Shown piece after piece: positions 1-64,000 of a stretch of 64,000 bases of DNA (its first letter is position 1; each line of letters opens with the position of its first letter). Below the pieces are notes generated by a model. That model did no database searches. It was given only the letters and a program-made list of their open reading frames with translations, and was not told where the DNA came from. Source of the stretch: Dehalococcoidia bacterium (lineage in GTDB: Bacteria; Chloroflexota; Dehalococcoidia; Lucifugimonadales; Lucifugimonadaceae); NCBI GenBank assembly GCA_965205245.1, contig CBDBGE010000005.1, positions 888,770 through 952,769 of the forward strand, given 5' to 3'. Made by a program: the position numbers and the translations under genes.

Positions 1-290
1 TCGACCAGGAGAAGTGCCAGGGTCTGGGCGCTGTCCAGGCGTACTACGGGTCTGAAATACCCAGAGAGCAACTGGACATCTGCGCGCTGAACAAGACTGA
101 GCCGAACCGGGCCAAGCGCATTGCAAACAACTCCGCGGTGCAGGACTACATCTCGTACTGGCGATTGTTCCTGCCGCTCTCCGCGAAGTCGACCAACTAC
201 ATGATTGGTCCGAAAATCCTTACGTGGGAACCGCACGTCAACACGCAGCCATTCTTCATCGCTCCGTGGACCGTGTCGGTCGAACAGTAA
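1..290 (+). CDS. 5'-truncated CDS, probably the C-terminus of a family-5 ABC solute-binding protein
   Basis: Frame 3..290 is open to the window edge and ends at TAA 288-290 (...EPHVNTQPFFIAPWTVSVEQ*). It lies directly upstream of two DppB/DppC-type permease genes. Function is inferred from context only. Confidence 0.4.
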   Translation, partial: DQEKCQGLGAVQAYYGSEIPREQLDICALNKTEPNRAKRIANNSAVQDYISYWRLFLPLSAKSTNYMIGPKILTWEPHVNTQPFFIAPWTVSVEQ

Positions 291-318
291 AGCGGGTTCT
301 GTGACAAGGTAATGGAAG

Positions 319-349
319 GCGGGGGCCAGCTTGATGGGCTGGTCCCCGC
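319..349 (+). promoter_or_regulatory. GC-rich intercistronic stem-loop after the binding-protein gene
   Basis: GCGGGGGCCAGC-ttgatgg-GCTGGTCCCCGC forms 12 bp including one G.U pair. There is no U-tract. Confidence 0.4.
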
Positions 350-395
350 ACCCATTCCGGGTGACCCTGAAAAACCGTAAGTTCAGGGGCCAGTC

Positions 396-1319
396 TTGCG
401 AAAATACATAATCAGACGCCTCCTGTACGGAATCGTCCTTCTATTTGTTTCCACGGTGTTCATCTTCGCGCTGTCACGCGCCGGTGGCCGGGACCCTCGC
501 GCGATGTACATGAGCGAGAACATCGCCGGTCGGGAAGCGTGGGAGGCCCTGGGCAGGGAGATGGGCCTTCACCGCCCTTTGCCCGTACAGTACGGAATAT
601 GGATGGGTGGAGTCTTTCGCGGCGACTTCGGCACATCGGTCAGGGAACAGCGGGACGCCATGGACGTGGTCCTGGAACGCCTCCCTGCAACGCTGCAACT
701 GGCGGTAGGCGCCATGGCATTCACCGTCCTGCTGGGCGTTCCGCTGGGAGTCCTCTCTGCGGTGAGGCGGAGTTCTCTGTGGGACTACTCGGGCAGGGTT
801 TTCGCCCTGTTGGGCCAAGCGATGCCGGCCTTCTGGCTGGGGATCATGCTGATCATCATCTTCAGTGTCCAGTTCGACCTCCTTCCATCGGGACGCCGGG
901 GAGGGCTCGATCACTACATACTGCCGTCTATCACCGTCGGGTGGTTCACCGCAGCGGGCCTGCTGCGGCTCATGCGTTCCGCCATGCTGGAAATCCTCGA
1001 TTCCGAGTTCGTTACGTACGCGCGTGCCAAGGGTGTGGCCAGTCAGTTGCTTGTATGGAAGCACGCATTCAGAAACGCGCTGATTCCACCACTGACCTAC
1101 GCCGGCTTGCTTCTTGGTTCGTTTCTCACCGGCACCGTCATCGCCGAGCGCGTATTCGCCTGGCCGGGGATCGGCAGGTTAGCCGTGCAGGCCGTCCTCG
1201 ATAACGACTTCCCGATCATGGCGGCCACTATGCTCATCTTCACCACGATCTACGTTGGGACGTCCCTGGTAGTGGACCTGCTGTACGCCTACGTAGACCC
1301 CCGGATTCGTTACGACTAA
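396..1319 (+). CDS. ABC transporter permease, DppB/OppB type
   Basis: 307 aa polytopic protein. The N-terminus MRKYIIRRLLYGIVLLF and the C-terminus ...DLLYAYVDPRIRY are typical of peptide/nickel-family permeases. TTG start. Confidence 0.9.
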   Translation: MRKYIIRRLLYGIVLLFVSTVFIFALSRAGGRDPRAMYMSENIAGREAWEALGREMGLHRPLPVQYGIWMGGVFRGDFGTSVREQRDAMDVVLERLPATLQLAVGAMAFTVLLGVPLGVLSAVRRSSLWDYSGRVFALLGQAMPAFWLGIMLIIIFSVQFDLLPSGRRGGLDHYILPSITVGWFTAAGLLRLMRSAMLEILDSEFVTYARAKGVASQLLVWKHAFRNALIPPLTYAGLLLGSFLTGTVIAERVFAWPGIGRLAVQAVLDNDFPIMAATMLIFTTIYVGTSLVVDLLYAYVDPRIRYD

Positions 1320-1322
1320 CCC

Positions 1323-2226
1323 ATGGCGCTCGAACAGGCAATAGAACTTGAACGGCTTGAACGGCGCGGCATAATGAATTGGGGCGCCATCAGGTTCATG
1401 CGGGAGTGGCCGGTAATACCGGCCGCCATCCTGGTGGTCTTCGCCGTGTTTGCGATTTTTGCGCCGCTGTTGTCGCCGCACGACCCCACGCACGGCCAAC
1501 TGAATGAACGGGCGACTCCTCCGGCCTGGTTGGAGGGAGGATCCACAAGATTCCTGCTCGGTTCCGACACACTCGGCCGCGACGTCTTCAGCAGGATCGT
1601 CTACGGGACCCGGCTTTCCCTCGCCGTGGCGGGCATAGTCCTTGTCGGCGGCGCAGTCGGAGGCACGGCGCTTGGCATGATCTCCGGGTGGTCCGGAGGT
1701 CAGATCGACGAAATCCTGATGCGCATCGTGGACTTCATGATGGCCACGCCCTTCATCCTTGTCGCCCTGGTCCTTGTGATCGTCTTCGGGCCCAGCGTCG
1801 AATTGATCATCATGCTCCTGATCGTGTTCAGTTGGGACAGCTTCGCGCGTCAAATTCGCGGTGAGACCCTCCAACTCAAGACCCGCGACTACATCGCCAG
1901 CCGCCCAGATTTCCGGCGCATCGACCTACAGAATCCTCTTCAGGCACCTGCTGCCGGGCGTGATCAACACGGTGCTGGTCATCATGTCCCTGCGCGTGGG
2001 TAACCTGATAATCACCGAATCGATTCTCAGCTACCTCGGCGTTGGCATACCCCCACCGACGCCGGCCTGGGGCCTGATGGTGGCGGAAGGACGCGACTAC
2101 CTGAACACGGCGTGGTGGATCTCGTTCTTCCCAGGTCTCGCGATCCTGTTCACAGTCCTCGCCTTCAATTTCCTTGGCGACTGGATGCGCGACCGGTTCG
2201 ACCCTCGCCTCCGCCAGCAGATTTGA
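1323..2226 (+). pseudogene. ABC transporter permease, DppC/OppC type, interrupted by a 1-nt frameshift
   Basis: ORFs 1323..2003 and 1861..2226 together make one complete permease. The junction DYIA|AAQISGASTYRILFRHLLPG is restored by deleting one base near 1899. Confidence 0.8.
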
Positions 2227-2247
2227 GCGAAAAAGGTCTCGTCGCAT

Positions 2248-2652
2248 TCAGGCGAGCAATGCCACCCCTTCAGCAGTGGCGGCGCGACTGATCGCTCGGT
2301 CCAGCGTGGCGAGTTCTGCCGCTTCCCTCATTGCCAATTCAAGGTAAAGAGCGTCGTACATAGAGAGCCGGTGCATTTTTGCCAAGTCGAAGGCGATCTG
2401 AAGATCGGGTTCCATGTCAGTTCTGACAGGGAGCTCCTTCAGTGCATCCAGACGTTCACCGATATCCATCGACGAGAGGCGTCCGCGGCGCTCAGCCGTG
2501 AGAAAGGCATTGCGCGTCTCCAAGTGCCAAAGAAAAGGTACCGTGGCGCCATCCATTACCAGTCTTTCCAGAGCTCTATCTGCGCGTGAATCATCTTCGT
2601 CATCGAATAACCACGTCACTACGATCGAGGCGTCGACGACTAGACCGTTCAC
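2248..2652 (-). CDS. vapC: PIN-domain toxin (VapC-like)
   Basis: 134 aa. The N-terminal VVDASIVVTWLFDDED and overall layout fit a PIN ribonuclease. The GTG start overlaps the antitoxin stop (GTGA). Confidence 0.8.
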   Translation of the reverse strand: MNGLVVDASIVVTWLFDDEDDSRADRALERLVMDGATVPFLWHLETRNAFLTAERRGRLSSMDIGERLDALKELPVRTDMEPDLQIAFDLAKMHRLSMYDALYLELAMREAAELATLDRAISRAATAEGVALLA

Positions 2653-2900
2653 AGGCGATGGCCTTCATGTCGCCATGCCAGAATCTCATCAGGAGAAATC
2701 TCGACGCGCCTCCAACCAGCACGGCGGCGGCGGAAACGCTCTACGGCCTTTTTCCGGCTTGCACGGTCCTGTGAATCTGCCGGAACCAGTTGAGCAACCG
2801 GCTTCCCGTGCCGAGTAATAGTGATGGCCTCACCATGCTCGACCGCCCGAAGAAGTTCGGCTAGGCGGGTCTTGGCTTCAGTTGCTTGGATTTCACGCAT
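2649..2900 (-). CDS. Phd/YefM-type antitoxin (VapB partner)
   Basis: MREIQATEAKTRLAELLRAVEHGEAITITRHGKPVAQLVP is a classic Phd/YefM N-terminus. I prefer the ATG at 2900 over the TTG at 2912. It overlaps the toxin gene by 4 nt. Confidence 0.75.
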   Translation of the reverse strand: MREIQATEAKTRLAELLRAVEHGEAITITRHGKPVAQLVPADSQDRASRKKAVERFRRRRAGWRRVEISPDEILAWRHEGHRL

Positions 2901-3052
2901 TTCACATTCCAACCAGTTATTTTAACCATACCTTATTCCTACCGGGTGCCTGGGGCAACAAATCTTGTGTGTCATGTCGGATGCGATTTTCCCACCCTCG
3001 GGGTGCAACAAACGGTGACCTCCGCCGTCTGGAGCTCTGACTGACGGCCAAG

Positions 3053-3082
3053 TTGACTACGTTTCCAGCTTGCGCGTAGTAT
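3053..3082 (+). promoter_or_regulatory. candidate sigma-70-type promoter for the binding-protein gene
   Basis: TTGACT (3053-3058), an 18-nt spacer, then TAGTAT (3077-3082). This lies about 120 nt upstream of the GTG at 3204. Confidence 0.35.
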
Positions 3083-3203
3083 CGCAGCCGTGTCCCATCT
3101 GCGGCGGCACGTACGGATGACCGAGTTTAAGATCGCTCCGTCTTCTCCACATGTCCGGCGCCATGCAACGCCGCCGGCCGCAAGAATTGCGAGAGGTGAT
3201 TCA

Positions 3204-5146
3204 GTGCGAAAACGAGACATGTTCAATTTCTGGGCTATAGCAGTGGTACTGGCCATCGCTGCGGTAGCTCTGTTCGCTGCCTGCGCCGGCGAAGAAGCTG
3301 CCGACCCAACGGCTACGTCCGCGCCTCAGCCTACCGCCACTACCGCGCCGCAAACGGAAGCGACTGCGGCCCCACAGCCAACGGCCACGACGGCGCCACA
3401 GGCGACCGCCGCGCCGACACAGGCTCCGGACGAACCTTCAGAGCCGAAGGACGTGCCCCGCAACCGGACATTCATTGGCGGAAAACTCGGAGAGTCGTTG
3501 GCGCCGGACCCCGAGAACCTCAACCCGTACTACTCGGGCCTGATGGCCGCAGGTCTCCATTTCCTGTACGAGTCGCTGTACTACCTCAACATCTTCGACG
3601 GTGAACTCAAGCCGTGGCTGGCCGATGGGCAGCCGGATTGGAACGACGACTTCACCTCAGTCACGGTGAACCTCAAGGAGGGCATCAAGTGGAGCGACGG
3701 CGAAGCGTTCACGGCAGACGACGTGGTCTTCTCGGTGAACATGGTGATGGAACACCCGACGATGCTCTACTCGCCGAGCCTTAACGAGTTCACCGAAGCC
3801 GTCACCGCCGTGAACGACACCACCGTGCGGTTCGACCTCAAAAAGGCGAACCCCCGGTACATGCTCGACTACTACGGCGCTCACTTCTTCAACGCCATCC
3901 GATTCGTGCCGGAGCACATTTGGAAGGACGTAGAAGACAAAGAGACCTTCAAGAACAACGATCCAGACGCCGGGCTACCGGTGGCCACCGGACCCTACAA
4001 GTACGTGCGCTCCGGTGACACGGAGGCGATCTGGGACGTCCGTGACGACTGGTGGGGAATCGAGACCGGATTTAAGCCCCGTCCGCAGGTTGAAAGGGTG
4101 ATCTGGATCCCACTGGGAACGCCGGACCGGCAGATTGCGCTGGCCGTTGCCAACGACGTGGACTGGCCTGAGACCTTCAGCGCCGGCCCGTTCGAGAGCA
4201 TCCTGGCCCAGAACCCCAACTGGCGCGCCTTCACGGAAGACCGGCCGTACGGTTACATCGACGCGTGTCCATTCGCCATGCACATAAACCACCAGAGCGG
4301 CGCCCTTTCGGACCCCGCTGTCAGGAAGGCGGTCAACTGGGCCATCGACAAAGCCAAGTTCGTCAATCTCGCTCACGAGGGGGTAACGCCGACCTCCGGG
4401 CCGGACAGTTGGCTCGAGCCGTTCATCTGGCCGAACCTCGGCAACCTGCCACATTCAGGGACAATAACCGGGACATCATCGATAAGTACGAAGTCGAACT
4501 CCACAGCCCGGACAGGGCCAGGGAGATCCTGGAACAGGCCGGTTATTCCGAAGGCTCGGATGGATTCAGAGTTGGACCGAATGGTGAAAAGCTGTCGGTG
4601 ACCATCTCGTGGGTACCAACCGGTTACGTTGAATTCCCGGCGCCTGTCGAGTCGCTCGTCAATGACCTCAGGGATGTGGGCTTCGACGCTGCTCAGAAGC
4701 AGATCCAGTGGGGTGCATTCGGCGACATCTACACAGGAGGCTTCGACCTGGCCCTGATATGGGTGTGCGGAAGCACCAAGGACCCATACGCGACGCTCGA
4801 CGGGTTCCACCCGAAATACGTGCCGGACGACCCGACGGAACGCGTCGGGAGCTTCTCACCAAGCCGGTGGACCGGACCGATCGCCGAGCAGTACGGAGAG
4901 GTGGTCGACCAAATGGCCCAGATCCACCCCGACGACATAGATGCCCTGGACCCGCTGGTACGTGAGGCGATGGACCTGTGGTTGTCGGAAATGGTGGCTG
5001 TGCCGCTGTTCCAGTTGCCGTCGATTCGGCCCTATAACGGCACCTACTGGAAAGGGTTCCCGACTGACGAGAACCCGTACAACATCCCGTTCCTCGGCTG
5101 GCAGTCCGGCATAACCATCATCACTGCCATGGAACCCACTCAGTAA
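3204..5146 (+). pseudogene. family-5 ABC solute-binding lipoprotein, interrupted by a 1-nt frameshift
   Basis: An RBS (GAGAGGTGA) precedes GTG 3204. The signal peptide carries the lipobox ...ALFAAC. The body continues in ORF 3090..4601, then switches to ORF 4265..5146 near 4440 (+/-20), reading ...FRDNNRDIIDKYEVELHSPDRAREILEQAGY.... Confidence 0.8.
3303..3446 (+). repeat. Thr/Ala/Pro-rich low-complexity linker after the lipobox Cys
   Basis: DPTATSAPQPTATTAPQTEATAAPQPTATTAPQATAAPTQAPDEPSEP. The unit PQPTATTAPQ occurs twice. Confidence 0.7.
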
Positions 5147-5151
5147 CGGAC

Positions 5152-5184
5152 AAGGCCGGGGGCTGCGAGCCGACCCCCGGCCTT
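5152..5184 (+). terminator. strong GC hairpin after the binding-protein gene (partial terminator or mRNA stabiliser)
   Basis: AAGGCCGGGGG with an 11-nt loop and CCCCCGGCCTT gives 11 perfect bp. It is followed by attcc, a poor U-tract. Confidence 0.45.
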
Positions 5185-5392
5185 ATTCCAGCCCACCAGG
5201 TTTGGTTAAGTCCGCGATGAGGCTACGAGCGTCCTGTCGTTATCGACCGGGCCCGGTGTAGTACTTGCGGTGTACATAGAGATGACGGCGATCAGAGGGC
5301 GGCTGGCAACGGTCGCCGTAGCACGGGCGTCTCTGGGTGCGGACCTCCATTTGAACTTCTGCAGATATGTTGCCGGCCGGAGCGTTTGTTGA

Positions 5393-6397
5393 ATGGGACT
5401 GACCGCAGGATACGTTAGCCGGCGCGTACTACTTTTTCTGGTAGTCGTTTGGGCTGCGGCTTCGATAAATTTCGTCGTTCCACGCCTCGCGCCAGGCGAT
5501 CCCACGGCAGCAATCGTGGCGCGCCTCGAGTCCCAGGGGGGCCGCGTTGAAAACTCAAAGGCGCTGATCCAGGCGTACAGGGAGAAATTCGGGCTCGACA
5601 AGCCGATACTGCTTCAGTACGGCCTGTACCTGAGGAGTTTGCCCAACTTCGACCTTGGTTTCTCCATCAGCTTTTTCCCGACAACGGTAACCGGTCTCAT
5701 CGCCCGGCACCTTCCCTGGACGGTTGGCCTTCTTCTGACCAGCCTCTTCTTTTCATTCGCCGTGGGCAGCATACTGGGGGCGCTTATGGTTTGGCCCAGG
5801 AGCGCGCGGGCATTGAAGGTGGTCGCTCCGTTCACGATGGTCATGGCCGCGATTCCCTACTATCTGATGGCCCTATTGTTGCTCTGGGGACTGGCCTTTA
5901 CGTTTTCCATATTCCCTATATTCGGCGCGGCGGCCATCGGAAGCGAACTGAAAGGATTCGCCAGGTTTGGGGAGATCCTTTACTTCTCTACCCTTCCAGC
6001 GCTTTCGATCGTCATATCGAGCATCGGGCTATGGGCCGTGACCATGAGGGGCATCATGGTGAGTACCCTGGGTGAAGACTTTCTCACCCTGGCCGAGGCG
6101 AAAGGGTTAAGGGGTCCGCGCATCTTTTTCTGGTACGGCATGCGTAACGCCATGCTGCCCCAGGTCACCGGGCTCGCCATCGCCATAGGGCAGGTAATGG
6201 CGGGGTCCGTGATTGTGGAAGTCCTGTTTTCCTACCCCGGGGTCGGACACCTGTTATTCGAGGCGATACGCACGAATGACTATCCGGTTATCCAGGGGAT
6301 CACGTTTTTGCTCGTAGTATCGGCGGCAGGGGCTGTCCTCATCATGGACTTGATGTATCCGCGCCTCGATCCCCGCATCAGTTACGCAGCGAAGTGA
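5393..6397 (+). CDS. ABC transporter permease, DppB/OppB type
   Basis: 334 aa polytopic protein ending ...MDLMYPRLDPRISY. It is a paralog of 396..1319. Confidence 0.9.
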   Translation: MGLTAGYVSRRVLLFLVVVWAAASINFVVPRLAPGDPTAAIVARLESQGGRVENSKALIQAYREKFGLDKPILLQYGLYLRSLPNFDLGFSISFFPTTVTGLIARHLPWTVGLLLTSLFFSFAVGSILGALMVWPRSARALKVVAPFTMVMAAIPYYLMALLLLWGLAFTFSIFPIFGAAAIGSELKGFARFGEILYFSTLPALSIVISSIGLWAVTMRGIMVSTLGEDFLTLAEAKGLRGPRIFFWYGMRNAMLPQVTGLAIAIGQVMAGSVIVEVLFSYPGVGHLLFEAIRTNDYPVIQGITFLLVVSAAGAVLIMDLMYPRLDPRISYAAK

Positions 6398-6400
6398 CAC

Positions 6401-7330
6401 ATGGCCACTGAAGCTCAGACACCACAGATGCCGTCGCGCCCGGGTAACGTGAACCTGTTTGGCGCATTCGGACTGTTACGCCGGATACTGTTTCGCAGTT
6501 GGCCGATGACAGCCGGGGTCGCGATCATCGGGGCATTCCTGATAGGCGGCTGGCTTGGTCCGGTGATACTGGGGCACGAGAAGATCGAACTCGGCGCCGG
6601 AGACTTTGCCGCAAATGCCTCCGGTGAACACTGGCTGGGAACAGACACGTTTGGTCGCGATATCTTCGTTTTCAGCTTCCACGCGCTTCTGCCGACATTG
6701 ACCATCGGCATCATTGCCGGCGGCGCGGCGACGGGAGCTGGCGTAATCCTGGGCCTCATCTCCGGCTACATACGCGGTCCCGTGGACACGGTGATCCGCA
6801 CCATGTCGGACATCGCTATGACCATCCCCTCGCTGGCAGTGCTGATCGTGATCGCCGCCTACGTTCGGACCACGAGCATCGAGATGATGGCCCTCGTGGT
6901 GGCTATCTTCGCCTGGCCGTGGGCGACGCGGGTGATACGCGCCCAGACTCTCACATTGCGGGAAAAAGCATTCGTGACCGTCTCGAAACTGTCCGGCGAG
7001 GGAGAACTGGAGATCGCGTTCAAACAGATCTTCCCGAACCTTCTGCCTTACGTGATGTCTGCATTCGCAGGCACCGTCAACACTGGCATCCTCGCGGCCG
7101 TCGGACTACAGATCCTGGGTCTCGGGCCCGTGGACACGCCGTCACTGGGACTGATGCTGGACGAGTCGTTCCGGGCGGGGGCGTTGATTCGAGGACTATG
7201 GTGGTGGTGGCTGCCGCCAACCGTCTTGCTCGCGTTCCTATTCATCGGCGTCTTCCTGCTCACGGTGGGACTCGACGAAATCGCCAATCCCCGCCTACAG
7301 GCAAGCAAGGGACAAACGGAGGTCGAGTGA
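6401..7330 (+). CDS. ABC transporter permease, DppC/OppC type
   Basis: 309 aa with HWLGTDTFGRDIF and a C-terminal ...GLDEIANPRL, typical of OppC/DppC. Confidence 0.9.
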   Translation: MATEAQTPQMPSRPGNVNLFGAFGLLRRILFRSWPMTAGVAIIGAFLIGGWLGPVILGHEKIELGAGDFAANASGEHWLGTDTFGRDIFVFSFHALLPTLTIGIIAGGAATGAGVILGLISGYIRGPVDTVIRTMSDIAMTIPSLAVLIVIAAYVRTTSIEMMALVVAIFAWPWATRVIRAQTLTLREKAFVTVSKLSGEGELEIAFKQIFPNLLPYVMSAFAGTVNTGILAAVGLQILGLGPVDTPSLGLMLDESFRAGALIRGLWWWWLPPTVLLAFLFIGVFLLTVGLDEIANPRLQASKGQTEVE

Positions 7331-7409
7331 TGTCGAGATCGGACCACCTGCTCTTTAACTCGCGCCGTGAGCGCGCTCAGGCCGGACGGTGATCGAAAGG
7401 ACCCAAGAC

Positions 7410-8282
7410 ATGTCAAACAGGCGCACGAACTGGGGCCGTTGGGGAGAGTCGGATGAGCGGGGCATGCTCAACGAACTCACCCCGGACCGCGTCATGGCGG
7501 CCCTTGCCCTGGTCGGCACCGGCAAGGTCTACAGCCTCGGCGCGCCCGTCGGGCCGGACGGGCCTGTCCACGCGACTCGCAATAAGTCCTGGCACATCAT
7601 GAACGTCATCAACAACAATCCTGAGCCGGGCGGTGAAGGCGGCGCAGACGACATCCTCGTCACCCAGTGCCACGCCTCCACGCACATCGACGCCCTTTGC
7701 CACGCATGGAAGAACAGCGAGCTATACAACGGTCACCCGGCAAGTGAAGTAACCCCGGAGGGCGCGCATAAGTGCGGCGTCCAGAACGTTCAATGGGTCA
7801 TCACCAGGGGCGTGATGCTGGACATACCCGGCCTGAAGGGCCTCGACCGCGTTGACGGCAGGTACGCCGTCACTCCTCAAGACCTCGACGATGCCGCCGA
7901 CCGGCAGGAGTCGGAAATCAGGCCTGGGGACGCCGTCCTTGTAAGGACCGGTTGGTATAAGACGTACGCGGAGGGCGACGTCGATTTCGGCGGCGACTAC
8001 CCCGGCGTCAGCAGGACTGTGTGCGACTGGCTGTACAACCATGACGTAGTCGCTCTCGGCGCGGACAACGTCGCAGTCGAGATATTTCCCCCTGAACCGG
8101 AGTCGAACGGCGGCCTTCCGGTCCACCAGACCATGCTCAACGATCTGGGTGGATACCTGGTCGAATTTCTGAACCTGGAAGAGCTGGCAGAGGACAAGGT
8201 CTACGAGTTCCTGTTCGTAGCCGCTCCGCTCCGCATCAGCGGCGGCGTCGGCAGCCCGATAAACCCGTTGGCCATTGTCTGA
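7410..8282 (+). CDS. cyclase-family protein (kynurenine-formamidase-like metal hydrolase), paralog 1
   Basis: NWGRWGESDERGMLN... and the metal motif CHASTHIDALCH (H-x3-H-x-D-x3-H). An RBS (GAAAGGA) precedes ATG 7410. Confidence 0.8.
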   Translation: MSNRRTNWGRWGESDERGMLNELTPDRVMAALALVGTGKVYSLGAPVGPDGPVHATRNKSWHIMNVINNNPEPGGEGGADDILVTQCHASTHIDALCHAWKNSELYNGHPASEVTPEGAHKCGVQNVQWVITRGVMLDIPGLKGLDRVDGRYAVTPQDLDDAADRQESEIRPGDAVLVRTGWYKTYAEGDVDFGGDYPGVSRTVCDWLYNHDVVALGADNVAVEIFPPEPESNGGLPVHQTMLNDLGGYLVEFLNLEELAEDKVYEFLFVAAPLRISGGVGSPINPLAIV

Positions 8283-8317
8283 ACGGCAAGGAAATCACCA
8301 ACGGCTGTGACGGAAAC

Positions 8318-9187
8318 ATGAGCAGTATGCGGACATCCAACTGGGGGCGCTGGGGCGTCGAGGACGAACGCGGCACTCTAAACATGCTCACGCAGGAGCA
8401 CGTTGGGCAGGCCATCCGGATTCCAACCACCGGTAAGGTCTACAGCCTGGGCGCGCCGGTCGGACGGGAGGGACCGATCGGGCTGCGCAACGACACCCAC
8501 CACTACATGAGCATCATCGACAACGACCCATCACCGGGCGGCAAAGGGTCGGCCGATGATGTGCTGGTCACGCACTGCCACGCATCCACACACATCGACG
8601 GCCTCTGCCACATCTGGTACGACAGCAAGCTCTACAACGACCATTCCGCCTCTGAAGTGACACCAGCCGGAGCCCAGCGGTGCGGCATTCAAAACATCGA
8701 GTGGCTCATTTCTCGAGGCGTGCTGCTGGACATCGCAGCGTCAAAAGGCGTCAAACGACTTGAGAACGACTACGCCATTACCGGGGACGACCTGGATGCG
8801 GCGGCGAAGGCCCAGGGAATAGATATCCGCCCCGGCGACGTGCTCCTGATACGCACAGGCTGGTACACGCGTTACCTGGAGGGCACGGCCGACCTGCGCG
8901 GCGACTACCCGGGGCTTTGCGCGTCCGCGGCAGAGTGGATCACAGCCCACGACCTGTGCGCCATCGGCGCCGACAACGTGGCGGTGGAGATCTGGCCGCC
9001 CCAAATTCCCGACCGTGGACTGCCCATCCACAGGCTAATGCTGAGAGACCTCGGCGGATATCTGATGGAACTGATGAACCTGGAAGACCTCGCTCGCGAC
9101 GGCCACAACGAGTTTCTGTTCGTGGCCGCGCCGCTGAGAATTACCGGCGGCGTAGGTAGTCCAATCAACCCGTTAGCGATCGTGTGA
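8318..9187 (+). CDS. cyclase-family protein, paralog 2
   Basis: Collinear with paralog 1 along its full length. Motif CHASTHIDGLCH. Confidence 0.8.
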   Translation: MSSMRTSNWGRWGVEDERGTLNMLTQEHVGQAIRIPTTGKVYSLGAPVGREGPIGLRNDTHHYMSIIDNDPSPGGKGSADDVLVTHCHASTHIDGLCHIWYDSKLYNDHSASEVTPAGAQRCGIQNIEWLISRGVLLDIAASKGVKRLENDYAITGDDLDAAAKAQGIDIRPGDVLLIRTGWYTRYLEGTADLRGDYPGLCASAAEWITAHDLCAIGADNVAVEIWPPQIPDRGLPIHRLMLRDLGGYLMELMNLEDLARDGHNEFLFVAAPLRITGGVGSPINPLAIV

Positions 9188-9220
9188 TTGATCGACGGTA
9201 AACGCGAAATTGATCGACAA

Positions 9221-10090
9221 ATGAACGAGTTGCGGACATCAAACTGGGGGCGCTGGGGCGTCGATGACGAACGAGGCACGCTCAACTTGCTCACGCCTGA
9301 ACGCGTCACGCAGGCCATACGGACCCCGTCCCGCGGCAAGGTCTACAGCCTCGGCGCGCCTGTCGGCAGGGACGGCCCGATAATCGGTCAGCGCAATACC
9401 ACGCACCACTACATGAGCCGGATCAACAACGACCCATCGCCCGGAGGGCGCGGGTCTGCTGATGACGTTCTGGTCACTCACACCCACGCATCTACTCACA
9501 TCGACGGTCACGGCCACCTGTGGTACGACAACCAGCTTTATAACGGCCACCCGGCCTCGGCCATAACGCCTGACGGGGCAATTAGATGCGGCGTGCAGAA
9601 TGTAGATTGGATCGTCACCCGCGGCGTACTGCTCGATATCCCCACTGCAAAGGGCGTCTTCCGCCTGGAAAACGACTACGCGGTGACCGGGGACGACCTC
9701 GACATAGCGGCCGCGGCTAGTGCTGTGGAAGTCCGGCCGGCGGACGTTGTCCTGGTCCGAACGGGCTGGTACACGCGCTACCTGGACGGAACATCCGAAC
9801 CGAGGGCCGATTCGCCAGGACTAAGCGCATCGGCCGCGGAGTGGATAGCGTCACACGATCTGTGCGCCATCGGCGCCGACAACGCGGCCGTCGAGGTCTG
9901 GCCGCTGGAAACCCCGGGATGGGCGACTATTCACCGGTTGATGCTGAGAGACCTGGGCGGATACATCTTCGAATTCCTTAACCTGGAAGACCTCGCACGC
10001 GATCAAAGCTCCGAGTTCCTCTTCGTCGCCGCGCCGCTGAGGATTGCGGGCGGCGTCGGCAGCCCGATCAACCCCTTGGCGATCGTGTAG
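9221..10090 (+). CDS. cyclase-family protein, paralog 3
   Basis: Collinear with paralogs 1 and 2. The start MNELRTSNWGRWG was chosen by homology. The motif is THASTHIDGHGH, so both flanking Cys are replaced. Confidence 0.8.
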   Translation: MNELRTSNWGRWGVDDERGTLNLLTPERVTQAIRTPSRGKVYSLGAPVGRDGPIIGQRNTTHHYMSRINNDPSPGGRGSADDVLVTHTHASTHIDGHGHLWYDNQLYNGHPASAITPDGAIRCGVQNVDWIVTRGVLLDIPTAKGVFRLENDYAVTGDDLDIAAAASAVEVRPADVVLVRTGWYTRYLDGTSEPRADSPGLSASAAEWIASHDLCAIGADNAAVEVWPLETPGWATIHRLMLRDLGGYIFEFLNLEDLARDQSSEFLFVAAPLRIAGGVGSPINPLAIV

Positions 10091-10094
10091 GCCC

Positions 10095-11105
10095 ATGGTA
10101 GAAGCAGCCGAAAAGCAGGAAACCGTAGCTCAGGCAGACAGCCTGGTCCTGCAGGTGCGCGATCTGACCGTGCACTATCACACCCCGCTCGGGCCGGTGA
10201 AGGCGGTCGAGGGCATCAGCTTCGATCTCAACGAAGGTGAACGGCTCGGTTTGGTCGGCGAGTCCGGTTCAGGCAAGTCGACGACCGCGTTTGCCCTGAT
10301 GCGCCTGATCAAGCCGCCCGGTCAGATCGTCGCCGGTTCAGTCATGTACCGGGGCCGCGAGTTGCTATTTGCCTCACCCGAAGAGATACGGCAGATACGA
10401 TTTGCCGACATCGCCCTGATACCGCAAGGCGCCATGAATTCACTGAATCCGGTCATGAGAATCCGGGAGCAATTGTTCGACACGATTCGCGCTCATGAGA
10501 CCGGACCTTCAACACTGGAACTGACCGACCGGGTGAATGGACTGCTCGAATCTGTCGACCTGCCGCCGACCGTCGCGAACATGTTTCCTCACGAATTGAG
10601 CGGAGGCATGAAGCAGCGCGTCTGCATTGCCATGGCAACGGCCCTCAAGCCGATGATCATCATCGCCGACGAACCGACCAGCGCCCTCGACGTAGTTGTC
10701 CAACGCCAGGTCTTCGAAACGCTCACCCGCGTGCAGGGGGAACTCGGCGCGGCGGTCATTCTCGTCGGGCACGACATGGGCCTGATGGCGCAGTTCGCAG
10801 ACCGGATCAGCGTCATGTACGGCGGAAGGATCGCCGAGGTCTCGCCCGTAAAGGACCTATTCCGCGATCCTTTGCACCCCTACACGAGTGAACTCGTGCG
10901 AAGCCTTCCGTCCTTGGACAGGCGCCAACGTCTACGAGGCATTCCCGGCCTGCCCCCATCGCTGCTCCGACCGCCTCCCGGCTGCATGTTTCACCCCCGC
11001 TGCCCCAAGGTCATGGAGCAGTGCTCCACCGAAATACCCCTTCTGCGCGCGGTCCGTCCAGGCGGGTATACGGCCTGTCACCTGTATGAGGTGGAATCGT
11101 CGTGA
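10095..11105 (+). CDS. ABC transporter ATP-binding protein, DppD/OppD type
   Basis: Walker A GESGSGKST, signature LSGGMKQR, Walker B IIADEPTSALD, and a C-terminal oligopeptide-type extension (PGCMFHPRCP). Confidence 0.9.
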   Translation: MVEAAEKQETVAQADSLVLQVRDLTVHYHTPLGPVKAVEGISFDLNEGERLGLVGESGSGKSTTAFALMRLIKPPGQIVAGSVMYRGRELLFASPEEIRQIRFADIALIPQGAMNSLNPVMRIREQLFDTIRAHETGPSTLELTDRVNGLLESVDLPPTVANMFPHELSGGMKQRVCIAMATALKPMIIIADEPTSALDVVVQRQVFETLTRVQGELGAAVILVGHDMGLMAQFADRISVMYGGRIAEVSPVKDLFRDPLHPYTSELVRSLPSLDRRQRLRGIPGLPPSLLRPPPGCMFHPRCPKVMEQCSTEIPLLRAVRPGGYTACHLYEVESS

Positions 11106-12181
11106 CAGCCCTGCTCGAAGCCCGCAACGTCACGAAACGATTCGGCGGCGGACTGTTCAACAAGCAGTACACAGTGGCCGTGGACAACGTTTCGCTCTCC
11201 GTAGGGGGCACAACCCCCACGGTTACCGCTATCGCCGGTGAAAGCGGGTCGGGCAAGACCACGCTTGCGCGCATGTTGCTCAACATGGTGGAGCCCACCG
11301 AGGGCAGCGTGGAATACAAGGGCAAATCGCTCAGTACGCTCTCACCGCGCGAGCGGAAGGAGTTTCGTCGCGAAGTCCAGGCCATATTCCAGGACCCGTT
11401 CGAGGTGTTCAACCCTTTCTACAAGGTGGACGCCGTACTCAGCACGCCGGCCAGGAAATTCAACTTGGGCTCGTCCAGGGCGGAACGGCGGGAATTGATC
11501 GAACAGGCCCTGGAGATGGCTGGCCTGCTGCCCAATGAGACGTTGGGAAGGTACCCACATCAACTAAGCGGCGGTCAGCGTCAACGCGTAATGGTAGCGC
11601 GGGCCATGTTGATCAGACCGTCCGTCATCCTGGCGGATGAGCCGGTGTCGATGGTCGACGCCTCCCTGCGCGCCACCATACTGGACAGCCTGCTCCTGCT
11701 GAACCGGGACCTGGGAATATCGATCGTCTACATCACCCACGATCTGACGACAGCGTTCCAGGTCTGCGACAACATCATGGTCATGTACCAGGGATCGGCA
11801 GTCGAGGTCGGCAGCGTCGAAAAGGTGATCGGCCAGCCCGAACATCCCTACACGCGCCTGCTGGTGGAGTCGATCCCGTTGCCCGATCCGGAGCGGAAGT
11901 GGGGCGGAGTTGCAGCGGGCCGCAGCACATTGGAGGACCAGGTCCAGGGAACTTCCGGCTGTAAGTTTGCCCCTCGCTGCCCCGCAGTCATGTCGACATG
12001 TCTAGACAGTCTCCCGCCTCTCTTCAAGACCGCCGACCGCCAGGCTTCAGCGTGCTTCCTGTACGAGGATTCCCCGCCGGTAATGGGAGAGGACGCGGCC
12101 GGTATGCTCCTCACCGGCCGGCCCCCCGACTCGTCAACCGACCAGGAGGGACAATCCAACGGGACGCATGAGAACGGCTGA
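11102..12181 (+). CDS. ABC transporter ATP-binding protein, DppF/OppF type
   Basis: Walker A GESGSGKTT, signature LSGGQRQR, Walker B ILADEPVSMVD. The GTG start overlaps the upstream stop (GTGA). Confidence 0.9.
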   Translation: MTALLEARNVTKRFGGGLFNKQYTVAVDNVSLSVGGTTPTVTAIAGESGSGKTTLARMLLNMVEPTEGSVEYKGKSLSTLSPRERKEFRREVQAIFQDPFEVFNPFYKVDAVLSTPARKFNLGSSRAERRELIEQALEMAGLLPNETLGRYPHQLSGGQRQRVMVARAMLIRPSVILADEPVSMVDASLRATILDSLLLLNRDLGISIVYITHDLTTAFQVCDNIMVMYQGSAVEVGSVEKVIGQPEHPYTRLLVESIPLPDPERKWGGVAAGRSTLEDQVQGTSGCKFAPRCPAVMSTCLDSLPPLFKTADRQASACFLYEDSPPVMGEDAAGMLLTGRPPDSSTDQEGQSNGTHENG

Positions 12182-12199
12182 GATTCCTATCATCGAACA

Positions 12200-13135
12200 A
12201 TGAGCACGCATAGATTTTCACAGCCGCTCAACGCTGGCCTGCATCCCGGTAACGTCGTCAGGGTGACGTGGTGGGGCGACTCCACGATCGCCATTCAGAG
12301 CGCCGATCGAACGATCGTCATCGATCCGTCGGCGAACCTGGAGCAGGACGACTTCGATTTCGTGTTCTGCACGCACGAACACTACGCGCATTCCGACCCC
12401 GAAACAGTGGAACGCCTGACGCGCAGCAGCCGTTTCAAACGCATGTACATCGCACGTTCATGTCTCTACCCGTCCGACAAACCCCACGCTCGTTATCTGC
12501 GGTTCCTTAGCGACCCTCTCTGGCAAATAGAGAAGTACGTGATTTTCTATCCCAAGCACTACGATCACACCGTCCCCCGGGGCGCTGAAGGAGACACAGC
12601 GCGATTGGCCGGGACTGGCCGTGGAGCATGGTCGGAGGAGATCGCTTCAGGAGCCTGGTCGCCGGGCGGCGGCACTCCGCGGCCGTTCGCAGGGATCGAC
12701 GAGATTTGGACCGACGGCTGGCACATCGAAGGCATGGAAATGATCGGCGACGACCCCGAGGTGCCGTATCCCGTTCGTGGAGCCATGCCACAGTTGGGCT
12801 TCCTTATAGAAGACCTCAGTTCCGGCGTTTCGTTCTGCCACCTCGGCGCCAATCGAAAGTCCTACCCAGAGATGGAAGCGGTCCGCGGGCGAGTCGACAT
12901 CCTTTTCCTCCATGTCGGCAGAATGAGCCCCGGCGACGAGGATGAGGCGCTGAGACTCATTGCGCCGCGCTGCGTCGTGCCAGTGGGGTGGCGGACCGGG
13001 GTCGAGGCATCAGACGACGGTGATTTTGGGCCGGTGGTGAATCCCGAAAGTTACGTCCAGAGGCTGAATGAAGTCGCCGATGACTTGGGGTTCGCGGTGC
13101 GACAACTATCTCCCGGTGTGGCGTACGGAGTTTAG
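12200..13135 (+). CDS. MBL-fold (UlaG-like) protein with a degenerate metal motif
   Basis: VTWWGDSTIAIQSADRTIVIDP...FCTHEHYAHSDPE. The HxHxDH motif reads HEHYAH, with Asp replaced by Ala. Confidence 0.65.
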   Translation: MSTHRFSQPLNAGLHPGNVVRVTWWGDSTIAIQSADRTIVIDPSANLEQDDFDFVFCTHEHYAHSDPETVERLTRSSRFKRMYIARSCLYPSDKPHARYLRFLSDPLWQIEKYVIFYPKHYDHTVPRGAEGDTARLAGTGRGAWSEEIASGAWSPGGGTPRPFAGIDEIWTDGWHIEGMEMIGDDPEVPYPVRGAMPQLGFLIEDLSSGVSFCHLGANRKSYPEMEAVRGRVDILFLHVGRMSPGDEDEALRLIAPRCVVPVGWRTGVEASDDGDFGPVVNPESYVQRLNEVADDLGFAVRQLSPGVAYGV

Positions 13136-13195
13136 TCACGGCGACTTAATGCCTGGTGAAATACACGCTCACGCGGTCGATGAGGGAACATTGCG

Positions 13196-14143
13196 ATGAA
13201 TGAAAGCACACCCACTCTCGATGTCGGATTGGCCAACGGCTCCGACGTTCGGCTCACGTGGTGGGGCAACGCCACGGTGGTCATCGAGAATGGCGACCGC
13301 GCCATCGTCGTCGATCCATACGTTCACCCCCAACGCGGCAGGTTCCAGTACGCATTCTGCTCCCACGAGCACTACGACCACGCCTACCCCGAAACCGTGA
13401 AGCGCCTGGTCGAGGGAGAGGGATTCAAGAAGATCATTATTCCCAGGTCCTGCCTGTATCCCTCCACCCGCTTTTTCTCGCGCCAGTTGGCGTTCCTGGA
13501 ACCGGAGCAGTACATCGTGCTCTATCCGAAGCACTATGACAGGTCCGCCACCCGTACCGGTGACTCGAAGTACGTGGGCCACTCCGACGCCTGGACCGAA
13601 GGCGAAGAATCGATCTTCCCGGAACCCCGTGAACTGCACATGGACGATTGGCACGTCGAAGGGTTCGAGATGGTCGGAGAGGACCCTGAATTACCGTTTC
13701 CGCTCAGCGGCCCCATGCCGCAACTCGGCTTCTTCATAGAAGAACTGCAGTCCGGCGCGTCTTTCTATCACTTCGGCGACAACCACTGGACCTATGAGGA
13801 AATGTCCGCCGCCGCAGGAAGGCTCGACATAATGCTCCTGCCGATCGGCAAAATGGGGGTCGACGAGGACGCTCGGGCGATGGACCTGATGAAGCCCAAG
13901 ATCGTCATCCCGATCCACTGGAGATACGAAGGGGAGGACTACCCCATTCCCGCCCTGTATCAACGACACGAGCCGCCGGACCAACAGATCCGCGGCTACC
14001 ACCTGCCGCACCCGGGCGACCCACCATACCCCGGCCAGCCGCATAGCCCATTCGAGTACATCGAGCAGTTGGAAGAGCGCGCTCGCGAACGCGGCATCAC
14101 CGTGGCCCAGATCAAGGCGGGAATCCCCCACCGCGTAGTGTGA
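13196..14143 (+). CDS. MBL-fold (UlaG-like) metallo-hydrolase
   Basis: LTWWGNATVVIENGDRAIVVDP...FCSHEHYDHAYPE has an intact HxHxDH motif. It is a paralog of 12200..13135. Confidence 0.7.
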   Translation: MNESTPTLDVGLANGSDVRLTWWGNATVVIENGDRAIVVDPYVHPQRGRFQYAFCSHEHYDHAYPETVKRLVEGEGFKKIIIPRSCLYPSTRFFSRQLAFLEPEQYIVLYPKHYDRSATRTGDSKYVGHSDAWTEGEESIFPEPRELHMDDWHVEGFEMVGEDPELPFPLSGPMPQLGFFIEELQSGASFYHFGDNHWTYEEMSAAAGRLDIMLLPIGKMGVDEDARAMDLMKPKIVIPIHWRYEGEDYPIPALYQRHEPPDQQIRGYHLPHPGDPPYPGQPHSPFEYIEQLEERARERGITVAQIKAGIPHRVV

Positions 14144-14205
14144 TCGCCGTTCGTTCTGCCAACCGACGTGGCCCGCTGTGATCTTCCGTAGACACGGAGT
14201 GTGAA

Positions 14206-15585
14206 ATGTCTGACAAACTCATTAGCCCTGATGCAGCCGAGGAACTTCGACGTTCCGCGCTTGCCCACCTTTGGACTCACAACGGCGCGTGGAACGAGAT
14301 GGCCGAAGAGGGCCTGCCGTTCATCGCTGTACGCGGCAAGGGCGTGCGCATCGTCGACTCGCTCGGGCGGGAATGGATGGACGTGAGCGCCGGGTACCAG
14401 TGCGTCACGGCCGGCCACGGCCGGACCGAGTTAGCGCAAGTTGCCTACGACCAGATGTCGCAACTGGCCTACTTCCCCAATTCCGGCGCCACGCCACCGT
14501 CGATCAAACTGGCCGAAAAACTGGCCCAGATCACACCGGGGAATTTGAACCGTTCGTTCTTCGTCAACGGCGGGTCGGACGCCGTCGAGACGGCTGTCAA
14601 GCTGGCGCGCGCCTACCACAAGCGGAACGGAGAAGCAGGCCGCTACAGGATCATCAGCCGGAAGGGCTCGTACCACGGCGCCCTTGGACTGACCACTTGG
14701 CTCGGCGGGCGGGACATCAACGAGCAACGAGACTACATTCCCGCCTACCCGGGGATGCTGTACGCGCCCCAGCCCAATCCCTACCGGTGCGAATACGGTG
14801 GCCAGACGCCCTCCGAATGCGCCGAGTTGTGCGCAAACGCCATCGAGGAGCTGATCTTGTTTCACGGGCCAGAGACGGTGGCCGCGGTCGTCGCCGACCC
14901 CATTCCCGGCAACGCCGCCGTACCCGGTCCGGAATACTGGCCCCGGCTGCGGGAAATCTGCACGAAGTACGGGGTCGTCCTGATCGGAGACGAGGTGATA
15001 ACGGCCTGGGGACGTACCGGAAGGATGTTTGCAGTGGAGCACTGGGACGTGGTCCCAGACGTCATGACCGTCGCCAAGGGTCTCTCGAGCGCCTACGCCC
15101 CGGTCGGCGCGGTGATAGCCACTGAAGACATAGCGTCGGTATTTTCCGGAGGCGAGCAACACCGGCCGTTCATCCATGCGCTCACGTTCGGCGGCCACCC
15201 CGTCACCACGGCGGTCGCTCTCCGAAACATCGAGATCATCGAACGGGAGGACCTGCCCGGGAACGCGGCCGTACAGGGCAAGTATATGGCCGACAGGTTC
15301 GCCGAAATGCAGGAAAAGTATCCCGTCATCGGACACGTACACGCAATTGGCCTCCAGTTGGGCCTGGAACTGGTGAAGGACCGCGCCACCAAAGAACCGA
15401 TAGCCTCCGAATTCCGCGACATGTTGTCTTCAGAGTTGGAAAAACGGCGACTACTTGTAAGGGCGGGCACGGCAGGTTTCACCCTCTACCCACCCATCTC
15501 GATCTCGTCCGACGAAACGCAAGAACTGGCCGACAAGTTGGACGAGTCGTTCGCTGTAGTTTCGGCAAACCTCGGCCTGAATTAG
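14206..15585 (+). CDS. class-III (omega) PLP-dependent aminotransferase
   Basis: 459 aa with FVNGGSDAVETAVKLAR, LIGDEVITAWGRTGRMFA and the PLP-Lys context MTVAKGLSS. Confidence 0.85.
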   Translation: MSDKLISPDAAEELRRSALAHLWTHNGAWNEMAEEGLPFIAVRGKGVRIVDSLGREWMDVSAGYQCVTAGHGRTELAQVAYDQMSQLAYFPNSGATPPSIKLAEKLAQITPGNLNRSFFVNGGSDAVETAVKLARAYHKRNGEAGRYRIISRKGSYHGALGLTTWLGGRDINEQRDYIPAYPGMLYAPQPNPYRCEYGGQTPSECAELCANAIEELILFHGPETVAAVVADPIPGNAAVPGPEYWPRLREICTKYGVVLIGDEVITAWGRTGRMFAVEHWDVVPDVMTVAKGLSSAYAPVGAVIATEDIASVFSGGEQHRPFIHALTFGGHPVTTAVALRNIEIIEREDLPGNAAVQGKYMADRFAEMQEKYPVIGHVHAIGLQLGLELVKDRATKEPIASEFRDMLSSELEKRRLLVRAGTAGFTLYPPISISSDETQELADKLDESFAVVSANLGLN

Positions 15586-15623
15586 CAGATAATGATGAGT
15601 GAAGGGCTCAAAGAGAAATCTTG

Positions 15624-15836
15624 ATGCACAAGTACGAGATCATCATCTACTGGAGCAACGCAGATGGAGCCTTCGTAGCCGAGGTCCCTGAGCTCCAGGG
15701 ATGTGCTGCGCACGGCGACACGCAGGAAGCGGCGTTAGCCGAAATATGCCAGGCGATGGACCTGTGGGTCGAAACAGCTCGTGAATTCGGCGATAGAGTC
15801 CCGGAACCAAAAGGCGAACGGCTGATGCTGGCGTAA
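15624..15836 (+). CDS. HicB-family (UPF0150) antitoxin-like protein, no HicA partner seen
   Basis: 70 aa. YEIIIYWSNADGAFVAEVPELQGCAAHGDTQEAALAEICQAM is a typical HicB/UPF0150 fold signature. Confidence 0.7.
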   Translation: MHKYEIIIYWSNADGAFVAEVPELQGCAAHGDTQEAALAEICQAMDLWVETAREFGDRVPEPKGERLMLA

Positions 15837-15858
15837 CGCGCCCGCGTTTCGTATGAGT

Positions 15859-15864
15859 TAGAGT
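15859..15864 (+). promoter_or_regulatory. -10-like box TAGAGT, module A
   Basis: It sits at the same position (41 nt before the mini-ORF ATG) as the boxes in modules B and C. No clear -35 box. Confidence 0.3.
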
Positions 15865-15905
15865 GAGACAGTCGTAAATCTCATTTCGTTGCCACCCGCG
15901 TCCAC

Positions 15906-15986
15906 ATGACTCTCTCAATCCACATCCACCCTGCTCTCACGGCCACTTGCCGTGAGCGTTCCATTATTGGGAGGTACCAGGCGTAA
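15906..15986 (+). CDS. 26-codon mini-ORF A (leader peptide or small peptide), not in the ORF track
   Basis: MTLSIHIHPALTATCRERSIIGRYQA*. It aligns without gaps to mini-ORFs B and C and shares their TAA stop. Confidence 0.5.
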   Translation: MTLSIHIHPALTATCRERSIIGRYQA

Positions 15987-16017
15987 CCCGCAGGATGAAA
16001 GCGGCAACTGGACGTAA

Positions 16018-16042
16018 CCTCCCGAAGTCGGGAGGTTTTTTT
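16018..16042 (+). terminator. intrinsic terminator, module A leader
   Basis: CCTCCCG-aagt-CGGGAGG followed by TTTTTTT. Confidence 0.8.
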
Positions 16043-16138
16043 GTGAGGGCGTGTAACCAAAAAAACTTGGCGTTTCACGCCACAGTCTCGAACTCTCGTT
16101 ACGAATGATCACCTGAGCACTGTGCGGAATCGAATCCT

Positions 16139-16969
16139 ATGGAATCTTCGAGTGGCCTACTGCGGGCCGCGCACACAGCCGGCGGCGAGACTGTTGCCGT
16201 GATACGGGCCGTGGCAGGCGCCATGCGGGGTCAGTTCAGCATGAGCCGAAGGACCTTCCAGGACCTTCTGCCAACGGTCACGCACCCGTCCTTCGCCCTG
16301 ATACTGATGGCTGTGTTCGCACACGCGCGACGCGAAGACCTTGCTTCATATGCCCTGGTTGCCCCGTTCCTCATGAGCGTAGCTACGACCGCGGTCTTCG
16401 TGGCGAGCGAAGTGTTGACCCGCGAACGTGACTTTCAGACGCTCGAGTTGTCGGTTGCGAGCCCGGCGTCCTTTCCAGCCGTCCTCTTCACCCGGATCAT
16501 GGTCATCACCCTGATATCGCTAGTCGGCATCGTCGAAAGCTGGCTGATCATACGATTCGTGTTCGGCGCGACCGTCACTATCCATCATCCTGAAGTGTTC
16601 GTGGCGACCATGCTTGTGACCGCGTTCGCCTCGGGCGGCACGGCTCTGATCCCGGCGGCGTTGTTCTGTTTCGCGCAGGCGGCGCGCACTTATCAGAATT
16701 CAATCTTGTATCCCGTCCTGCTGGTCTCGGGCGTTCTGGTACCGGTCGCCGTGCTTCCGGACTGGCTGGAGCCGGTCAGCCGGCTGGTTTACCTGTACTG
16801 GTCGGCGGACCTCCTCAGGGACTCCATGCAGACCGCAACGCCCGAAGGAGTCCTGTGGGGACTGGGAATTATGGCGATTCTGGGCGCGGGATCTGCCTTC
16901 ATTGGCGGCGCGCTGATCATCAGGATGCTCAACTACCTCAGGCAGGAAGGCAGGCTTGGGATCCTGTGA
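16139..16969 (+). CDS. ABC-2 type exporter permease, module A subunit 1
   Basis: 276 aa with about 6 TM segments. It is a full-length homolog of 18106..18936 and 20095..20925. Confidence 0.85.
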   Translation: MESSSGLLRAAHTAGGETVAVIRAVAGAMRGQFSMSRRTFQDLLPTVTHPSFALILMAVFAHARREDLASYALVAPFLMSVATTAVFVASEVLTRERDFQTLELSVASPASFPAVLFTRIMVITLISLVGIVESWLIIRFVFGATVTIHHPEVFVATMLVTAFASGGTALIPAALFCFAQAARTYQNSILYPVLLVSGVLVPVAVLPDWLEPVSRLVYLYWSADLLRDSMQTATPEGVLWGLGIMAILGAGSAFIGGALIIRMLNYLRQEGRLGIL

Positions 16970-17754
16970 ACACCCTGCGCCTCTTCCGATATAGCTTGTT
17001 GGTGGGAATAAGGGAATTCACCTATCTCTGGGACTGGAAGACATGGGCAGGAGGTTGGGTTATCCAGATGCTTGCCTCGGCGGCCCTATTCTCACTCTTC
17101 GCCCGGCTGTTCAATTCTCCCGAACACGAGCAGTTCCTCCTGGTTGGGAACGCGGTGGTCGTTGGCGCAATTGGTGTGGGCTGGGCGATTCCAATGGCCA
17201 CGAGCGACCGGTGGGCCGGGACCTACCCTTTGCTTGTGGTTGCGCCTGCCAGCCTGGTACCCGCGATAGTCGGTCGGACTTCGATCTGGCTGCCCTCCGG
17301 TGTCGCGACTTCGCTCCTGACTTTCCTCATCCTGGGCAGTCTGTTCGATCTGGCGCTGTCCTGGCCGAACTCGCTTCTTATCGTTCCCCTGGTTGCCCTA
17401 ACGTGCGCCAGCGCCTATTGCTTTTCACTCTTCCTCGGTTCCGCGGTCATTCGCATACCCCAAATGCCAACCCTGTTTCTTGTAACCATGACAATGGTGT
17501 TGAGAGCGTTCTGCGGGGTCAGCGTGCCGATAACCTTTTGGCCCGGGTACGTGCAGTTCATGGTCAAGTTGCTCCCGTTGACCCATGGCCTCCAGGCGAT
17601 CCGATTGGTCCTGGACCAGGCCCCTGCCGGCGCGGTTCTCCAGGCCGCCGCTCTCGAGGCCGCGGTGGGGCTGGGTTGGATAACCTTAGCCGTCCTGGCC
17701 ATGGACTTGATGGCCAACGCCGGCCGCAAAGACGGCTCCATCGAATTTGTTTGA
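16966..17754 (+). CDS. ABC-2 type exporter permease, module A subunit 2
   Basis: The GTG start overlaps the upstream stop (GTGA), as in module B. VNTLRLFRYSLLVGIREFTYLWDWKTW... is homologous to 18933..19721. Confidence 0.85.
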   Translation: MNTLRLFRYSLLVGIREFTYLWDWKTWAGGWVIQMLASAALFSLFARLFNSPEHEQFLLVGNAVVVGAIGVGWAIPMATSDRWAGTYPLLVVAPASLVPAIVGRTSIWLPSGVATSLLTFLILGSLFDLALSWPNSLLIVPLVALTCASAYCFSLFLGSAVIRIPQMPTLFLVTMTMVLRAFCGVSVPITFWPGYVQFMVKLLPLTHGLQAIRLVLDQAPAGAVLQAAALEAAVGLGWITLAVLAMDLMANAGRKDGSIEFV

Positions 17755-17823
17755 GTCGCGAGGGCAAAAAACGGGGCTCAGCAGCGCCACCGTGACAAAC
17801 AACCCTCGACCACGGTAAAACTG

Positions 17824-17832
17824 TGGTAGTGT
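17824..17832 (+). promoter_or_regulatory. extended -10-like box TGgTAGTGT, module B
   Basis: TGn plus TAGTGT, ending 41 nt before the mini-ORF ATG. Confidence 0.4.
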
Positions 17833-17873
17833 GGAAAGACGTTAAGTCTCACACCCCTGCCACCATTGTCCGA

Positions 17874-17954
17874 ATGACATTCCTCCTTGACATCCACCGA
17901 GTCCTCATTGTGACCAGCTATGGGTGGCACGCGTTTGGGAGGGACCAATCGTAA
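17874..17954 (+). CDS. 26-codon mini-ORF B, not in the ORF track
   Basis: MTFLLDIHRVLIVTSYGWHAFGRDQS*. Confidence 0.5.
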   Translation: MTFLLDIHRVLIVTSYGWHAFGRDQS

Positions 17955-17985
17955 TTGGCGTGCGGAAGTCGTTGGCTGATTGGGA

Positions 17986-18010
17986 CCTCCCGAAATCGGG
18001 AGGTTTTTTT
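17986..18010 (+). terminator. intrinsic terminator, module B leader (also ends the module A transcript)
   Basis: CCTCCCG-aaat-CGGGAGG followed by TTTTTTT. Confidence 0.85.
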
Positions 18011-18105
18011 GTTAGGAGGCGTAAGTGAACACGAACCTGGATTCTGTCGCCGTCCTCTCGTCGCTGACCAGGGAATAACGTGAGTACCTTGCGGGATCAA
18101 CTGAC

Positions 18106-18936
18106 ATGAGCGTGAGGAATGGCCTGTCGCGGGCCGGACATATGGCCATGGACGGTCCCATGAGCGTCGCCAGACCGCTGGTCGGCGCCACCCGGGCCCA
18201 ATTTCGCATGAGTCGCCGGGACATCCAGGACCTCACCATGGGGATCACGCAGCCGGCATTTACGTTGGTCCTGATGGCCATCTTCAAATACGCGGGCCGC
18301 GATGACCTTGCTCCCTACGCTCTGATCGCTCCGATGCTCATGGGCGTCGGGGGAATGGCAGTGTCCGTCGCCAGCGAGTTACTGACCCGCGAGCGTGAAT
18401 TCCAGACGCTCGAGCTGTCCGTGGCATGCCCCGTTCCATTTCCCCTGGTCATTCTTCCCCGAATACTGGTGGTCACATCGATCTCCCTGTTCGGAATTGT
18501 GGAAAGCTGGTTGATTATCCGCTTCGTCTTCGGCGTTGATGTCACGGTCCACCATTACGGGCTATTCGCTGCGACGATGGTCCTGACCGCGTTCGCTGCC
18601 GGTGGGACGGCCATGATCCCCGCGGCGCTGTTCTGTTTCGCCCAGGCTGCCCGGACTTTCCAGAACTCGATTACTTACCCCGCGTACCTCTTCTCGGGCA
18701 TCCTGGTACCTATCGCCGCGTTCCCGGACTGGCTCGAGCCGGTCAGTCGTCTGATCTTCCTTCACTGGTCCGGGGCCCTTCTTACGGAGTCGATGCAGCC
18801 ATCCGAGCCCGATGGAGTCCTGCTAAAGCTGGGCATCATGGCGGCTCTTGGCATTGGAGCGGCCTTTATCGGGGGCGCGCTAATGGCCAGAATGCTCGAT
18901 TTCCTGAGGCGTGAGGGGAGGTTGGGGATTCTGTGA
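18106..18936 (+). CDS. ABC-2 type exporter permease, module B subunit 1
   Basis: 276 aa polytopic protein, paralog of 16139..16969. Confidence 0.85.
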   Translation: MSVRNGLSRAGHMAMDGPMSVARPLVGATRAQFRMSRRDIQDLTMGITQPAFTLVLMAIFKYAGRDDLAPYALIAPMLMGVGGMAVSVASELLTREREFQTLELSVACPVPFPLVILPRILVVTSISLFGIVESWLIIRFVFGVDVTVHHYGLFAATMVLTAFAAGGTAMIPAALFCFAQAARTFQNSITYPAYLFSGILVPIAAFPDWLEPVSRLIFLHWSGALLTESMQPSEPDGVLLKLGIMAALGIGAAFIGGALMARMLDFLRREGRLGIL

Positions 18937-19721
18937 ATTACCTACGCCAGTTCCGATTTGGCCTGATGGCAGGCATAGGGGAATTCACGTTCATGTGGAA
19001 CTGGAAGACCTGGTTCGGTGGCTGGTTGGTCCAGATGCTGGCGCAAGCCGCTTTCTTCTCGTTGGTCGCCAGGTTGTTCGATTCGCCTGAGCACGAACGG
19101 TTCTTGCTGATCGGTAACGCCCTTGCCGTCGGCGTACACACGGCCTGCTGGGGCATTGTGTCGACCACGTGGGACAGGTGGACAGGCGCTTACCCCCTTC
19201 TCGTAATTGCGCCGACCAGCATGGTACCTGCGGTCATCGGGAGAACCTCCGTTTGGCTGGCTTCGGCCGTGGCAACTTCGCTTTTCACATTCCTGATTCT
19301 TGCCGCGATTTTTGATCTGGGCTTGCCATGGCCTGAAGCTTTGGTCCTTATCCCCCTCGTGTTCTTGACGTGTGCAAGCACTTTTTGTTTCTCGGTATTC
19401 ATCGGCGCACTCATAACGCGTCAGAGCTACCTCCGAAACCTTGTCATGGGAATTGTGAACGTGGTACTGCGAGCCTTCTGTGGGATAGCGGTCCCCATAG
19501 CCTTTTGGCCCGACTACGTGCAGTTCGTAGTCCGGTTGTTGCCCATAACCCACGGCCTGGAGGCCATACGGTTGGTGCTCGACAAGGGACCTGCAACCGA
19601 AATTCTGCTGGCCGCTGCCCTGGAAGCCGCAGTTGGGCTTGGGTGGATCGTACTCATAGTCCTGGTGATGGACCGCATGGCCGATTCCGGTCGCGCCAAC
19701 GGTTCGATCGAGTTCATCTGA
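18933..19721 (+). CDS. ABC-2 type exporter permease, module B subunit 2
   Basis: 262 aa polytopic protein. The GTG start overlaps the upstream stop. Confidence 0.85.
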   Translation: MNYLRQFRFGLMAGIGEFTFMWNWKTWFGGWLVQMLAQAAFFSLVARLFDSPEHERFLLIGNALAVGVHTACWGIVSTTWDRWTGAYPLLVIAPTSMVPAVIGRTSVWLASAVATSLFTFLILAAIFDLGLPWPEALVLIPLVFLTCASTFCFSVFIGALITRQSYLRNLVMGIVNVVLRAFCGIAVPIAFWPDYVQFVVRLLPITHGLEAIRLVLDKGPATEILLAAALEAAVGLGWIVLIVLVMDRMADSGRANGSIEFI

Positions 19722-19810
19722 TAATCGCAAGTACGAGGAGGCTCTCCTCCCGCGTATTGCCAGCCGTACGGCCTGAACATGACATCCACCCCACACCTGC
19801 ACCAATTCTG

Positions 19811-19819
19811 TGGTAGCGT
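19811..19819 (+). promoter_or_regulatory. extended -10-like box TGgTAGCGT, module C
   Basis: TGn plus TAGCGT, ending 42 nt before the mini-ORF ATG. Confidence 0.4.
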
Positions 19820-19861
19820 GAAATGGTCGCGGATCTCATTCCCCCGCCGCCCCTTGCCAAA

Positions 19862-19942
19862 ATGATCTTCCGAATTGACTGCCATTCCGTTCTCGTGGCG
19901 AACTGCTATGAGTGGTCCACTTTTGGGAGGAATCAATCGTAA
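19862..19942 (+). CDS. 26-codon mini-ORF C, not in the ORF track
   Basis: MIFRIDCHSVLVANCYEWSTFGRNQS*. Confidence 0.5.
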   Translation: MIFRIDCHSVLVANCYEWSTFGRNQS

Positions 19943-19974
19943 TTGACGTTTGGACAACGGCAACTGAGTTGGAA

Positions 19975-20000
19975 CCTCCCGAAATCGGGAGGTTCTTTGT
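19975..20000 (+). terminator. intrinsic terminator, module C leader (weaker U-tract)
   Basis: CCTCCCG-aaat-CGGGAGG followed by TTCTTTGT. Confidence 0.7.
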
Positions 20001-20094
20001 TAGAGGGCGTCATTGAACACAAAGCTGGGTTCTGTCGCCTTCCCTTCGTCACTGTATTAACAAGTCAAGTGGGCACGGTGCGGAAACAACTGAC

Positions 20095-20925
20095 ATGAAC
20101 TTGCGGAGTGGCCTGCTGAGGGCCGGACAACTAGCTGTGGGCGGGCTCCTGGCCGTCGTGCGGCCGTTGCTTGGTTCCATCAGGGCCCAGATCACCACTA
20201 CCCGGCGTGACATTCACGACGTCACTATGGGTATCACGCAGCCCGCATTTACGTTTGCCCTGATGGCGGTCTTCAAGTACGCCGGGCGCGAAGACTTGGC
20301 CCCTTACGCCCTGATCGCCCCGATGCTCATGGGTGTGGGCGGCATGGCAGTGTCGGTGGCGAGTGAGGTCATGACACGGGAGCGTGACTTTCAGACTCTC
20401 GAGTTGACCGTCGCAAGCCCAGCGCCGATCCCCGTGATCATCTTCTCCCGGATCATGGTCATCACGTCAATCTCCCTTCTCGGGATTGTCCAAAGCTGGC
20501 TGATCGTCAGGTTTGTCTTTGGTGTGGACGTCACGATCCACCATCCCTGGTTGTTCGCGGCGACGTTGCTGCTGACCGCGTTCGCGGCCGGAGGGACCGC
20601 ACTGATCACCGCGGCCCTGTTCTGTTTCGCGCAAGCAGCCAGGACATTCCAGAACTCGATCACGTTCCCGGCCTATCTCTTCTCCGGGATCCTGGTACCG
20701 ATAGCGGCGTTTCCTGATTGGCTGGAACCGGTAAGCCGGGTGATCTTCCTTTACTGGTCGGGGACCCTGCTCAGGGACGCGATGCAATCGACGACCCCCG
20801 AAGGAGTCTTCGTGAAGCTGGGCATCATGCTGATCCTGGGCGGAAGCGCGGCCTTGATAGGAGGGGCGTTGATTGTTCGCATGCTCAATTACCTCAGGCG
20901 GGAAGGCACGCTGGGGGTCCTGTGA
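20095..20925 (+). CDS. ABC-2 type exporter permease, module C subunit 1
   Basis: 276 aa, paralog of 16139..16969 and 18106..18936. Confidence 0.85.
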   Translation: MNLRSGLLRAGQLAVGGLLAVVRPLLGSIRAQITTTRRDIHDVTMGITQPAFTFALMAVFKYAGREDLAPYALIAPMLMGVGGMAVSVASEVMTRERDFQTLELTVASPAPIPVIIFSRIMVITSISLLGIVQSWLIVRFVFGVDVTIHHPWLFAATLLLTAFAAGGTALITAALFCFAQAARTFQNSITFPAYLFSGILVPIAAFPDWLEPVSRVIFLYWSGTLLRDAMQSTTPEGVFVKLGIMLILGGSAALIGGALIVRMLNYLRREGTLGVL

Positions 20926-21710
20926 ACACGCTGCAACGCATCCGCTTTGGTCTCCTCGTGGGCACGCGGGACTTCACCCTCTATTGGAACTGGAAAACGT
21001 GGTTCGGTGGCTGGATGGTCCAGATGGTGGCCCAGGCAGCCTTCTTCTCCATGTTTGCCAGGCTGTTCGACTCGCCTTACCACGAGCAGTACCTACTTAT
21101 AGGCAATGCAGTCGCTGTCGGCGCGCAAGCGGTGTGTTGGACAATTCCATCCTCGACGTGGGACCGTTGGACTGGAACGTATCCCCTCCTGGTTATTGCG
21201 CCTGCCAGTCAATTCCCAGCCGCCGTCGGACGGAACTCCGTTTGGATGCTATCCGGCATCGCCACTACGCTCGTGGTGTTCGTCATTCTGGGCGCGGTCT
21301 TCAACCTGTCTCTGCCATGGCCCAACACGCTGTTCCTGGTTCCGTTGGTCGTGTTGACGCAGGTCAGCACGTTCTGCTTCGCACAATTCCTCGGGGTCTT
21401 TGTCATACGCCAATACCAAATGCGAAACCTGTTACTTGGCACGGTGACAATGGGCGTAAGAGCGTTCTGCGGCGTAAGTGTGCCTATCGCCTTCTGGCCG
21501 GGCTCTGTCCAGTTCGTCGTCAAATTGTTGCCCATCACCCACGGGCTCGAGGCTATCCGGCTCTTGCTGGACGGGGCGCCCGCACATGCCATTCTCCAAG
21601 CCGCCGCGTTAGAAGCAGTGGTGGGCACGGGTTGGCTTGTCCTTGCAATGTTGGCGATGGATCGCATAGCCGAGTCCGGCCGCAAAAGCGGTTCAATCGA
21701 GTTCATTTGA
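20922..21710 (+). CDS. ABC-2 type exporter permease, module C subunit 2
   Basis: The GTG start at 20922 was chosen by homology (VNTLQRIRFGLLVGTRDFTLYWNWKTW...). The longer track ORF 20718..21710 is an out-of-gene extension. Confidence 0.85.
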   Translation: MNTLQRIRFGLLVGTRDFTLYWNWKTWFGGWMVQMVAQAAFFSMFARLFDSPYHEQYLLIGNAVAVGAQAVCWTIPSSTWDRWTGTYPLLVIAPASQFPAAVGRNSVWMLSGIATTLVVFVILGAVFNLSLPWPNTLFLVPLVVLTQVSTFCFAQFLGVFVIRQYQMRNLLLGTVTMGVRAFCGVSVPIAFWPGSVQFVVKLLPITHGLEAIRLLLDGAPAHAILQAAALEAVVGTGWLVLAMLAMDRIAESGRKSGSIEFI

Positions 21711-21735
21711 AAACCACATGTACGGGGAGGCAGCC

Positions 21736-22677
21736 ATGAACGCAGTAACGACCACGGACCTCCGCAGGGTCTACAAGAGCAGGGACGGCAATCCCGATGT
21801 AGTCGCGCTCGACCGCGTCTCGATGGACATCAGGGAGGGCGAGGTCCATGGGCTCCTGGGACCGAACGGCGCAGGCAAGACTACCCTGGTGAAGGTGCTG
21901 TCTACCGTCCTCCTCCCTACGAGCGGGTCCGCTTCGATACTTGGACACGACGTGGTCCGCGAGACCAAGGCGGTCCGGCCCCTGATCGGCATCGTCCTGG
22001 GCGGCGACCGCGGGCTTTACTGGCGACTGACCGGCCGTCAGAACCTGGAGTACTGGGCTGCGCTCTACAACGTCCCCGCCGGAACGGCGAAGGAACGCAT
22101 CCCTAAGTTGCTGGAAATGGTCGGCCTCACCGACCGCGCCGACTACCTCGTCGAGGGCTACTCCCGCGGAATGCGGCAGCGCATCCACCTTGCCAGGGGG
22201 CTGGTCGGCGACGCGCGCGTGCTTTTCCTCGACGAGCCGACCGCCGGCATGGACCCGTTGGCTTCCCGCGATTTTCGCAACCTCGTCGGGAATCTACGCT
22301 CCGAGGGCCGGACGGTCCTGCTGACTACCCACGATATGGCGGAGGCGGAAGCGGTGTGCGATCGGGTAACGCTCATCGACAAGGGGAAAATCATCGCGGT
22401 CGAGACCCCGCGGTCGCTCAGCAGACTGATCGCCGGCAACGAGCGGATCGACTTCGAGGGCGGTCCGGACGGATTGAAGAACTCTCTACAAACACTGCCG
22501 GGCGTGACTTCAGTGAACCCGCTGCCCGATGGCGGCAACCGCGTGGAACTAGAGGGGGATGACGCCAAGCAGGGCGTCCTGAAGGCCCTCGTAGACGCCG
22601 GAGTCACGACGATATCCACGTCGCGGCCAAGTCTCGAAGAGGTCTACGTCCGGGTGATCGGAGACAAGACGGAATGA
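21736..22677 (+). CDS. ABC-2 exporter ATP-binding protein (DrrA/CcmA-like), the only NBD in the cluster
   Basis: A strong RBS (GGGGAGG) lies 5 nt before ATG 21736. Walker A GPNGAGKTT, signature YSRGMRQR, Walker B LFLDEPTAGMD. Confidence 0.9.
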   Translation: MNAVTTTDLRRVYKSRDGNPDVVALDRVSMDIREGEVHGLLGPNGAGKTTLVKVLSTVLLPTSGSASILGHDVVRETKAVRPLIGIVLGGDRGLYWRLTGRQNLEYWAALYNVPAGTAKERIPKLLEMVGLTDRADYLVEGYSRGMRQRIHLARGLVGDARVLFLDEPTAGMDPLASRDFRNLVGNLRSEGRTVLLTTHDMAEAEAVCDRVTLIDKGKIIAVETPRSLSRLIAGNERIDFEGGPDGLKNSLQTLPGVTSVNPLPDGGNRVELEGDDAKQGVLKALVDAGVTTISTSRPSLEEVYVRVIGDKTE

Positions 22678-22678
22678 G

Positions 22679-22873
22679 CTAACGCGGTCTGCCGGATCGC
22701 GGTCCTAACCGGCGTACGGTTCTGACTAGCCCGCGCAGTAACCGGATCACAAAACGGACGCGTGGCACGACCCAAAACAGTGGATTGCGCCCTGAACGGC
22801 TTCTTCGGGCTTCCAGGTCCGCCTTCGCCGCATCATAGTCGCGCATCAAATGCTGTTGATCGGGCGATGGCAA
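22679..22873 (-). CDS. small Arg-rich protein of unknown function (paralog of 22937..23152)
   Basis: 64 codons from a TTG immediately after an in-frame TAG. It shares PxPD..QQ...(D/E)Y...NP(L/V)F...L(V/I)RTVRR with its neighbour. Start is uncertain. Confidence 0.45.
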   Translation of the reverse strand: MPSPDQQHLMRDYDAAKADLEARRSRSGRNPLFWVVPRVRFVIRLLRGLVRTVRRLGPRSGRPR

Positions 22874-22936
22874 CTAGGCAGACAAATTACGATTCTTCCT
22901 GCGGTACCGCGTTGAAAAGGTGATCGGATACCCGAA

Positions 22937-23152
22937 CTACTGCTTCCGACGTACTGTTCTGATTAGCCAACGAGCGCTGTCGAAAAGCGCCCGCCCGAAG
23001 GCCAAAAACAGCCGCATCAGGGTCGTGATCAGGAACACTGGGTCGCCAACCCACGGCATCCGCCTCCGAGATTTATGACCCTTCTTAAATTCACGATATT
23101 CGTGGATGTAATACTGCTGATTTTGTAGATCTGGAGGTGGCAAGTTGACCAT
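22937..23152 (-). CDS. small Arg-rich or membrane-associated protein of unknown function
   Basis: 71 aa. An RBS (AAGGAA) lies about 8 nt before the ATG. It has a hydrophobic core PVFLITTLMRLFLAF and the C-terminus ...WLIRTVRRKQ. Confidence 0.6.
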   Translation of the reverse strand: MVNLPPPDLQNQQYYIHEYREFKKGHKSRRRMPWVGDPVFLITTLMRLFLAFGRALFDSARWLIRTVRRKQ

Positions 23153-23187
23153 GCTGCTGTTCCTTTTCTTGTGGCTACCTTAGCAAG

Positions 23188-25128
23188 TCAGCGGTAAACC
23201 GTCGCCGCCACGGCCAGATGGTCTGAGGCGAGGCTGTCGTGGGTGGAATAGTCCCGTACCTTCAGGTCCGGACTGGCGAAAACGTAGTCGATACGCTCCC
23301 ACGGCGCGTCCGCCGGATAGGTGTATCCGTCGTAGGTCGCTCCGGAAGCGACGAGCGCGTCGTTGAATCCGGCGTTGGCGATTAACAGCATCTCCGGGTG
23401 GTCCGGGTGCGCGTTGAAGTCTCCCAGCAACACCGTGGTCCGGCCGCTCACCACGGCCCCGAGCACCGCTTCCGCTTGAGGGACCCTGATCGCCGAGTCG
23501 CCGTCACCGGAGTGGAAGTGCGTGGCCACCACGTCTATCGTCTCCCCGCCGTCCACGTCGATCTCCACCGTCAGAAATCCCCTGTCCAGTCGAAGCGTGT
23601 CGTTGTTCGGCATTTCGTGGTTTTGGCGGCTGACAATCGGGAGCCGGCTCAACACCGCATTGCCCCACACCGGATCGGCTGCCGGACCCCACACGTAGTC
23701 CATTTCGAGACGCTGGGAGAGCCATTCGAGCATATCCACCGATCCGTTGATCGCCCAACCTCTCGAAACCTCCTGCAGCGCGACGATGTCGGGCTCCTCG
23801 GCCTCGATGACCCTTGCCATCTCCTCCAAACCGTGGCGGCCGTGAACATCGAATCCCTGGCGGAGGTTGTAGGTCATCACCCGAACCGGGAATCCGTCGC
23901 CCGGGGGCGGAGTCACGTCCTTCCACCGCACCATCATGACCACAGGAAGTAACAGCAGCAGCAGCGCCGCGATACCGGCAGCCCTCGTAACCGACACCCC
24001 CGTCTCGCGCCGACCCATGGCTGCCCGGACCGCCGCCAGGCCGATCAACAAAGCGGCCAGGGGACGAATCACTCCCTGCGGCGCCAGCACATCGATCTGG
24101 TAGGTCGCGTAGTAGATGAACAGGAAGACCAGTAATAACAGCATGCCGACGCCCATCCAGGTCGAAACCCCGCGGCCGGAAGACTCGCCATTGGATTCGA
24201 CCACTGACCTCGCGATGGCCACTAGCAATACTGCGATCACCACCTGGCCGACAAGCATTGCCCCGGCGCCTGCGAAGCCCGACGTATCTGAGGCAACTAC
24301 CGCTATCAGCACACCCCCCAGCAGCAGAACTACCTGCCAGGGCAGGCCCCTACTTTGCCTCGTCAACTCGACCGCTACCACTATTCCGGCCAGGTTGGCC
24401 GCGAGGACCCACGCGAAAACAGCGGGCTGTGGCCAGCCGATCAACGCGGTTTGGTGGGCCACGTTCTGGAACAGAAGGAACTGCAAAACGAGAACCGGCC
24501 CAATGGCCACATACGGCCATGCGATTGCTGCGGACGCCTGGACCTGCTGCTGGCTGTTGACTCTCGCGAGCCGCCACAGGAGCAATCCCTGGGCGGCGGC
24601 CAGGCCCACCACGACGACGTAGACCCCTATGCCCTGAGCCCACGACAGGTCGACCGTGCCGAAAACGCCCTTGACCGCGGTCTCTGCGGAAAGGCCCAGC
24701 AACAGCGCGATCACCGCGTGTGTGGCGGCCTCCCCCTTGCCTGCCGATCGGATCGACCGAAACAGGAGCGGCAGGGACCAAAGGAACACAATCGCTCCAA
24801 GGATCGAGAGGCCTAAGCCGACGGGAAGAGATGAGACGAATTTTTCGGCCAGCCACAACAGGGATAAGAGGCCGACAACGATCGGCAAGGCATTGCGCGG
24901 TCCAAGTGTTCGTCGAACGACCGGCGCAAGAAACCCGCACAGGAACACCACCAGGCCTAACGCGCCAACCATGACCGGGTCTATCTCATGCACCTGTGTC
25001 AGGTTGACGGCCATCCCGACGAACAGCATCCGCAAAAGTTGGACGCCGAACATCACCGTCAGGGCTCCAAACAACAGAGCCGCCAATGACGTCCGGTTAA
25101 CTCTCCAAACGGTGTTCAGACGTCTCAC
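23188..25128 (-). CDS. polytopic membrane protein fused to a C-terminal endonuclease/exonuclease/phosphatase (EEP) domain
   Basis: About 400 aa with 10 or more predicted TM stretches, followed by VRVMTYNLRQGF...PDIVALQEV...LLGDFNAHPD...SDHLAVAATV, which are EEP signature blocks. Confidence 0.75.
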   Translation of the reverse strand: MRRLNTVWRVNRTSLAALLFGALTVMFGVQLLRMLFVGMAVNLTQVHEIDPVMVGALGLVVFLCGFLAPVVRRTLGPRNALPIVVGLLSLLWLAEKFVSSLPVGLGLSILGAIVFLWSLPLLFRSIRSAGKGEAATHAVIALLLGLSAETAVKGVFGTVDLSWAQGIGVYVVVVGLAAAQGLLLWRLARVNSQQQVQASAAIAWPYVAIGPVLVLQFLLFQNVAHQTALIGWPQPAVFAWVLAANLAGIVVAVELTRQSRGLPWQVVLLLGGVLIAVVASDTSGFAGAGAMLVGQVVIAVLLVAIARSVVESNGESSGRGVSTWMGVGMLLLLVFLFIYYATYQIDVLAPQGVIRPLAALLIGLAAVRAAMGRRETGVSVTRAAGIAALLLLLLPVVMMVRWKDVTPPPGDGFPVRVMTYNLRQGFDVHGRHGLEEMARVIEAEEPDIVALQEVSRGWAINGSVDMLEWLSQRLEMDYVWGPAADPVWGNAVLSRLPIVSRQNHEMPNNDTLRLDRGFLTVEIDVDGGETIDVVATHFHSGDGDSAIRVPQAEAVLGAVVSGRTTVLLGDFNAHPDHPEMLLIANAGFNDALVASGATYDGYTYPADAPWERIDYVFASPDLKVRDYSTHDSLASDHLAVAATVYR

Positions 25129-25230
25129 GTGTCACGACTCGAGGCCGGTGAGAACAATTTCGGCTCACGCCTGCTGCAGGCATGGGACAACGAGGCGACG
25201 CATACAAATGGCCGTCAGGGACAGAAAGCC

Positions 25231-25256
25231 AGAAGGCCGGGTCGCCCCGGCCTTCT
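25231..25256 (-). terminator. hairpin terminator after the betaine-binding protein gene
   Basis: AGAAGGCCGGG-tcgc-CCCGGCCTTCT gives 11 perfect bp. On the minus strand it is followed by GGCTTTCTG. Confidence 0.5.
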
Positions 25257-25289
25257 CGCATAAGTACCCTCGGGCGTTCTAATCCCGGA

Positions 25290-26573
25290 TTAACCGTCCA
25301 AAGCCTCATTGACCTTGTCGGCGATGTCGGAAGGTACCCAATCCTCCCAGATCTTGTTGTTGTTGAGGAACCACAACGCAGCTTCGGAAGCTTCGCTGCC
25401 TGGGTTGGCGTCCATCCACTGGAAGATTTCCTTGTAGACGTCGATCGAGAACTCCCATTGCTGCAGGAATCCAATTACGTCCGGCGCCCGCGGAAGCAGG
25501 CTCTTGTGGACAGCTACCAGGACCAACGACTCGTCGAATGCGCACGCCTTGTCGGCGTCCCAGCACTCTTCGGAGTAAGGCTCTTCTTCGAGACGGACCA
25601 GGTCGAGCTTGAGGCCGGGATCGCCCGTGCCCCACATGTAGCCAAGCCACGGCTCTTCCTTCTCGTATGCCGCATAAACCTCGGCGAACATTGCCTCCTG
25701 CGAACCCGGGTTGATTACGTGCAGGTGGTCCACCAGTCCGTAGGCCTCGATCTGCTCGCCATTGACGACCTCACATGACCAGCCGATTACGCATGCGACC
25801 AATCGTGCTTTGCCCCTGCTGTCCGCGGTGGCAAACAGTTCCTGGTACTCAGGTTTCATCAGGTCCTGCGGTGTCTTCAGGTCGGGGTTCTCGTCGGCGA
25901 TGTATTTCGGGATTACGAACGTACTCTGCCAGTCACCGACCAGGCTGGTACCCACAGAGGCCACGTCGCCGATTTCGAGAGCCTTCTCCCAGCCGAGTGA
26001 CTGGTTCGGCAACCAAATCTCCATGGCTACGTGAATGTCACCTTTTTGCAGTCCCTGGAAGTTCGGCAGGGTGGCGCCAAGGACAACGTCGGTCGGATAA
26101 CCGTATCCGTTTTCCACGATGTACTGGGCGATGCGGTTCTGTACCTGTGCGCTTGTCCAGTTCAGGTCGGAGAAGACGATCGTTTCCTTTGGACCCATCA
26201 TCGCCTCTTGAACGACGACTACCGTCTCAACGACTTTCTCAGTGACCGTGACGGGCTTTTCTACGACAACAGTCTCAACAACCTTTTCGGTGACCGTCAC
26301 CGGCTTTTCGACCACAACGGTCTGCACTTCGGTCACCCTCTCGCCCTCGACCATCTTTTCGACCACGACAGTCTCGACGACCTTCTCGGTTACGGTAACC
26401 TGCTTTTCGACTTCTACCGTGACGACCTTCTCGACCACCTCCGGTTCAGAATCACAGGCAACCGCTACAAGAGCCACCGCCATCAGTCCTGCCAAGGCCA
26501 TTATTGTCAGCAATGACCCGATTCCCGATGGGTATCTCGCTCTTTGTGCGAATTCTTTCGTTGCCTTTAACAC
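25290..26573 (-). CDS. proX: glycine betaine/proline-betaine ABC transporter substrate-binding lipoprotein (ProX/OpuAC-like)
   Basis: An RBS (AAGGAG) lies 7 nt before GTG 26573. The signal peptide has a ...VAVAC lipobox. A long V/T/E repeat linker is followed by IVFSDLNWTSAQVQNRIAQYIVENGYGY..., a ProX-type domain. Confidence 0.8.
   Translation of the reverse strand: MLKATKEFAQRARYPSGIGSLLTIMALAGLMAVALVAVACDSEPEVVEKVVTVEVEKQVTVTEKVVETVVVEKMVEGERVTEVQTVVVEKPVTVTEKVVETVVVEKPVTVTEKVVETVVVVQEAMMGPKETIVFSDLNWTSAQVQNRIAQYIVENGYGYPTDVVLGATLPNFQGLQKGDIHVAMEIWLPNQSLGWEKALEIGDVASVGTSLVGDWQSTFVIPKYIADENPDLKTPQDLMKPEYQELFATADSRGKARLVACVIGWSCEVVNGEQIEAYGLVDHLHVINPGSQEAMFAEVYAAYEKEEPWLGYMWGTGDPGLKLDLVRLEEEPYSEECWDADKACAFDESLVLVAVHKSLLPRAPDVIGFLQQWEFSIDVYKEIFQWMDANPGSEASEAALWFLNNNKIWEDWVPSDIADKVNEALDG
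26211..26441 (-). repeat. in-frame tandem ~48-nt repeat encoding a Val/Thr/Glu linker
   Basis: EVVEKVVTVEVEKQVTVTEKVVETVVVEKMVEGERVTEVQTVVVEKPVTVTEKVVETVVVEKPVTVTEKVVETVVVV. The 16-aa unit EKPVTVTEKVVETVVV is repeated exactly twice, with diverged copies on either side. Confidence 0.85.
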
Positions 26574-26652
26574 TACGCACGCTCCTTTCTTGTCTGGGAA
26601 GCCACCCAACGGATCTTAGACGGCTCTATGTCTCCCGGTCCGGGAAATCAAG

Positions 26653-27726
26653 CTAACCACCGGTCCCCAGCAAAACCCGCTGGCGCTCACGCGCTGCGGC
26701 TTGCGTAATCCTGTCGATGATAATCGCCAGGAAGACGATGGCGAGACCGGCGATCGCGCTGTTCCCGGCTTCCTGCCTGCCCAAGGCTCTCAGGACTGCC
26801 TCGCCTAAGCCACCAGCTCCCACGAGTGAGGCTATCACAACCATCGCAAGGGCCATCATGGTCGTTTGGTTTATTCCGGCCATTATGGTTGGCAACGCCA
26901 GTGGGATCTGGACCTTGGTAAGTAGCTGTAACGGAGTGGTCCCGAATGACCGCGCCGCCTCGACCGCCTCAGCCGGTACCTGGCGAATACCCAGGTTGGT
27001 GAGCCGAATTACCGGGGGGACCGCGTAGATCACGGTTGCCATGACAGCCGGCACGATCCCAAGTCCGAAGAATATTATGCCGGGCACCAGGTAGACGAAG
27101 CTCGGCATCGTCTGCATTCCATCCAATATCGGACGCATCAGCGAATCGGCAAATGAGCTTCGTGACCCGACGATTCCGAGGGGAATTCCGATTATCAGCG
27201 AAATGCTGACTGACACGAATATCAGGGCGAGAGTCAACATCGACCCTTCCCACAGGGTGTCGGTTCCGCCGGGAAGCCTTCCCATCATGCCGATCAAAAC
27301 AAGGGCCACTATGGCAAACAACGCCATGACACGGCCGGAGATCTTCCAGGCCGCTAGGCCTACAGCCAGGACGACGACGGGCCAGGGTAACCAAAGAAAG
27401 AAGTCCTCGATGTGGACCACGATCGTAGTTACAACGTTCTTGATTCCGTCGAAAACCCCAGACGCATTTAGAGTCAGCCAGCGTATCCACTCGTCCACCT
27501 TCGTGCCGATCGGCTTTCCCCATTCGGCCGGGAATGCCATGCCGGGACCCCATACGACGAGGCATACGACGAGGGTCGCCACCAGAGCTGCCGCGCTGCC
27601 CGCATACCAGAGCAATTGGTTTTCGAATCTGCCCGGGGTGTTCGTGACAACACCCTTACCGGCTTCGGCGCGGGAATCCTTCGCTAAGTCGGCGAATCTC
27701 GATGTCGCGTTGCTCGCACCAGTCAT
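26653..27726 (-). CDS. proW: glycine betaine ABC transporter permease (ProW/OpuAB-like)
   Basis: 357 aa polytopic protein in an operon with the ProV- and ProX-like genes. Its ATG overlaps the upstream stop (ATGA). Confidence 0.85.
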   Translation of the reverse strand: MTGASNATSRFADLAKDSRAEAGKGVVTNTPGRFENQLLWYAGSAAALVATLVVCLVVWGPGMAFPAEWGKPIGTKVDEWIRWLTLNASGVFDGIKNVVTTIVVHIEDFFLWLPWPVVVLAVGLAAWKISGRVMALFAIVALVLIGMMGRLPGGTDTLWEGSMLTLALIFVSVSISLIIGIPLGIVGSRSSFADSLMRPILDGMQTMPSFVYLVPGIIFFGLGIVPAVMATVIYAVPPVIRLTNLGIRQVPAEAVEAARSFGTTPLQLLTKVQIPLALPTIMAGINQTTMMALAMVVIASLVGAGGLGEAVLRALGRQEAGNSAIAGLAIVFLAIIIDRITQAAARERQRVLLGTGG

Positions 27727-28962
27727 CGCTGCACCTCCTGTTCAAAACCTGGGCCTTCCTCTCCTAGCCCGCCTTCTACCATCCCCGCGAGCAACTCGCC
27801 CCGGTGGATTTCACCAACGAGAATGCCGGATTCGTTGACCACCGCTATCGGATGGTGGGTCTGTGCGGCCAATGGAATGATGTCTTCTATGTAATCGTCA
27901 GGGCTGGCGACCATTGCCGGTTCAAGCTCAACATCTCGCAGTCGCTCAACACGATCGCGTGCTAATGCCGCCGCACGGTCTTCCGTAACGAGGCCTTTGA
28001 GGTCTCCGCTTCGCGGCTCCAGCAGGAATAGACATTGAGTATCCCGGCTCTTCATGATGTGAAGCGCCGCACGCGGTCCCTGCCATTCGTGGACGACCGC
28101 GTCCGTGTCCTGCATGATCGCCCGGGCCTGGATGACCTTGGCCTTCGACACGTCCTGGACAAACTCCGAAACGTAGTCGTCCGCAGGCAGAGTGACGATC
28201 TCTTCGGGCGATCCCCGTTGAATAATCTCTCCGTCCCGCATGATCGCTATGCGGTCCCCAATCTTCAGCGCTTCGTTCAAGGTCATGCGTAATGAACACA
28301 ATTGTCTTGTTAAGCTCCCTCTGGAGTACGATCAGCTGGTCCTGCATCTCCCGTCGTATGAGAGGGTCAAGCCCGCTGAAAGGTTCATCCATCAGGAGCA
28401 CGTCCGAGTCAACCGCCAACGCCCGGGCCAACCCCACCCGCTGCTGCATTCCGCCGCTCATCTCCCGCGGCAAGTAGTCCTCCCAGCCATCGAGTCCAAC
28501 AGTCGCGATCGCCTCGCGAGCGGCTTGATATCTTTCCTCGGTTTCGACACCCCGGACCTCCAGGCCGTAAGCAACGTTGTCCAGGACCCGGCGGTGGGGG
28601 AGGAGACCGTAGTGCTGGAACACCATCGCTACCTTCCGGCGGCGGAATTGGATCAACTCTTCCCTCGTGTACTCGAATATGTCCTCACCGTCGAACAACA
28701 CCCGCCCCTCGGTCGCTTCGATCAGCCTGATCAAACAGCGCACGAGGGTTGATTTTCCGCTGCCCGACAGGCCCATTACGACGAATATTTCACCCGGCGG
28801 CACTCTGATATTGATGTCTCGAAGGCCTACGACAAGATCCATTTCCTCCTGGATCTCATCGCGGCTCTTGCCGGCGTGTTCGGGGGCCAAGGCCCGTTCA
28901 GGCTCATCCCCAAACACCTTCCACAGTCCTTCGACCTTGATCTGGTAATTCTGAGAATTCAT
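27723..28962 (-). pseudogene. proV: glycine betaine ABC transporter ATPase with CBS domains (ProV/OpuAA-like), 1-nt frameshift
   Basis: ORF 27946..28962 supplies Walker A GLSGSGKST, LSGGMQQR and LLMDEPFSGLD up to ...VFITHDL. ORF 27723..28301 continues NEALKIGDRIAIMRDGEIIQ plus the CBS region. An extra C/G at about 28281-28282 separates the two. Confidence 0.85.
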
Positions 28963-29174
28963 TTTTGCGTGGCACTCCGGTGATTTCTTCAGGCGTTAGA
29001 CTACCACCTCGCTTCGTAACAACCGGGCCGGTTCGGTCCGGGGGAAGGTGACACGGTTACCGCCCGCGTCCGACGAATGAGGGTCTGCAGACTTCAGATT
29101 GACTACGTGCCGGTCAAGCCGTACGTTAGTTGCCCGATGAAGTTTGCCGATCAGACATCGGAGGACACGCCAAA

Positions 29175-29867
29175 ATGAGTTCTGACGCGGTCGAATGGGG
29201 ATACGACGGGGCAAAAGGGCCGGAAAACTGGGGATCGCTATCGGAGGAGTACGCGGCTTGCGCCACCGGCAAGCAGCAGTCGCCGGTCGACATCACCGGC
29301 TACGTGGCGGGCGACGCTGAGCCGCTTTCGTTCTCATACGGGACCGACGCTGTAGAGGTCCGCAACGACGGCAAAGCCGTGCATTTCGACTACCCGCCCG
29401 GTAATACGATGAGCATCGGGCAGAAGTCACTGACATTGATCTCGGCGCACATGCACTCGCCCTCGGAACACCTCCTCGACGGCGTCAGTTTTGCGGCGGA
29501 ACTGCATATGATCCACGCAGATGCGGACGGCAACCTGGCCGTGGTCGGGCAATTCTTCAGGCTGGGTGAGTCCAGCCCCGCCGTACAGGCCATTCTCGAT
29601 GCCGCACCGGCTACTGGAGAATCCGTCAGCGACGGTAGGAATCTCAACGCTGGGGATTACACGCCGAACGGGCACGGTTACTATCGCTACGACGGCTCGA
29701 AGACCACGCCACCGTGCGACGAGCCGGTCGACTGGTACGTGATGAGAGAACCGAAGACCATCTCGCAGGATCAGGTCGACCGACTGCTCGCCCTGAGCGG
29801 CGGGCCCAGCAACCGGCCCGTCCAGCCCATCGGCGACCGCGTGATCGTCGCCAGTGCTTGCATCTAA
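29175..29867 (+). CDS. alpha-class carbonic anhydrase without a signal peptide
   Basis: An RBS (GGAGGA) lies 9 nt before ATG 29175. Motifs EWGYDG...QSPVDI...HMHSPSEH...AELHMIH...YRYDGSKTTPPC include the zinc His triad context. Confidence 0.8.
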   Translation: MSSDAVEWGYDGAKGPENWGSLSEEYAACATGKQQSPVDITGYVAGDAEPLSFSYGTDAVEVRNDGKAVHFDYPPGNTMSIGQKSLTLISAHMHSPSEHLLDGVSFAAELHMIHADADGNLAVVGQFFRLGESSPAVQAILDAAPATGESVSDGRNLNAGDYTPNGHGYYRYDGSKTTPPCDEPVDWYVMREPKTISQDQVDRLLALSGGPSNRPVQPIGDRVIVASACI

Positions 29868-29954
29868 GTGCAATCCCGAGGGATCGCGCACAGGAACACG
29901 GCACTTCACGCACGCGTCCTGTCCACAACTTGAATGCAACCGAGGAATCTGTCC

Positions 29955-31451
29955 ATGCCCGAACGCCGCAACCTCGTTTTCATATGCACAGACCAACAAC
30001 GAACAGACACGATGGCCGCGTACGGCAACGACTGGATAGAGACGCCCAATCTCAACAACCTGTCGGCGCGCAGCTTCATCTTCGAAAACGCGTACATAAC
30101 CCAGCCGGTCTGCTCTCCCGCCCGCGCCAGCATCATGACCGGCCTCTACCCGCACTCGGCCGGGGTGATCAAGAACTCCAACCCGCACCGCGCCAACAGC
30201 AATCTGACGCCGGAAGTGCAGACCATCGCCGAGATGATGTCTGACGACTATCTCTGCGCCTACTTCGGCAAGTGGCATCTCGGCGACGACTTGTCGGCGC
30301 AGCACGGATTCGAGCGATGGCTTTCGGTCGAAGACGCCCACGACGATGACTACCCCAACTATCACCGCAAAGAACACCGGTTCAGGAAATCAGACTACTT
30401 CAAGTACCTGGTGTCGAAGGGCCACGTTCCGGAAGGCGACTACGACGGCTACAAGTCGTTCACCCAACATCAACGCGGATTTCTCCCCGAAGAAGACGCC
30501 ATGGCCACGTTCCTCGGTGACAACGCCGCCGAGTTCATCCGTGAACAACAGGACTCGGACCGCCCCTTCATCCTGTACGTGATGATGTTCGAGCCGCACC
30601 CGCCTTACAACGGACCGCTGAACGACCTCTACGATCCGGAAGAACTGCCCGTAGGACCGAATTTCCTGAAAAAGCCGGAAGACAATTTCGCACTGTTCAG
30701 CCGGATTCGGGCAGACCAATACCTTGGCGGCGACGACCGAAGCGAGGAGCTCGAGTCGGAAAGCGACTGGCGAAGACTGCGCGCCCGCTACTACGGCAAC
30801 GTGACCCTCATGGACCGCGGCGTCGGCAAGATCCTGCGCGCCCTCGATGAGACGGGGCAGGCGGACGATACCATGATCGTGTTCACGACTGACCATGCAG
30901 ACTCGCTCGGCGACCGCGGCATGCTCGGCAAACGGGCCTTCTACGACGAGGTAGCGCGAGTGCCGTTACTGTTTCACGTCCCGTGGATTTCCAGAGACGA
31001 GCAACGCCTGCCCGGCCAGTTCGGCCACGTCGATCTCACGCCCACGATCCTCGACCTGCTGGGCCAGGATGTGCCGACACATCTCCAGGGCGCCTCGCGT
31101 GCGCCCGCGCTGCGCGGGCACACAACGTTGGAAGAGGACGACGTCTTTATGCAGTGGCACGGCGAGCCGCCCACCATCAGCCTCGGCAACCCCGACGTCG
31201 AAATCATGGCCGGCGTGCCCTGGCGTTCGATCGTTTCAGGCGAACGTCAACCGGACGGGACCGTTCAGCGCTGGAAGCTGAACCTGTCGCCCGGCGACCA
31301 GTGCGAGCTGTTCGACCTGACAAACGATCCCTGGGAGCAGATCAACCTCTTCGACGATCCGGCCTACCGCGACCGCGTCCGCCTCCTGGCCGGCCGCATC
31401 CGCACCTGGCAGTTCCAGACCGGGGATACGCTGCCCTTACCGGCGGTCTAA
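29955..31451 (+). CDS. Cys-type sulfatase (arylsulfatase family)
   Basis: An RBS (GAGGAA) precedes ATG 29955. LVFICTDQQR...QPVCSPARASIMTG carries the C-x-P-x-R formylglycine motif. No signal peptide. Confidence 0.85.
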   Translation: MPERRNLVFICTDQQRTDTMAAYGNDWIETPNLNNLSARSFIFENAYITQPVCSPARASIMTGLYPHSAGVIKNSNPHRANSNLTPEVQTIAEMMSDDYLCAYFGKWHLGDDLSAQHGFERWLSVEDAHDDDYPNYHRKEHRFRKSDYFKYLVSKGHVPEGDYDGYKSFTQHQRGFLPEEDAMATFLGDNAAEFIREQQDSDRPFILYVMMFEPHPPYNGPLNDLYDPEELPVGPNFLKKPEDNFALFSRIRADQYLGGDDRSEELESESDWRRLRARYYGNVTLMDRGVGKILRALDETGQADDTMIVFTTDHADSLGDRGMLGKRAFYDEVARVPLLFHVPWISRDEQRLPGQFGHVDLTPTILDLLGQDVPTHLQGASRAPALRGHTTLEEDDVFMQWHGEPPTISLGNPDVEIMAGVPWRSIVSGERQPDGTVQRWKLNLSPGDQCELFDLTNDPWEQINLFDDPAYRDRVRLLAGRIRTWQFQTGDTLPLPAV

Positions 31452-32673
31452 CTCGTCGCCGTAAACTCCGCCGCTTCTTCGGAGCCGCCGGTGGCGTCGC
31501 CCTCGCTGTACGAATGCGCACCGGTGCCTGCCAGCCCGCCGCCTTGCACTATCAGGTATTCGTCCCGTATCGGCCGGCCGTCAAAATAGCACTCCAGGAT
31601 TTCCCGGACGCCGGCGGCGTAGCGGGCTTGTGCAGATAGTGACGTGCCCGATGTGTGCGGGGTCAGCGCGTGGTTGGGCGCGCTCCTCCAGGGATGGTCG
31701 TTCGGCGGAGGTTGCGGGAACCACACGTCGCCTGCATACCCTGCCAGTTGGCCGCTCTCCAACGCCCTGACGATAGCATCGCGGTCGCAGATCTTGCCGC
31801 GGGCGGTGTTGACGATGTACGAGCCCCGCTTCATCTTGCTGATCAATTCGTCGTCAAACATGTGCTCCGTCTCGGGGTGGAGCGGGCAGTGGATGCTGAC
31901 CACGTCACAAACGCTGACCAGGGACTCGACGTTGTCGTGGAAGGTGAGACCTAGCTCCTCTTCTACCTCCGCCGGCAGCCTGTGCCTGTCGTTGTAGTGC
32001 AGGTTCACGTCGAACGGCTTCATTCGCTTCAGGACCGCCAGGCCAATTCTTCCTGAAGCCACGACTCCGACGTCCATGCCTTCGATGTCGTACGACCTGG
32101 AGATGGCGTCGGCGATGTTCCAGCCGCCCCTGACTACCCACCCGTATTGCGGGATGTAGTCCCTGACCAACGCCAGCATCTGCATGACAGCGTGTTCTGC
32201 CACGCTGATGCTGTTGCACCAGGTCACCTCTGCCACTGTGATGTTCCTGTTGATCGCAGCCTGGAGATCGACGTGGTCCGATCCGATACCGGCCGTAATG
32301 GCCATCTTCAGGTTGGGCGCTTTCGCGATCCGTTCCGCCGTCAGGTACCCGGGCCAGAAGGGCTGCGAGATGACAACGTCAGCGTCGGGTAACTCGGCCT
32401 CGAACTCGGAGTCGGGCCCGTCCTTGTCCGAAGTCACCACAAAATTGTGCCCACGGTCCTCTAGGAACTCCCTGAGGCCCAGCCCTCCGGAAACCGAACC
32501 CAAAAGGTGACCCGGTGTAAACCCAAGCGAGTCCGGTGTCGGCAGCGACTGGCCATCGGGGTACTGGTCGATGGTCGGGATGTTGTCCAGTAACGGGCAT
32601 ACTCCGGCGGATACCCCGCGATGGGGTCGTCGTACAGGACACACAGAATTTTTTGGGCGGAACCGTCGGTCAT
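31448..32673 (-). pseudogene. fdh: NAD-dependent formate dehydrogenase, 1-nt frameshift near the 5' end
   Basis: Near-collinear with classical NAD-FDH: KILCVLYDDPIAGYPPEYAR | LLDNIPTIDQYPDGQSLPTP...VVTSDKDGPDSEFE...GIGSDHVDL...PLHPETEHM...GDVWFPQPPP...GAHSYS. The N-terminal 25 aa lie in ORF 32461..32673. One T appears to be missing at about 32592-32593. Confidence 0.85.
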
Positions 32674-32759
32674 AGGGCATCTCCAATAGTTGTCTCGGGC
32701 AATTATATGCCCGAATCGGCCGTCCGGCCCCTTCCCTCAACGGGACGGCCGTAAGTCGA

Positions 32760-33842
32760 ATGGGACAGTTTAGAATGTGCGTACCACCGGTGACCGGTAT
32801 GCGGAGCGATATGAGACTTACTTCAAGCGTCGTCGAGATGAGCGATGCGTTCGATGCCATCGAATCTTTCTATGAGCGCGGGTGGAGCGACGGACTGCCG
32901 ATCGTTCCGCCGACGGAAGACGCGGTCGGCAAATTCCTGCAAGCCGCAGGCCTCGAGCCAGGCCACGTGCTGGGAACGGAGCCCGTAAAGGGAGGCGTCG
33001 CCACCGCCGAAAAGGTCGCGATCAACTCGATAATGGCAGGCTGCCGGCCCGAATACATGCCGGTCATCACAGCCGCGGTGGAGGCCATCACGGCCGAAGA
33101 GTTCAACCTTCACGCCATTACGGCCAGCACGATGGGCGCCAGTATTCTCGTGCTCATTAGCGGCCCTGCCGTCACAGACCTCGGCGTTAACTCGGGCATC
33201 TCCGCATTCGGACCGGGCCACCGGGCGAACGCGACAATCGGGCGAGCGCTCCGGCTGATCGTTATCAACCTGTTTGGATCTCGGTCGGGCGAGATAGATA
33301 AGGCGACGCTCGGCCATCCCGGCAAGTACACCTGGTGCTTCGGAGAGTCGGCTGACCGGTCTCCGTGGGTGCCGATTCACGCGGACATGGGCTCGCCTGC
33401 AGACGGCAGCGCGGTAACGCTGGTCTCGGCCCTGAGCGGCATACAGGTCGGTGAGCATGCGGCGAACACCCCCGAGGGTATCCTCGACGCATTTGTAAAC
33501 GCATTCTGGGCCACCGCGCCCGGGATGAGCGAGGTGCTGATAGTGCTGTGCCCGGAACACGTGGCTTTCTTCCGGGACGCCGGCTGGCCGAAATCACGCG
33601 TGGGCGAGTACCTTTATGAAGTCACAAAACGTCCGGCCTCGCTGTGGTCAAATCCGACGCCGAGGTCCCACAATGTGGTGGGCAGCGAGCCGGCCAGCGC
33701 GCTCGAACGGCCCGAGTCGGCAATTGTGACGGTGGCCGGCGCTGACGGCGGCGGATGGAGCGCGGTGATACCGACCTGGTCGAACGGCCACCGGTCGAAA
33801 GTGGTCACCAGGCCCGTTACTATGACGGCAAACAACTCATAG
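32760..33842 (+). CDS. conserved hypothetical protein (start uncertain)
   Basis: Long ORF with coding-like composition (...FYERGWSDGLPIVPPTE...). I recognise no motif. Alternative starts lie at 32811 and 32838. Confidence 0.6.
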   Translation: MGQFRMCVPPVTGMRSDMRLTSSVVEMSDAFDAIESFYERGWSDGLPIVPPTEDAVGKFLQAAGLEPGHVLGTEPVKGGVATAEKVAINSIMAGCRPEYMPVITAAVEAITAEEFNLHAITASTMGASILVLISGPAVTDLGVNSGISAFGPGHRANATIGRALRLIVINLFGSRSGEIDKATLGHPGKYTWCFGESADRSPWVPIHADMGSPADGSAVTLVSALSGIQVGEHAANTPEGILDAFVNAFWATAPGMSEVLIVLCPEHVAFFRDAGWPKSRVGEYLYEVTKRPASLWSNPTPRSHNVVGSEPASALERPESAIVTVAGADGGGWSAVIPTWSNGHRSKVVTRPVTMTANNS

Positions 33843-33865
33843 CGACTGCAAGGGAGGCATTCCCC

Positions 33866-34411
33866 ATGACCAACCAGGAAACCCTACGCGTGATGGACCC
33901 GACCTTCGTCCCTGCAGTCGCGTCGCCGGCCATGGCAGAAAGGCCGCGCGACCTGAACGGCAAGACGGTAGGTCTGCTGGCCAACGACAAGCTGAACGCC
34001 CCGGAACTGCTCGACGCAATACACGAGGTCCTCACTGACAGCTTCTCCCTGGCGCCCGCTCACCGCGTGAACAAGGGCAACGCAAGCAATCCCGCCGACC
34101 CAGACCTGCTCGACAAGATCGCAGGCGACGTGGACGTGGTGATCACTGCAAACGGCGACTGAGGGAGCTGCTCGTCGTGCAGTCTGCACGACTCCATAGA
34201 ACTCGAAAAGCGCGGCGTCCCCGCGGTGGCCATCTGCACGGAGCCGTTCGAGACCAGCGCCCGCGCCATGGCAAACCTGGGCGGTATGCCCGACTACCCG
34301 TTCGCGGTGGTCGAACACCCGATAGGCAGCCTGACGCCGGAACAACTGCACCAGCGGGCCATCGAAGCGGCGCCGCAGGTCATCAGGACACTGCTGGCCC
34401 GTCCGGAGTGA
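33866..34411 (+). CDS. probable selenoprotein with in-frame UGA in a D-U-G-S-C motif (UGSC-type)
   Basis: An RBS (AGGGAGG) lies 8 nt before ATG 33866. ORFs 33755..34162 and 34226..34411 are in the same frame, separated only by TGA 34160-34162, with no other stop between them. Read-through gives ...VVITANGD-U-GSCSSCSLHDSIELEKRGVPAVAICTEPF.... Confidence 0.7.
34174..34192 (+). promoter_or_regulatory. SECIS-like hairpin 11 nt downstream of the in-frame UGA
   Basis: GTCGTGCA-gtc-TGCACGAC gives 8 bp, or 7 bp with an AGUCU loop. The apical loop contains G and U. Confidence 0.5.
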
Positions 34412-34429
34412 CGAGCTAAGGCGGGCCCG

Positions 34430-35134
34430 CTATGTTCGAAACAGTCCCAGGAATCGGTCCTCGTACTCTTCGAACAGGTCCCATTTCTTCAGTTCCCGCA
34501 TAACCTCCGACGGCTCGATACTCCCTTGCCTGGCGCCTTCGAGCATGCGCTCGACGCGCCGGCGGGCGTCCGCCGGAACGCCGTCCGACATCTCCAACAT
34601 TCCGGCGGACCGCATCTGCGCAACGTTCCTTTGGGCCGAGTCGTTAGTCAACTCGTAGATGAACTTGATCAGCGACACGTCCCACAATTCGTCGATGCCG
34701 ATTATCACCGCTTCGAGCCCCGATTCGCGGGCGTCCAGGTCCCGTGCGATCCGGCTCGCCACCTCGTCGACGCCGCCCGAAACGATATCCATGCCGCCCG
34801 GCTCGTTCTTGTACGAATAGAGGAGGCCCGGCGAGTCCGGACCCTGGGTGCGGGCGAGTTGCTCCAGGAACTCCCGCGCTCCGGCGCTGAACGACTCCGT
34901 CTTCAGCAGGAAATAGGGAGTCACCACCTGCGGCCTTTCGGCCTTGACAACTCCACCGCGAACAACAGTTTCCACGGTCTCGACCGGGTTCACGTCCCGA
35001 AACGCGGGTTCGGTAACCAGGTGGTACCTGATCTTGGTTACACCGAACGTCTCGAGCGCCTGCCGCGGCGGCCGGACGACCCGAGTGCGCTCGAGGACCA
35101 TGTCAAAACGGGGGTCTCTTCTTCGCTCTTTCAC
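34430..35134 (-). CDS. hypothetical protein
   Basis: 234-codon ORF from a GTG, with an alternative ATG at 35101. No recognisable motif. Confidence 0.55.
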   Translation of the reverse strand: MKERRRDPRFDMVLERTRVVRPPRQALETFGVTKIRYHLVTEPAFRDVNPVETVETVVRGGVVKAERPQVVTPYFLLKTESFSAGAREFLEQLARTQGPDSPGLLYSYKNEPGGMDIVSGGVDEVASRIARDLDARESGLEAVIIGIDELWDVSLIKFIYELTNDSAQRNVAQMRSAGMLEMSDGVPADARRRVERMLEGARQGSIEPSEVMRELKKWDLFEEYEDRFLGLFRT

Positions 35135-35465
35135 ACTATGAATATTAACCGCTTGCTATCGACAAGACCCAGGCGGCGTGGCATTGAACGCAAAATGAAT
35201 TGATCAACAGCCGCCTGTCAGACCCCCAGCCATGTCATCTGTATGTTGAAAATGTCCCAGATACGCTCTCAGACGACCACTCGTAGGGGCGTCTCTTGTG
35301 GGCGCCCGTGAGGGCGGGGCGCGGCAACTGACGCAATGCCATTTCGTGATCTGTTTGGGACTCTTTAGACGCCCTCTTAGCCCCTAAAAGGCCGTAGCGC
35401 CCCGAATCATGCTGCACACGCAGGACCATGGCAGACCGCCCACCACAGCGTAGCGCCTTAACGCC

Positions 35466-35500
35466 GTCTCAGATCCCTCGTCTTCGCTCGGGATGACATA
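35466..35500 (-). repeat. short interspersed motif (ATGTCATCCCGAGCGAAGACGAGGGATCT on the minus strand)
   Basis: A related copy lies at 52622..52652 on the plus strand (ATGTCGTCCTTGAGCGAAGCGAAGGACCT). Confidence 0.45.
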
Positions 35501-35587
35501 TAAACCTACGGATGACAAGCAAGGTCTTGTGGTGACGTGTAGTGCCCTTTGGATGACAACGTAGCAGACCAGTGTTTCGGGATGAGA
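35491..35587 (+). repeat. four direct GGATGA(C/G)A octamers in a long non-coding gap
   Basis: The octamers start at 35491, 35510, 35551 and 35580, giving spacings of 19, 41 and 29 nt. Confidence 0.4.
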
Positions 35588-35671
35588 TTTGGAGCGCGCA
35601 GGCGAAAGCCCGCTAATGGAGAATTGACATCCGGGGCTAACCGCTCGAATGAACTCAGGTTAATCGGCCGG

Positions 35672-36547
35672 TCAACCGGCCAACATCTCTTCGATGTTCG
35701 CCTCGAGTTGCTCCAGGTATTCGCCGTAAGAATTGTTCTGGTAGAAGAGCTGTTCCTGGCCGTCGGCGCTGTCATACCAGGCAAAGTGCCCCGGTTCGGA
35801 CTGGTAGACCGCTTCCTCCGGATCCACCTCGACCAGCTTGAAGAAGTCCTCCACGTAACGGGCGCCGGTCATTCGCCATGTCGGGCCGCCGCTGACGATG
35901 TGCGCCCGGCCAGTCGGCACAGAGGGATCGGTCGCTGAGATCAACGCCGATACCGCGTCATCGCGGTGCACGAACTCGATCTGCTGGTCGGGTCGAAACG
36001 GCCACTCGGCGGGCGGTTCCTGGAAAACCGGTATGGCCACCCCGCTGATCCGCAGGGCGATCCAATCGAGGCCCGATTCCCGAACGAGTTGCTCGGACTC
36101 GGCTTTCGAGCGGGCGTAGTGGTCGTCCGGCGTCATGGGGTCGCATGCCGTGACGATGCGGCCGGGCTCCGCCGGACGACCGTATACGCTGACGGACGAA
36201 CTGAACACCACCCTGGCGCCCGGCGCCAACCGGCCCATCCCTTCGAGCAGGACCCTAGTCCCCTCTACGTTGACGCGGTTGGTCAACTCGGGGTTGGATT
36301 CGGACACCGGTGGCAGGATGGCGGCGAGGTGGACTAACGTTTCTACCCCGTCGACGGCCGCGGCAACGTCCGACGTCGAGGTGATATCTCCCGATGCGAC
36401 CTCTATTTCCTCGTCCGCATCGAATGGCGAAAAATCGGCCGACGGTAGATCAAAGACGCGAACGCGTTTGCCCGCGTTTCGCAATTCCCCGACCACCAGG
36501 CGGCCCATGCTGCCGGCGCCGCCTGTGACGAGTATCGGGCGGCTCAA
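35672..36547 (-). CDS. NAD-dependent epimerase/dehydratase (extended SDR)
   Basis: The N-terminus ILVTGGAGSMGRLVV is a GxxGxxG Rossmann motif. 291 aa. Confidence 0.8.
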   Translation of the reverse strand: MSRPILVTGGAGSMGRLVVGELRNAGKRVRVFDLPSADFSPFDADEEIEVASGDITSTSDVAAAVDGVETLVHLAAILPPVSESNPELTNRVNVEGTRVLLEGMGRLAPGARVVFSSSVSVYGRPAEPGRIVTACDPMTPDDHYARSKAESEQLVRESGLDWIALRISGVAIPVFQEPPAEWPFRPDQQIEFVHRDDAVSALISATDPSVPTGRAHIVSGGPTWRMTGARYVEDFFKLVEVDPEEAVYQSEPGHFAWYDSADGQEQLFYQNNSYGEYLEQLEANIEEMLAG

Positions 36548-36834
36548 GTCAGGACTGCGCCCGGTTGATCGAGCTTTTCATCCATCTCCGCTACGATGGC
36601 CTCCAGGGCGTCGATCCCCGCCGGGCCTCCGCCGTTCTCCAGGCCTGCGGCCGCCTTCTTCGCCTTGTTTGCCAGCGGCACGCCGGCCAGCGACTTGAAG
36701 AAGAACTTCTCCCTCATGCCTTCCATCTTGTCGGCCGCATCACTCAGGCGTGTTGCGTCGCCGTCGTCGAGGTTCTCCGCGGCCGCCCTGGTGCTGGCGA
36801 CGGCCGCGTCCAACAGGTCCTGAGCGCGTCCCAT
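36544..36834 (-). CDS. hypothetical small protein
   Basis: 96 aa. An RBS (GGGAGAAGAG) lies upstream of the ATG. It overlaps the downstream epimerase gene by 4 nt. Confidence 0.55.
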   Translation of the reverse strand: MGRAQDLLDAAVASTRAAAENLDDGDATRLSDAADKMEGMREKFFFKSLAGVPLANKAKKAAAGLENGGGPAGIDALEAIVAEMDEKLDQPGAVLT

Positions 36835-36888
36835 GTTTGTATCTCTTCTCCCTGGCTTTTCTTGTCCGGAATCGACCTCGAAAGCGAG

Positions 36889-38361
36889 TTAGTCGCTCGA
36901 GTGCCTGACCACCTCTTCACCCGGGTGCCACATTTCCCGGCCGTTCGATTTCTTGACCGGAATTTGGGTGCCGTCGCCGTGATAGGGCGAGTAGGAGTCC
37001 GACGTCACCTTCGGACCGTCGTGCAGCTTGACAGCATCCATGTCGACCTCTTCGAGCCGGTCAAACCCTCGGCCGCCGTGCCGGTCCGCCGGGAACGGCT
37101 GGAACTTCTCGAATAACCGCTGGTACCGGAGCCTCGTCGGGCGCGGGTCCAGCGGGAAGCGGAACTTGTCGTTGCCCGCAGGCTTCACGTCGACCAAGTC
37201 GTACTTGCGGCTTCCCAGCCCTATCACCACTCCCGTGTTGATCGTCGTCTGTTCGCTGAGACCTTCGATGGCCGCGCCCGCCAGGTCGAACTTCCGCTCG
37301 CCGGGCTCCTCTACACCCATCTCTTCGGCCAGCGACCCCGGAATGCCCGGCGCGTGCCTCGCCTTGTCTACGCAAGCCTGGTCGATTGCCACCGGGTCGC
37401 TGCTTGCAAATATGCCCAGGTGGGGAACTATCGGCACGTCTGAGAATCCGCCGCAGTCGCACTTGGGCGACACGTCGAGCGCGAGGTTGAGGAACCCCAC
37501 TTTCGGAACGGTCTTCATGACGCCCAGCGCCGCGTCGGCGATTGCTATGTCGGTCGCGTCGAAGAGGTCCTGGGAGGGCTCGAAAATACCGCGCGGGTTC
37601 ATGACCCCCATGCATCCCAGGCACCCGATGCAGGCCTCTCTATCCCAGGCGATCTTTTCGTCTTCAGTGATCTTGAACAGGCCGTGCGGGCAGCAGTCCT
37701 CGATGATGTCCCACTCAGGGTCGTTGTCCTTGCCTGCGAACGCGTCGGGATTGAATTCAATTACGTCGCCGATCCCGTATCGCGGGTGCCTGCCCATGTG
37801 GACGTTGAACTTGCCGCGCTTCGACTGCGCCCCGATTCCGAGGTTTTTGATTGCGCCCCCAATGACACCCATGCCGTGACCCTTGAAGTGGGTAAGGGTA
37901 ATGAGCACGTCTGCGGCGGCAATTGCCTGTGCTACATAGGCTTCTTTGAGGAGATAGCCCTCGGGAATGTCGACCCGGTAGTCGCTGGTGCCGATATATC
38001 CGTCCGCGCAGATGAACGGGCAGCCCAGCGTGGCCGAAGTAAATCCGTTGCGCGCCGCCGTCTCGAGCAGGTCAAGTTCGTTGGCCCGGCTCGAAAAAGG
38101 ACCGTAGGTCAGCGTCGTCGTGTCGCACACGAACGGCCTGCCACCCAACTCCTTCACCCTGTCGGCAACGGCCCTGGCGTAGACGGGCCGCAGGTATGCG
38201 GTGTTGTTCCATTCGCCGCAGTGGACCTTGATGGCGACCACATCGCCGGGTGAAACCAGCTTGTCAAACCCCGCGGCGTCGAAAACCGTCAACGTCTTCG
38301 CAACCAAACTCGTATCTGCCGATTCGCTTCGGGCATCCATGAAGTAAACAGCCGGTTCCAT
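36889..38361 (-). CDS. DUF362-like protein with a ferredoxin-type Cys cluster
   Basis: A strong RBS (AGGAGG) lies 5 nt before ATG 38361. Motifs GDVVAIKVHCGE..., THFKGHGMGVIGGAIKNLG and CIGCLGCMGV suggest a 4Fe-4S insert. The family call is from memory. Confidence 0.6.
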   Translation of the reverse strand: MEPAVYFMDARSESADTSLVAKTLTVFDAAGFDKLVSPGDVVAIKVHCGEWNNTAYLRPVYARAVADRVKELGGRPFVCDTTTLTYGPFSSRANELDLLETAARNGFTSATLGCPFICADGYIGTSDYRVDIPEGYLLKEAYVAQAIAAADVLITLTHFKGHGMGVIGGAIKNLGIGAQSKRGKFNVHMGRHPRYGIGDVIEFNPDAFAGKDNDPEWDIIEDCCPHGLFKITEDEKIAWDREACIGCLGCMGVMNPRGIFEPSQDLFDATDIAIADAALGVMKTVPKVGFLNLALDVSPKCDCGGFSDVPIVPHLGIFASSDPVAIDQACVDKARHAPGIPGSLAEEMGVEEPGERKFDLAGAAIEGLSEQTTINTGVVIGLGSRKYDLVDVKPAGNDKFRFPLDPRPTRLRYQRLFEKFQPFPADRHGGRGFDRLEEVDMDAVKLHDGPKVTSDSYSPYHGDGTQIPVKKSNGREMWHPGEEVVRHSSD

Positions 38362-38464
38362 CGGGGCCTCCTGACGCATCTCGGGGTGTCCTGCATTCAG
38401 TAAGTGGAACTATACCCGACCGGAGCAATTCGGGCGCGTTTTTCGTAGAAAGCTGGCGCCCTGT

Positions 38465-39724
38465 TTAAGCTGCCCGCGTAGGTCCTACGATTCCCGCTTC
38501 GAACAGGCGCGCGATCTCTTCATCGCCCAAGTTGGCGATGTCCCGGAGAATCTCCGCTGTGTGTTCGGCAAACCTGGGGGTTGGGCGGCGTACCGATGCG
38601 GGTGTCTCTGAGAACTGCCAAGGGAAACCAAGCGATGGGTGTTTTCCAACCCCGGCCGAGTAGTCGACATCTACGAAAAAGTCGCGATGTCCATATTGAG
38701 GATCGTCAAGTAGGTCGGCCATGCTCATCACCGCGCCGGCCGGCACGCCCGCGGCCTGCAGGATGTTCATCGCGTCACCGGGAGAACGTCGGACCGTCCA
38801 AGACTCCACGATCTCTTCCGAGGCCTGGCGATTCTTCAGTCGACTTTCAGCAGTGGCGAACCGTTCATCTCCCAGCAGTTCGGCGCGCCCGACGCACTCC
38901 AGCAGCGCGTTCCATTCCTCGTCGCTGGTCACCGAAACGGCGATCCAATTGTCGTCTCCCTCGCAGGGAAAGCACCCGTGCGGCGACCACGCGGGGTGAC
39001 CGTTCGCGCGAGGACCGGGAGGGTCCCCCGTTTCGGCCAGTTCGATCAACGGCTCCGGCATTGCGAACGTGACCGCCTCGCGCTGGGCGATTTCGATGTG
39101 CTGGCCCTCCCCGGTCGCGTCACGATGCCAGAGCGCCGTCAGGATGGCCGAAACGGCAAACAGGGCAACGGTGGGATCGGGGTAGAAGACTCCGGTCGAC
39201 ATCGGTGTTTCGGGGTCGTAGCCGGTTATTGCCGCAAGTCCGACCAGGCACTCCTGTTGCGGACCGAAAGCGACGAACCCGCTGTCAGGGCCGGTCGCCC
39301 CAAACGCCGGCATGGAGACCATCACCAGGTCCGGTTTGACTGTCCTGAGTTGTTCGAAGTCGATGCCCAGTCGCTGCGTGACACCGACGCTGAAGTTCTC
39401 GATCACAACGTCTGCAGATGCGACCAAGGACTTGAGTAGTTCGACTCCCTCGTCCGCCTTCAGGTCGATGGCGATGCTGCGTTTGTTGCGGTTGTACTCC
39501 ACGAATCTCCCGGCCCGGTTCCGCGGTTCATCGCCCGGGTCGTCGTCCGGATACGTGCCCCCGGATGACACGTTCGGGTCCGCCGGTCCGCGCTCGGGAT
39601 CGGGGCGATGCGGACCCTCGACCTTGACAATGTCGGCGCCGAGGTCGCCGAGCATGCGCGTTGAATAAGGCCCTGACCAGACCTGGGAAAGGTCGACAAC
39701 CCGTATTCCGTCCAACGGTCCCAT
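38465..39724 (-). CDS. family-III CoA-transferase (CaiB/BaiF)
   Basis: The N-terminus LDGIRVVDLSQVWSGPYSTRMLGDLGADIVKVE is a canonical CaiB-family signature. Confidence 0.85.
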   Translation of the reverse strand: MGPLDGIRVVDLSQVWSGPYSTRMLGDLGADIVKVEGPHRPDPERGPADPNVSSGGTYPDDDPGDEPRNRAGRFVEYNRNKRSIAIDLKADEGVELLKSLVASADVVIENFSVGVTQRLGIDFEQLRTVKPDLVMVSMPAFGATGPDSGFVAFGPQQECLVGLAAITGYDPETPMSTGVFYPDPTVALFAVSAILTALWHRDATGEGQHIEIAQREAVTFAMPEPLIELAETGDPPGPRANGHPAWSPHGCFPCEGDDNWIAVSVTSDEEWNALLECVGRAELLGDERFATAESRLKNRQASEEIVESWTVRRSPGDAMNILQAAGVPAGAVMSMADLLDDPQYGHRDFFVDVDYSAGVGKHPSLGFPWQFSETPASVRRPTPRFAEHTAEILRDIANLGDEEIARLFEAGIVGPTRAA

Positions 39725-39728
39725 TCCT

Positions 39729-40943
39729 TTACACGACCTTCATTTCGGCTAGTCTGTCGAATTCCTCGACCCCAACGCCGAGTTCGTCTAGGAACACGTC
39801 GCGGGTGTGCTCGCCCAACGCCGGCGCCGGTCGGTTCGTCCAGCCAATTTGTTGGGCCCGGTACGGCCGTGACGGCAAGTCGACCTCGTCGCCATCGGGC
39901 AATTTGGTCTTTTCCAAATATTCCCGCGCCCTGAGATGCTCGGAGTTGACGACATCGTTCGCGTTCGCGACATACGCGGCGGCCAGCCCGCCGGTCTGCG
40001 CGCGCTTGTAAACGTCTTCCTTGCCGTGGCCCATCAGCCAATCGGTGAAGACCGTTTGCAGCATGTCTGCATTTGCCACCCTGCCCTCTTCCGTCTCCAG
40101 CGCCGGGTCGTCCATTTCCGTCCGGCCGATCATCTTTGCGAAGGGTCGCCACCAATTGCGGTTTCCGCCCCGTCCTCCGACGATCACCCACCCGTCGGCA
40201 CATCTCCGAAGGCTGCCCGGGACCTCGGTCTTGGGTTCAACCCTGTTCGGTGTTTGGCCCGTGTAGGTCTGCCGTTTGAGGGCCGCGCCCGCAACACTGG
40301 TCCATGCCTCCAGAATTGAGACATCGACGAACTGCCCGCGCCCTGTTCGTTTGCGAGACAGGAGCGCAGCCATGGCGGCGACGTACCCGTGCAGGCCGCC
40401 GTGGACCTGTGCAAAGTGGCCGCCCTTCTGCAACGGAGGCTTGCCCGGCACACCGGCGAGTTTCATCTCACCGCTCATGGCGTGAAGCACAATCTCGGTC
40501 GCCGCGAAGTCTGCGCACGGGCCGGAACGGCCGAATGGAGTTATCGACACGTGGACCAGCCGCGGGAACTTCTTCTGGGCAGCTCTGGTCACGTCGGGTT
40601 CGGGTCCAAGAGCGCCCTCACGCGTGCCGTCGATTAGAACGTCGGAAGCGGCCAGCAATTGCGCCAGCGCGCCCTTGCCGTCCGTACTGCCGACATCGAG
40701 CGTAACGCTGCGCTTCGACATGTTCAGGTAATGAAAATACCCCGGCGAATGCCCGTTGCGGTGCGACTCGGCGTCCGGCCCGGTCTGACGCCCATCCCCA
40801 TCCCGACGGGGCGGTTCGACCTTGATCACGTCTGCGCCCTGGGCGGCAAACATCTTTCCGGCGAACGACTCGGCGATGCCCTGCCCCATCTCCACCACCC
40901 GCAGGCCGTTGAGCGTCGGCGTCGCCGGTCCGTTTGAGCGCAC
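39729..40943 (-). CDS. family-III CoA-transferase (CaiB/BaiF)
   Basis: LNGLRVVEMGQGIAESFAGKMFAAQGADVIKVE. GTG start. Confidence 0.85.
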   Translation of the reverse strand: MRSNGPATPTLNGLRVVEMGQGIAESFAGKMFAAQGADVIKVEPPRRDGDGRQTGPDAESHRNGHSPGYFHYLNMSKRSVTLDVGSTDGKGALAQLLAASDVLIDGTREGALGPEPDVTRAAQKKFPRLVHVSITPFGRSGPCADFAATEIVLHAMSGEMKLAGVPGKPPLQKGGHFAQVHGGLHGYVAAMAALLSRKRTGRGQFVDVSILEAWTSVAGAALKRQTYTGQTPNRVEPKTEVPGSLRRCADGWVIVGGRGGNRNWWRPFAKMIGRTEMDDPALETEEGRVANADMLQTVFTDWLMGHGKEDVYKRAQTGGLAAAYVANANDVVNSEHLRAREYLEKTKLPDGDEVDLPSRPYRAQQIGWTNRPAPALGEHTRDVFLDELGVGVEEFDRLAEMKVV

Positions 40944-40945
40944 GT

Positions 40946-41833
40946 CTATACCAGACCGAGTTCGGCCGCTTCGGCCAGCGTGTTTCTAGCGCGTTCCACG
41001 ACCGGGACGTCCACCATTGCGCCATCGAGGTCCAGGGAGCCCCGTCCTTCTGCCGAGGCCGCGTCCCAGGCCGACATCACGCGCCGCGCATACTCAATTT
41101 CGTCCGGTTGCGGTCCGAACAAGCGCCGGATCGGTCCCAGTTGGGCCGGGTGAATGGCGAACTTGCCCTTGAAGCCCAATTGTGCGGCTTCGGCGATGTC
41201 CGACTCCAGGCCTTCGGAGTCACGGAAGTTCACGTATGGGGTGTCCAGTGGGGTCACACCGGCTGCATGAGCCGCCAGGGCGACGAGCCCTCGCGGGATC
41301 CGCACCTCCTCGCCAGACGACGTGCGCCTGATTCCCACGTCTCGTGTGTAGTCCTCCGCGCCGAACGTGATCGCGGAAATCCGTTCCGACGCGCAGGCGA
41401 TTTCGTACGCGTGTTGGACCGCAGCCGCCGTCTCTATCCACAAGACCAGTTTCGTCTGACCGGAGGACAGCCCGGCACTCACTTCAGCGGCATCCAGCAG
41501 TCGGCCGTACTCTGAAATATCGGTTGGCGAGGTGATCTTTCCGACGCTGATCGCAAACACATCCGGATGGACGACCGCCGCGATGTCGTCCTCCGCCAGC
41601 CCCGTGTCGAGCGAATTGACCCTGACCACTATTCTTTGACCGGCTTTCGCCAGGGCGGGGACCATGTCGGCGACGAGGTCCCGCGCCGCAGCCTTTTCGG
41701 CGATAGGCACCGAGTCTTCCAGATCGGCCACTACAGCGTCGGTCGCGAACCCGGTCGCCTTTTCCAGCATCGACCGGCGATTGCCGGGTACGAAGATCGG
41801 ATTGCGGATTCTTGACTGACCGTTAGAGTTCAT
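40946..41833 (-). CDS. HpcH/HpaI-CitE family acyl-CoA lyase (citryl-, malyl- or citramalyl-CoA lyase-like)
   Basis: IFVPGNRRSMLEKATGFATDAVVADLEDSV... is typical of CitE-like lyases. Confidence 0.8.
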   Translation of the reverse strand: MNSNGQSRIRNPIFVPGNRRSMLEKATGFATDAVVADLEDSVPIAEKAAARDLVADMVPALAKAGQRIVVRVNSLDTGLAEDDIAAVVHPDVFAISVGKITSPTDISEYGRLLDAAEVSAGLSSGQTKLVLWIETAAAVQHAYEIACASERISAITFGAEDYTRDVGIRRTSSGEEVRIPRGLVALAAHAAGVTPLDTPYVNFRDSEGLESDIAEAAQLGFKGKFAIHPAQLGPIRRLFGPQPDEIEYARRVMSAWDAASAEGRGSLDLDGAMVDVPVVERARNTLAEAAELGLV

Positions 41834-41857
41834 CTGCTACGGGAACCGTGCTCACGT

Positions 41858-42766
41858 CTAGGAGTGCAGTCCATCGAGCCAATCCGTCACCACCGCAATG
41901 AACTGATTCGGATTATCGCCCGGTACTAGGTGCCCGGCGCGTTCGACCTCCACGACCTTGCAGTTCTGCATGCGCCCCGCCATCTCGGCTGCCGTTTCGG
42001 GGGCAAGTATGTCGCTTTCAGCGCCGCGCACCACCAATGTCGGGCACGAAATTTGCTCCAGCCGCCGCCACTGTTCATCGGCCGGCACATTCTCGCGGGG
42101 TCGGTTCGGGTCCCTGAGCACGCGGTCGTATTTCCAGGTCCACTTGCCGTTGGGTGCCTGCCGGACCTTGTGTATCAACGTGTCCCGGACCTCCTGCACG
42201 CTGCGTCGCGGGTTGTACTTGTGGATGCGCTCCACGAACTCTTCCCACGTGTCCAGTTCGTCCGGCAGCGTGACGAAGTCCATGATCCGCCTGCCGCCTG
42301 ACTGGCGGGTACGAGGAGCCTTGGGCCAGGTAGGGCCGGAGTCGACGATGACCAGTCCGCGCACCTTTTCGGGGCGGCGCGACGCGTACACATACGAACT
42401 TCGGCCGCCCATCGACAGGCCGACGAGCGTCACGGGAACGCCGCCGAACTGGTCTATGAACCGGTCGAGGTCGCGCTGGTGGGCGGCCGTCGAGTAATCG
42501 GAATCTTCCGCCCAGTCGCTGTCCCCGTGCCCGCGTGCGTCGAGGCTGATTACCCGGTGTTTCTGGCCCAGGGCCAGCGCCGTGTAGTCCCACGAGTGGG
42601 CGTTCTGTGCAAACCCGTGCAGCAGTATGACCGGCGGCGCGTCTTTCGGCCCCCAGTCCAGGTAGCTAAGCTCCAGTTCGCCGGTATCGAACCTGCGTTC
42701 CGTCGGCGACAGTTCGTCGGCAAATAGGACTCCGGCCTTGCGCGCCGCTTCGTAGAGTGTGGCCAT
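41858..42766 (-). CDS. alpha/beta-fold hydrolase
   Basis: VILLHGFAQNAHSWD and the nucleophile elbow GLSMGG. Confidence 0.8.
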   Translation of the reverse strand: MATLYEAARKAGVLFADELSPTERRFDTGELELSYLDWGPKDAPPVILLHGFAQNAHSWDYTALALGQKHRVISLDARGHGDSDWAEDSDYSTAAHQRDLDRFIDQFGGVPVTLVGLSMGGRSSYVYASRRPEKVRGLVIVDSGPTWPKAPRTRQSGGRRIMDFVTLPDELDTWEEFVERIHKYNPRRSVQEVRDTLIHKVRQAPNGKWTWKYDRVLRDPNRPRENVPADEQWRRLEQISCPTLVVRGAESDILAPETAAEMAGRMQNCKVVEVERAGHLVPGDNPNQFIAVVTDWLDGLHS

Positions 42767-42918
42767 GGGCAAAATGTATAACGGAAACTGGCGGTAGTCG
42801 AACGTTTTCGGCCAACGACCCGGCCTGAAAACATCTGCCCCGTGCAGCGCCTAGCCGGTAAGATCATCTGGCTCGCAGGCAACCGCGCCGGGGCGTTACA
42901 GATAAGGAACGATGCGAC

Positions 42919-43431
42919 TTGGAAACTGTCGAAGAAAAGCGGTGGGAGTACGAAGCCGTGGAGGTGGGTCAGAAGGGGACACCCTTCACCGTCGAGGTCA
43001 CAAGCGACCTTATATCGAAGTACGCGCAACGCGTGCGAAATCCAAACCCGGCCTACCAGGAGGAGGACGAACAGCTCCTCGCCATGCCCACCATGGTGAT
43101 TGCAGCCGCTCCCTTGCGACGCTTCGACGTTGCCGAGGCGAACGGCTACGTGGCGCTGGAACTCGTCCAGGACAATCCCCGTCAGACACCGTTTGCCAAG
43201 TGCGAAGTACGGTGGCACAGCCCGATGCGCGCTGGCGACACCATAACCAGCGTCGGCAGTGTGGTCGACAAGTACGAGCGGCGCGGCAGTAAATTCGTGA
43301 CTTTCAGGGTCGAAGCCCGGAACCAGCACGACGAGTTGGTAGCCGAATACGACTACACGAGCATCTTCGAATACGCGAAGGGCCAGAAACACGCGGCCGA
43401 CCAGGGCAAAGCCACGGAGGTTTCCCGGTAA
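42919..43431 (+). CDS. MaoC-N/hotdog-fold hydratase subunit
   Basis: 170 aa hotdog-like protein with a TTG start. It is translationally coupled (TAATG) to the next hotdog gene. Confidence 0.65.
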   Translation: METVEEKRWEYEAVEVGQKGTPFTVEVTSDLISKYAQRVRNPNPAYQEEDEQLLAMPTMVIAAAPLRRFDVAEANGYVALELVQDNPRQTPFAKCEVRWHSPMRAGDTITSVGSVVDKYERRGSKFVTFRVEARNQHDELVAEYDYTSIFEYAKGQKHAADQGKATEVSR

Positions 43432-43871
43432 TGACTGACCAGCACGTTACCTACGACTCGATAGCGGTGGGGGACGAGATCCCGTCGTTCGAGACCTATG
43501 AGACCCAGGAGACGATAGACAACACCCGGATGCCGGAAATCACCGCCAGACCGCCGCGGCCGAATATCCACACCGATCCCGAATTTGCCAGGAAGGGACT
43601 GTTTGCCGGCACGGTAAACGGCGGCGTCATCACGATGGCCTACGTCACGACCATGCTGGAGCGATGGTTTCCCGCAGCCAGCTTCTACGAAGGCGGCAGG
43701 CTGGAGTTCAAAGCGATCCAGCCTTTCCGGCCAGGCGACACCGTGGTCTTCACCGGCGTCGTGACGGGAAAGCGCCGGGTCAACGGCAAGGGCCTCATCG
43801 ACTGCGAAATCAAGGGCACGAACCAACTCGGCCAGCTAATGGGATTCGCCACCGCCACTCTGTCCGTTTAG
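43431..43871 (+). CDS. MaoC-like (R)-specific enoyl-CoA hydratase subunit
   Basis: 146 aa. NIHTDPEFARKGLFAGTVNGGV is the MaoC dehydratase motif region. Confidence 0.75.
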   Translation: MTDQHVTYDSIAVGDEIPSFETYETQETIDNTRMPEITARPPRPNIHTDPEFARKGLFAGTVNGGVITMAYVTTMLERWFPAASFYEGGRLEFKAIQPFRPGDTVVFTGVVTGKRRVNGKGLIDCEIKGTNQLGQLMGFATATLSV

Positions 43872-43954
43872 GGCTGCGCGGCAGGCCTTTTCCATGGTCA
43901 CCAGGGCGAACAGGGGCGAGGGGAAGAGTGTGCTCCGAACGTAGTTGCAGGCAA

Positions 43955-44275
43955 ATGCGCCGCATTGTGGAGGTCTTCAACACAGGAGACGTGTCGTCAC
44001 TGGACTCGCTGGTTTCGCCCAAATACGTGGATCACCAGGGCATCGGTGGCTCGAAGATATTCGGGACCAGTGGATTCGCCAGCTTGGTGACACGGGCCAG
44101 ACAAGGCCATCCACTGCTACGTGTCGAAATCCTGGAGATCAGTGTCGATGGGGACCGGGTTACGGCCCGGCTTATCTGGACTGAGGCCGATTATGATGCA
44201 AGTCGACAGACGATCGATACCATCCGATTCTCCGACGGGTTGGCGGTTGAGCATTGGGGGGAGCGGTTGGACTGA
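43955..44275 (+). CDS. SnoaL-like / NTF2-fold protein (predicted ester cyclase family)
   Basis: MRRIVEVFNTGDVSSLDSLVSPKYVDHQG... is a typical SnoaL-like N-terminus. The RBS is weak and the start uncertain. Confidence 0.6.
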   Translation: MRRIVEVFNTGDVSSLDSLVSPKYVDHQGIGGSKIFGTSGFASLVTRARQGHPLLRVEILEISVDGDRVTARLIWTEADYDASRQTIDTIRFSDGLAVEHWGERLD

Positions 44276-44363
44276 TACCCGCCCTCTTGGTATCACTTCG
44301 GTGTGAGTCGGACACCACTCAGTGACGAGGTTTTGTAGTTACCGAACAACGCCGGAGCTACTT

Positions 44364-44423
44364 CAAAGGACCAACCAACTCGGTCAGCTAATGGGTTTCG
44401 CCACCGCCACTATGTCCGTTTAG
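44364..44423 (+). pseudogene. orphan duplicate of the last ~60 nt of the MaoC-like gene (43811..43871)
   Basis: It still encodes NQLGQLMGFATATMSV*, against NQLGQLMGFATATLSV* at the real gene end. A 1-nt indel further upstream breaks the frame. Confidence 0.75.
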
Positions 44424-44442
44424 GACCCGCGCCCTACCGGCC

Positions 44443-46860
44443 TCAGATTACGTCCCTGGCCCGCAGTCCGGCGAGTTCGGTCGCGGACTTACCCAGCAGT
44501 TCGGCGAGTATTTCGTCCGTGTGGGCCCCAAGGTCCGGCGGGAGTCTTCGAATGTCCGGCGTCCGACCGTCTATTCGCGCCGCTGCGCCGGGGAACAGGT
44601 CGAGGTGCGGGTGGTCGAGGCGATGCCAGAAGTCGGGCGAAGGCACCTCATCCCTCTCCACAACGTCTGAATTCAGCGTTACGGCAGCGGCGGGCACCCC
44701 GGCCCGCTGCAACCTGTCGGCCAACTCCCACGCGTCCTGAGGGGCGGTCCATGACGCGATGCACTCGTCCAACTCCTCGCGCAAACGCACCCGACCGCTC
44801 AGATCGCAAAAACGGCTGTCAATCGCCCAGACTTCGCCGTTCGCCGCGCTGCACAGGTTGTCCCACTCCCGCTCGCTCCCGACGGCAATCGATATCCAAC
44901 GGTCCTCGCCGCTACAAGGATAGACACCGTGGGGAGACGCGGTAGGGCTCGTGTTGCCGACCGTCGACGCAATCGTGCCGTTGAGCGAGTATTCCAGCAG
45001 CGCCTCGCCGATCATGTTGACGAGGGCCTCCGCCTGCGACAGGTCGATGCGCTGGCCGCGGCCGGTCCCTTCCCGCCGGTACAAGGCCATCGCAATGGCT
45101 GCGGCGCCGTGCACGCCTGCGACCGGGTCCGGCCAGATGTTCACCGAGTTCCGGGGAGCGCCGCCCTCGTACCCCGTCATGGACGCCACACCGGCGTATC
45201 CCTCCATGGTGGCGCCGTTGCTGACGTATCTCGAATGCGGACCGGAACTGCCGAATCCGGGCATGGAAATCACGACGATCCCGGGATTTATCTTCGACAC
45301 TACGTCGTATCCGAGCCCTAGCCGGTCCAACACACCTGCCGAGAAGTTGTCCGCTATCACGTCACAGTGCCGGACCAACTCCTTGAATAGCGACTTCCCC
45401 TCCTCGGTCTTTAGGTTCAGGATCAGAGACCGCTTGGAGCGGTTGAGCTTCAGCCAGTTTCGCCCCTTGTTGTAGATCTTCTGCCCATCCACGTCGTGGT
45501 CCACCGAGATCACCCCGCGCCACGCGTCCATCCGTTTCCACCACTCCAGCTTCAGCACGTCGGCGCCCCAGTCGCCCAGGACCATCGTCATCGTCGGACC
45601 GGCCAGCCGATGCGTGAGGTCCAGAATTCGAACGCCGTCGAGCGGCAACCTGCTGGGACCCGCCTCCCCGGCGCCGTTGGTCATACCGCTGCGCCCGGGA
45701 TTCGTCCGGGTCTCAACAAGCCCGTTGTCACGTCCGAGAAGCGGCGCGGCTTCCAGTTGGCCGGCGGGCGATTCACCGAGAATGAATGGCGGACCCGGAA
45801 AATCGACCTTGCCGACGCCCGGGACCGACACCTGCCTGAAGAATCCACGTTCCCTGAAATGAACGGATTCGACTACGGCTCTGGCGTCGTTGACTTTCGT
45901 AAACAGCACCCGCTTCGACTGGGCCTCGGTCTGCGCATCTTCGCCTCGTTTCGTTGAAAGCCATTCGCGTATCTCTTCCTTCAGAGCGCGTTCGTTGGCG
46001 TGGAATGCGGGTTGGGTCGCGAAACGCGGGTCTTCGGCCAGTTCCGGCTTCCCGATCACTTCAGCGATCGCGCCGATCTGGAAGTAGTAGAGCTGCACCG
46101 ACACGTGCCCGTCGAGGCAAGGCATGACAGCCGACGCATGTTCTCGCCGTTCGTCGGCCGGTTCATCCACCACCGCGGACGAACTGTAGTCGGACATGTG
46201 CGTGAAGAACTTCGTGGCAGACTCAACGGTTGATGAGTCGATGTGACAGCCGACACCGTCCCTGCGCGCCCGGAAAGCCGCGAACATCGTCAGCGCGCAG
46301 GCGTGGGCCCCGGCCATGTAGTGGGCCTGGTAGCCCCCGGCCTTCAGGGGCGGACGACCCCGCCCTCCGACGAGCGACATCAGGCCGCTCATGGCGTAGA
46401 GGTTCAGTTCCGAAATGCTGTATTCGTGAAACTTGCTGCCGGGCGGCGCGATCGGGATCGAGGTAACTACCAGGCGCGGGTTCAAGGACCGCAACGAGGC
46501 AGGTGAAATACCAAGCGACCCAAGGCGCCCCGTTTCGAAGTCCTCGACCAGCACGTCCGAGTTCACCGCGAGTTCCTCGACTGCGGTCCTGCCGTCCCCG
46601 GACTCGATGTCAAGTTCGACGCTGCCCTTGTTGGCGTTCAGGTAGGCAAACAGGACCGATTCCTGCCGACCGTTTTCGTCGCTATAAAACGGCGGTACCG
46701 CCCGCAGAGGGTCGCCATCGCCGGGCTGCTCCACCTTGGTGACCTCTGCTCCGAACATCGCGAGCAGCCTGGTGCAATAGGCGCCGGCAATGCCGCGCGA
46801 TAGATCCAGTACGCGCATTCCGGTCAGCGCAGACGCCGCGGTGGGTTCAACTTTGTTCAT
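44443..46860 (-). CDS. tandem-fused double family-III CoA-transferase
   Basis: Two complete CaiB-like modules sit in one ORF, each with the N-terminal signature: LTGMRVLDLSRGIAGAYCTRLLAMFGAEVTKVE and LDGVRILDLTHRLAGPTMTMVLGDWGADVLKLE. Confidence 0.8.
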   Translation of the reverse strand: MNKVEPTAASALTGMRVLDLSRGIAGAYCTRLLAMFGAEVTKVEQPGDGDPLRAVPPFYSDENGRQESVLFAYLNANKGSVELDIESGDGRTAVEELAVNSDVLVEDFETGRLGSLGISPASLRSLNPRLVVTSIPIAPPGSKFHEYSISELNLYAMSGLMSLVGGRGRPPLKAGGYQAHYMAGAHACALTMFAAFRARRDGVGCHIDSSTVESATKFFTHMSDYSSSAVVDEPADERREHASAVMPCLDGHVSVQLYYFQIGAIAEVIGKPELAEDPRFATQPAFHANERALKEEIREWLSTKRGEDAQTEAQSKRVLFTKVNDARAVVESVHFRERGFFRQVSVPGVGKVDFPGPPFILGESPAGQLEAAPLLGRDNGLVETRTNPGRSGMTNGAGEAGPSRLPLDGVRILDLTHRLAGPTMTMVLGDWGADVLKLEWWKRMDAWRGVISVDHDVDGQKIYNKGRNWLKLNRSKRSLILNLKTEEGKSLFKELVRHCDVIADNFSAGVLDRLGLGYDVVSKINPGIVVISMPGFGSSGPHSRYVSNGATMEGYAGVASMTGYEGGAPRNSVNIWPDPVAGVHGAAAIAMALYRREGTGRGQRIDLSQAEALVNMIGEALLEYSLNGTIASTVGNTSPTASPHGVYPCSGEDRWISIAVGSEREWDNLCSAANGEVWAIDSRFCDLSGRVRLREELDECIASWTAPQDAWELADRLQRAGVPAAAVTLNSDVVERDEVPSPDFWHRLDHPHLDLFPGAAARIDGRTPDIRRLPPDLGAHTDEILAELLGKSATELAGLRARDVI

Positions 46861-46944
46861 ATTGGTAGTGACGTAGCAGTCCCCGGCCGCAAACATGACC
46901 CCAGGTACGAGGCTGCAAAATGGCGGCAACAATCCTACGAAATT

Positions 46945-46973
46945 TTCAGCCTTCTTGGGATGTTTGCTAGAAT
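46945..46973 (+). promoter_or_regulatory. candidate promoter with an extended -10
   Basis: TTCAGC, a 17-nt spacer, then TGcTAGAAT. It lies 30 nt upstream of TTG 47004. Confidence 0.35.
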
Positions 46974-47003
46974 CCGCCGACGTTCACACTGGGGGTAACG
47001 CAA

Positions 47004-47846
47004 TTGGCTTTCAAACTAGGATATTCGACTTACGCGCTCGGAATGGTCGACCCGTTCGAGGCTGTCCGCAAGTGCAGGGAAATTGGTTACGAAGCGATCG
47101 AAATATGCGTTAAGGACGAATGGCCGACGTTCCCGGCAAGGTTCGACAGCACACAACAGAAAAAACTGGGAGACCTCTGCCGCGAGTTGGGATTCCCGTC
47201 ACCGATCATCTTCGGCAACATCAACGTTTGCGCAAGTGAAGACCAGGCGGAAGCCGTGCTGGCGGATGCACGGGCCAAGTTCGTCCTGGCACAGAACGTC
47301 CATTACGACGACACCCCCATACTGCTGACCACGACGGCAGGCCACGAAGCTATGCCCTGGGACGCCGGAGGAAAGGAACAGACCCGCGATTCATTCCTCC
47401 GCCTGGCCGATGTCGCGGCAGAGTACGACGTCATAATCGCGATCGAAGCTCACGCCGGTACGGACTTCGAGACGCCGGAAAAGGCCGCGTGGGTCATTGA
47501 GCAGACTCAACACCCTAACCTCAAGCTCGATCTTGACATCAGCCATTTCTACGTCGAGGGCGCAGAGGTGGCCCACAGCGTCGACGTTTGCGCGCCGCAC
47601 TCCGTGATGGTCCACATCAAGGACGGCCACAAGGACGAAGAGGGGGGTGTTCATTACTGCCTGACCGGCGCAGGCACGATCGACATCCCCCTGTTCATGA
47701 CGGCGCTCCGAAATAACGGACTCGAAGACATGCCGGTCTACAACGAGGTGAGCATGCAGCAGTCCGGCCAGCCGGACTACGATCCCTGGGGTACCGCGCA
47801 GTTCTGCTACGACGCGTTGGACAAGGCAAGGAAGGCAGTCGGCTAG
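47004..47846 (+). CDS. sugar-phosphate isomerase/epimerase (xylose-isomerase-like TIM barrel)
   Basis: 280 aa. The pattern FKLGYSTYAL...IGYEAIEI...IAIEAH...VHIKD is typical of AP-endonuclease-2/XylA-like TIM barrels. Confidence 0.7.
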   Translation: MAFKLGYSTYALGMVDPFEAVRKCREIGYEAIEICVKDEWPTFPARFDSTQQKKLGDLCRELGFPSPIIFGNINVCASEDQAEAVLADARAKFVLAQNVHYDDTPILLTTTAGHEAMPWDAGGKEQTRDSFLRLADVAAEYDVIIAIEAHAGTDFETPEKAAWVIEQTQHPNLKLDLDISHFYVEGAEVAHSVDVCAPHSVMVHIKDGHKDEEGGVHYCLTGAGTIDIPLFMTALRNNGLEDMPVYNEVSMQQSGQPDYDPWGTAQFCYDALDKARKAVG

Positions 47847-47892
47847 ACGACTGGACCGCCCCGCCGGAGAACCAACGGCGGACAGCGCCAAT

Positions 47893-48318
47893 ATGCGCCC
47901 AATCGGCATTCGGACCATCAACCACCAGGCGATGCCGTTCATGGATAAAGAGCGGGCGCTGGGATTCTGGCGCGACCTGCTTGGGCTGAAGCTGGTCCCG
48001 TCCCAGGAGGGGCCCGGCGGCGACAACCTGATCTGGCTCGAGGCGGCCGACGGCACGATGGTCCACCTACTCAGACGGGCGCCGGAAAGTCCACCCAACC
48101 GTCACACCGCCTTCGAGGTAGAGGACTTCGATCACGCTCTCGCGACCATGCGGGAAGCCGGTTTCGAGATAATCAAGGGTCCCCTGGAGCGGGCCGACGG
48201 CCAGAGGGCCTTTTACGTTTACGACCCCGAGGGCAACCGCGTGGAATTCACCACAGGGAGCGGCCTGAAGGCGTCGGACCGCGTCGTGGACGATGGCGGC
48301 TCCACGCGAGTGCCTTGA
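47893..48318 (+). CDS. VOC (glyoxalase/bleomycin-resistance/dioxygenase) family protein
   Basis: INHQAMPF...HTAFEVEDFD...FYVYDPEGNRVEF. Confidence 0.75.
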   Translation: MRPIGIRTINHQAMPFMDKERALGFWRDLLGLKLVPSQEGPGGDNLIWLEAADGTMVHLLRRAPESPPNRHTAFEVEDFDHALATMREAGFEIIKGPLERADGQRAFYVYDPEGNRVEFTTGSGLKASDRVVDDGGSTRVP

Positions 48319-48348
48319 CGCAAGTACCGGCCTGCGCCAGACCCGCCG

Positions 48349-49398
48349 TTACAATAACGCCTCGTTCAGCCTGACCCCGAATCCCGGCTCGTCCGTCAAC
48401 TGCACGCGCCCGTCCACCGGCTGGGGCGCGTCGAGCCAGACCACGTCCTTCGGGGCGTCCCTGGGTCCCATCACCATCTCGGCAAGCTGCTGGCAGCCCG
48501 ATCCTGCGATCAAGTGGAGTCCCCACGGCTCGCCACCGCGATGCGGCACAACGGGCACGCCAGCCTTGTTCGCTAGTTCGAGGATTCTAAGTCCAGCCGT
48601 TATCCCGCCGCACCACGTAATGTCCGGCTGCCAAACGTCCAACGCGCCGGCGCGTGCGATCTCGCGGAACCCATGGTGCGTGAATTCGTGCTCTCCGCCG
48701 GCTATCAGCGTCTCCCCCACTCTACCTCTCAACCCGGCCTGTCCAGCCAGGTCGTCCGGAGTAAGTACGTCTTCGAACCAGTGCACGTTCAAATCACGCA
48801 GCCGCCTTCCCATCTCCAACGTGACATCTGCCGTCCACGTCATATACGTGTCGATCATGACCTCCGCATTCGGTCCAAGAATCCGACGCACCGCGGCCAC
48901 CTGCTCTTCAGCCTTGTCGTAGTCAGATTCCTTTCCCGTCCAGCGATGGGGAATCTTCTGGCCGGTTATGCCAAGCTCGCCATACCAGCGTGAGTCCCCG
49001 CCGGTCGCATACACCGGCACCGAGTCACGGCGCGGCCCGCCGATCAAGTCCCTCACCGGCCGTCCCTCGGCCCGCCCGAGCGCGTCCCACAATGCGAGGT
49101 CGATACCGCTCAACGCCATGATCGCCGCGCCCTTCCGGCCGTATGGAATGGATGCCGCGTACAGATCATCCCAGATGGCGGCAATGTCGGACGGGGAATC
49201 GACCCGTGCCCCGACTGCAAGTTCCGCCATGTGCCGGTTGACGATTTCGACCGCTGCAACCCCACCCCCGCCGTATCCAAACCCAACGGTCCCAACATCG
49301 GTGTCTACCCGCACGACGATTTGCCACAGGTGCGTGCGCCAGGACGGCGGCACATGCCGATAACGTGGATAAACGGCCGTGATTGACGTGATCTTCAT
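48349..49398 (-). CDS. enolase-superfamily enzyme (mandelate racemase/muconate lactonizing, acid-sugar dehydratase-like)
   Basis: MKITSITAV...VRVDTDVGTVGFGYGGG... and a C-terminal barrel region. 349 aa from ATG 49398. Confidence 0.75.
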   Translation of the reverse strand: MKITSITAVYPRYRHVPPSWRTHLWQIVVRVDTDVGTVGFGYGGGGVAAVEIVNRHMAELAVGARVDSPSDIAAIWDDLYAASIPYGRKGAAIMALSGIDLALWDALGRAEGRPVRDLIGGPRRDSVPVYATGGDSRWYGELGITGQKIPHRWTGKESDYDKAEEQVAAVRRILGPNAEVMIDTYMTWTADVTLEMGRRLRDLNVHWFEDVLTPDDLAGQAGLRGRVGETLIAGGEHEFTHHGFREIARAGALDVWQPDITWCGGITAGLRILELANKAGVPVVPHRGGEPWGLHLIAGSGCQQLAEMVMGPRDAPKDVVWLDAPQPVDGRVQLTDEPGFGVRLNEALL

Positions 49399-49465
49399 AT
49401 TGCCGAAATGTCTCCTGGCGCGGCTTTCGCCTCCACCGCGCAGCAAACACGACTGCGCCGGCGGA

Positions 49466-50689
49466 TCAATCCACCCGCGGCGTCACCGTGCCGTACACGC
49501 CGTCGTAGCCGGGATCGACATCTACCCGGCCCTCTCGAACGGCCAGAACAGCTTGCGCGAGCCGCGTCCCTGAAACGCGTTCAAGATCGGCTGACGGTGC
49601 GCCCGTAAGCACGTTCAACTCACCCACGAACTCGTCCACCAGCGCCTTGTAATGCCGCCCTACCGTCTTCGTGGCGGGGCCGACCGACAGGCTGAATGAA
49701 AGCAATTCCCTCAACGGGACGAGCGACCGAAACGGCGGCCGGTGTTCCGGCCCTGTGACGAGTCCATCGCCATCAACTGCGGCACAGCCAGGCTTCGCCG
49801 CCAACTCGGTCACCCGGTTCAGGACACCTAGCGTAAGCGGCTTACCGCAGGCCGGGCACGTCGACACCTGCCCGTCTCCACCGCCCGGCTCGAACCGCAC
49901 GCCACACTTCCGGTGGCCGTCAAGGTGATACTTCCCATGGCCGGGGTGAAATTCGACTGTCTCGACGATGTCCTGGTTCCGCACCGCGTTGGCGAGAGAC
50001 GTGAAATTCGGTTCCGCCCTGAACACCGTCAACTCCCTGCCCATATTTCGCGGCGAATGGGCATCCGAGAACGACAAGATCGACCGCGAATCCACGTCCG
50101 GCACCATCCAATTCATGGCGGGGTCGCTCGACAGCCCCGTCTCGATGGCCGGGATGCGGTCCGCGGCGTCACCAAAGCACTCTTCGACCGAGTCGAAGCC
50201 CGATTTCGAGCCGTACATGCCGTACCAGGGAGTCCACACGTGGGCCGGTATGACGACGCACCTTTCGTCGGCCCTCCACGCAATCCCGGCCATGTCCCGC
50301 GCGGATAGCTTCAGCATCGGACGCCCGTCGGACGACAGGTTCTGGACTGTTGCGAGTCGCCTGTTTATTTGGTCGACGGCGTCGAAGTCGGGCGCCCAGA
50401 CCAGGAGATGCACCCGCCGGCTCTTCCCATCGTGCCGCCAGATGCAAGAGACCTCCGTGGCGAGCAAGAATTTGCCGCCGTGCGCCGTGTACACGCCCTC
50501 GTCGAACTCCGTCAGTTCGCCGCGCATCTCCTCCATCCACGCCGGGTGCGTGAAGTCCGGGGCCGCGAGCAGATCGATGCCCTTGGCGCGGCCCGAGTAA
50601 GCCAACGCGCGGAGATCGAGAGACCGGCTGGTCGCTAGCGAATAGCGGGAGTGGAGATGGAGGTCGGCGACAAGGCGGGAGGATGCCAC
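49466..50689 (-). CDS. endonuclease Q-like PHP-domain protein with a zinc finger
   Basis: ADLHLHSRYS, ETGLSSDP, SFSDAHSP, GKYHLDGHRKCG and CPACGKPLTLGVLNRV are laid out as in EndoQ/TIGR00375-type proteins. The family is recognised from memory. Confidence 0.65.
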   Translation of the reverse strand: MASSRLVADLHLHSRYSLATSRSLDLRALAYSGRAKGIDLLAAPDFTHPAWMEEMRGELTEFDEGVYTAHGGKFLLATEVSCIWRHDGKSRRVHLLVWAPDFDAVDQINRRLATVQNLSSDGRPMLKLSARDMAGIAWRADERCVVIPAHVWTPWYGMYGSKSGFDSVEECFGDAADRIPAIETGLSSDPAMNWMVPDVDSRSILSFSDAHSPRNMGRELTVFRAEPNFTSLANAVRNQDIVETVEFHPGHGKYHLDGHRKCGVRFEPGGGDGQVSTCPACGKPLTLGVLNRVTELAAKPGCAAVDGDGLVTGPEHRPPFRSLVPLRELLSFSLSVGPATKTVGRHYKALVDEFVGELNVLTGAPSADLERVSGTRLAQAVLAVREGRVDVDPGYDGVYGTVTPRVD

Positions 50690-50698
50690 CCCGCCAGT

Positions 50699-51877
50699 TT
50701 AACCGCCCGCGGCTTCGGCCGACTCGCGTCGTTCGTGGATCGTCCTCAGCAGGTGCACGCCGAGAAGCAAAATCGCACCCGTGAGGGCAAATGCGGCCAC
50801 GGCCACCTGTGCGCCGTACACTTCCGCCAGTGCTCCTACCACCATGCCGCCAACCGGCTGCATCCCGATCACGAGGAAGCGGAGGCTGAGAACGCGTCCC
50901 CGCATCCCGTCCGGCACCAGCATTTGAACACCGGTCATGTTGTTGACCATGAACGCCGTCATCGCCATGGAGGTGAGGGTGATCAGCACGATCGAAAGCG
51001 GGAACCATGACGATGCCGCGAAGGCGGTCAGCGTCAACGCGGCTATGACCCCGGTCGCGATGGCGACCTTTCTCTGGTCAAACCCGCCGGCCAGGGTGAC
51101 AATTCCCAGTGATCCGGCCAATGATCCGCACCCGGCGGCGAGCACGAGGTTGCCCAGCGCCGCGGGTCCCACGTTGAGGACCTTCGCCGCGAATATCGGC
51201 ATTAGCGCCTGGACGGGGCCAATCGTGAACGTGACTATCAACGCGCCGACCATCATCGTTCTCAGCGCAGTCGAATCGAACGTGAACGACAGGCCGGACT
51301 TCAGCGTGGTCATCATGGGTTCGCGTCGATTCGTGGAGGCCACCGGCCGGGGGCGGTGCAGAATGCCGTAAGCAACTATGGCCGGCAACATCATCGCCGC
51401 GCTCACGCCGAGCGCCCAATCGGGCCCCGACTTGGCTATCAGGAATCCGGCCGCAGAAGCGCCCACTATCTGGGCGGTGCTGTAAGTCGTCATCGACAGC
51501 CCGACCGCGGTCCTCAACTGTTCCCGGTGGACGAGCCCACCAACAAGCGTCTGCCGCGCCGGCATGGCCAGGGCAAACCCGATGCCGTTCCAGAATGAGA
51601 TGGCAATCAGGTGCCACCACGCCAGCAGGTCCATCAATGCCAGCAGCGTCACGACCGCGAACCCGGCGAATGTAGAAATGTCCGCAGCGACGATGACCTT
51701 CCGCCGGTCCAGCCGGTCGGCGAGCACCCCGCCGAACAACGACAGGAACAGCATCGGCAACATCATGCCGGCGACGACCATCGCCACGAGGAATGGCGAG
51801 CTCGTCAACCGCTCCATCATCCAACCCCTGGTAAGGGTCTGCATGGCGAAAGCGGTGAAAGTGACGAAGCCGGCCAT
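50699..51877 (-). CDS. MFS transporter
   Basis: 392 aa with about 12 TM. The frame is open for a further 62 codons upstream (..GQFRLYW precedes the ATG) but has no ATG, GTG or TTG there. Confidence 0.8.
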   Translation of the reverse strand: MAGFVTFTAFAMQTLTRGWMMERLTSSPFLVAMVVAGMMLPMLFLSLFGGVLADRLDRRKVIVAADISTFAGFAVVTLLALMDLLAWWHLIAISFWNGIGFALAMPARQTLVGGLVHREQLRTAVGLSMTTYSTAQIVGASAAGFLIAKSGPDWALGVSAAMMLPAIVAYGILHRPRPVASTNRREPMMTTLKSGLSFTFDSTALRTMMVGALIVTFTIGPVQALMPIFAAKVLNVGPAALGNLVLAAGCGSLAGSLGIVTLAGGFDQRKVAIATGVIAALTLTAFAASSWFPLSIVLITLTSMAMTAFMVNNMTGVQMLVPDGMRGRVLSLRFLVIGMQPVGGMVVGALAEVYGAQVAVAAFALTGAILLLGVHLLRTIHERRESAEAAGG

Positions 51878-52230
51878 CCAGTAAAGGCGGAACTGGCCTG
51901 ACCTGATTACCCCGAGAGGGTGGTCTCTGCGAGCGACGCGGGAGCGTCGCTTCGTTTGCCGCGCGGCTGTAGTTGTTGCGGGTCCGGTGATAGTAGCCGT
52001 GGCGGCGTCCCTCTTACGTTGACGCTGTTCGAGGGTTCGCCGGTACCCCCGGCGCCAGACCCGTCAGCGCTTAGTTGAATCTAGTATCCGCCTACGTTTT
52101 TCGTAACACAAGCGTTTTTTAACTGGATTTCGGCCAAGTTTGGGGCAACGCGTAATCGCCCAAGGCCGGTTTTAAGACGTGATACTGTTCGCAACATCGT
52201 CGATTTTGTCAGTCGGATCGGAGGCGACGA

Positions 52231-52476
52231 GTGACGCTGGAGCACAAGGGTTACGTGGGTATGATCGCCTACGACGATGTCGCGGAAGTGCTCTATGCCA
52301 AGGTAATTAACAGCGGGCCCTACTCGGTGGCAGAGGCAGAGGCGACCGATGTCGAGAGCATTAAGAGGGAGTTCCGCAAGTCTATTGACCTTTATTTGGA
52401 TTCATGCGCCGAAGACGGTGTAGAGACAGTGCCGCCAACGGAGGAGCCGGTGGAGTCCCGAGCTACTGCTGGATAG
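52231..52476 (+). CDS. HicB-family antitoxin-like protein (N-terminal domain only), no HicA partner seen
   Basis: HKGYVGMIAYDDVAEVLYAKVINS...SIKREFRKSIDLYLDSCAEDG fits the HicB (COG4226-type) pattern. GTG start. Confidence 0.6.
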   Translation: MTLEHKGYVGMIAYDDVAEVLYAKVINSGPYSVAEAEATDVESIKREFRKSIDLYLDSCAEDGVETVPPTEEPVESRATAG

Positions 52477-52621
52477 CCCCAATTTCCGTTGGGGTGGCGG
52501 CTCGTCCCAGCCCAACCCACTCGGCAAACGTGTTGAAACGCCAACCCATGGCCGGACCCTTGCGCCGGGCCAGACTGAATTACCCTGGGCAAGCCCCATA
52601 TCACCCTGCCGACCCCCTCTT

Positions 52622-52652
52622 CATGTCGTCCTTGAGCGAAGCGAAGGACCTC
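52622..52652 (+). repeat. second copy of the short interspersed motif
   Basis: ATGTCGTCCTTGAGCGAAGCGAAGGACCT, related to the minus strand of 35466..35500. Confidence 0.45.
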
Positions 52653-52789
52653 CCGTCCATCCAACAACCACACTCGCCTCTCAGACAGACCCCGGCTCCG
52701 ATCCAGCATCCAGGAGCGCGTGGCTGCGCGCAAACCGCAACCACGTAAATCCCAGTCCTCCGCCCCTCACGCGTATAAAATCAAAACTA

Positions 52790-52864
52790 CGGGGCGTGGC
52801 GCAGCGGAAGCGCACCTGCTTTGGGAGCAGGGGGTCGTGGGTTCGATTCCCGCCGCCCCGACCA
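52790..52864 (+). tRNA. tRNA-Pro(UGG): tRNA-Pro, anticodon UGG
   Basis: The cloverleaf was folded by hand. Acceptor stem CGGGGCG/CGCCCCG has the C1-G72 pair. The anticodon loop is TT-TGG-GA with G37. The T-arm is GTGGG-TTCGATT-CCCGC. Discriminator A and the CCA end are encoded. Confidence 0.9.
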
Positions 52865-52900
52865 ATCCCCTTTACGAGAGCCCACGGGAGTGAGCCGCGA

Positions 52901-54904
52901 TCAGCCGTCCCGGCCGGTCCCCGAAAACTCCTTGCCCAGTTCGACGAAGAACTCCAGCGAATCGGGGTTCGACATCGCGTCGCGGTTGATGACCTTCCCC
53001 GCTTCGGCCCCCGTAATGATCCGCTTCACCGGCACTTCCAGCTTCTTGTCATTCAACGTCTTCGGCACCTCTGGTATGGCATAAATCCGGTCCGGCGAGT
53101 GCCGCGGCGACAGTAACCGGCGAAGCCTGGCCTTGACGCGGTCCTGCAAATCATCGTCGAATTCCGCGCCTTCGCTCAGTCGCAGGAACAACAGCAGTTG
53201 TCCTTGTTCGCCCGGTAGACCGGTATCGATGACGAGGCTGTCCTGCACCTCGTCCATCTCTTCGACGACCCTGTAAAACTCGCTCGTCCCCAGGCGCACC
53301 CCGCTCCTGTTGAGCGTGGAGTCAGAGCGTCCGTAGACGACGAAAGTCCCGCGCTCAGTCTTCTTGACCCAGTCTCCGTGCCGCCACGCGCCCGGGAAGT
53401 CCTCGTAGTAGCTTTCCTGGTACCGCTCGCCGTCGGGATCGTTCCAGAAGAAGAGGGGCATCGAGGGTAGCGGTTCCGTCAGGACAAGCTCGCCTACCTC
53501 GTTCGTCACGGGTTTGCCCCCGGGATCGAACGCCTCGACCTTGCTCCCGAGGCACGCCGCCTGTATCTCACCGGCGTGGACCGGCAACAGCGGGACCGGA
53601 CCGATGAATCCGGTGCACACGTCAGTCCCGCCGCAAAACGACCCCACGTGAACGTCCGACCCTATGTGGTCGTAGATCCACTGGAAACCCTCTGGCGACA
53701 ACGGCGCGGCGGTAGAACCAACGCCCTTCACCCGGTGCAGGTCGAACTCCTTGCCCGGCCGTATCCCTTCCTTCATGCAGGCGTGGATGAACGGCGCGCT
53801 CGTGCCGAAGTATGTCGACTTCGTCTCTTCGGCGAGGTCCCAGAGGTTGCGCATATCCGGGTACACCGGGTTGCCGTCGTACAGCACGACCGTCATTCCA
53901 AGCATCAGGCCGCTGACGTCGAAATTCCACATCATCCAACCGGTGGTGCTGAACCACAGCATCGTGTCGTCGCTGCCAAGATTGAACTGCAACGACTGGC
54001 ACTTGATGTGTTCCAGGATCACTCCGCCGTGCCCGTGCACTATCGGCTTTGGCAGGCCCGTAGTCCCGGACGAAAACAGTACCCACAGAGGATGTCCAAA
54101 CGGAACGGGCTCGAAATCGATCTCCGTCGCGTCCCGCTCGGCGTCGCGCCAGTACATGGCGTTCTGCAGGCCGTCGAGGGGCGGCTGTTCGAACAAATAC
54201 GGGATGACGACCAGGTGTTCCACAGACGGTATCTGGCTCTGTATCTCTGCGGCCTGTTCCAGCCGCGGAAAGTCCTTTCCGCTGAAGCGGTAGCCGTCCG
54301 CGGCAAACAGGACCTTCGGCGCGATCTGCTGGAGACGTTCCACGACGCTGCGGATCCCGAACTCGGGAGCGCAGGTCGCCCATATGGCGCCGATGCTCGT
54401 CGCGGCCAAGCATGCTATGGCCGTTTCCGGGATGTTCGGCGCGTACGCCGCGACGCGGTCGCCCTTTCGCACACCCATCGCCCGCAGTCCGGCTGCCATG
54501 CGCGCGACCTGGTCGTGTACCTCCCGGTACGTCATGACGTTCGTCGGCCGGATCTCGGACTTGGAGATGAAAGCGGGATGGTCATCCCGTCGCCGCAGCA
54601 CGTGCTCAGCGTAGTTGAGCGTGGCGCCCGGGAACCACTCGCCGGGCATGCGCCGTTCCGCCAGGACCCGCGAGTGGGGGCTGTGCGAAATGATCTCGAA
54701 GTAGTCCCAGATAGCTCCCCAGAATCCTTCGAGATCGTCGACCGACCACTGGAGCAACTCGTCGTAGTCAGCAAACCGCAGGTCCCGCGTCTGCCCGAGC
54801 CACTCCATGAACTTGGTTACGTTCGAATTAGACCTTAGTTCTTCGGTAGGTTCCCACAGCAAGGTCCCTTCCTTGACCGGCCCGGGGGCGCTGTCCTGGT
54901 TCAT
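52901..54904 (-). CDS. acetoacetyl-CoA synthetase (acetoacetate-CoA ligase)
   Basis: 667 aa. The N-terminus LWEPTEELRSNSNVTKFMEWL...FADYDELLQWSVDDLEGFWGAIWDYFEI and the AMP-binding blocks (FSSGTTGLPKPIVH) are typical. Confidence 0.8.
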   Translation of the reverse strand: MNQDSAPGPVKEGTLLWEPTEELRSNSNVTKFMEWLGQTRDLRFADYDELLQWSVDDLEGFWGAIWDYFEIISHSPHSRVLAERRMPGEWFPGATLNYAEHVLRRRDDHPAFISKSEIRPTNVMTYREVHDQVARMAAGLRAMGVRKGDRVAAYAPNIPETAIACLAATSIGAIWATCAPEFGIRSVVERLQQIAPKVLFAADGYRFSGKDFPRLEQAAEIQSQIPSVEHLVVIPYLFEQPPLDGLQNAMYWRDAERDATEIDFEPVPFGHPLWVLFSSGTTGLPKPIVHGHGGVILEHIKCQSLQFNLGSDDTMLWFSTTGWMMWNFDVSGLMLGMTVVLYDGNPVYPDMRNLWDLAEETKSTYFGTSAPFIHACMKEGIRPGKEFDLHRVKGVGSTAAPLSPEGFQWIYDHIGSDVHVGSFCGGTDVCTGFIGPVPLLPVHAGEIQAACLGSKVEAFDPGGKPVTNEVGELVLTEPLPSMPLFFWNDPDGERYQESYYEDFPGAWRHGDWVKKTERGTFVVYGRSDSTLNRSGVRLGTSEFYRVVEEMDEVQDSLVIDTGLPGEQGQLLLFLRLSEGAEFDDDLQDRVKARLRRLLSPRHSPDRIYAIPEVPKTLNDKKLEVPVKRIITGAEAGKVINRDAMSNPDSLEFFVELGKEFSGTGRDG

Positions 54905-54974
54905 TCAGCCAAGTCCCTTCTGTCCACTGGTCGTTGGTACGAAAACAGCCCGCCAGGCAGATCACACCTTCAAT

Positions 54975-55108
54975 CGTCTTACCGGGGTAACCCGGTACCC
55001 ACGGTGGGGCGCGGAGGTGGGTACGCTCGACATAGTCAACTCCCATCCGACAAACACCGCCTCATTTTCATCACCTTGTGTGTTCTAAACAAGGCCATGG
55101 TGATTGCC
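54975..55108. other. conserved 134-nt non-coding element, copy 1
   Basis: It aligns without gaps to 58275..58408, with 100 of 134 positions identical by my hand count. Hairpin TACCGGG-GTAA-CCCGGTA lies at 54980-54997, and stem CCCAC/GTGGG at 54998-55002 and 55017-55021. Confidence 0.6.
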
Positions 55109-55143
55109 CTGATAATGGCCCCGTCATCCGGTACGCGACAAAG

Positions 55144-56508
55144 CTACCCAGTTCCACCCTCTTCACCAAACCGCTCCATGATCAGCGCTGCGTGCTTAGC
55201 GCCGAGTAAGAAATCTTCAACCGTGATGTTCTCATTGGGCGCGTGAATCTTATGGGAAGGGTGGTCGACCCCGCTCGTCGATATGGGAATTCCCAGCGTC
55301 ACACCGAAGTCGTACCAGGGGCCGGTTCCGGGCATGTTCGGAGCGATAACCGGCTTGCGGCCGTATATCTCCTCCGCGGTGGCCGCAACCAGCTGCACCC
55401 ACGGCGAGTCGATGTCGGTACGCGCCGGATTTACAGCGCCCATCAGGACAATTTCGACATCCTCAAATCCCTGCGCATCCAGGTGCGCCCGCACCTTGTC
55501 GAATATGTCGCGCGGCCTCATATCGGGCACGAGCCGGAAGTCCATCTTGGCCGACGCCTCTGCCGGCAACACCGTCTTCATCCCCTCCCCGGTGTACCCC
55601 GACAACATCCCGGCGATATTGGCGGTTGGGTCGAACAGCAGGTTGGTTTTCAGTTCGTCCCCTTCAACGTCGCCCACGAACGAGTCCGCGCCAAACGTCA
55701 CCTTCCAGCTTGGACCCTCGTCCGGCAGCTTGGCCGTCGCAGCCGTCTCTTTTGGCGTGGCGGGCTTGATGTCATCGTAGAACCCGGGCACCTTGATTCG
55801 CCCATCGACGTCTCTGATGGCCGCCAGCGCGTGCACGAGCCTCCACGGCGCCGACGGCAAAATCGCGGCAAAGGATGAATGGGCGTCCCCGCTTAGTTGC
55901 CGGGCCCGCACGTCGATCGTGAGGACACCCTTCAACCCCTGGTACAGGAACGGGTCGTTGTTGAGGTTGCGCCCTCCGCCCTCCCAGATGCACGCGTCCG
56001 CCTTGAAGTCGTCGCCGCGCTCCGCAATGACCGGGCGGAGGTTACGGCTGCCGATCTCCTCCTCACCCTCGGCGAAGAACTTCAATTTGCACGGCAGTTC
56101 GCCGCGGACATCCTGGAACGCCTTGATGGCGGCGAGGCGCGCCACGATGTTCCCCTTGTCGTCCGACATACCTCGGCCGTATAACCGGTCGCCGCGGCGC
56201 TCAGGTTCGAACGGGTCCGACTCCCACAATTCCAGCGGGTCAGTCGGTTGCACGTCGTAGTGCGTGTAGAAAAGCAGCGCCTTATCGGACGCGCCGTCCG
56301 ACGTGCCAAGTACGACCGGATTGCCGTCGTTGGGTACTGGAATGATCTCGACGTCCAGCCCGGCAGACTCGAACATCTGCTTGACCAGCCCCGGCGCCTT
56401 GTCGAACCCAATGCCCTGTGCCGAGATGCTCGGCTGCCGCACGAGGTCCATGAGCATCGCAATGCTCTCGTCGATGTGTTCCTCTATGTGGGCGTAGATG
56501 TCCTGCAT
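55144..56508 (-). CDS. M20-family metallopeptidase/dipeptidase
   Basis: An RBS (GGGGAG) lies 6 nt before ATG 56508. LLFYTHYDVQPTDPLELWESDPFEPERRGDRLYGRGMSDDKGN is a classic M20 block. Confidence 0.85.
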   Translation of the reverse strand: MQDIYAHIEEHIDESIAMLMDLVRQPSISAQGIGFDKAPGLVKQMFESAGLDVEIIPVPNDGNPVVLGTSDGASDKALLFYTHYDVQPTDPLELWESDPFEPERRGDRLYGRGMSDDKGNIVARLAAIKAFQDVRGELPCKLKFFAEGEEEIGSRNLRPVIAERGDDFKADACIWEGGGRNLNNDPFLYQGLKGVLTIDVRARQLSGDAHSSFAAILPSAPWRLVHALAAIRDVDGRIKVPGFYDDIKPATPKETAATAKLPDEGPSWKVTFGADSFVGDVEGDELKTNLLFDPTANIAGMLSGYTGEGMKTVLPAEASAKMDFRLVPDMRPRDIFDKVRAHLDAQGFEDVEIVLMGAVNPARTDIDSPWVQLVAATAEEIYGRKPVIAPNMPGTGPWYDFGVTLGIPISTSGVDHPSHKIHAPNENITVEDFLLGAKHAALIMERFGEEGGTG

Positions 56509-56592
56509 GGGACGCTCCCCGGGATGTAGGTATTTTTCCAATGCGCTTGATGGTAGCGTTTGCAGACCAGGTGAATTATCAGGCAGGCGCTA

Positions 56593-57414
56593 ATGATTAT
56601 CGACACGCACGCACATATCTACTCCGAAGACCTCGAGACCTACCCCACGATCGACGATCCGCTGCGTCCCCCGCCCGGCACTGGAACTCCGGAGGGTCTC
56701 CAGGATGCTATGCGGTCGTCCGGTGTGGACCGCGCAATGCTGGTCCAGACCAGCACCTTCTACGGATGGGACAACACCTTCGTGCGAGACACCGGCGCGG
56801 GGTCAGGCGATTGGGCCCGTTCGGTCGTGACGCTCGACCCGGAAGACCCGCACAGCCCTGACGTCCTGTTCGCCCTTCACGAGAGAGCAAACGCGCGCGC
56901 TTTGAGGACCTACCCGGTGGACCACCGGGACTACGACCACCCCGGCAACCGGCGACTGATCGCAGCCGCACGCGATCTTGGAATGACCGTCAACGCCCTC
57001 CTGGGAGAAGTCCGCTCGGCCGGTGAACTGGCAACGATACTGGCGGACTTCCCGGACTGCAATTTCGTGCTCGATCACTGCCTCGCACTGGCAATCGGGC
57101 CCGACTTCGACTCCAAGCTGGGCCGCTTAATCGAACTGGCGTCGTTTCCCAACCTGCACGCCAAGCTCACGTTTCTGCCCACAGGCACGCGCGAGCCATT
57201 CCCGTTCCCGGACATGCACGGCGCGTGCCGGCGCATCATCGACGCGTACGGACCTGACCGCTGTGTGTGGGGCTCCGACTACCCCACGGAACTATGGTGC
57301 CCAAACGTCACCTATACCCAGCACCTCGAACTGTTCCAAGAACACCTGGGGCTATCCCCCGAGGAGCAGCAGGCCATTCTCGGCGGCACCGCCGAAAGGC
57401 TGTGGTTCGGCTAA
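56593..57414 (+). CDS. amidohydrolase-2 family metal-dependent hydrolase
   Basis: The N-terminus MIIDTHAHIY and C-terminal WGSDYP are typical of the PF04909-type TIM-barrel hydrolases. Confidence 0.75.
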   Translation: MIIDTHAHIYSEDLETYPTIDDPLRPPPGTGTPEGLQDAMRSSGVDRAMLVQTSTFYGWDNTFVRDTGAGSGDWARSVVTLDPEDPHSPDVLFALHERANARALRTYPVDHRDYDHPGNRRLIAAARDLGMTVNALLGEVRSAGELATILADFPDCNFVLDHCLALAIGPDFDSKLGRLIELASFPNLHAKLTFLPTGTREPFPFPDMHGACRRIIDAYGPDRCVWGSDYPTELWCPNVTYTQHLELFQEHLGLSPEEQQAILGGTAERLWFG

Positions 57415-57442
57415 CGTCGGCGCGGGACCGAAGCGGTCGTTA

Positions 57443-58225
57443 CTACTCCTCCACCGGGGTGCCGCCGGTCAGCAGACCGCCATCCACTGTGATCGTCTGG
57501 CCATTGACGTAACTGCCCAGGTCAGACGCCAGGAAAATGGCCGCCCCCGCGATGTCGTTCGGCACACCGCCGCGCCTGCTGGGGATCTGGGGCAAGGCGT
57601 AGTTCGCGTGCTGTCCGCGGGTCGGCTCTTCCTCGGGCGTCAGTACGCGCGAGTCGATGTAGCCGGGCGCTATGCAGTTGGAATTGATGCCGGTGCCGGC
57701 AAGATCTTGCGCCATGCTGAAGACCATGCGGTTGAGGCCCGCCTTGGCGATTCCGTAGATGGCGTCCTCGGGCCATGCGCGAAGGCTGTGCACGCTGCTG
57801 ATCGAGATAATGCTGCCGCCGCTGCCCTGGGCGATCATCTCCCTGGCGGCCCGCTGCGAGCAGAACACGTATCCCTTGAGCGCATTGCCAATTTGGAAGT
57901 CCCACATCTCTTCTGTTATTTCAGTGAAAGTCGCGTTGTCCCCTGAGACTGCGTTGTTCACCAGCACGTCAATCCGCCCGTGCTCGGCGACGAATTCATC
58001 GAACATGCGCGTGCGATCGGCGGCGCTGCTGATGTCGGCCAGGTGCCACGACGCCTTGCGTCCCAGGCCTTCTATGCCCGCGATGGTCTTTTCGGCCTCG
58101 GAGTCACGTTCGATGTCGTTGATTCCGATGTCCGCGCCCTGTGCTGCGAACGCGGCGGCGATTCCCGCGCCGATCCCCCGCCGCGAGCCGGTGATCAGCG
58201 CCTTCTTTCCTTCCAACAGTCCCAT
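57443..58225 (-). CDS. short-chain dehydrogenase/reductase (FabG-like)
   Basis: LEGKKALITGSRRGIGAGIA (TGxxxGIG) and the catalytic context YGIAKAG. Confidence 0.85.
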   Translation of the reverse strand: MGLLEGKKALITGSRRGIGAGIAAAFAAQGADIGINDIERDSEAEKTIAGIEGLGRKASWHLADISSAADRTRMFDEFVAEHGRIDVLVNNAVSGDNATFTEITEEMWDFQIGNALKGYVFCSQRAAREMIAQGSGGSIISISSVHSLRAWPEDAIYGIAKAGLNRMVFSMAQDLAGTGINSNCIAPGYIDSRVLTPEEEPTRGQHANYALPQIPSRRGGVPNDIAGAAIFLASDLGSYVNGQTITVDGGLLTGGTPVEE

Positions 58226-58274
58226 TTGGTCCCTCCCATTACATTGTTATGAACGTTAGCCGGGCAGCCCCCCT

Positions 58275-58408
58275 CGTCTTACCGGCGAAAGCCGGTATCC
58301 ATGGTGGGGCCCGGAGGTGGATGCGTTCTACATGTTCAACCCCCACCCGACAGGCGACACCCCAATTTCATCACCCCGTGCGGTCTTGACAATGCCACAA
58401 TGATTCTG
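58275..58408. other. conserved 134-nt non-coding element, copy 2
   Basis: Hairpin TACCGGC-GAAA-GCCGGTA lies at 58280-58297, and stem TCCAT/GTGGA at 58298-58302 and 58317-58321. Confidence 0.6.
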
Positions 58409-58417
58409 CGATTTTCG

Positions 58418-59207
58418 TTACCTTAATTCGCCGCCCGAAGCGATCATTCCGCCGTCGACCAAAAGCGTTTCCCCGTTGACGTAGCCGCCCATGTCGGAAC
58501 ACAGGAACGTGACCGCGCCGGCAATGTCACTGGGAACACCACCGCGTTGCGCAGGTATTCGCGCCTTGATTCCCGGCCGGTCCTTCATGTCATCCGGCTG
58601 CGGCTCCAGCCCGTACTCCGGCAGGCTATTGTCGATGTAGCCGGGCGCAATGCAGTTCGCCCTGACGCCCGTGCCGGCCAGGTCCACGGCCAGCCCCTTC
58701 ACCATCCTGCGCAGCGCAGCCTTGGCGACGCCGTACGCGGTCCAGTCCGTAAACGCCCTAAATGCGTGGACAGAGGCAAGGCAAACGATGCTTCCGCCGC
58801 TACCCTGACGGACCATCTCCCGCGCCGCCTGCTGGGACGCAAAGAAGTAACCCCTTCAGCGACAGGTCCATCACCTGGTCCCAAAACTCCTCATCCGTTT
58901 CGAACAACGGCCTGGATTGGGGTTGGAATATCGCGTTGTTGACCAGGATGTCGATCCTGCCATGCACGTCGAGGAAGGAGTCGATCATCCCGTTGATTTC
59001 ATCCAGTCGGCTGACGTCGGCGATGTGCACGGACGCGGAGCTACCGCGTTCTTTCGCAAGCGCGGCAGTCTGACGGGTGACCTCGTCGTCGAGGATGTCG
59101 TTCACGCCAACGTCAGCGCCCTCCGCGGCCAACCGCACGGCGATGCCTCGCCCGATGCCCTTCCGGGCCCCCGTAACCAGCGCTTTCTTTCCGTCCAGCA
59201 GTCCCAT
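58418..59207 (-). pseudogene. short-chain dehydrogenase/reductase, 1-nt frameshift in a G4/C4 run
   Basis: ORF 58800..59213 gives LDGKKALVTGARKGIGRGIA...DLSLKG. Removing one C from the CCCC at 58851-58854 continues with YFFASQQAAREMVRQGSGGSIV... of ORF 58418..58816. Confidence 0.85.
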
Positions 59208-59296
59208 TTCCAATCTCTGCGATCTATCGTGCGTGTCGGATTCCCTCGGCGCCGCATCCTATCAGGCTCGCCGCGAAGCATCCCGCAGCGGAGTTC

Positions 59297-62200
59297 TCAG
59301 TGGATGGCGAGTTGTGTCCGTGCCGCTCCTAATGCCTGGGCCTTGGCGGCTTCGATGTCCGGCAGTTCGAATTCACAGGGTTGGCCTGCAAGGGCCGGGC
59401 GGGCAAACACGAGCACGGCCCGGACCACGCGGGCAGACGTGGTCTCGTCCACAACCGCCGCGTAGGCGCCTATCTGCGCCAGGTACGGCCCGGCCATCTC
59501 CGCCAATGTCCGGCCGCGCACGGCGTCGGTCTTGTAGTCGACGATCACCAGTTCGCCTGGAGCTGTTTCAAAAACCAGGTCAATCACGCCTTCAAGCGAC
59601 TTCCCCTGACCCACGCCTGCTGCGACCGGCGTCTCCCGCCAATACCGTCCGGACTTGACGGCCTCCCTCACCACGGCCGAACCGAGTACCGCTTTCGCCA
59701 GGTCGGCCACATCGTCCGCGAACTCCGCCACGCCGTGTGCGGCCGCCTGTTTCCCGGCAAGCTCGACCAGTCCATCGCCCGATTCCTGGTCGATCTCCTG
59801 CAGCACAGCATGGACCGCCGAGCCCAGTTTCGTAGCAGCCCGACCCTTGCGCCACGGCTCCAGGCCGTACGTGTCTGACGACTCCTTTTGTGGAGGCAAG
59901 GGTTGCTCGCGCGCCTTCAGCGACGTGGCAGTTACCGACTGCCGGACGCCCGACGCGGCAACCGCGGCCGCAATATCGGACACCCAGGTTTCCATGCCGG
60001 CCTTGTCACCCCAGGGTTTGACAATCGGATGCCTGTCAGCCGCAACCACGCCTCCTGTTGGCGTGTACTGTTCGCTCAGCGCGGAAGTGGCGTCCAAGAA
60101 TCCGGCGAGTTTCGCGGCGAGCGTGGATCTGTCGCCGCTTTTTCGATAAAGGCTTACGAAGAGGTGATCCCGGGCGCGTGTGGCGGCCACGTACATCAAC
60201 CGGACCGCCTCTGCTTCGCCGATCTGTTTCCTCTTGTCCGCGATGGACTCGTACCCAACGGTCTCGAATCTCGCCTGGCGATTGCCCAGCCCTACCGCCG
60301 CGCCGACCAAAGCCTCCGGATCAGTGTCGAACACGGCCGCATCCGGACGGCTGCCCGAACTTGTGTTCAAGCCCGTAATGGCCACACCCGGGAATTCGAG
60401 ACCCTTGGCGCCATGGATTGTCATGACGCGCACCGCATCGTTCCCGATGATCGAAGGGGCGCTCTCTATCATGCTCTCGCCCACCGACTGGCGGACGCGG
60501 AGCCAGTCGACGAACTCCCGCAGAGAATGACGACCGGAGTTTTGGACCGAGCGCGCCATTTCAAGAACCAGGTCGATGCGCCGGTGACGTTGGCTCCAGT
60601 CCTCCCCGAGAGCCGCGACTTCACGCACCATGCGGTCCCTGAAGAAGGTCTCGATCAATTCAGGGGTGGTCGCCTGGTTCCGCATCTGGTGGTATCCGGC
60701 CAGTTCGGTAAGGCACCTTCCCACGTACAGGTCTACGTCAAGGACGGGGTCGACGTAGTCGAATCGGTAGCCTGCATCCGCCCATTCCCAGAGGTCAACG
60801 TCGCTGCAACCGAACGCTGGAGATCGAAGAGCGCCGACAATGGCCACCTGGTCGGTCGGATCGTCAATCGCCGACAGGCAGTTCAGTGTGTCGCGGAGTT
60901 CCTGCGTCTGGAACAGGCGCGACTCGCCCTGCACCAGGAATGGGACGCCGGCATCTCCAAGGGCCTGTTCAAGGACCGGGAGGGCCGTCCGACGCGGCAT
61001 GAGAATGCACAAGTCCCCGAATGAAGACGCCCGTACCTTCCCATCCTCACCTCTTACGGAATGCATGCCCGCGCCGAACTCTGTTGCCACCCTGGCTATC
61101 GCCTCTGCCTCATCGACACGGACGTCATCGACCGAGTTCACGTCGATTTCGCCCCCGAGGATGCGCACGCGATCCGGCTGGCCCTGGGAGTCGGGTCCAG
61201 TGTCGTCGGTCAGTCCCGGTTCCAGATCCACGTACGGGGCCTGGAATTGTTGGCCGCCGGCCATCCACTTCCCGAAGACGTGATTCACCCAGAGAAGAAT
61301 TTCGCGTCGCGACCGGAAGTTTGCGGTCAGTCCTGCATCTTCAATCGAGGCGGACTCGCGAAACCGCTCAGTCATCTGGACGTCGGCGCGCCTGAACGCG
61401 TAAATCGACTGTTTGGGATCGCCCACTACAAATAGGGAGCCTGGCGCGAATCTCAGATCCGCGCCCCGACCGGCCAGCAGTTCCACGATCTCGACCTGCA
61501 GCGGGTCCGTGTCCTGGAACTCATCCACGAACAGGCGCTTGTATTGGCCCTGAAAGCGCCGGAGAGCTTCGGGGTCGTCCCGCAGCATGTCGCGCGCCCA
61601 GACGAGCAGATCGTGGAAAGTCGCCTTACCTGTCCGCCGCCGTTCCTCTACCTGCCCCCGCACCATGCGCGCGACCGAGGAGACCAGTTGCCCGATGACG
61701 ACCGTTCGATTCTCAGAAAGCCACTGCAGCAGGTATTCGTGGAGGTCCGCTAGCCCGTCGCGCAGGTCCTCAAGAGCAGACCTCCCCTCATCGCCCGGCC
61801 AGTTGGTCATGCTGCCCAGCCGCCTCGTTGAGCGCCCTAGAGTCTCTTCGCTCGCCAGCAACGCCTCAACCCTTTCAGGGTTGTCAGACAGTCGGATCAC
61901 TTCCCTCACGAGGGGCAGCGCATTTCGCGTGATGTGGACGAATAGCTTGTCGTCGGGATCGTCGCAAAACCCGACGAGCCGGTCCCAATTTGCCGCCAAC
62001 GATTCCAGGCGGCCGACGTCTATGGGTTCCGCGTTATTGCTCGATACGAACGTGTCCGGATCGATCAAATCGTGGTTTTTGTCCAGTTCCCATGCGACCG
62101 TTTTGAGCTTTCCCATCGGGTCGCCTAGTCCGAGCCGGGACGCCTTTTCGAGGGCCGAAACGAAGTCCTGATCGGCAAGGACCCTTTCCAGCCAGGCGTC

Positions 62201-62626
62201 CCATGCGTCGTCGAAATTCAGCCGGGCTTCGGATTCGTCCAACACATCCAGTACGAGCGGGAGTCCGGCGTTGAGCGGCATCTCCGACAGCATGGACCTG
62301 GCGAACCCGTGGATCGTCTGAATGGCGGCGAAGTCGATATCGCTGAGGGCCGCGCTCAGCCGCTCTTTCTCTACCGTCGAAGGGCTGCCATCGTTCAGTT
62401 CTTCCTCGAATCGGGCGCGAATCCGCAGGACGAGTTCAGATGCCGCGTCTTCCGTGAACGTAATGGCGGCAATGTCGCCAATCTTGGCCTTACCGGTTTT
62501 GATCGTGTTGAACAGGCGCTCTACCAGGACCCTAGTCTTGCCGGTGCCCGCACCCGCTTCGACGAACAGGTTGAGGTCCAGCAGTTCCTCGATCCTGTCC
62601 CGCTCCTGCTGATCGGAAACCGTCAT
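59297..62626 (-). CDS. addA: UvrD-type helicase fused to a RecB-family nuclease (AddA/AdnB-like)
   Basis: Walker A FVEAGAGTGKT, UvrD helicase blocks, and the C-terminal nuclease motif GVIDLVFETAPGELVIVDYKTD. ATG 62626 overlaps the upstream stop (ATGA). Confidence 0.8.
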   Translation of the reverse strand: MTVSDQQERDRIEELLDLNLFVEAGAGTGKTRVLVERLFNTIKTGKAKIGDIAAITFTEDAASELVLRIRARFEEELNDGSPSTVEKERLSAALSDIDFAAIQTIHGFARSMLSEMPLNAGLPLVLDVLDESEARLNFDDAWDAWLERVLADQDFVSALEKASRLGLGDPMGKLKTVAWELDKNHDLIDPDTFVSSNNAEPIDVGRLESLAANWDRLVGFCDDPDDKLFVHITRNALPLVREVIRLSDNPERVEALLASEETLGRSTRRLGSMTNWPGDEGRSALEDLRDGLADLHEYLLQWLSENRTVVIGQLVSSVARMVRGQVEERRRTGKATFHDLLVWARDMLRDDPEALRRFQGQYKRLFVDEFQDTDPLQVEIVELLAGRGADLRFAPGSLFVVGDPKQSIYAFRRADVQMTERFRESASIEDAGLTANFRSRREILLWVNHVFGKWMAGGQQFQAPYVDLEPGLTDDTGPDSQGQPDRVRILGGEIDVNSVDDVRVDEAEAIARVATEFGAGMHSVRGEDGKVRASSFGDLCILMPRRTALPVLEQALGDAGVPFLVQGESRLFQTQELRDTLNCLSAIDDPTDQVAIVGALRSPAFGCSDVDLWEWADAGYRFDYVDPVLDVDLYVGRCLTELAGYHQMRNQATTPELIETFFRDRMVREVAALGEDWSQRHRRIDLVLEMARSVQNSGRHSLREFVDWLRVRQSVGESMIESAPSIIGNDAVRVMTIHGAKGLEFPGVAITGLNTSSGSRPDAAVFDTDPEALVGAAVGLGNRQARFETVGYESIADKRKQIGEAEAVRLMYVAATRARDHLFVSLYRKSGDRSTLAAKLAGFLDATSALSEQYTPTGGVVAADRHPIVKPWGDKAGMETWVSDIAAAVAASGVRQSVTATSLKAREQPLPPQKESSDTYGLEPWRKGRAATKLGSAVHAVLQEIDQESGDGLVELAGKQAAAHGVAEFADDVADLAKAVLGSAVVREAVKSGRYWRETPVAAGVGQGKSLEGVIDLVFETAPGELVIVDYKTDAVRGRTLAEMAGPYLAQIGAYAAVVDETTSARVVRAVLVFARPALAGQPCEFELPDIEAAKAQALGAARTQLAIH

Positions 62627-64000
62627 TCGGAAAGCCCCCGGTACGCTTCCAGGCCGGGCCCCTCGCGCTTCAGGTCCCAAGTGGCCATGCGGTCGGCCGG
62701 GCATACCGCGTCGTACGGGCACCACCGGCAGTTTTCCAGCGTCGTCCTGCCTTCCCTCCAGCCCGGTCTGCCCCTCGGCGACGGCGGGAAAACGCCGTTC
62801 TTGATACCGCCCGCGATTGTTGACACGACCTTCTCGAACCGGCCTGCCGAATCGGGTTGGTCCGCCAGATCCGGCTTCAGAACGCCCCCACCCTTCTCGA
62901 AAACGAACCAGTAAGCGGCCTGCACCACCGGCTTATCGGCGTCAGGGTGCTCAATGGCCGACGCCGCCCTTGCGTAAAGCGGCAACTGAAGGTGCCGTCC
63001 CTCCTTGACCGGGTCGTCTTCCAGGCCGCCGTAGCTGCCGGAGCCACCGGTCTTATAGTCGAATACGATGACTCGACTACCGTCGTCTGACCTGTCGATA
63101 CGGTCGACTTTTCCTCTGAACAGTACGGTTTCACCGTCTCCAATCGGGACAGCCACCGCCGGCGCGGTCGAACTACTAAATCCGAAGTCAAACTCGGCTT
63201 CGTAAGGCTTCACGCCCCATTCGGCCATCATCTCCGACTCAGCCGACAACCAACGTTCCAGTTTTCTCTCCACCGAGTCGCGTTCCATGGCCAGCAACGC
63301 CCGAGGCACAGAAGAACCTTCCCCTTCGAACTCATCGAACGCCTCAGCCGTCAACGTCTTGATCAGGTCCAACTCCTCCGCTCGTCCATCGATCTGTCGC
63401 CTGGTGCGTTCCAAAACGAAATGCTCCAGGACCTGGTGCACGATGGACCCCCGTTCGAGCGGCGTGATCCCCGGTTCGTCCTCAGGCCGTTCGGTCGGCT
63501 CCACTCCGGCGACGTACCCGAGAAAGTACTGGTACGGGCAGTTGGCCCAGGACTCCAGGCGTGACGCCGAAACTAAGCCGAGGTCGGCTCTGATCGATCC
63601 GTGTGCAGTCAGGTTCCCGTCAAACACCGTCCACGCGCTGGTCTGCCTGGCATCTTCGAGCCCCAGGGCTCTGCCAACCGGTGAACCGGGGTCTGACGCG
63701 AGAAAGTGATCGCCTCGCGCCCCTGACGAGCAACGCCACGTGTCTGCGGACTTCAAGGCGTACTCGTGTTCGCTGGCGGGGAACCAAATGTCCGCGTGGG
63801 CAGGTATCTCGTCCGGCAGGATAACCACTGGATTACCGGGACCGTTCTTAGCCAGGTCTGTCGGCTGCAGCAACCGGTTGCAAGTAACCTCACGCGCGGC
63901 CTCGAGGAACCAGCGCGAAGGCCGGGTGCCGCGACGCGCGCCCGCTTCACCGCGAGGCCAGTAGAGATGCTGCTCCGGCGCTGTATTGCACGCGATCAGG
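62623..64000 (-). CDS. addB: AddB-like PD-(D/E)XK nuclease subunit with an Fe-S Cys motif, 5' end outside the window
   Basis: The frame stays open to position 64000. Motifs are SRLESWANCPYQYFL, VIVFDYKTG and CRWCPYDAVC (C...CxxCx5C). Confidence 0.75.
   Translation of the reverse strand, partial: LIACNTAPEQHLYWPRGEAGARRGTRPSRWFLEAAREVTCNRLLQPTDLAKNGPGNPVVILPDEIPAHADIWFPASEHEYALKSADTWRCSSGARGDHFLASDPGSPVGRALGLEDARQTSAWTVFDGNLTAHGSIRADLGLVSASRLESWANCPYQYFLGYVAGVEPTERPEDEPGITPLERGSIVHQVLEHFVLERTRRQIDGRAEELDLIKTLTAEAFDEFEGEGSSVPRALLAMERDSVERKLERWLSAESEMMAEWGVKPYEAEFDFGFSSSTAPAVAVPIGDGETVLFRGKVDRIDRSDDGSRVIVFDYKTGGSGSYGGLEDDPVKEGRHLQLPLYARAASAIEHPDADKPVVQAAYWFVFEKGGGVLKPDLADQPDSAGRFEKVVSTIAGGIKNGVFPPSPRGRPGWREGRTTLENCRWCPYDAVCPADRMATWDLKREGPGLEAYRGLSE

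Follow-up and report, generated by a model that had tools for sequence, protein, structure and literature searches.

A UGSC-family selenoprotein gene

Positions 33866–34411 of the 64 kb stretch of DNA analysed here (the window) very probably form a single gene for a 181-residue selenoprotein of the UGSC family, in which the in-frame UGA at 34160 is recoded as selenocysteine (Sec) and a hairpin at 34174–34192 acts as the SECIS element. The family is already known, having been described since 2005–2008, and as its place among the most abundant aquatic selenoprotein families has been on record for as long, the recoding itself adds nothing new biologically. UGSC is a recoded gene, which standard gene finders either split or cut short, with the result that the family is systematically mis-annotated in metagenomes. 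Its near-universal pairing with a very large unannotated family and a Sec loop like that of GrdB and PrdB provide a testable handle on function, and the gene pair is a well-defined, abundant and uncharacterised target. The features of the locus, all on the forward (+) strand, are as follows.

32799–33842, +: conserved partner gene of approximately 347 aa, from an uncharacterised family; start placed by alignment of the start sites of homologs
33851–33857, +: Shine-Dalgarno sequence AGGGAGG, 8 nt 5' of ATG 33866, read from the sequence
33866–34411, +: predicted UGSC-family selenoprotein gene, 181 codons including Sec99, based on NF041046 and PF24696 matches, homolog alignment and purifying selection on both sides of the TGA
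34160–34162, +: in-frame UGA, predicted to encode Sec as residue 99, the first of the U-G-S-C motif; aligns with a nearly invariant Cys, and the TGA is conserved in 52 distinct orthologs and in L166 and L167
34169–34171, +: TGC codon of Cys102, the C of UxxC, which is presumed to be the resolving thiol and varies hardly at all in alignment A1
34174–34192, +: putative SECIS core hairpin with an 8 bp stem (GUCGUGCA/UGCACGAC) and the apical loop GUC, assigned from the bSECIS criteria, the conserved register and the AGU codon

A first-pass annotation of the window had claimed that the ORFs at 33755–34162 and 34226–34411 lie in one frame, which runs for 181 codons from ATG 33866 with no further stop and requires no indel. 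The ORF list and the sequence bear this out at every coordinate: past the TGA at 34160–34162, the next stop in the frame is only at TGA 34409–34411. The AGGGAGG ribosome-binding site that it had named is present at 33851–33857, and is also kept in the close relatives L166 and L167, two syntenic loci whose partner proteins are 90% and 95% identical, respectively, to that of the window and which both keep the TGA. The read-through product contains ...VVITANGD-U-GSCSSCSLHDSIELEKRG..., and the peptide around the Sec residue is ...ITANGD-U-GSCSSCSLHD.... No further credible in-frame TGA of the Sec type was found elsewhere in the 64 kb window.

Membership of the UGSC family

When the product was scored with U replaced by C, it reached 146.6 bits against NF041046, 'UGSC family (seleno)protein' (curated cutoff 125; model positions 2–146 of 147), and 196.5 bits against Pfam PF24696, 'UGSC' (cutoff 25; model positions 2–171 of 172). 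Both models are matched end to end above their cutoffs, and the first-pass assignment to the 'UGSC family (seleno)protein' was right. On these matches, we place the window gene in the already catalogued UGSC selenoprotein family. The name 'UGSC-containing protein' is that used by Zhang & Gladyshev in their GOS selenoproteome, where UGSC is among the most abundant selenoprotein families of marine and freshwater metagenomes, with 255 Sec forms versus 21 Cys forms and a UxxC motif (PMC2398784). The same paper also names a 'UGSC/Unknown_1 fusion' (PMC2398784), and a 2026 review gives UGSC together with NF041046 (PMC13188914). The window gene shares with the family the position of the U-G-S-C motif, a length of approximately 180 aa and the dichotomy of Sec and Cys forms. 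It has one more Cys, placed three residues further along (UGSCSSC), a feature not shared family-wide, and nothing essential differs.

The first-pass annotation had proposed an alignment with Cys-containing members of the family as a check on the recoding. In alignment A1, the UGA column holds Cys in 22 of 24 homologs; D98 is invariant, and C99(U), G100, C102 and S103 are nearly so. The Cys lies exactly at the UGA, in the context NGD-C-G[AS]CS, and the homologs that carry it are full-length proteins of approximately 180 aa that span the junction between the two ORFs.

Sec forms were collected by scanning metagenome DNA with the pattern N-G-D-TGA-G-x-C-S-S. Approximately 70 of the 80 loci listed are genuine UGSC genes in which the C-terminal half beyond the TGA is conserved, and at least 52 Sec-form genes that are distinct within the 60 nt around the UGA keep the TGA. 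The TG of the Cys102 codon is invariant in these DNA sequences (52/52), though the scan pattern itself demanded TGY there. A Cys-form set (L006–L043) was obtained from a contig scan with the peptide pattern [NI]GDCG[AS]CS[ST], which returns Cys forms alone, and was used as a negative control.

The closest database match to the window protein (P0029, 57% identity) is 101 aa long and stops at ...ANGD. Among the best 150 clusters at 50% identity found by an exhaustive HMMER search with the N-terminal 98 residues, approximately 140 are proteins of 90–105 aa that end exactly at the Sec position and only about four are full-length Cys forms. One match of odd length, P0250, was considered as a fusion of UGSC with its partner and rejected.

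Short products of this kind are what would be expected if the TGA were a nonsense mutation or a real stop, with translation yielding just 98 residues and the frame beyond in decay; gene callers give products of 98–101 aa in every public relative, and damaged genes do exist in the window, such as an SDR gene split into 58800–59213 and 58418–58816. We regard this explanation as extremely improbable. The TGA occupies the identical codon in 52 distinct orthologs and is aligned with the Cys of full-length homologs, both the Pfam and the NCBIfam match run through it from one end of the model to the other, and decay is ruled out by the pattern of substitution beyond it, described below. The first-pass annotation had held that homologs ending at the equivalent of residue 98 would speak against a selenoprotein. 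However, the short homologs are gene-caller truncations whose DNA continues in frame: in the DNA of P0029, the TGA is read through into 82 more conserved codons. The public catalogue entries concerned are P0029 and P0198–P0346, and truncation at the Sec codon is close to universal for this family in public protein catalogues.

Purifying selection beyond the TGA

Over the 82 codons past the TGA, pairwise comparisons between the window, L166 and L167 revealed 17, 14 and 23 codons that differ synonymously and, in each case, none that differ nonsynonymously (17/0, 14/0 and 23/0). Summed over the three pairwise comparisons, 54 differing codons downstream of the TGA are synonymous and 0 are nonsynonymous. 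Change confined in this way to synonymous positions is the strongest evidence that the UGA is decoded, and it excludes a pseudogene, a true stop and a split into two genes.

The last of these would pair a 98 aa N-terminal protein that ends at TGA 34160 with a C-terminal protein starting from GTG 34226, or from GTG 34177 in another frame. It is true that 34226–34411 stands as an ORF of its own in the ORF list and that in L166 a 47 aa C-terminal piece, which matches PF24696, was called separately. Nevertheless, the 34163–34225 interval codes for the most conserved part of the family (GSCSSCS..ELEKRG) and has undergone synonymous change only, there is no ribosome-binding site preceding 34226, and the Cys forms are single polypeptides of approximately 180 aa. 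Two genes are therefore almost inconceivable here. The alignment with Cys forms, the conserved TGA and the synonymous-only change downstream support the earlier claim that the UGA is recoded and is not the product of damage.

A hairpin that fits a bacterial SECIS element

In bacterial recoding, SelB carrying Sec-tRNA(Sec) is recruited by a SECIS element within the gene. The hairpin described in the first-pass annotation was confirmed as a perfect 8 bp stem at 34174–34192; it reads GTCGTGCA-gtc-TGCACGAC and starts 11 nt after the UGA. Folded alone, it has a free energy of -10.9 kcal/mol, and the spacing from the UGA to the loop is 19 nt. The published bSECIS model (PMC13188914, Fig. 2) calls for an apical loop of 3–9 nt on a stem of 4–16 bp with a minimum free energy of -7.5 kcal/mol or below, a G within the first two loop nucleotides, most often with G or U after it, and 16–37 nt from the UGA to the loop. 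The window hairpin agrees with the model on all four of these published criteria (4/4), and the fit to a SECIS element that had been claimed from its position and its G/U-containing loop holds up against the model (PMC13188914).

Perfect 8 bp hairpins with a loop of 3–9 nt occur 14 times on the + strand of the 64 kb window, compared with an average of 10.8 in shuffled sequences, and the chance of finding one at SECIS spacing from any given UGA is approximately 0.005. The whole 61 nt segment is not unusually stable (z = -1.33), with 19 of 200 shuffles folding equally well or better. The signal is the specific hairpin rather than overall stability.

Conservation of the hairpin was judged by explicit counting of pairs and by codon resampling. 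In the 52 Sec-form sequences, 89.7% of cells are paired in the register of the hairpin, versus at most 55% in registers shifted by 1–3 nt. Columns 27 and 39, which are both third-codon positions, form G-C in 39 sequences, G-U in 12 and A-U in one, with no mismatch, and the loop begins with G in all (52/52). The stem also codes for the conserved residues S-S-C-S-L/V-H/Y-D. With the peptide fixed and the codon usage of the window applied, the full hairpin arose in 2.1% of synonymous resamplings. The closing A and the G-U of the loop are supplied by an AGU Ser codon, and AGU is the rarest Ser codon in the window (4.5% of Ser codons), yet it is used by 50 of the 52 homologs. As the hairpin is rare in resampling and AGU has been kept in 50/52, these observations point to selection acting on the RNA and not on the protein alone.

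Other measures of the RNA are less pronounced. Covariation is modest, with three pairs and six cells showing double changes, a score that was reached by 61 of 500 shuffles, and the sequences are interrelated. RNAalifold, run on an alignment of the 52 Sec-form segments, did not recover the hairpin and gave a weak consensus structure of another kind. Rfam searches of the whole window at gathering thresholds, and of 34100–34300 at E<=10, found no SECIS-like family. Only 21 of the 52 core hairpins reach -7.5 kcal/mol alone. In 23 distinct variants (...SSSSVYD..., the L001 type), a pair of nonsynonymous changes that occur together, Cys to Ser and His to Tyr, turns a G-C pair of the stem into a C-U mismatch (alignment A2, columns 29/37), which weakens the core hairpin to -4.2 kcal/mol; the TGA is still present in these Ser-Tyr variants.

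Among the Cys-form genes, 10 of 38 form seven of the eight pairs (7/8) at the SECIS register with stems of other sequence, of which CTCCCGGA/TCCGGGAC is one example. The hairpin is thus not confined to the Sec forms. The Cys-form hairpins may be relics of a SECIS element left by conversion from Sec to Cys, or may be a by-product of the peptide sequence.

Compared with bacterial SECIS elements of the type found in Escherichia coli fdhF, the window element has in common a stem-loop that is immediately 3' of the UGA and inside the ORF, a small loop starting with G-U, an 8 bp upper stem and a spacing (19 nt) that falls within the range of 16–37 nt. It differs in that its loop is just 3 nt long, in lacking the bulged U that fdhF has, in the C-U stem mismatch present in a large subgroup of its orthologs, and in not being covered by any Rfam model.

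Decoding of the UGA

A third explanation accepts that the UGA is read through but assigns it one of the standard amino acids, Trp, Cys or Gly, through near-cognate decoding or a variant code, rather than Sec. In its favour are the failure to find Sec machinery in the window or in the 1.33 Mb of related DNA that was fetched, and the similar hairpin kept by 10/38 Cys forms, as a hairpin alone is no proof of dependence on SelB. We consider it very unlikely. Of the 54 long ORFs in the window, 26 end in TGA, many of these with full-length domain matches, and this indicates that the organism uses the standard code. In homologs, the catalytic Cys occupies the position of the UGA, the classic Sec/Cys signature, and the downstream hairpin falls within the bSECIS model, with its G-U loop kept via a rare codon. 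In addition, UGSC has been curated as a family of selenoproteins (NF041046; PMC2398784), and selenoproteins abound in related Dehalococcoidia (PMC13326102).

With regard to the machinery, selA, selB, selD and tRNA-Sec are all missing from the 64 kb window, where the sole tRNA gene is for tRNA-Pro, and none of the four was detected in the 1.33 Mb of fetched related DNA using Aragorn and a SelD probe that was an approximate query. Genes for the Sec machinery are normally unlinked to the client genes. For this reason, their absence from the window and from the fetched loci is uninformative. The use of Sec is on record in the lineage, as BSepDB includes Dehalococcoidia MAGs with 46–49 selenoprotein genes (PMC13326102). 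From comparative evidence, we consider insertion of Sec at residue 99 very probable, as we do a SECIS role for the hairpin.

A conserved partner gene upstream of UGSC

The gene directly upstream of UGSC ends 23 nt 5' of the UGSC start, and the two are probably in one operon. Its longest ORF begins at ATG 32760; as homologs begin MRS(D/N)MRLTS, the start is likely to be ATG 32799 or ATG 32811. The product is 57% identical to that of the gene directly upstream of UGSC in L001, and the named homologs, which are 55–58% identical, are from Chloroflexi/Dehalococcoidia MAGs. The family has more than 4,356 homologs, and 0 of these have a Pfam domain; no Pfam relative was found even at E<=1 among 34 members, and the partner has no NCBIfam match and no match among PDB sequences.

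Of 78 Sec-form loci, 64 have the partner immediately 5' of UGSC. The exceptions are mostly loci without upstream sequence, and several have the partner elsewhere in the locus. In nearly all Cys-form loci, which come from Alphaproteobacteria, Actinomycetota, Burkholderiales, Gammaproteobacteria and one archaeal MAG, the partner is directly downstream of UGSC on the same strand. As the adjacency survives this change in gene order, it argues for a physical or functional complex of the two proteins. No recurrent third gene, such as one for a reductase, was found beside the pair across the loci compared. In one Cys-form locus, the pair is followed directly by a TrxR-like gene. The neighbours found, among them VanZ, YbeY, amidohydrolase and MFS, reflect lineage synteny.

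Within the partner family, Cys95 and Cys193 are invariant and Cys264 is nearly invariant, while His118, His186, His233 and His267 are invariant. A structural model of the partner (pLDDT 79.5) gave a weak match to the alpha subunit of class I Fe-S fumarate hydratase (E 2e-4, TM approximately 0.3). We treat the match as a lead only and do not accept it as a fold assignment.

The gene on the other side of the partner, at 31448–32860 on the - strand, encodes an NAD-dependent formate dehydrogenase (NF005750, 656.8 bits) that is not a selenoenzyme. Its 470 aa ORF over-extends N-terminally into the partner gene. As its relatives are 406 aa long, translation probably begins at ATG 32680. The gene does not keep its place beside the UGSC pair, as other genes are inserted between them in L166 and L167.

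Fold of UGSC and likeness to selenoprotein B

An AlphaFold model of a Cys homolog (P0001, pLDDT 86.5) is an alpha/beta/alpha sandwich of five beta-alpha units. Its U/C-x-x-C motif lies where a strand passes into a helix, at the N-terminus of the helix. Its fold matches in the PDB are generic ones, with flavodoxin-, CheY-, TIR- and PurE-like proteins (TM <0.5), and do not include thioredoxin. A search of PDB sequences with a UGSC profile produced non-significant matches to AhpC and FtsZ alone. In this model, the UGSC fold looks flavodoxin- or Rossmann-like, which differs from the guess in the literature, 'likely Trx-like'.

A local resemblance to the selenoprotein B group was found in the segment that bears the Sec residue. 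Weak matches to TIGR01917 (GrdB) were obtained for 35 of 36 UGSC members, the best with an E-value of 1.3e-5 and located at this segment, and local weak matches at the same segment were to GrdF in 31/36 members and to PrdB in 29/36. UGSC and the selenoprotein B proteins (GrdB, GrdF, GrdH and PrdB; TIGR01917, TIGR01918 and TIGR04483) share the UxxC motif and are alike over approximately 45 residues around the Sec. Both also pair with a separately encoded subunit. However, UGSC is 181 aa long versus approximately 430 aa for GrdB, and the partner has no detectable similarity to pyruvoyl proproteins. The window protein scores 18.9 bits against TIGR01917 (cutoff 602.2) and 15.9 bits against TIGR01918 (cutoff 65.45), and because these scores are far below the family cutoffs we rejected UGSC as a member of the GrdB/PrdB selenoprotein B family. 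In a Pfam survey of the long ORFs in the window, none of grdA, grdE, grdC, grdD or prdA was found near UGSC. Judged by sequence, UGSC would be at most a distant relative or a mechanistic analogue of GrdB/PrdB.

A possible two-subunit selenoenzyme

For synthesis of the full-length protein, the SECIS hairpin at 34174–34192 inside the UGSC coding sequence would bring SelB with Sec-tRNA(Sec) to the ribosome. UGSC could then form a two-protein system with the product of 32799–33842 and serve as the redox-active subunit. In such a system, the selenol of Sec99 would attack a partner-bound substrate or disulfide, and Cys102 would resolve the intermediate to form a selenenylsulfide, which would in turn be reduced by a thioredoxin-type system. 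The closest mechanistic precedent would be the Sec loop of the GrdB/PrdB reductase selenoproteins. We offer this role, of a selenol/thiol subunit that acts on a partner-bound target and is recycled via a selenenylsulfide, only tentatively. It is likewise conceivable, though we would not put it more strongly, that UGSC and its partner make up a widespread two-subunit selenoenzyme, especially abundant in marine SAR202-type Chloroflexota, in which the partner binds the substrate and a Sec loop distantly related to that of GrdB/PrdB carries out the reduction.

Other features of the window

The remaining genes of the window include those for transporters and catabolic enzymes (CoA-transferase III, enolase-superfamily, cyclase, amidohydrolase, SDR and sulfatase), a content that would fit a SAR202-like Chloroflexota genome. 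Tandem paralogs are present at 7389–10090, 12200–14143 and 38465–46932, comprising three PF04199 cyclases, two Lactamase_B_3 proteins and three CoA-transferase family III proteins, one of which is a double-domain protein of 829 aa. Such expansion of paralogs is typical of SAR202-type Chloroflexota.

In the SDR gene at 58418–59213 (- strand), the ORFs 58800–59213 and 58418–58816 overlap and match domain halves 1–112 and 121–235, respectively. Either the gene is frameshifted or the assembly has an indel here, in keeping with an earlier remark on frameshifted genes in the window. The ABC permease ORF at 1323–2003 (+ strand) matches only positions 1–84 of the 184 in BPD_transp_1 and may also be truncated or frameshifted.

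Two further ORFs on the - strand have a high GC3 and no Pfam match. One, at 49466–50689 (407 aa), adjoins an MFS_3 transporter gene. The other, at 34430–35134 (234 aa), which also has no NCBIfam match, is convergent with UGSC, and its counterpart has been kept as a 223 aa gene in both L166 and L167.
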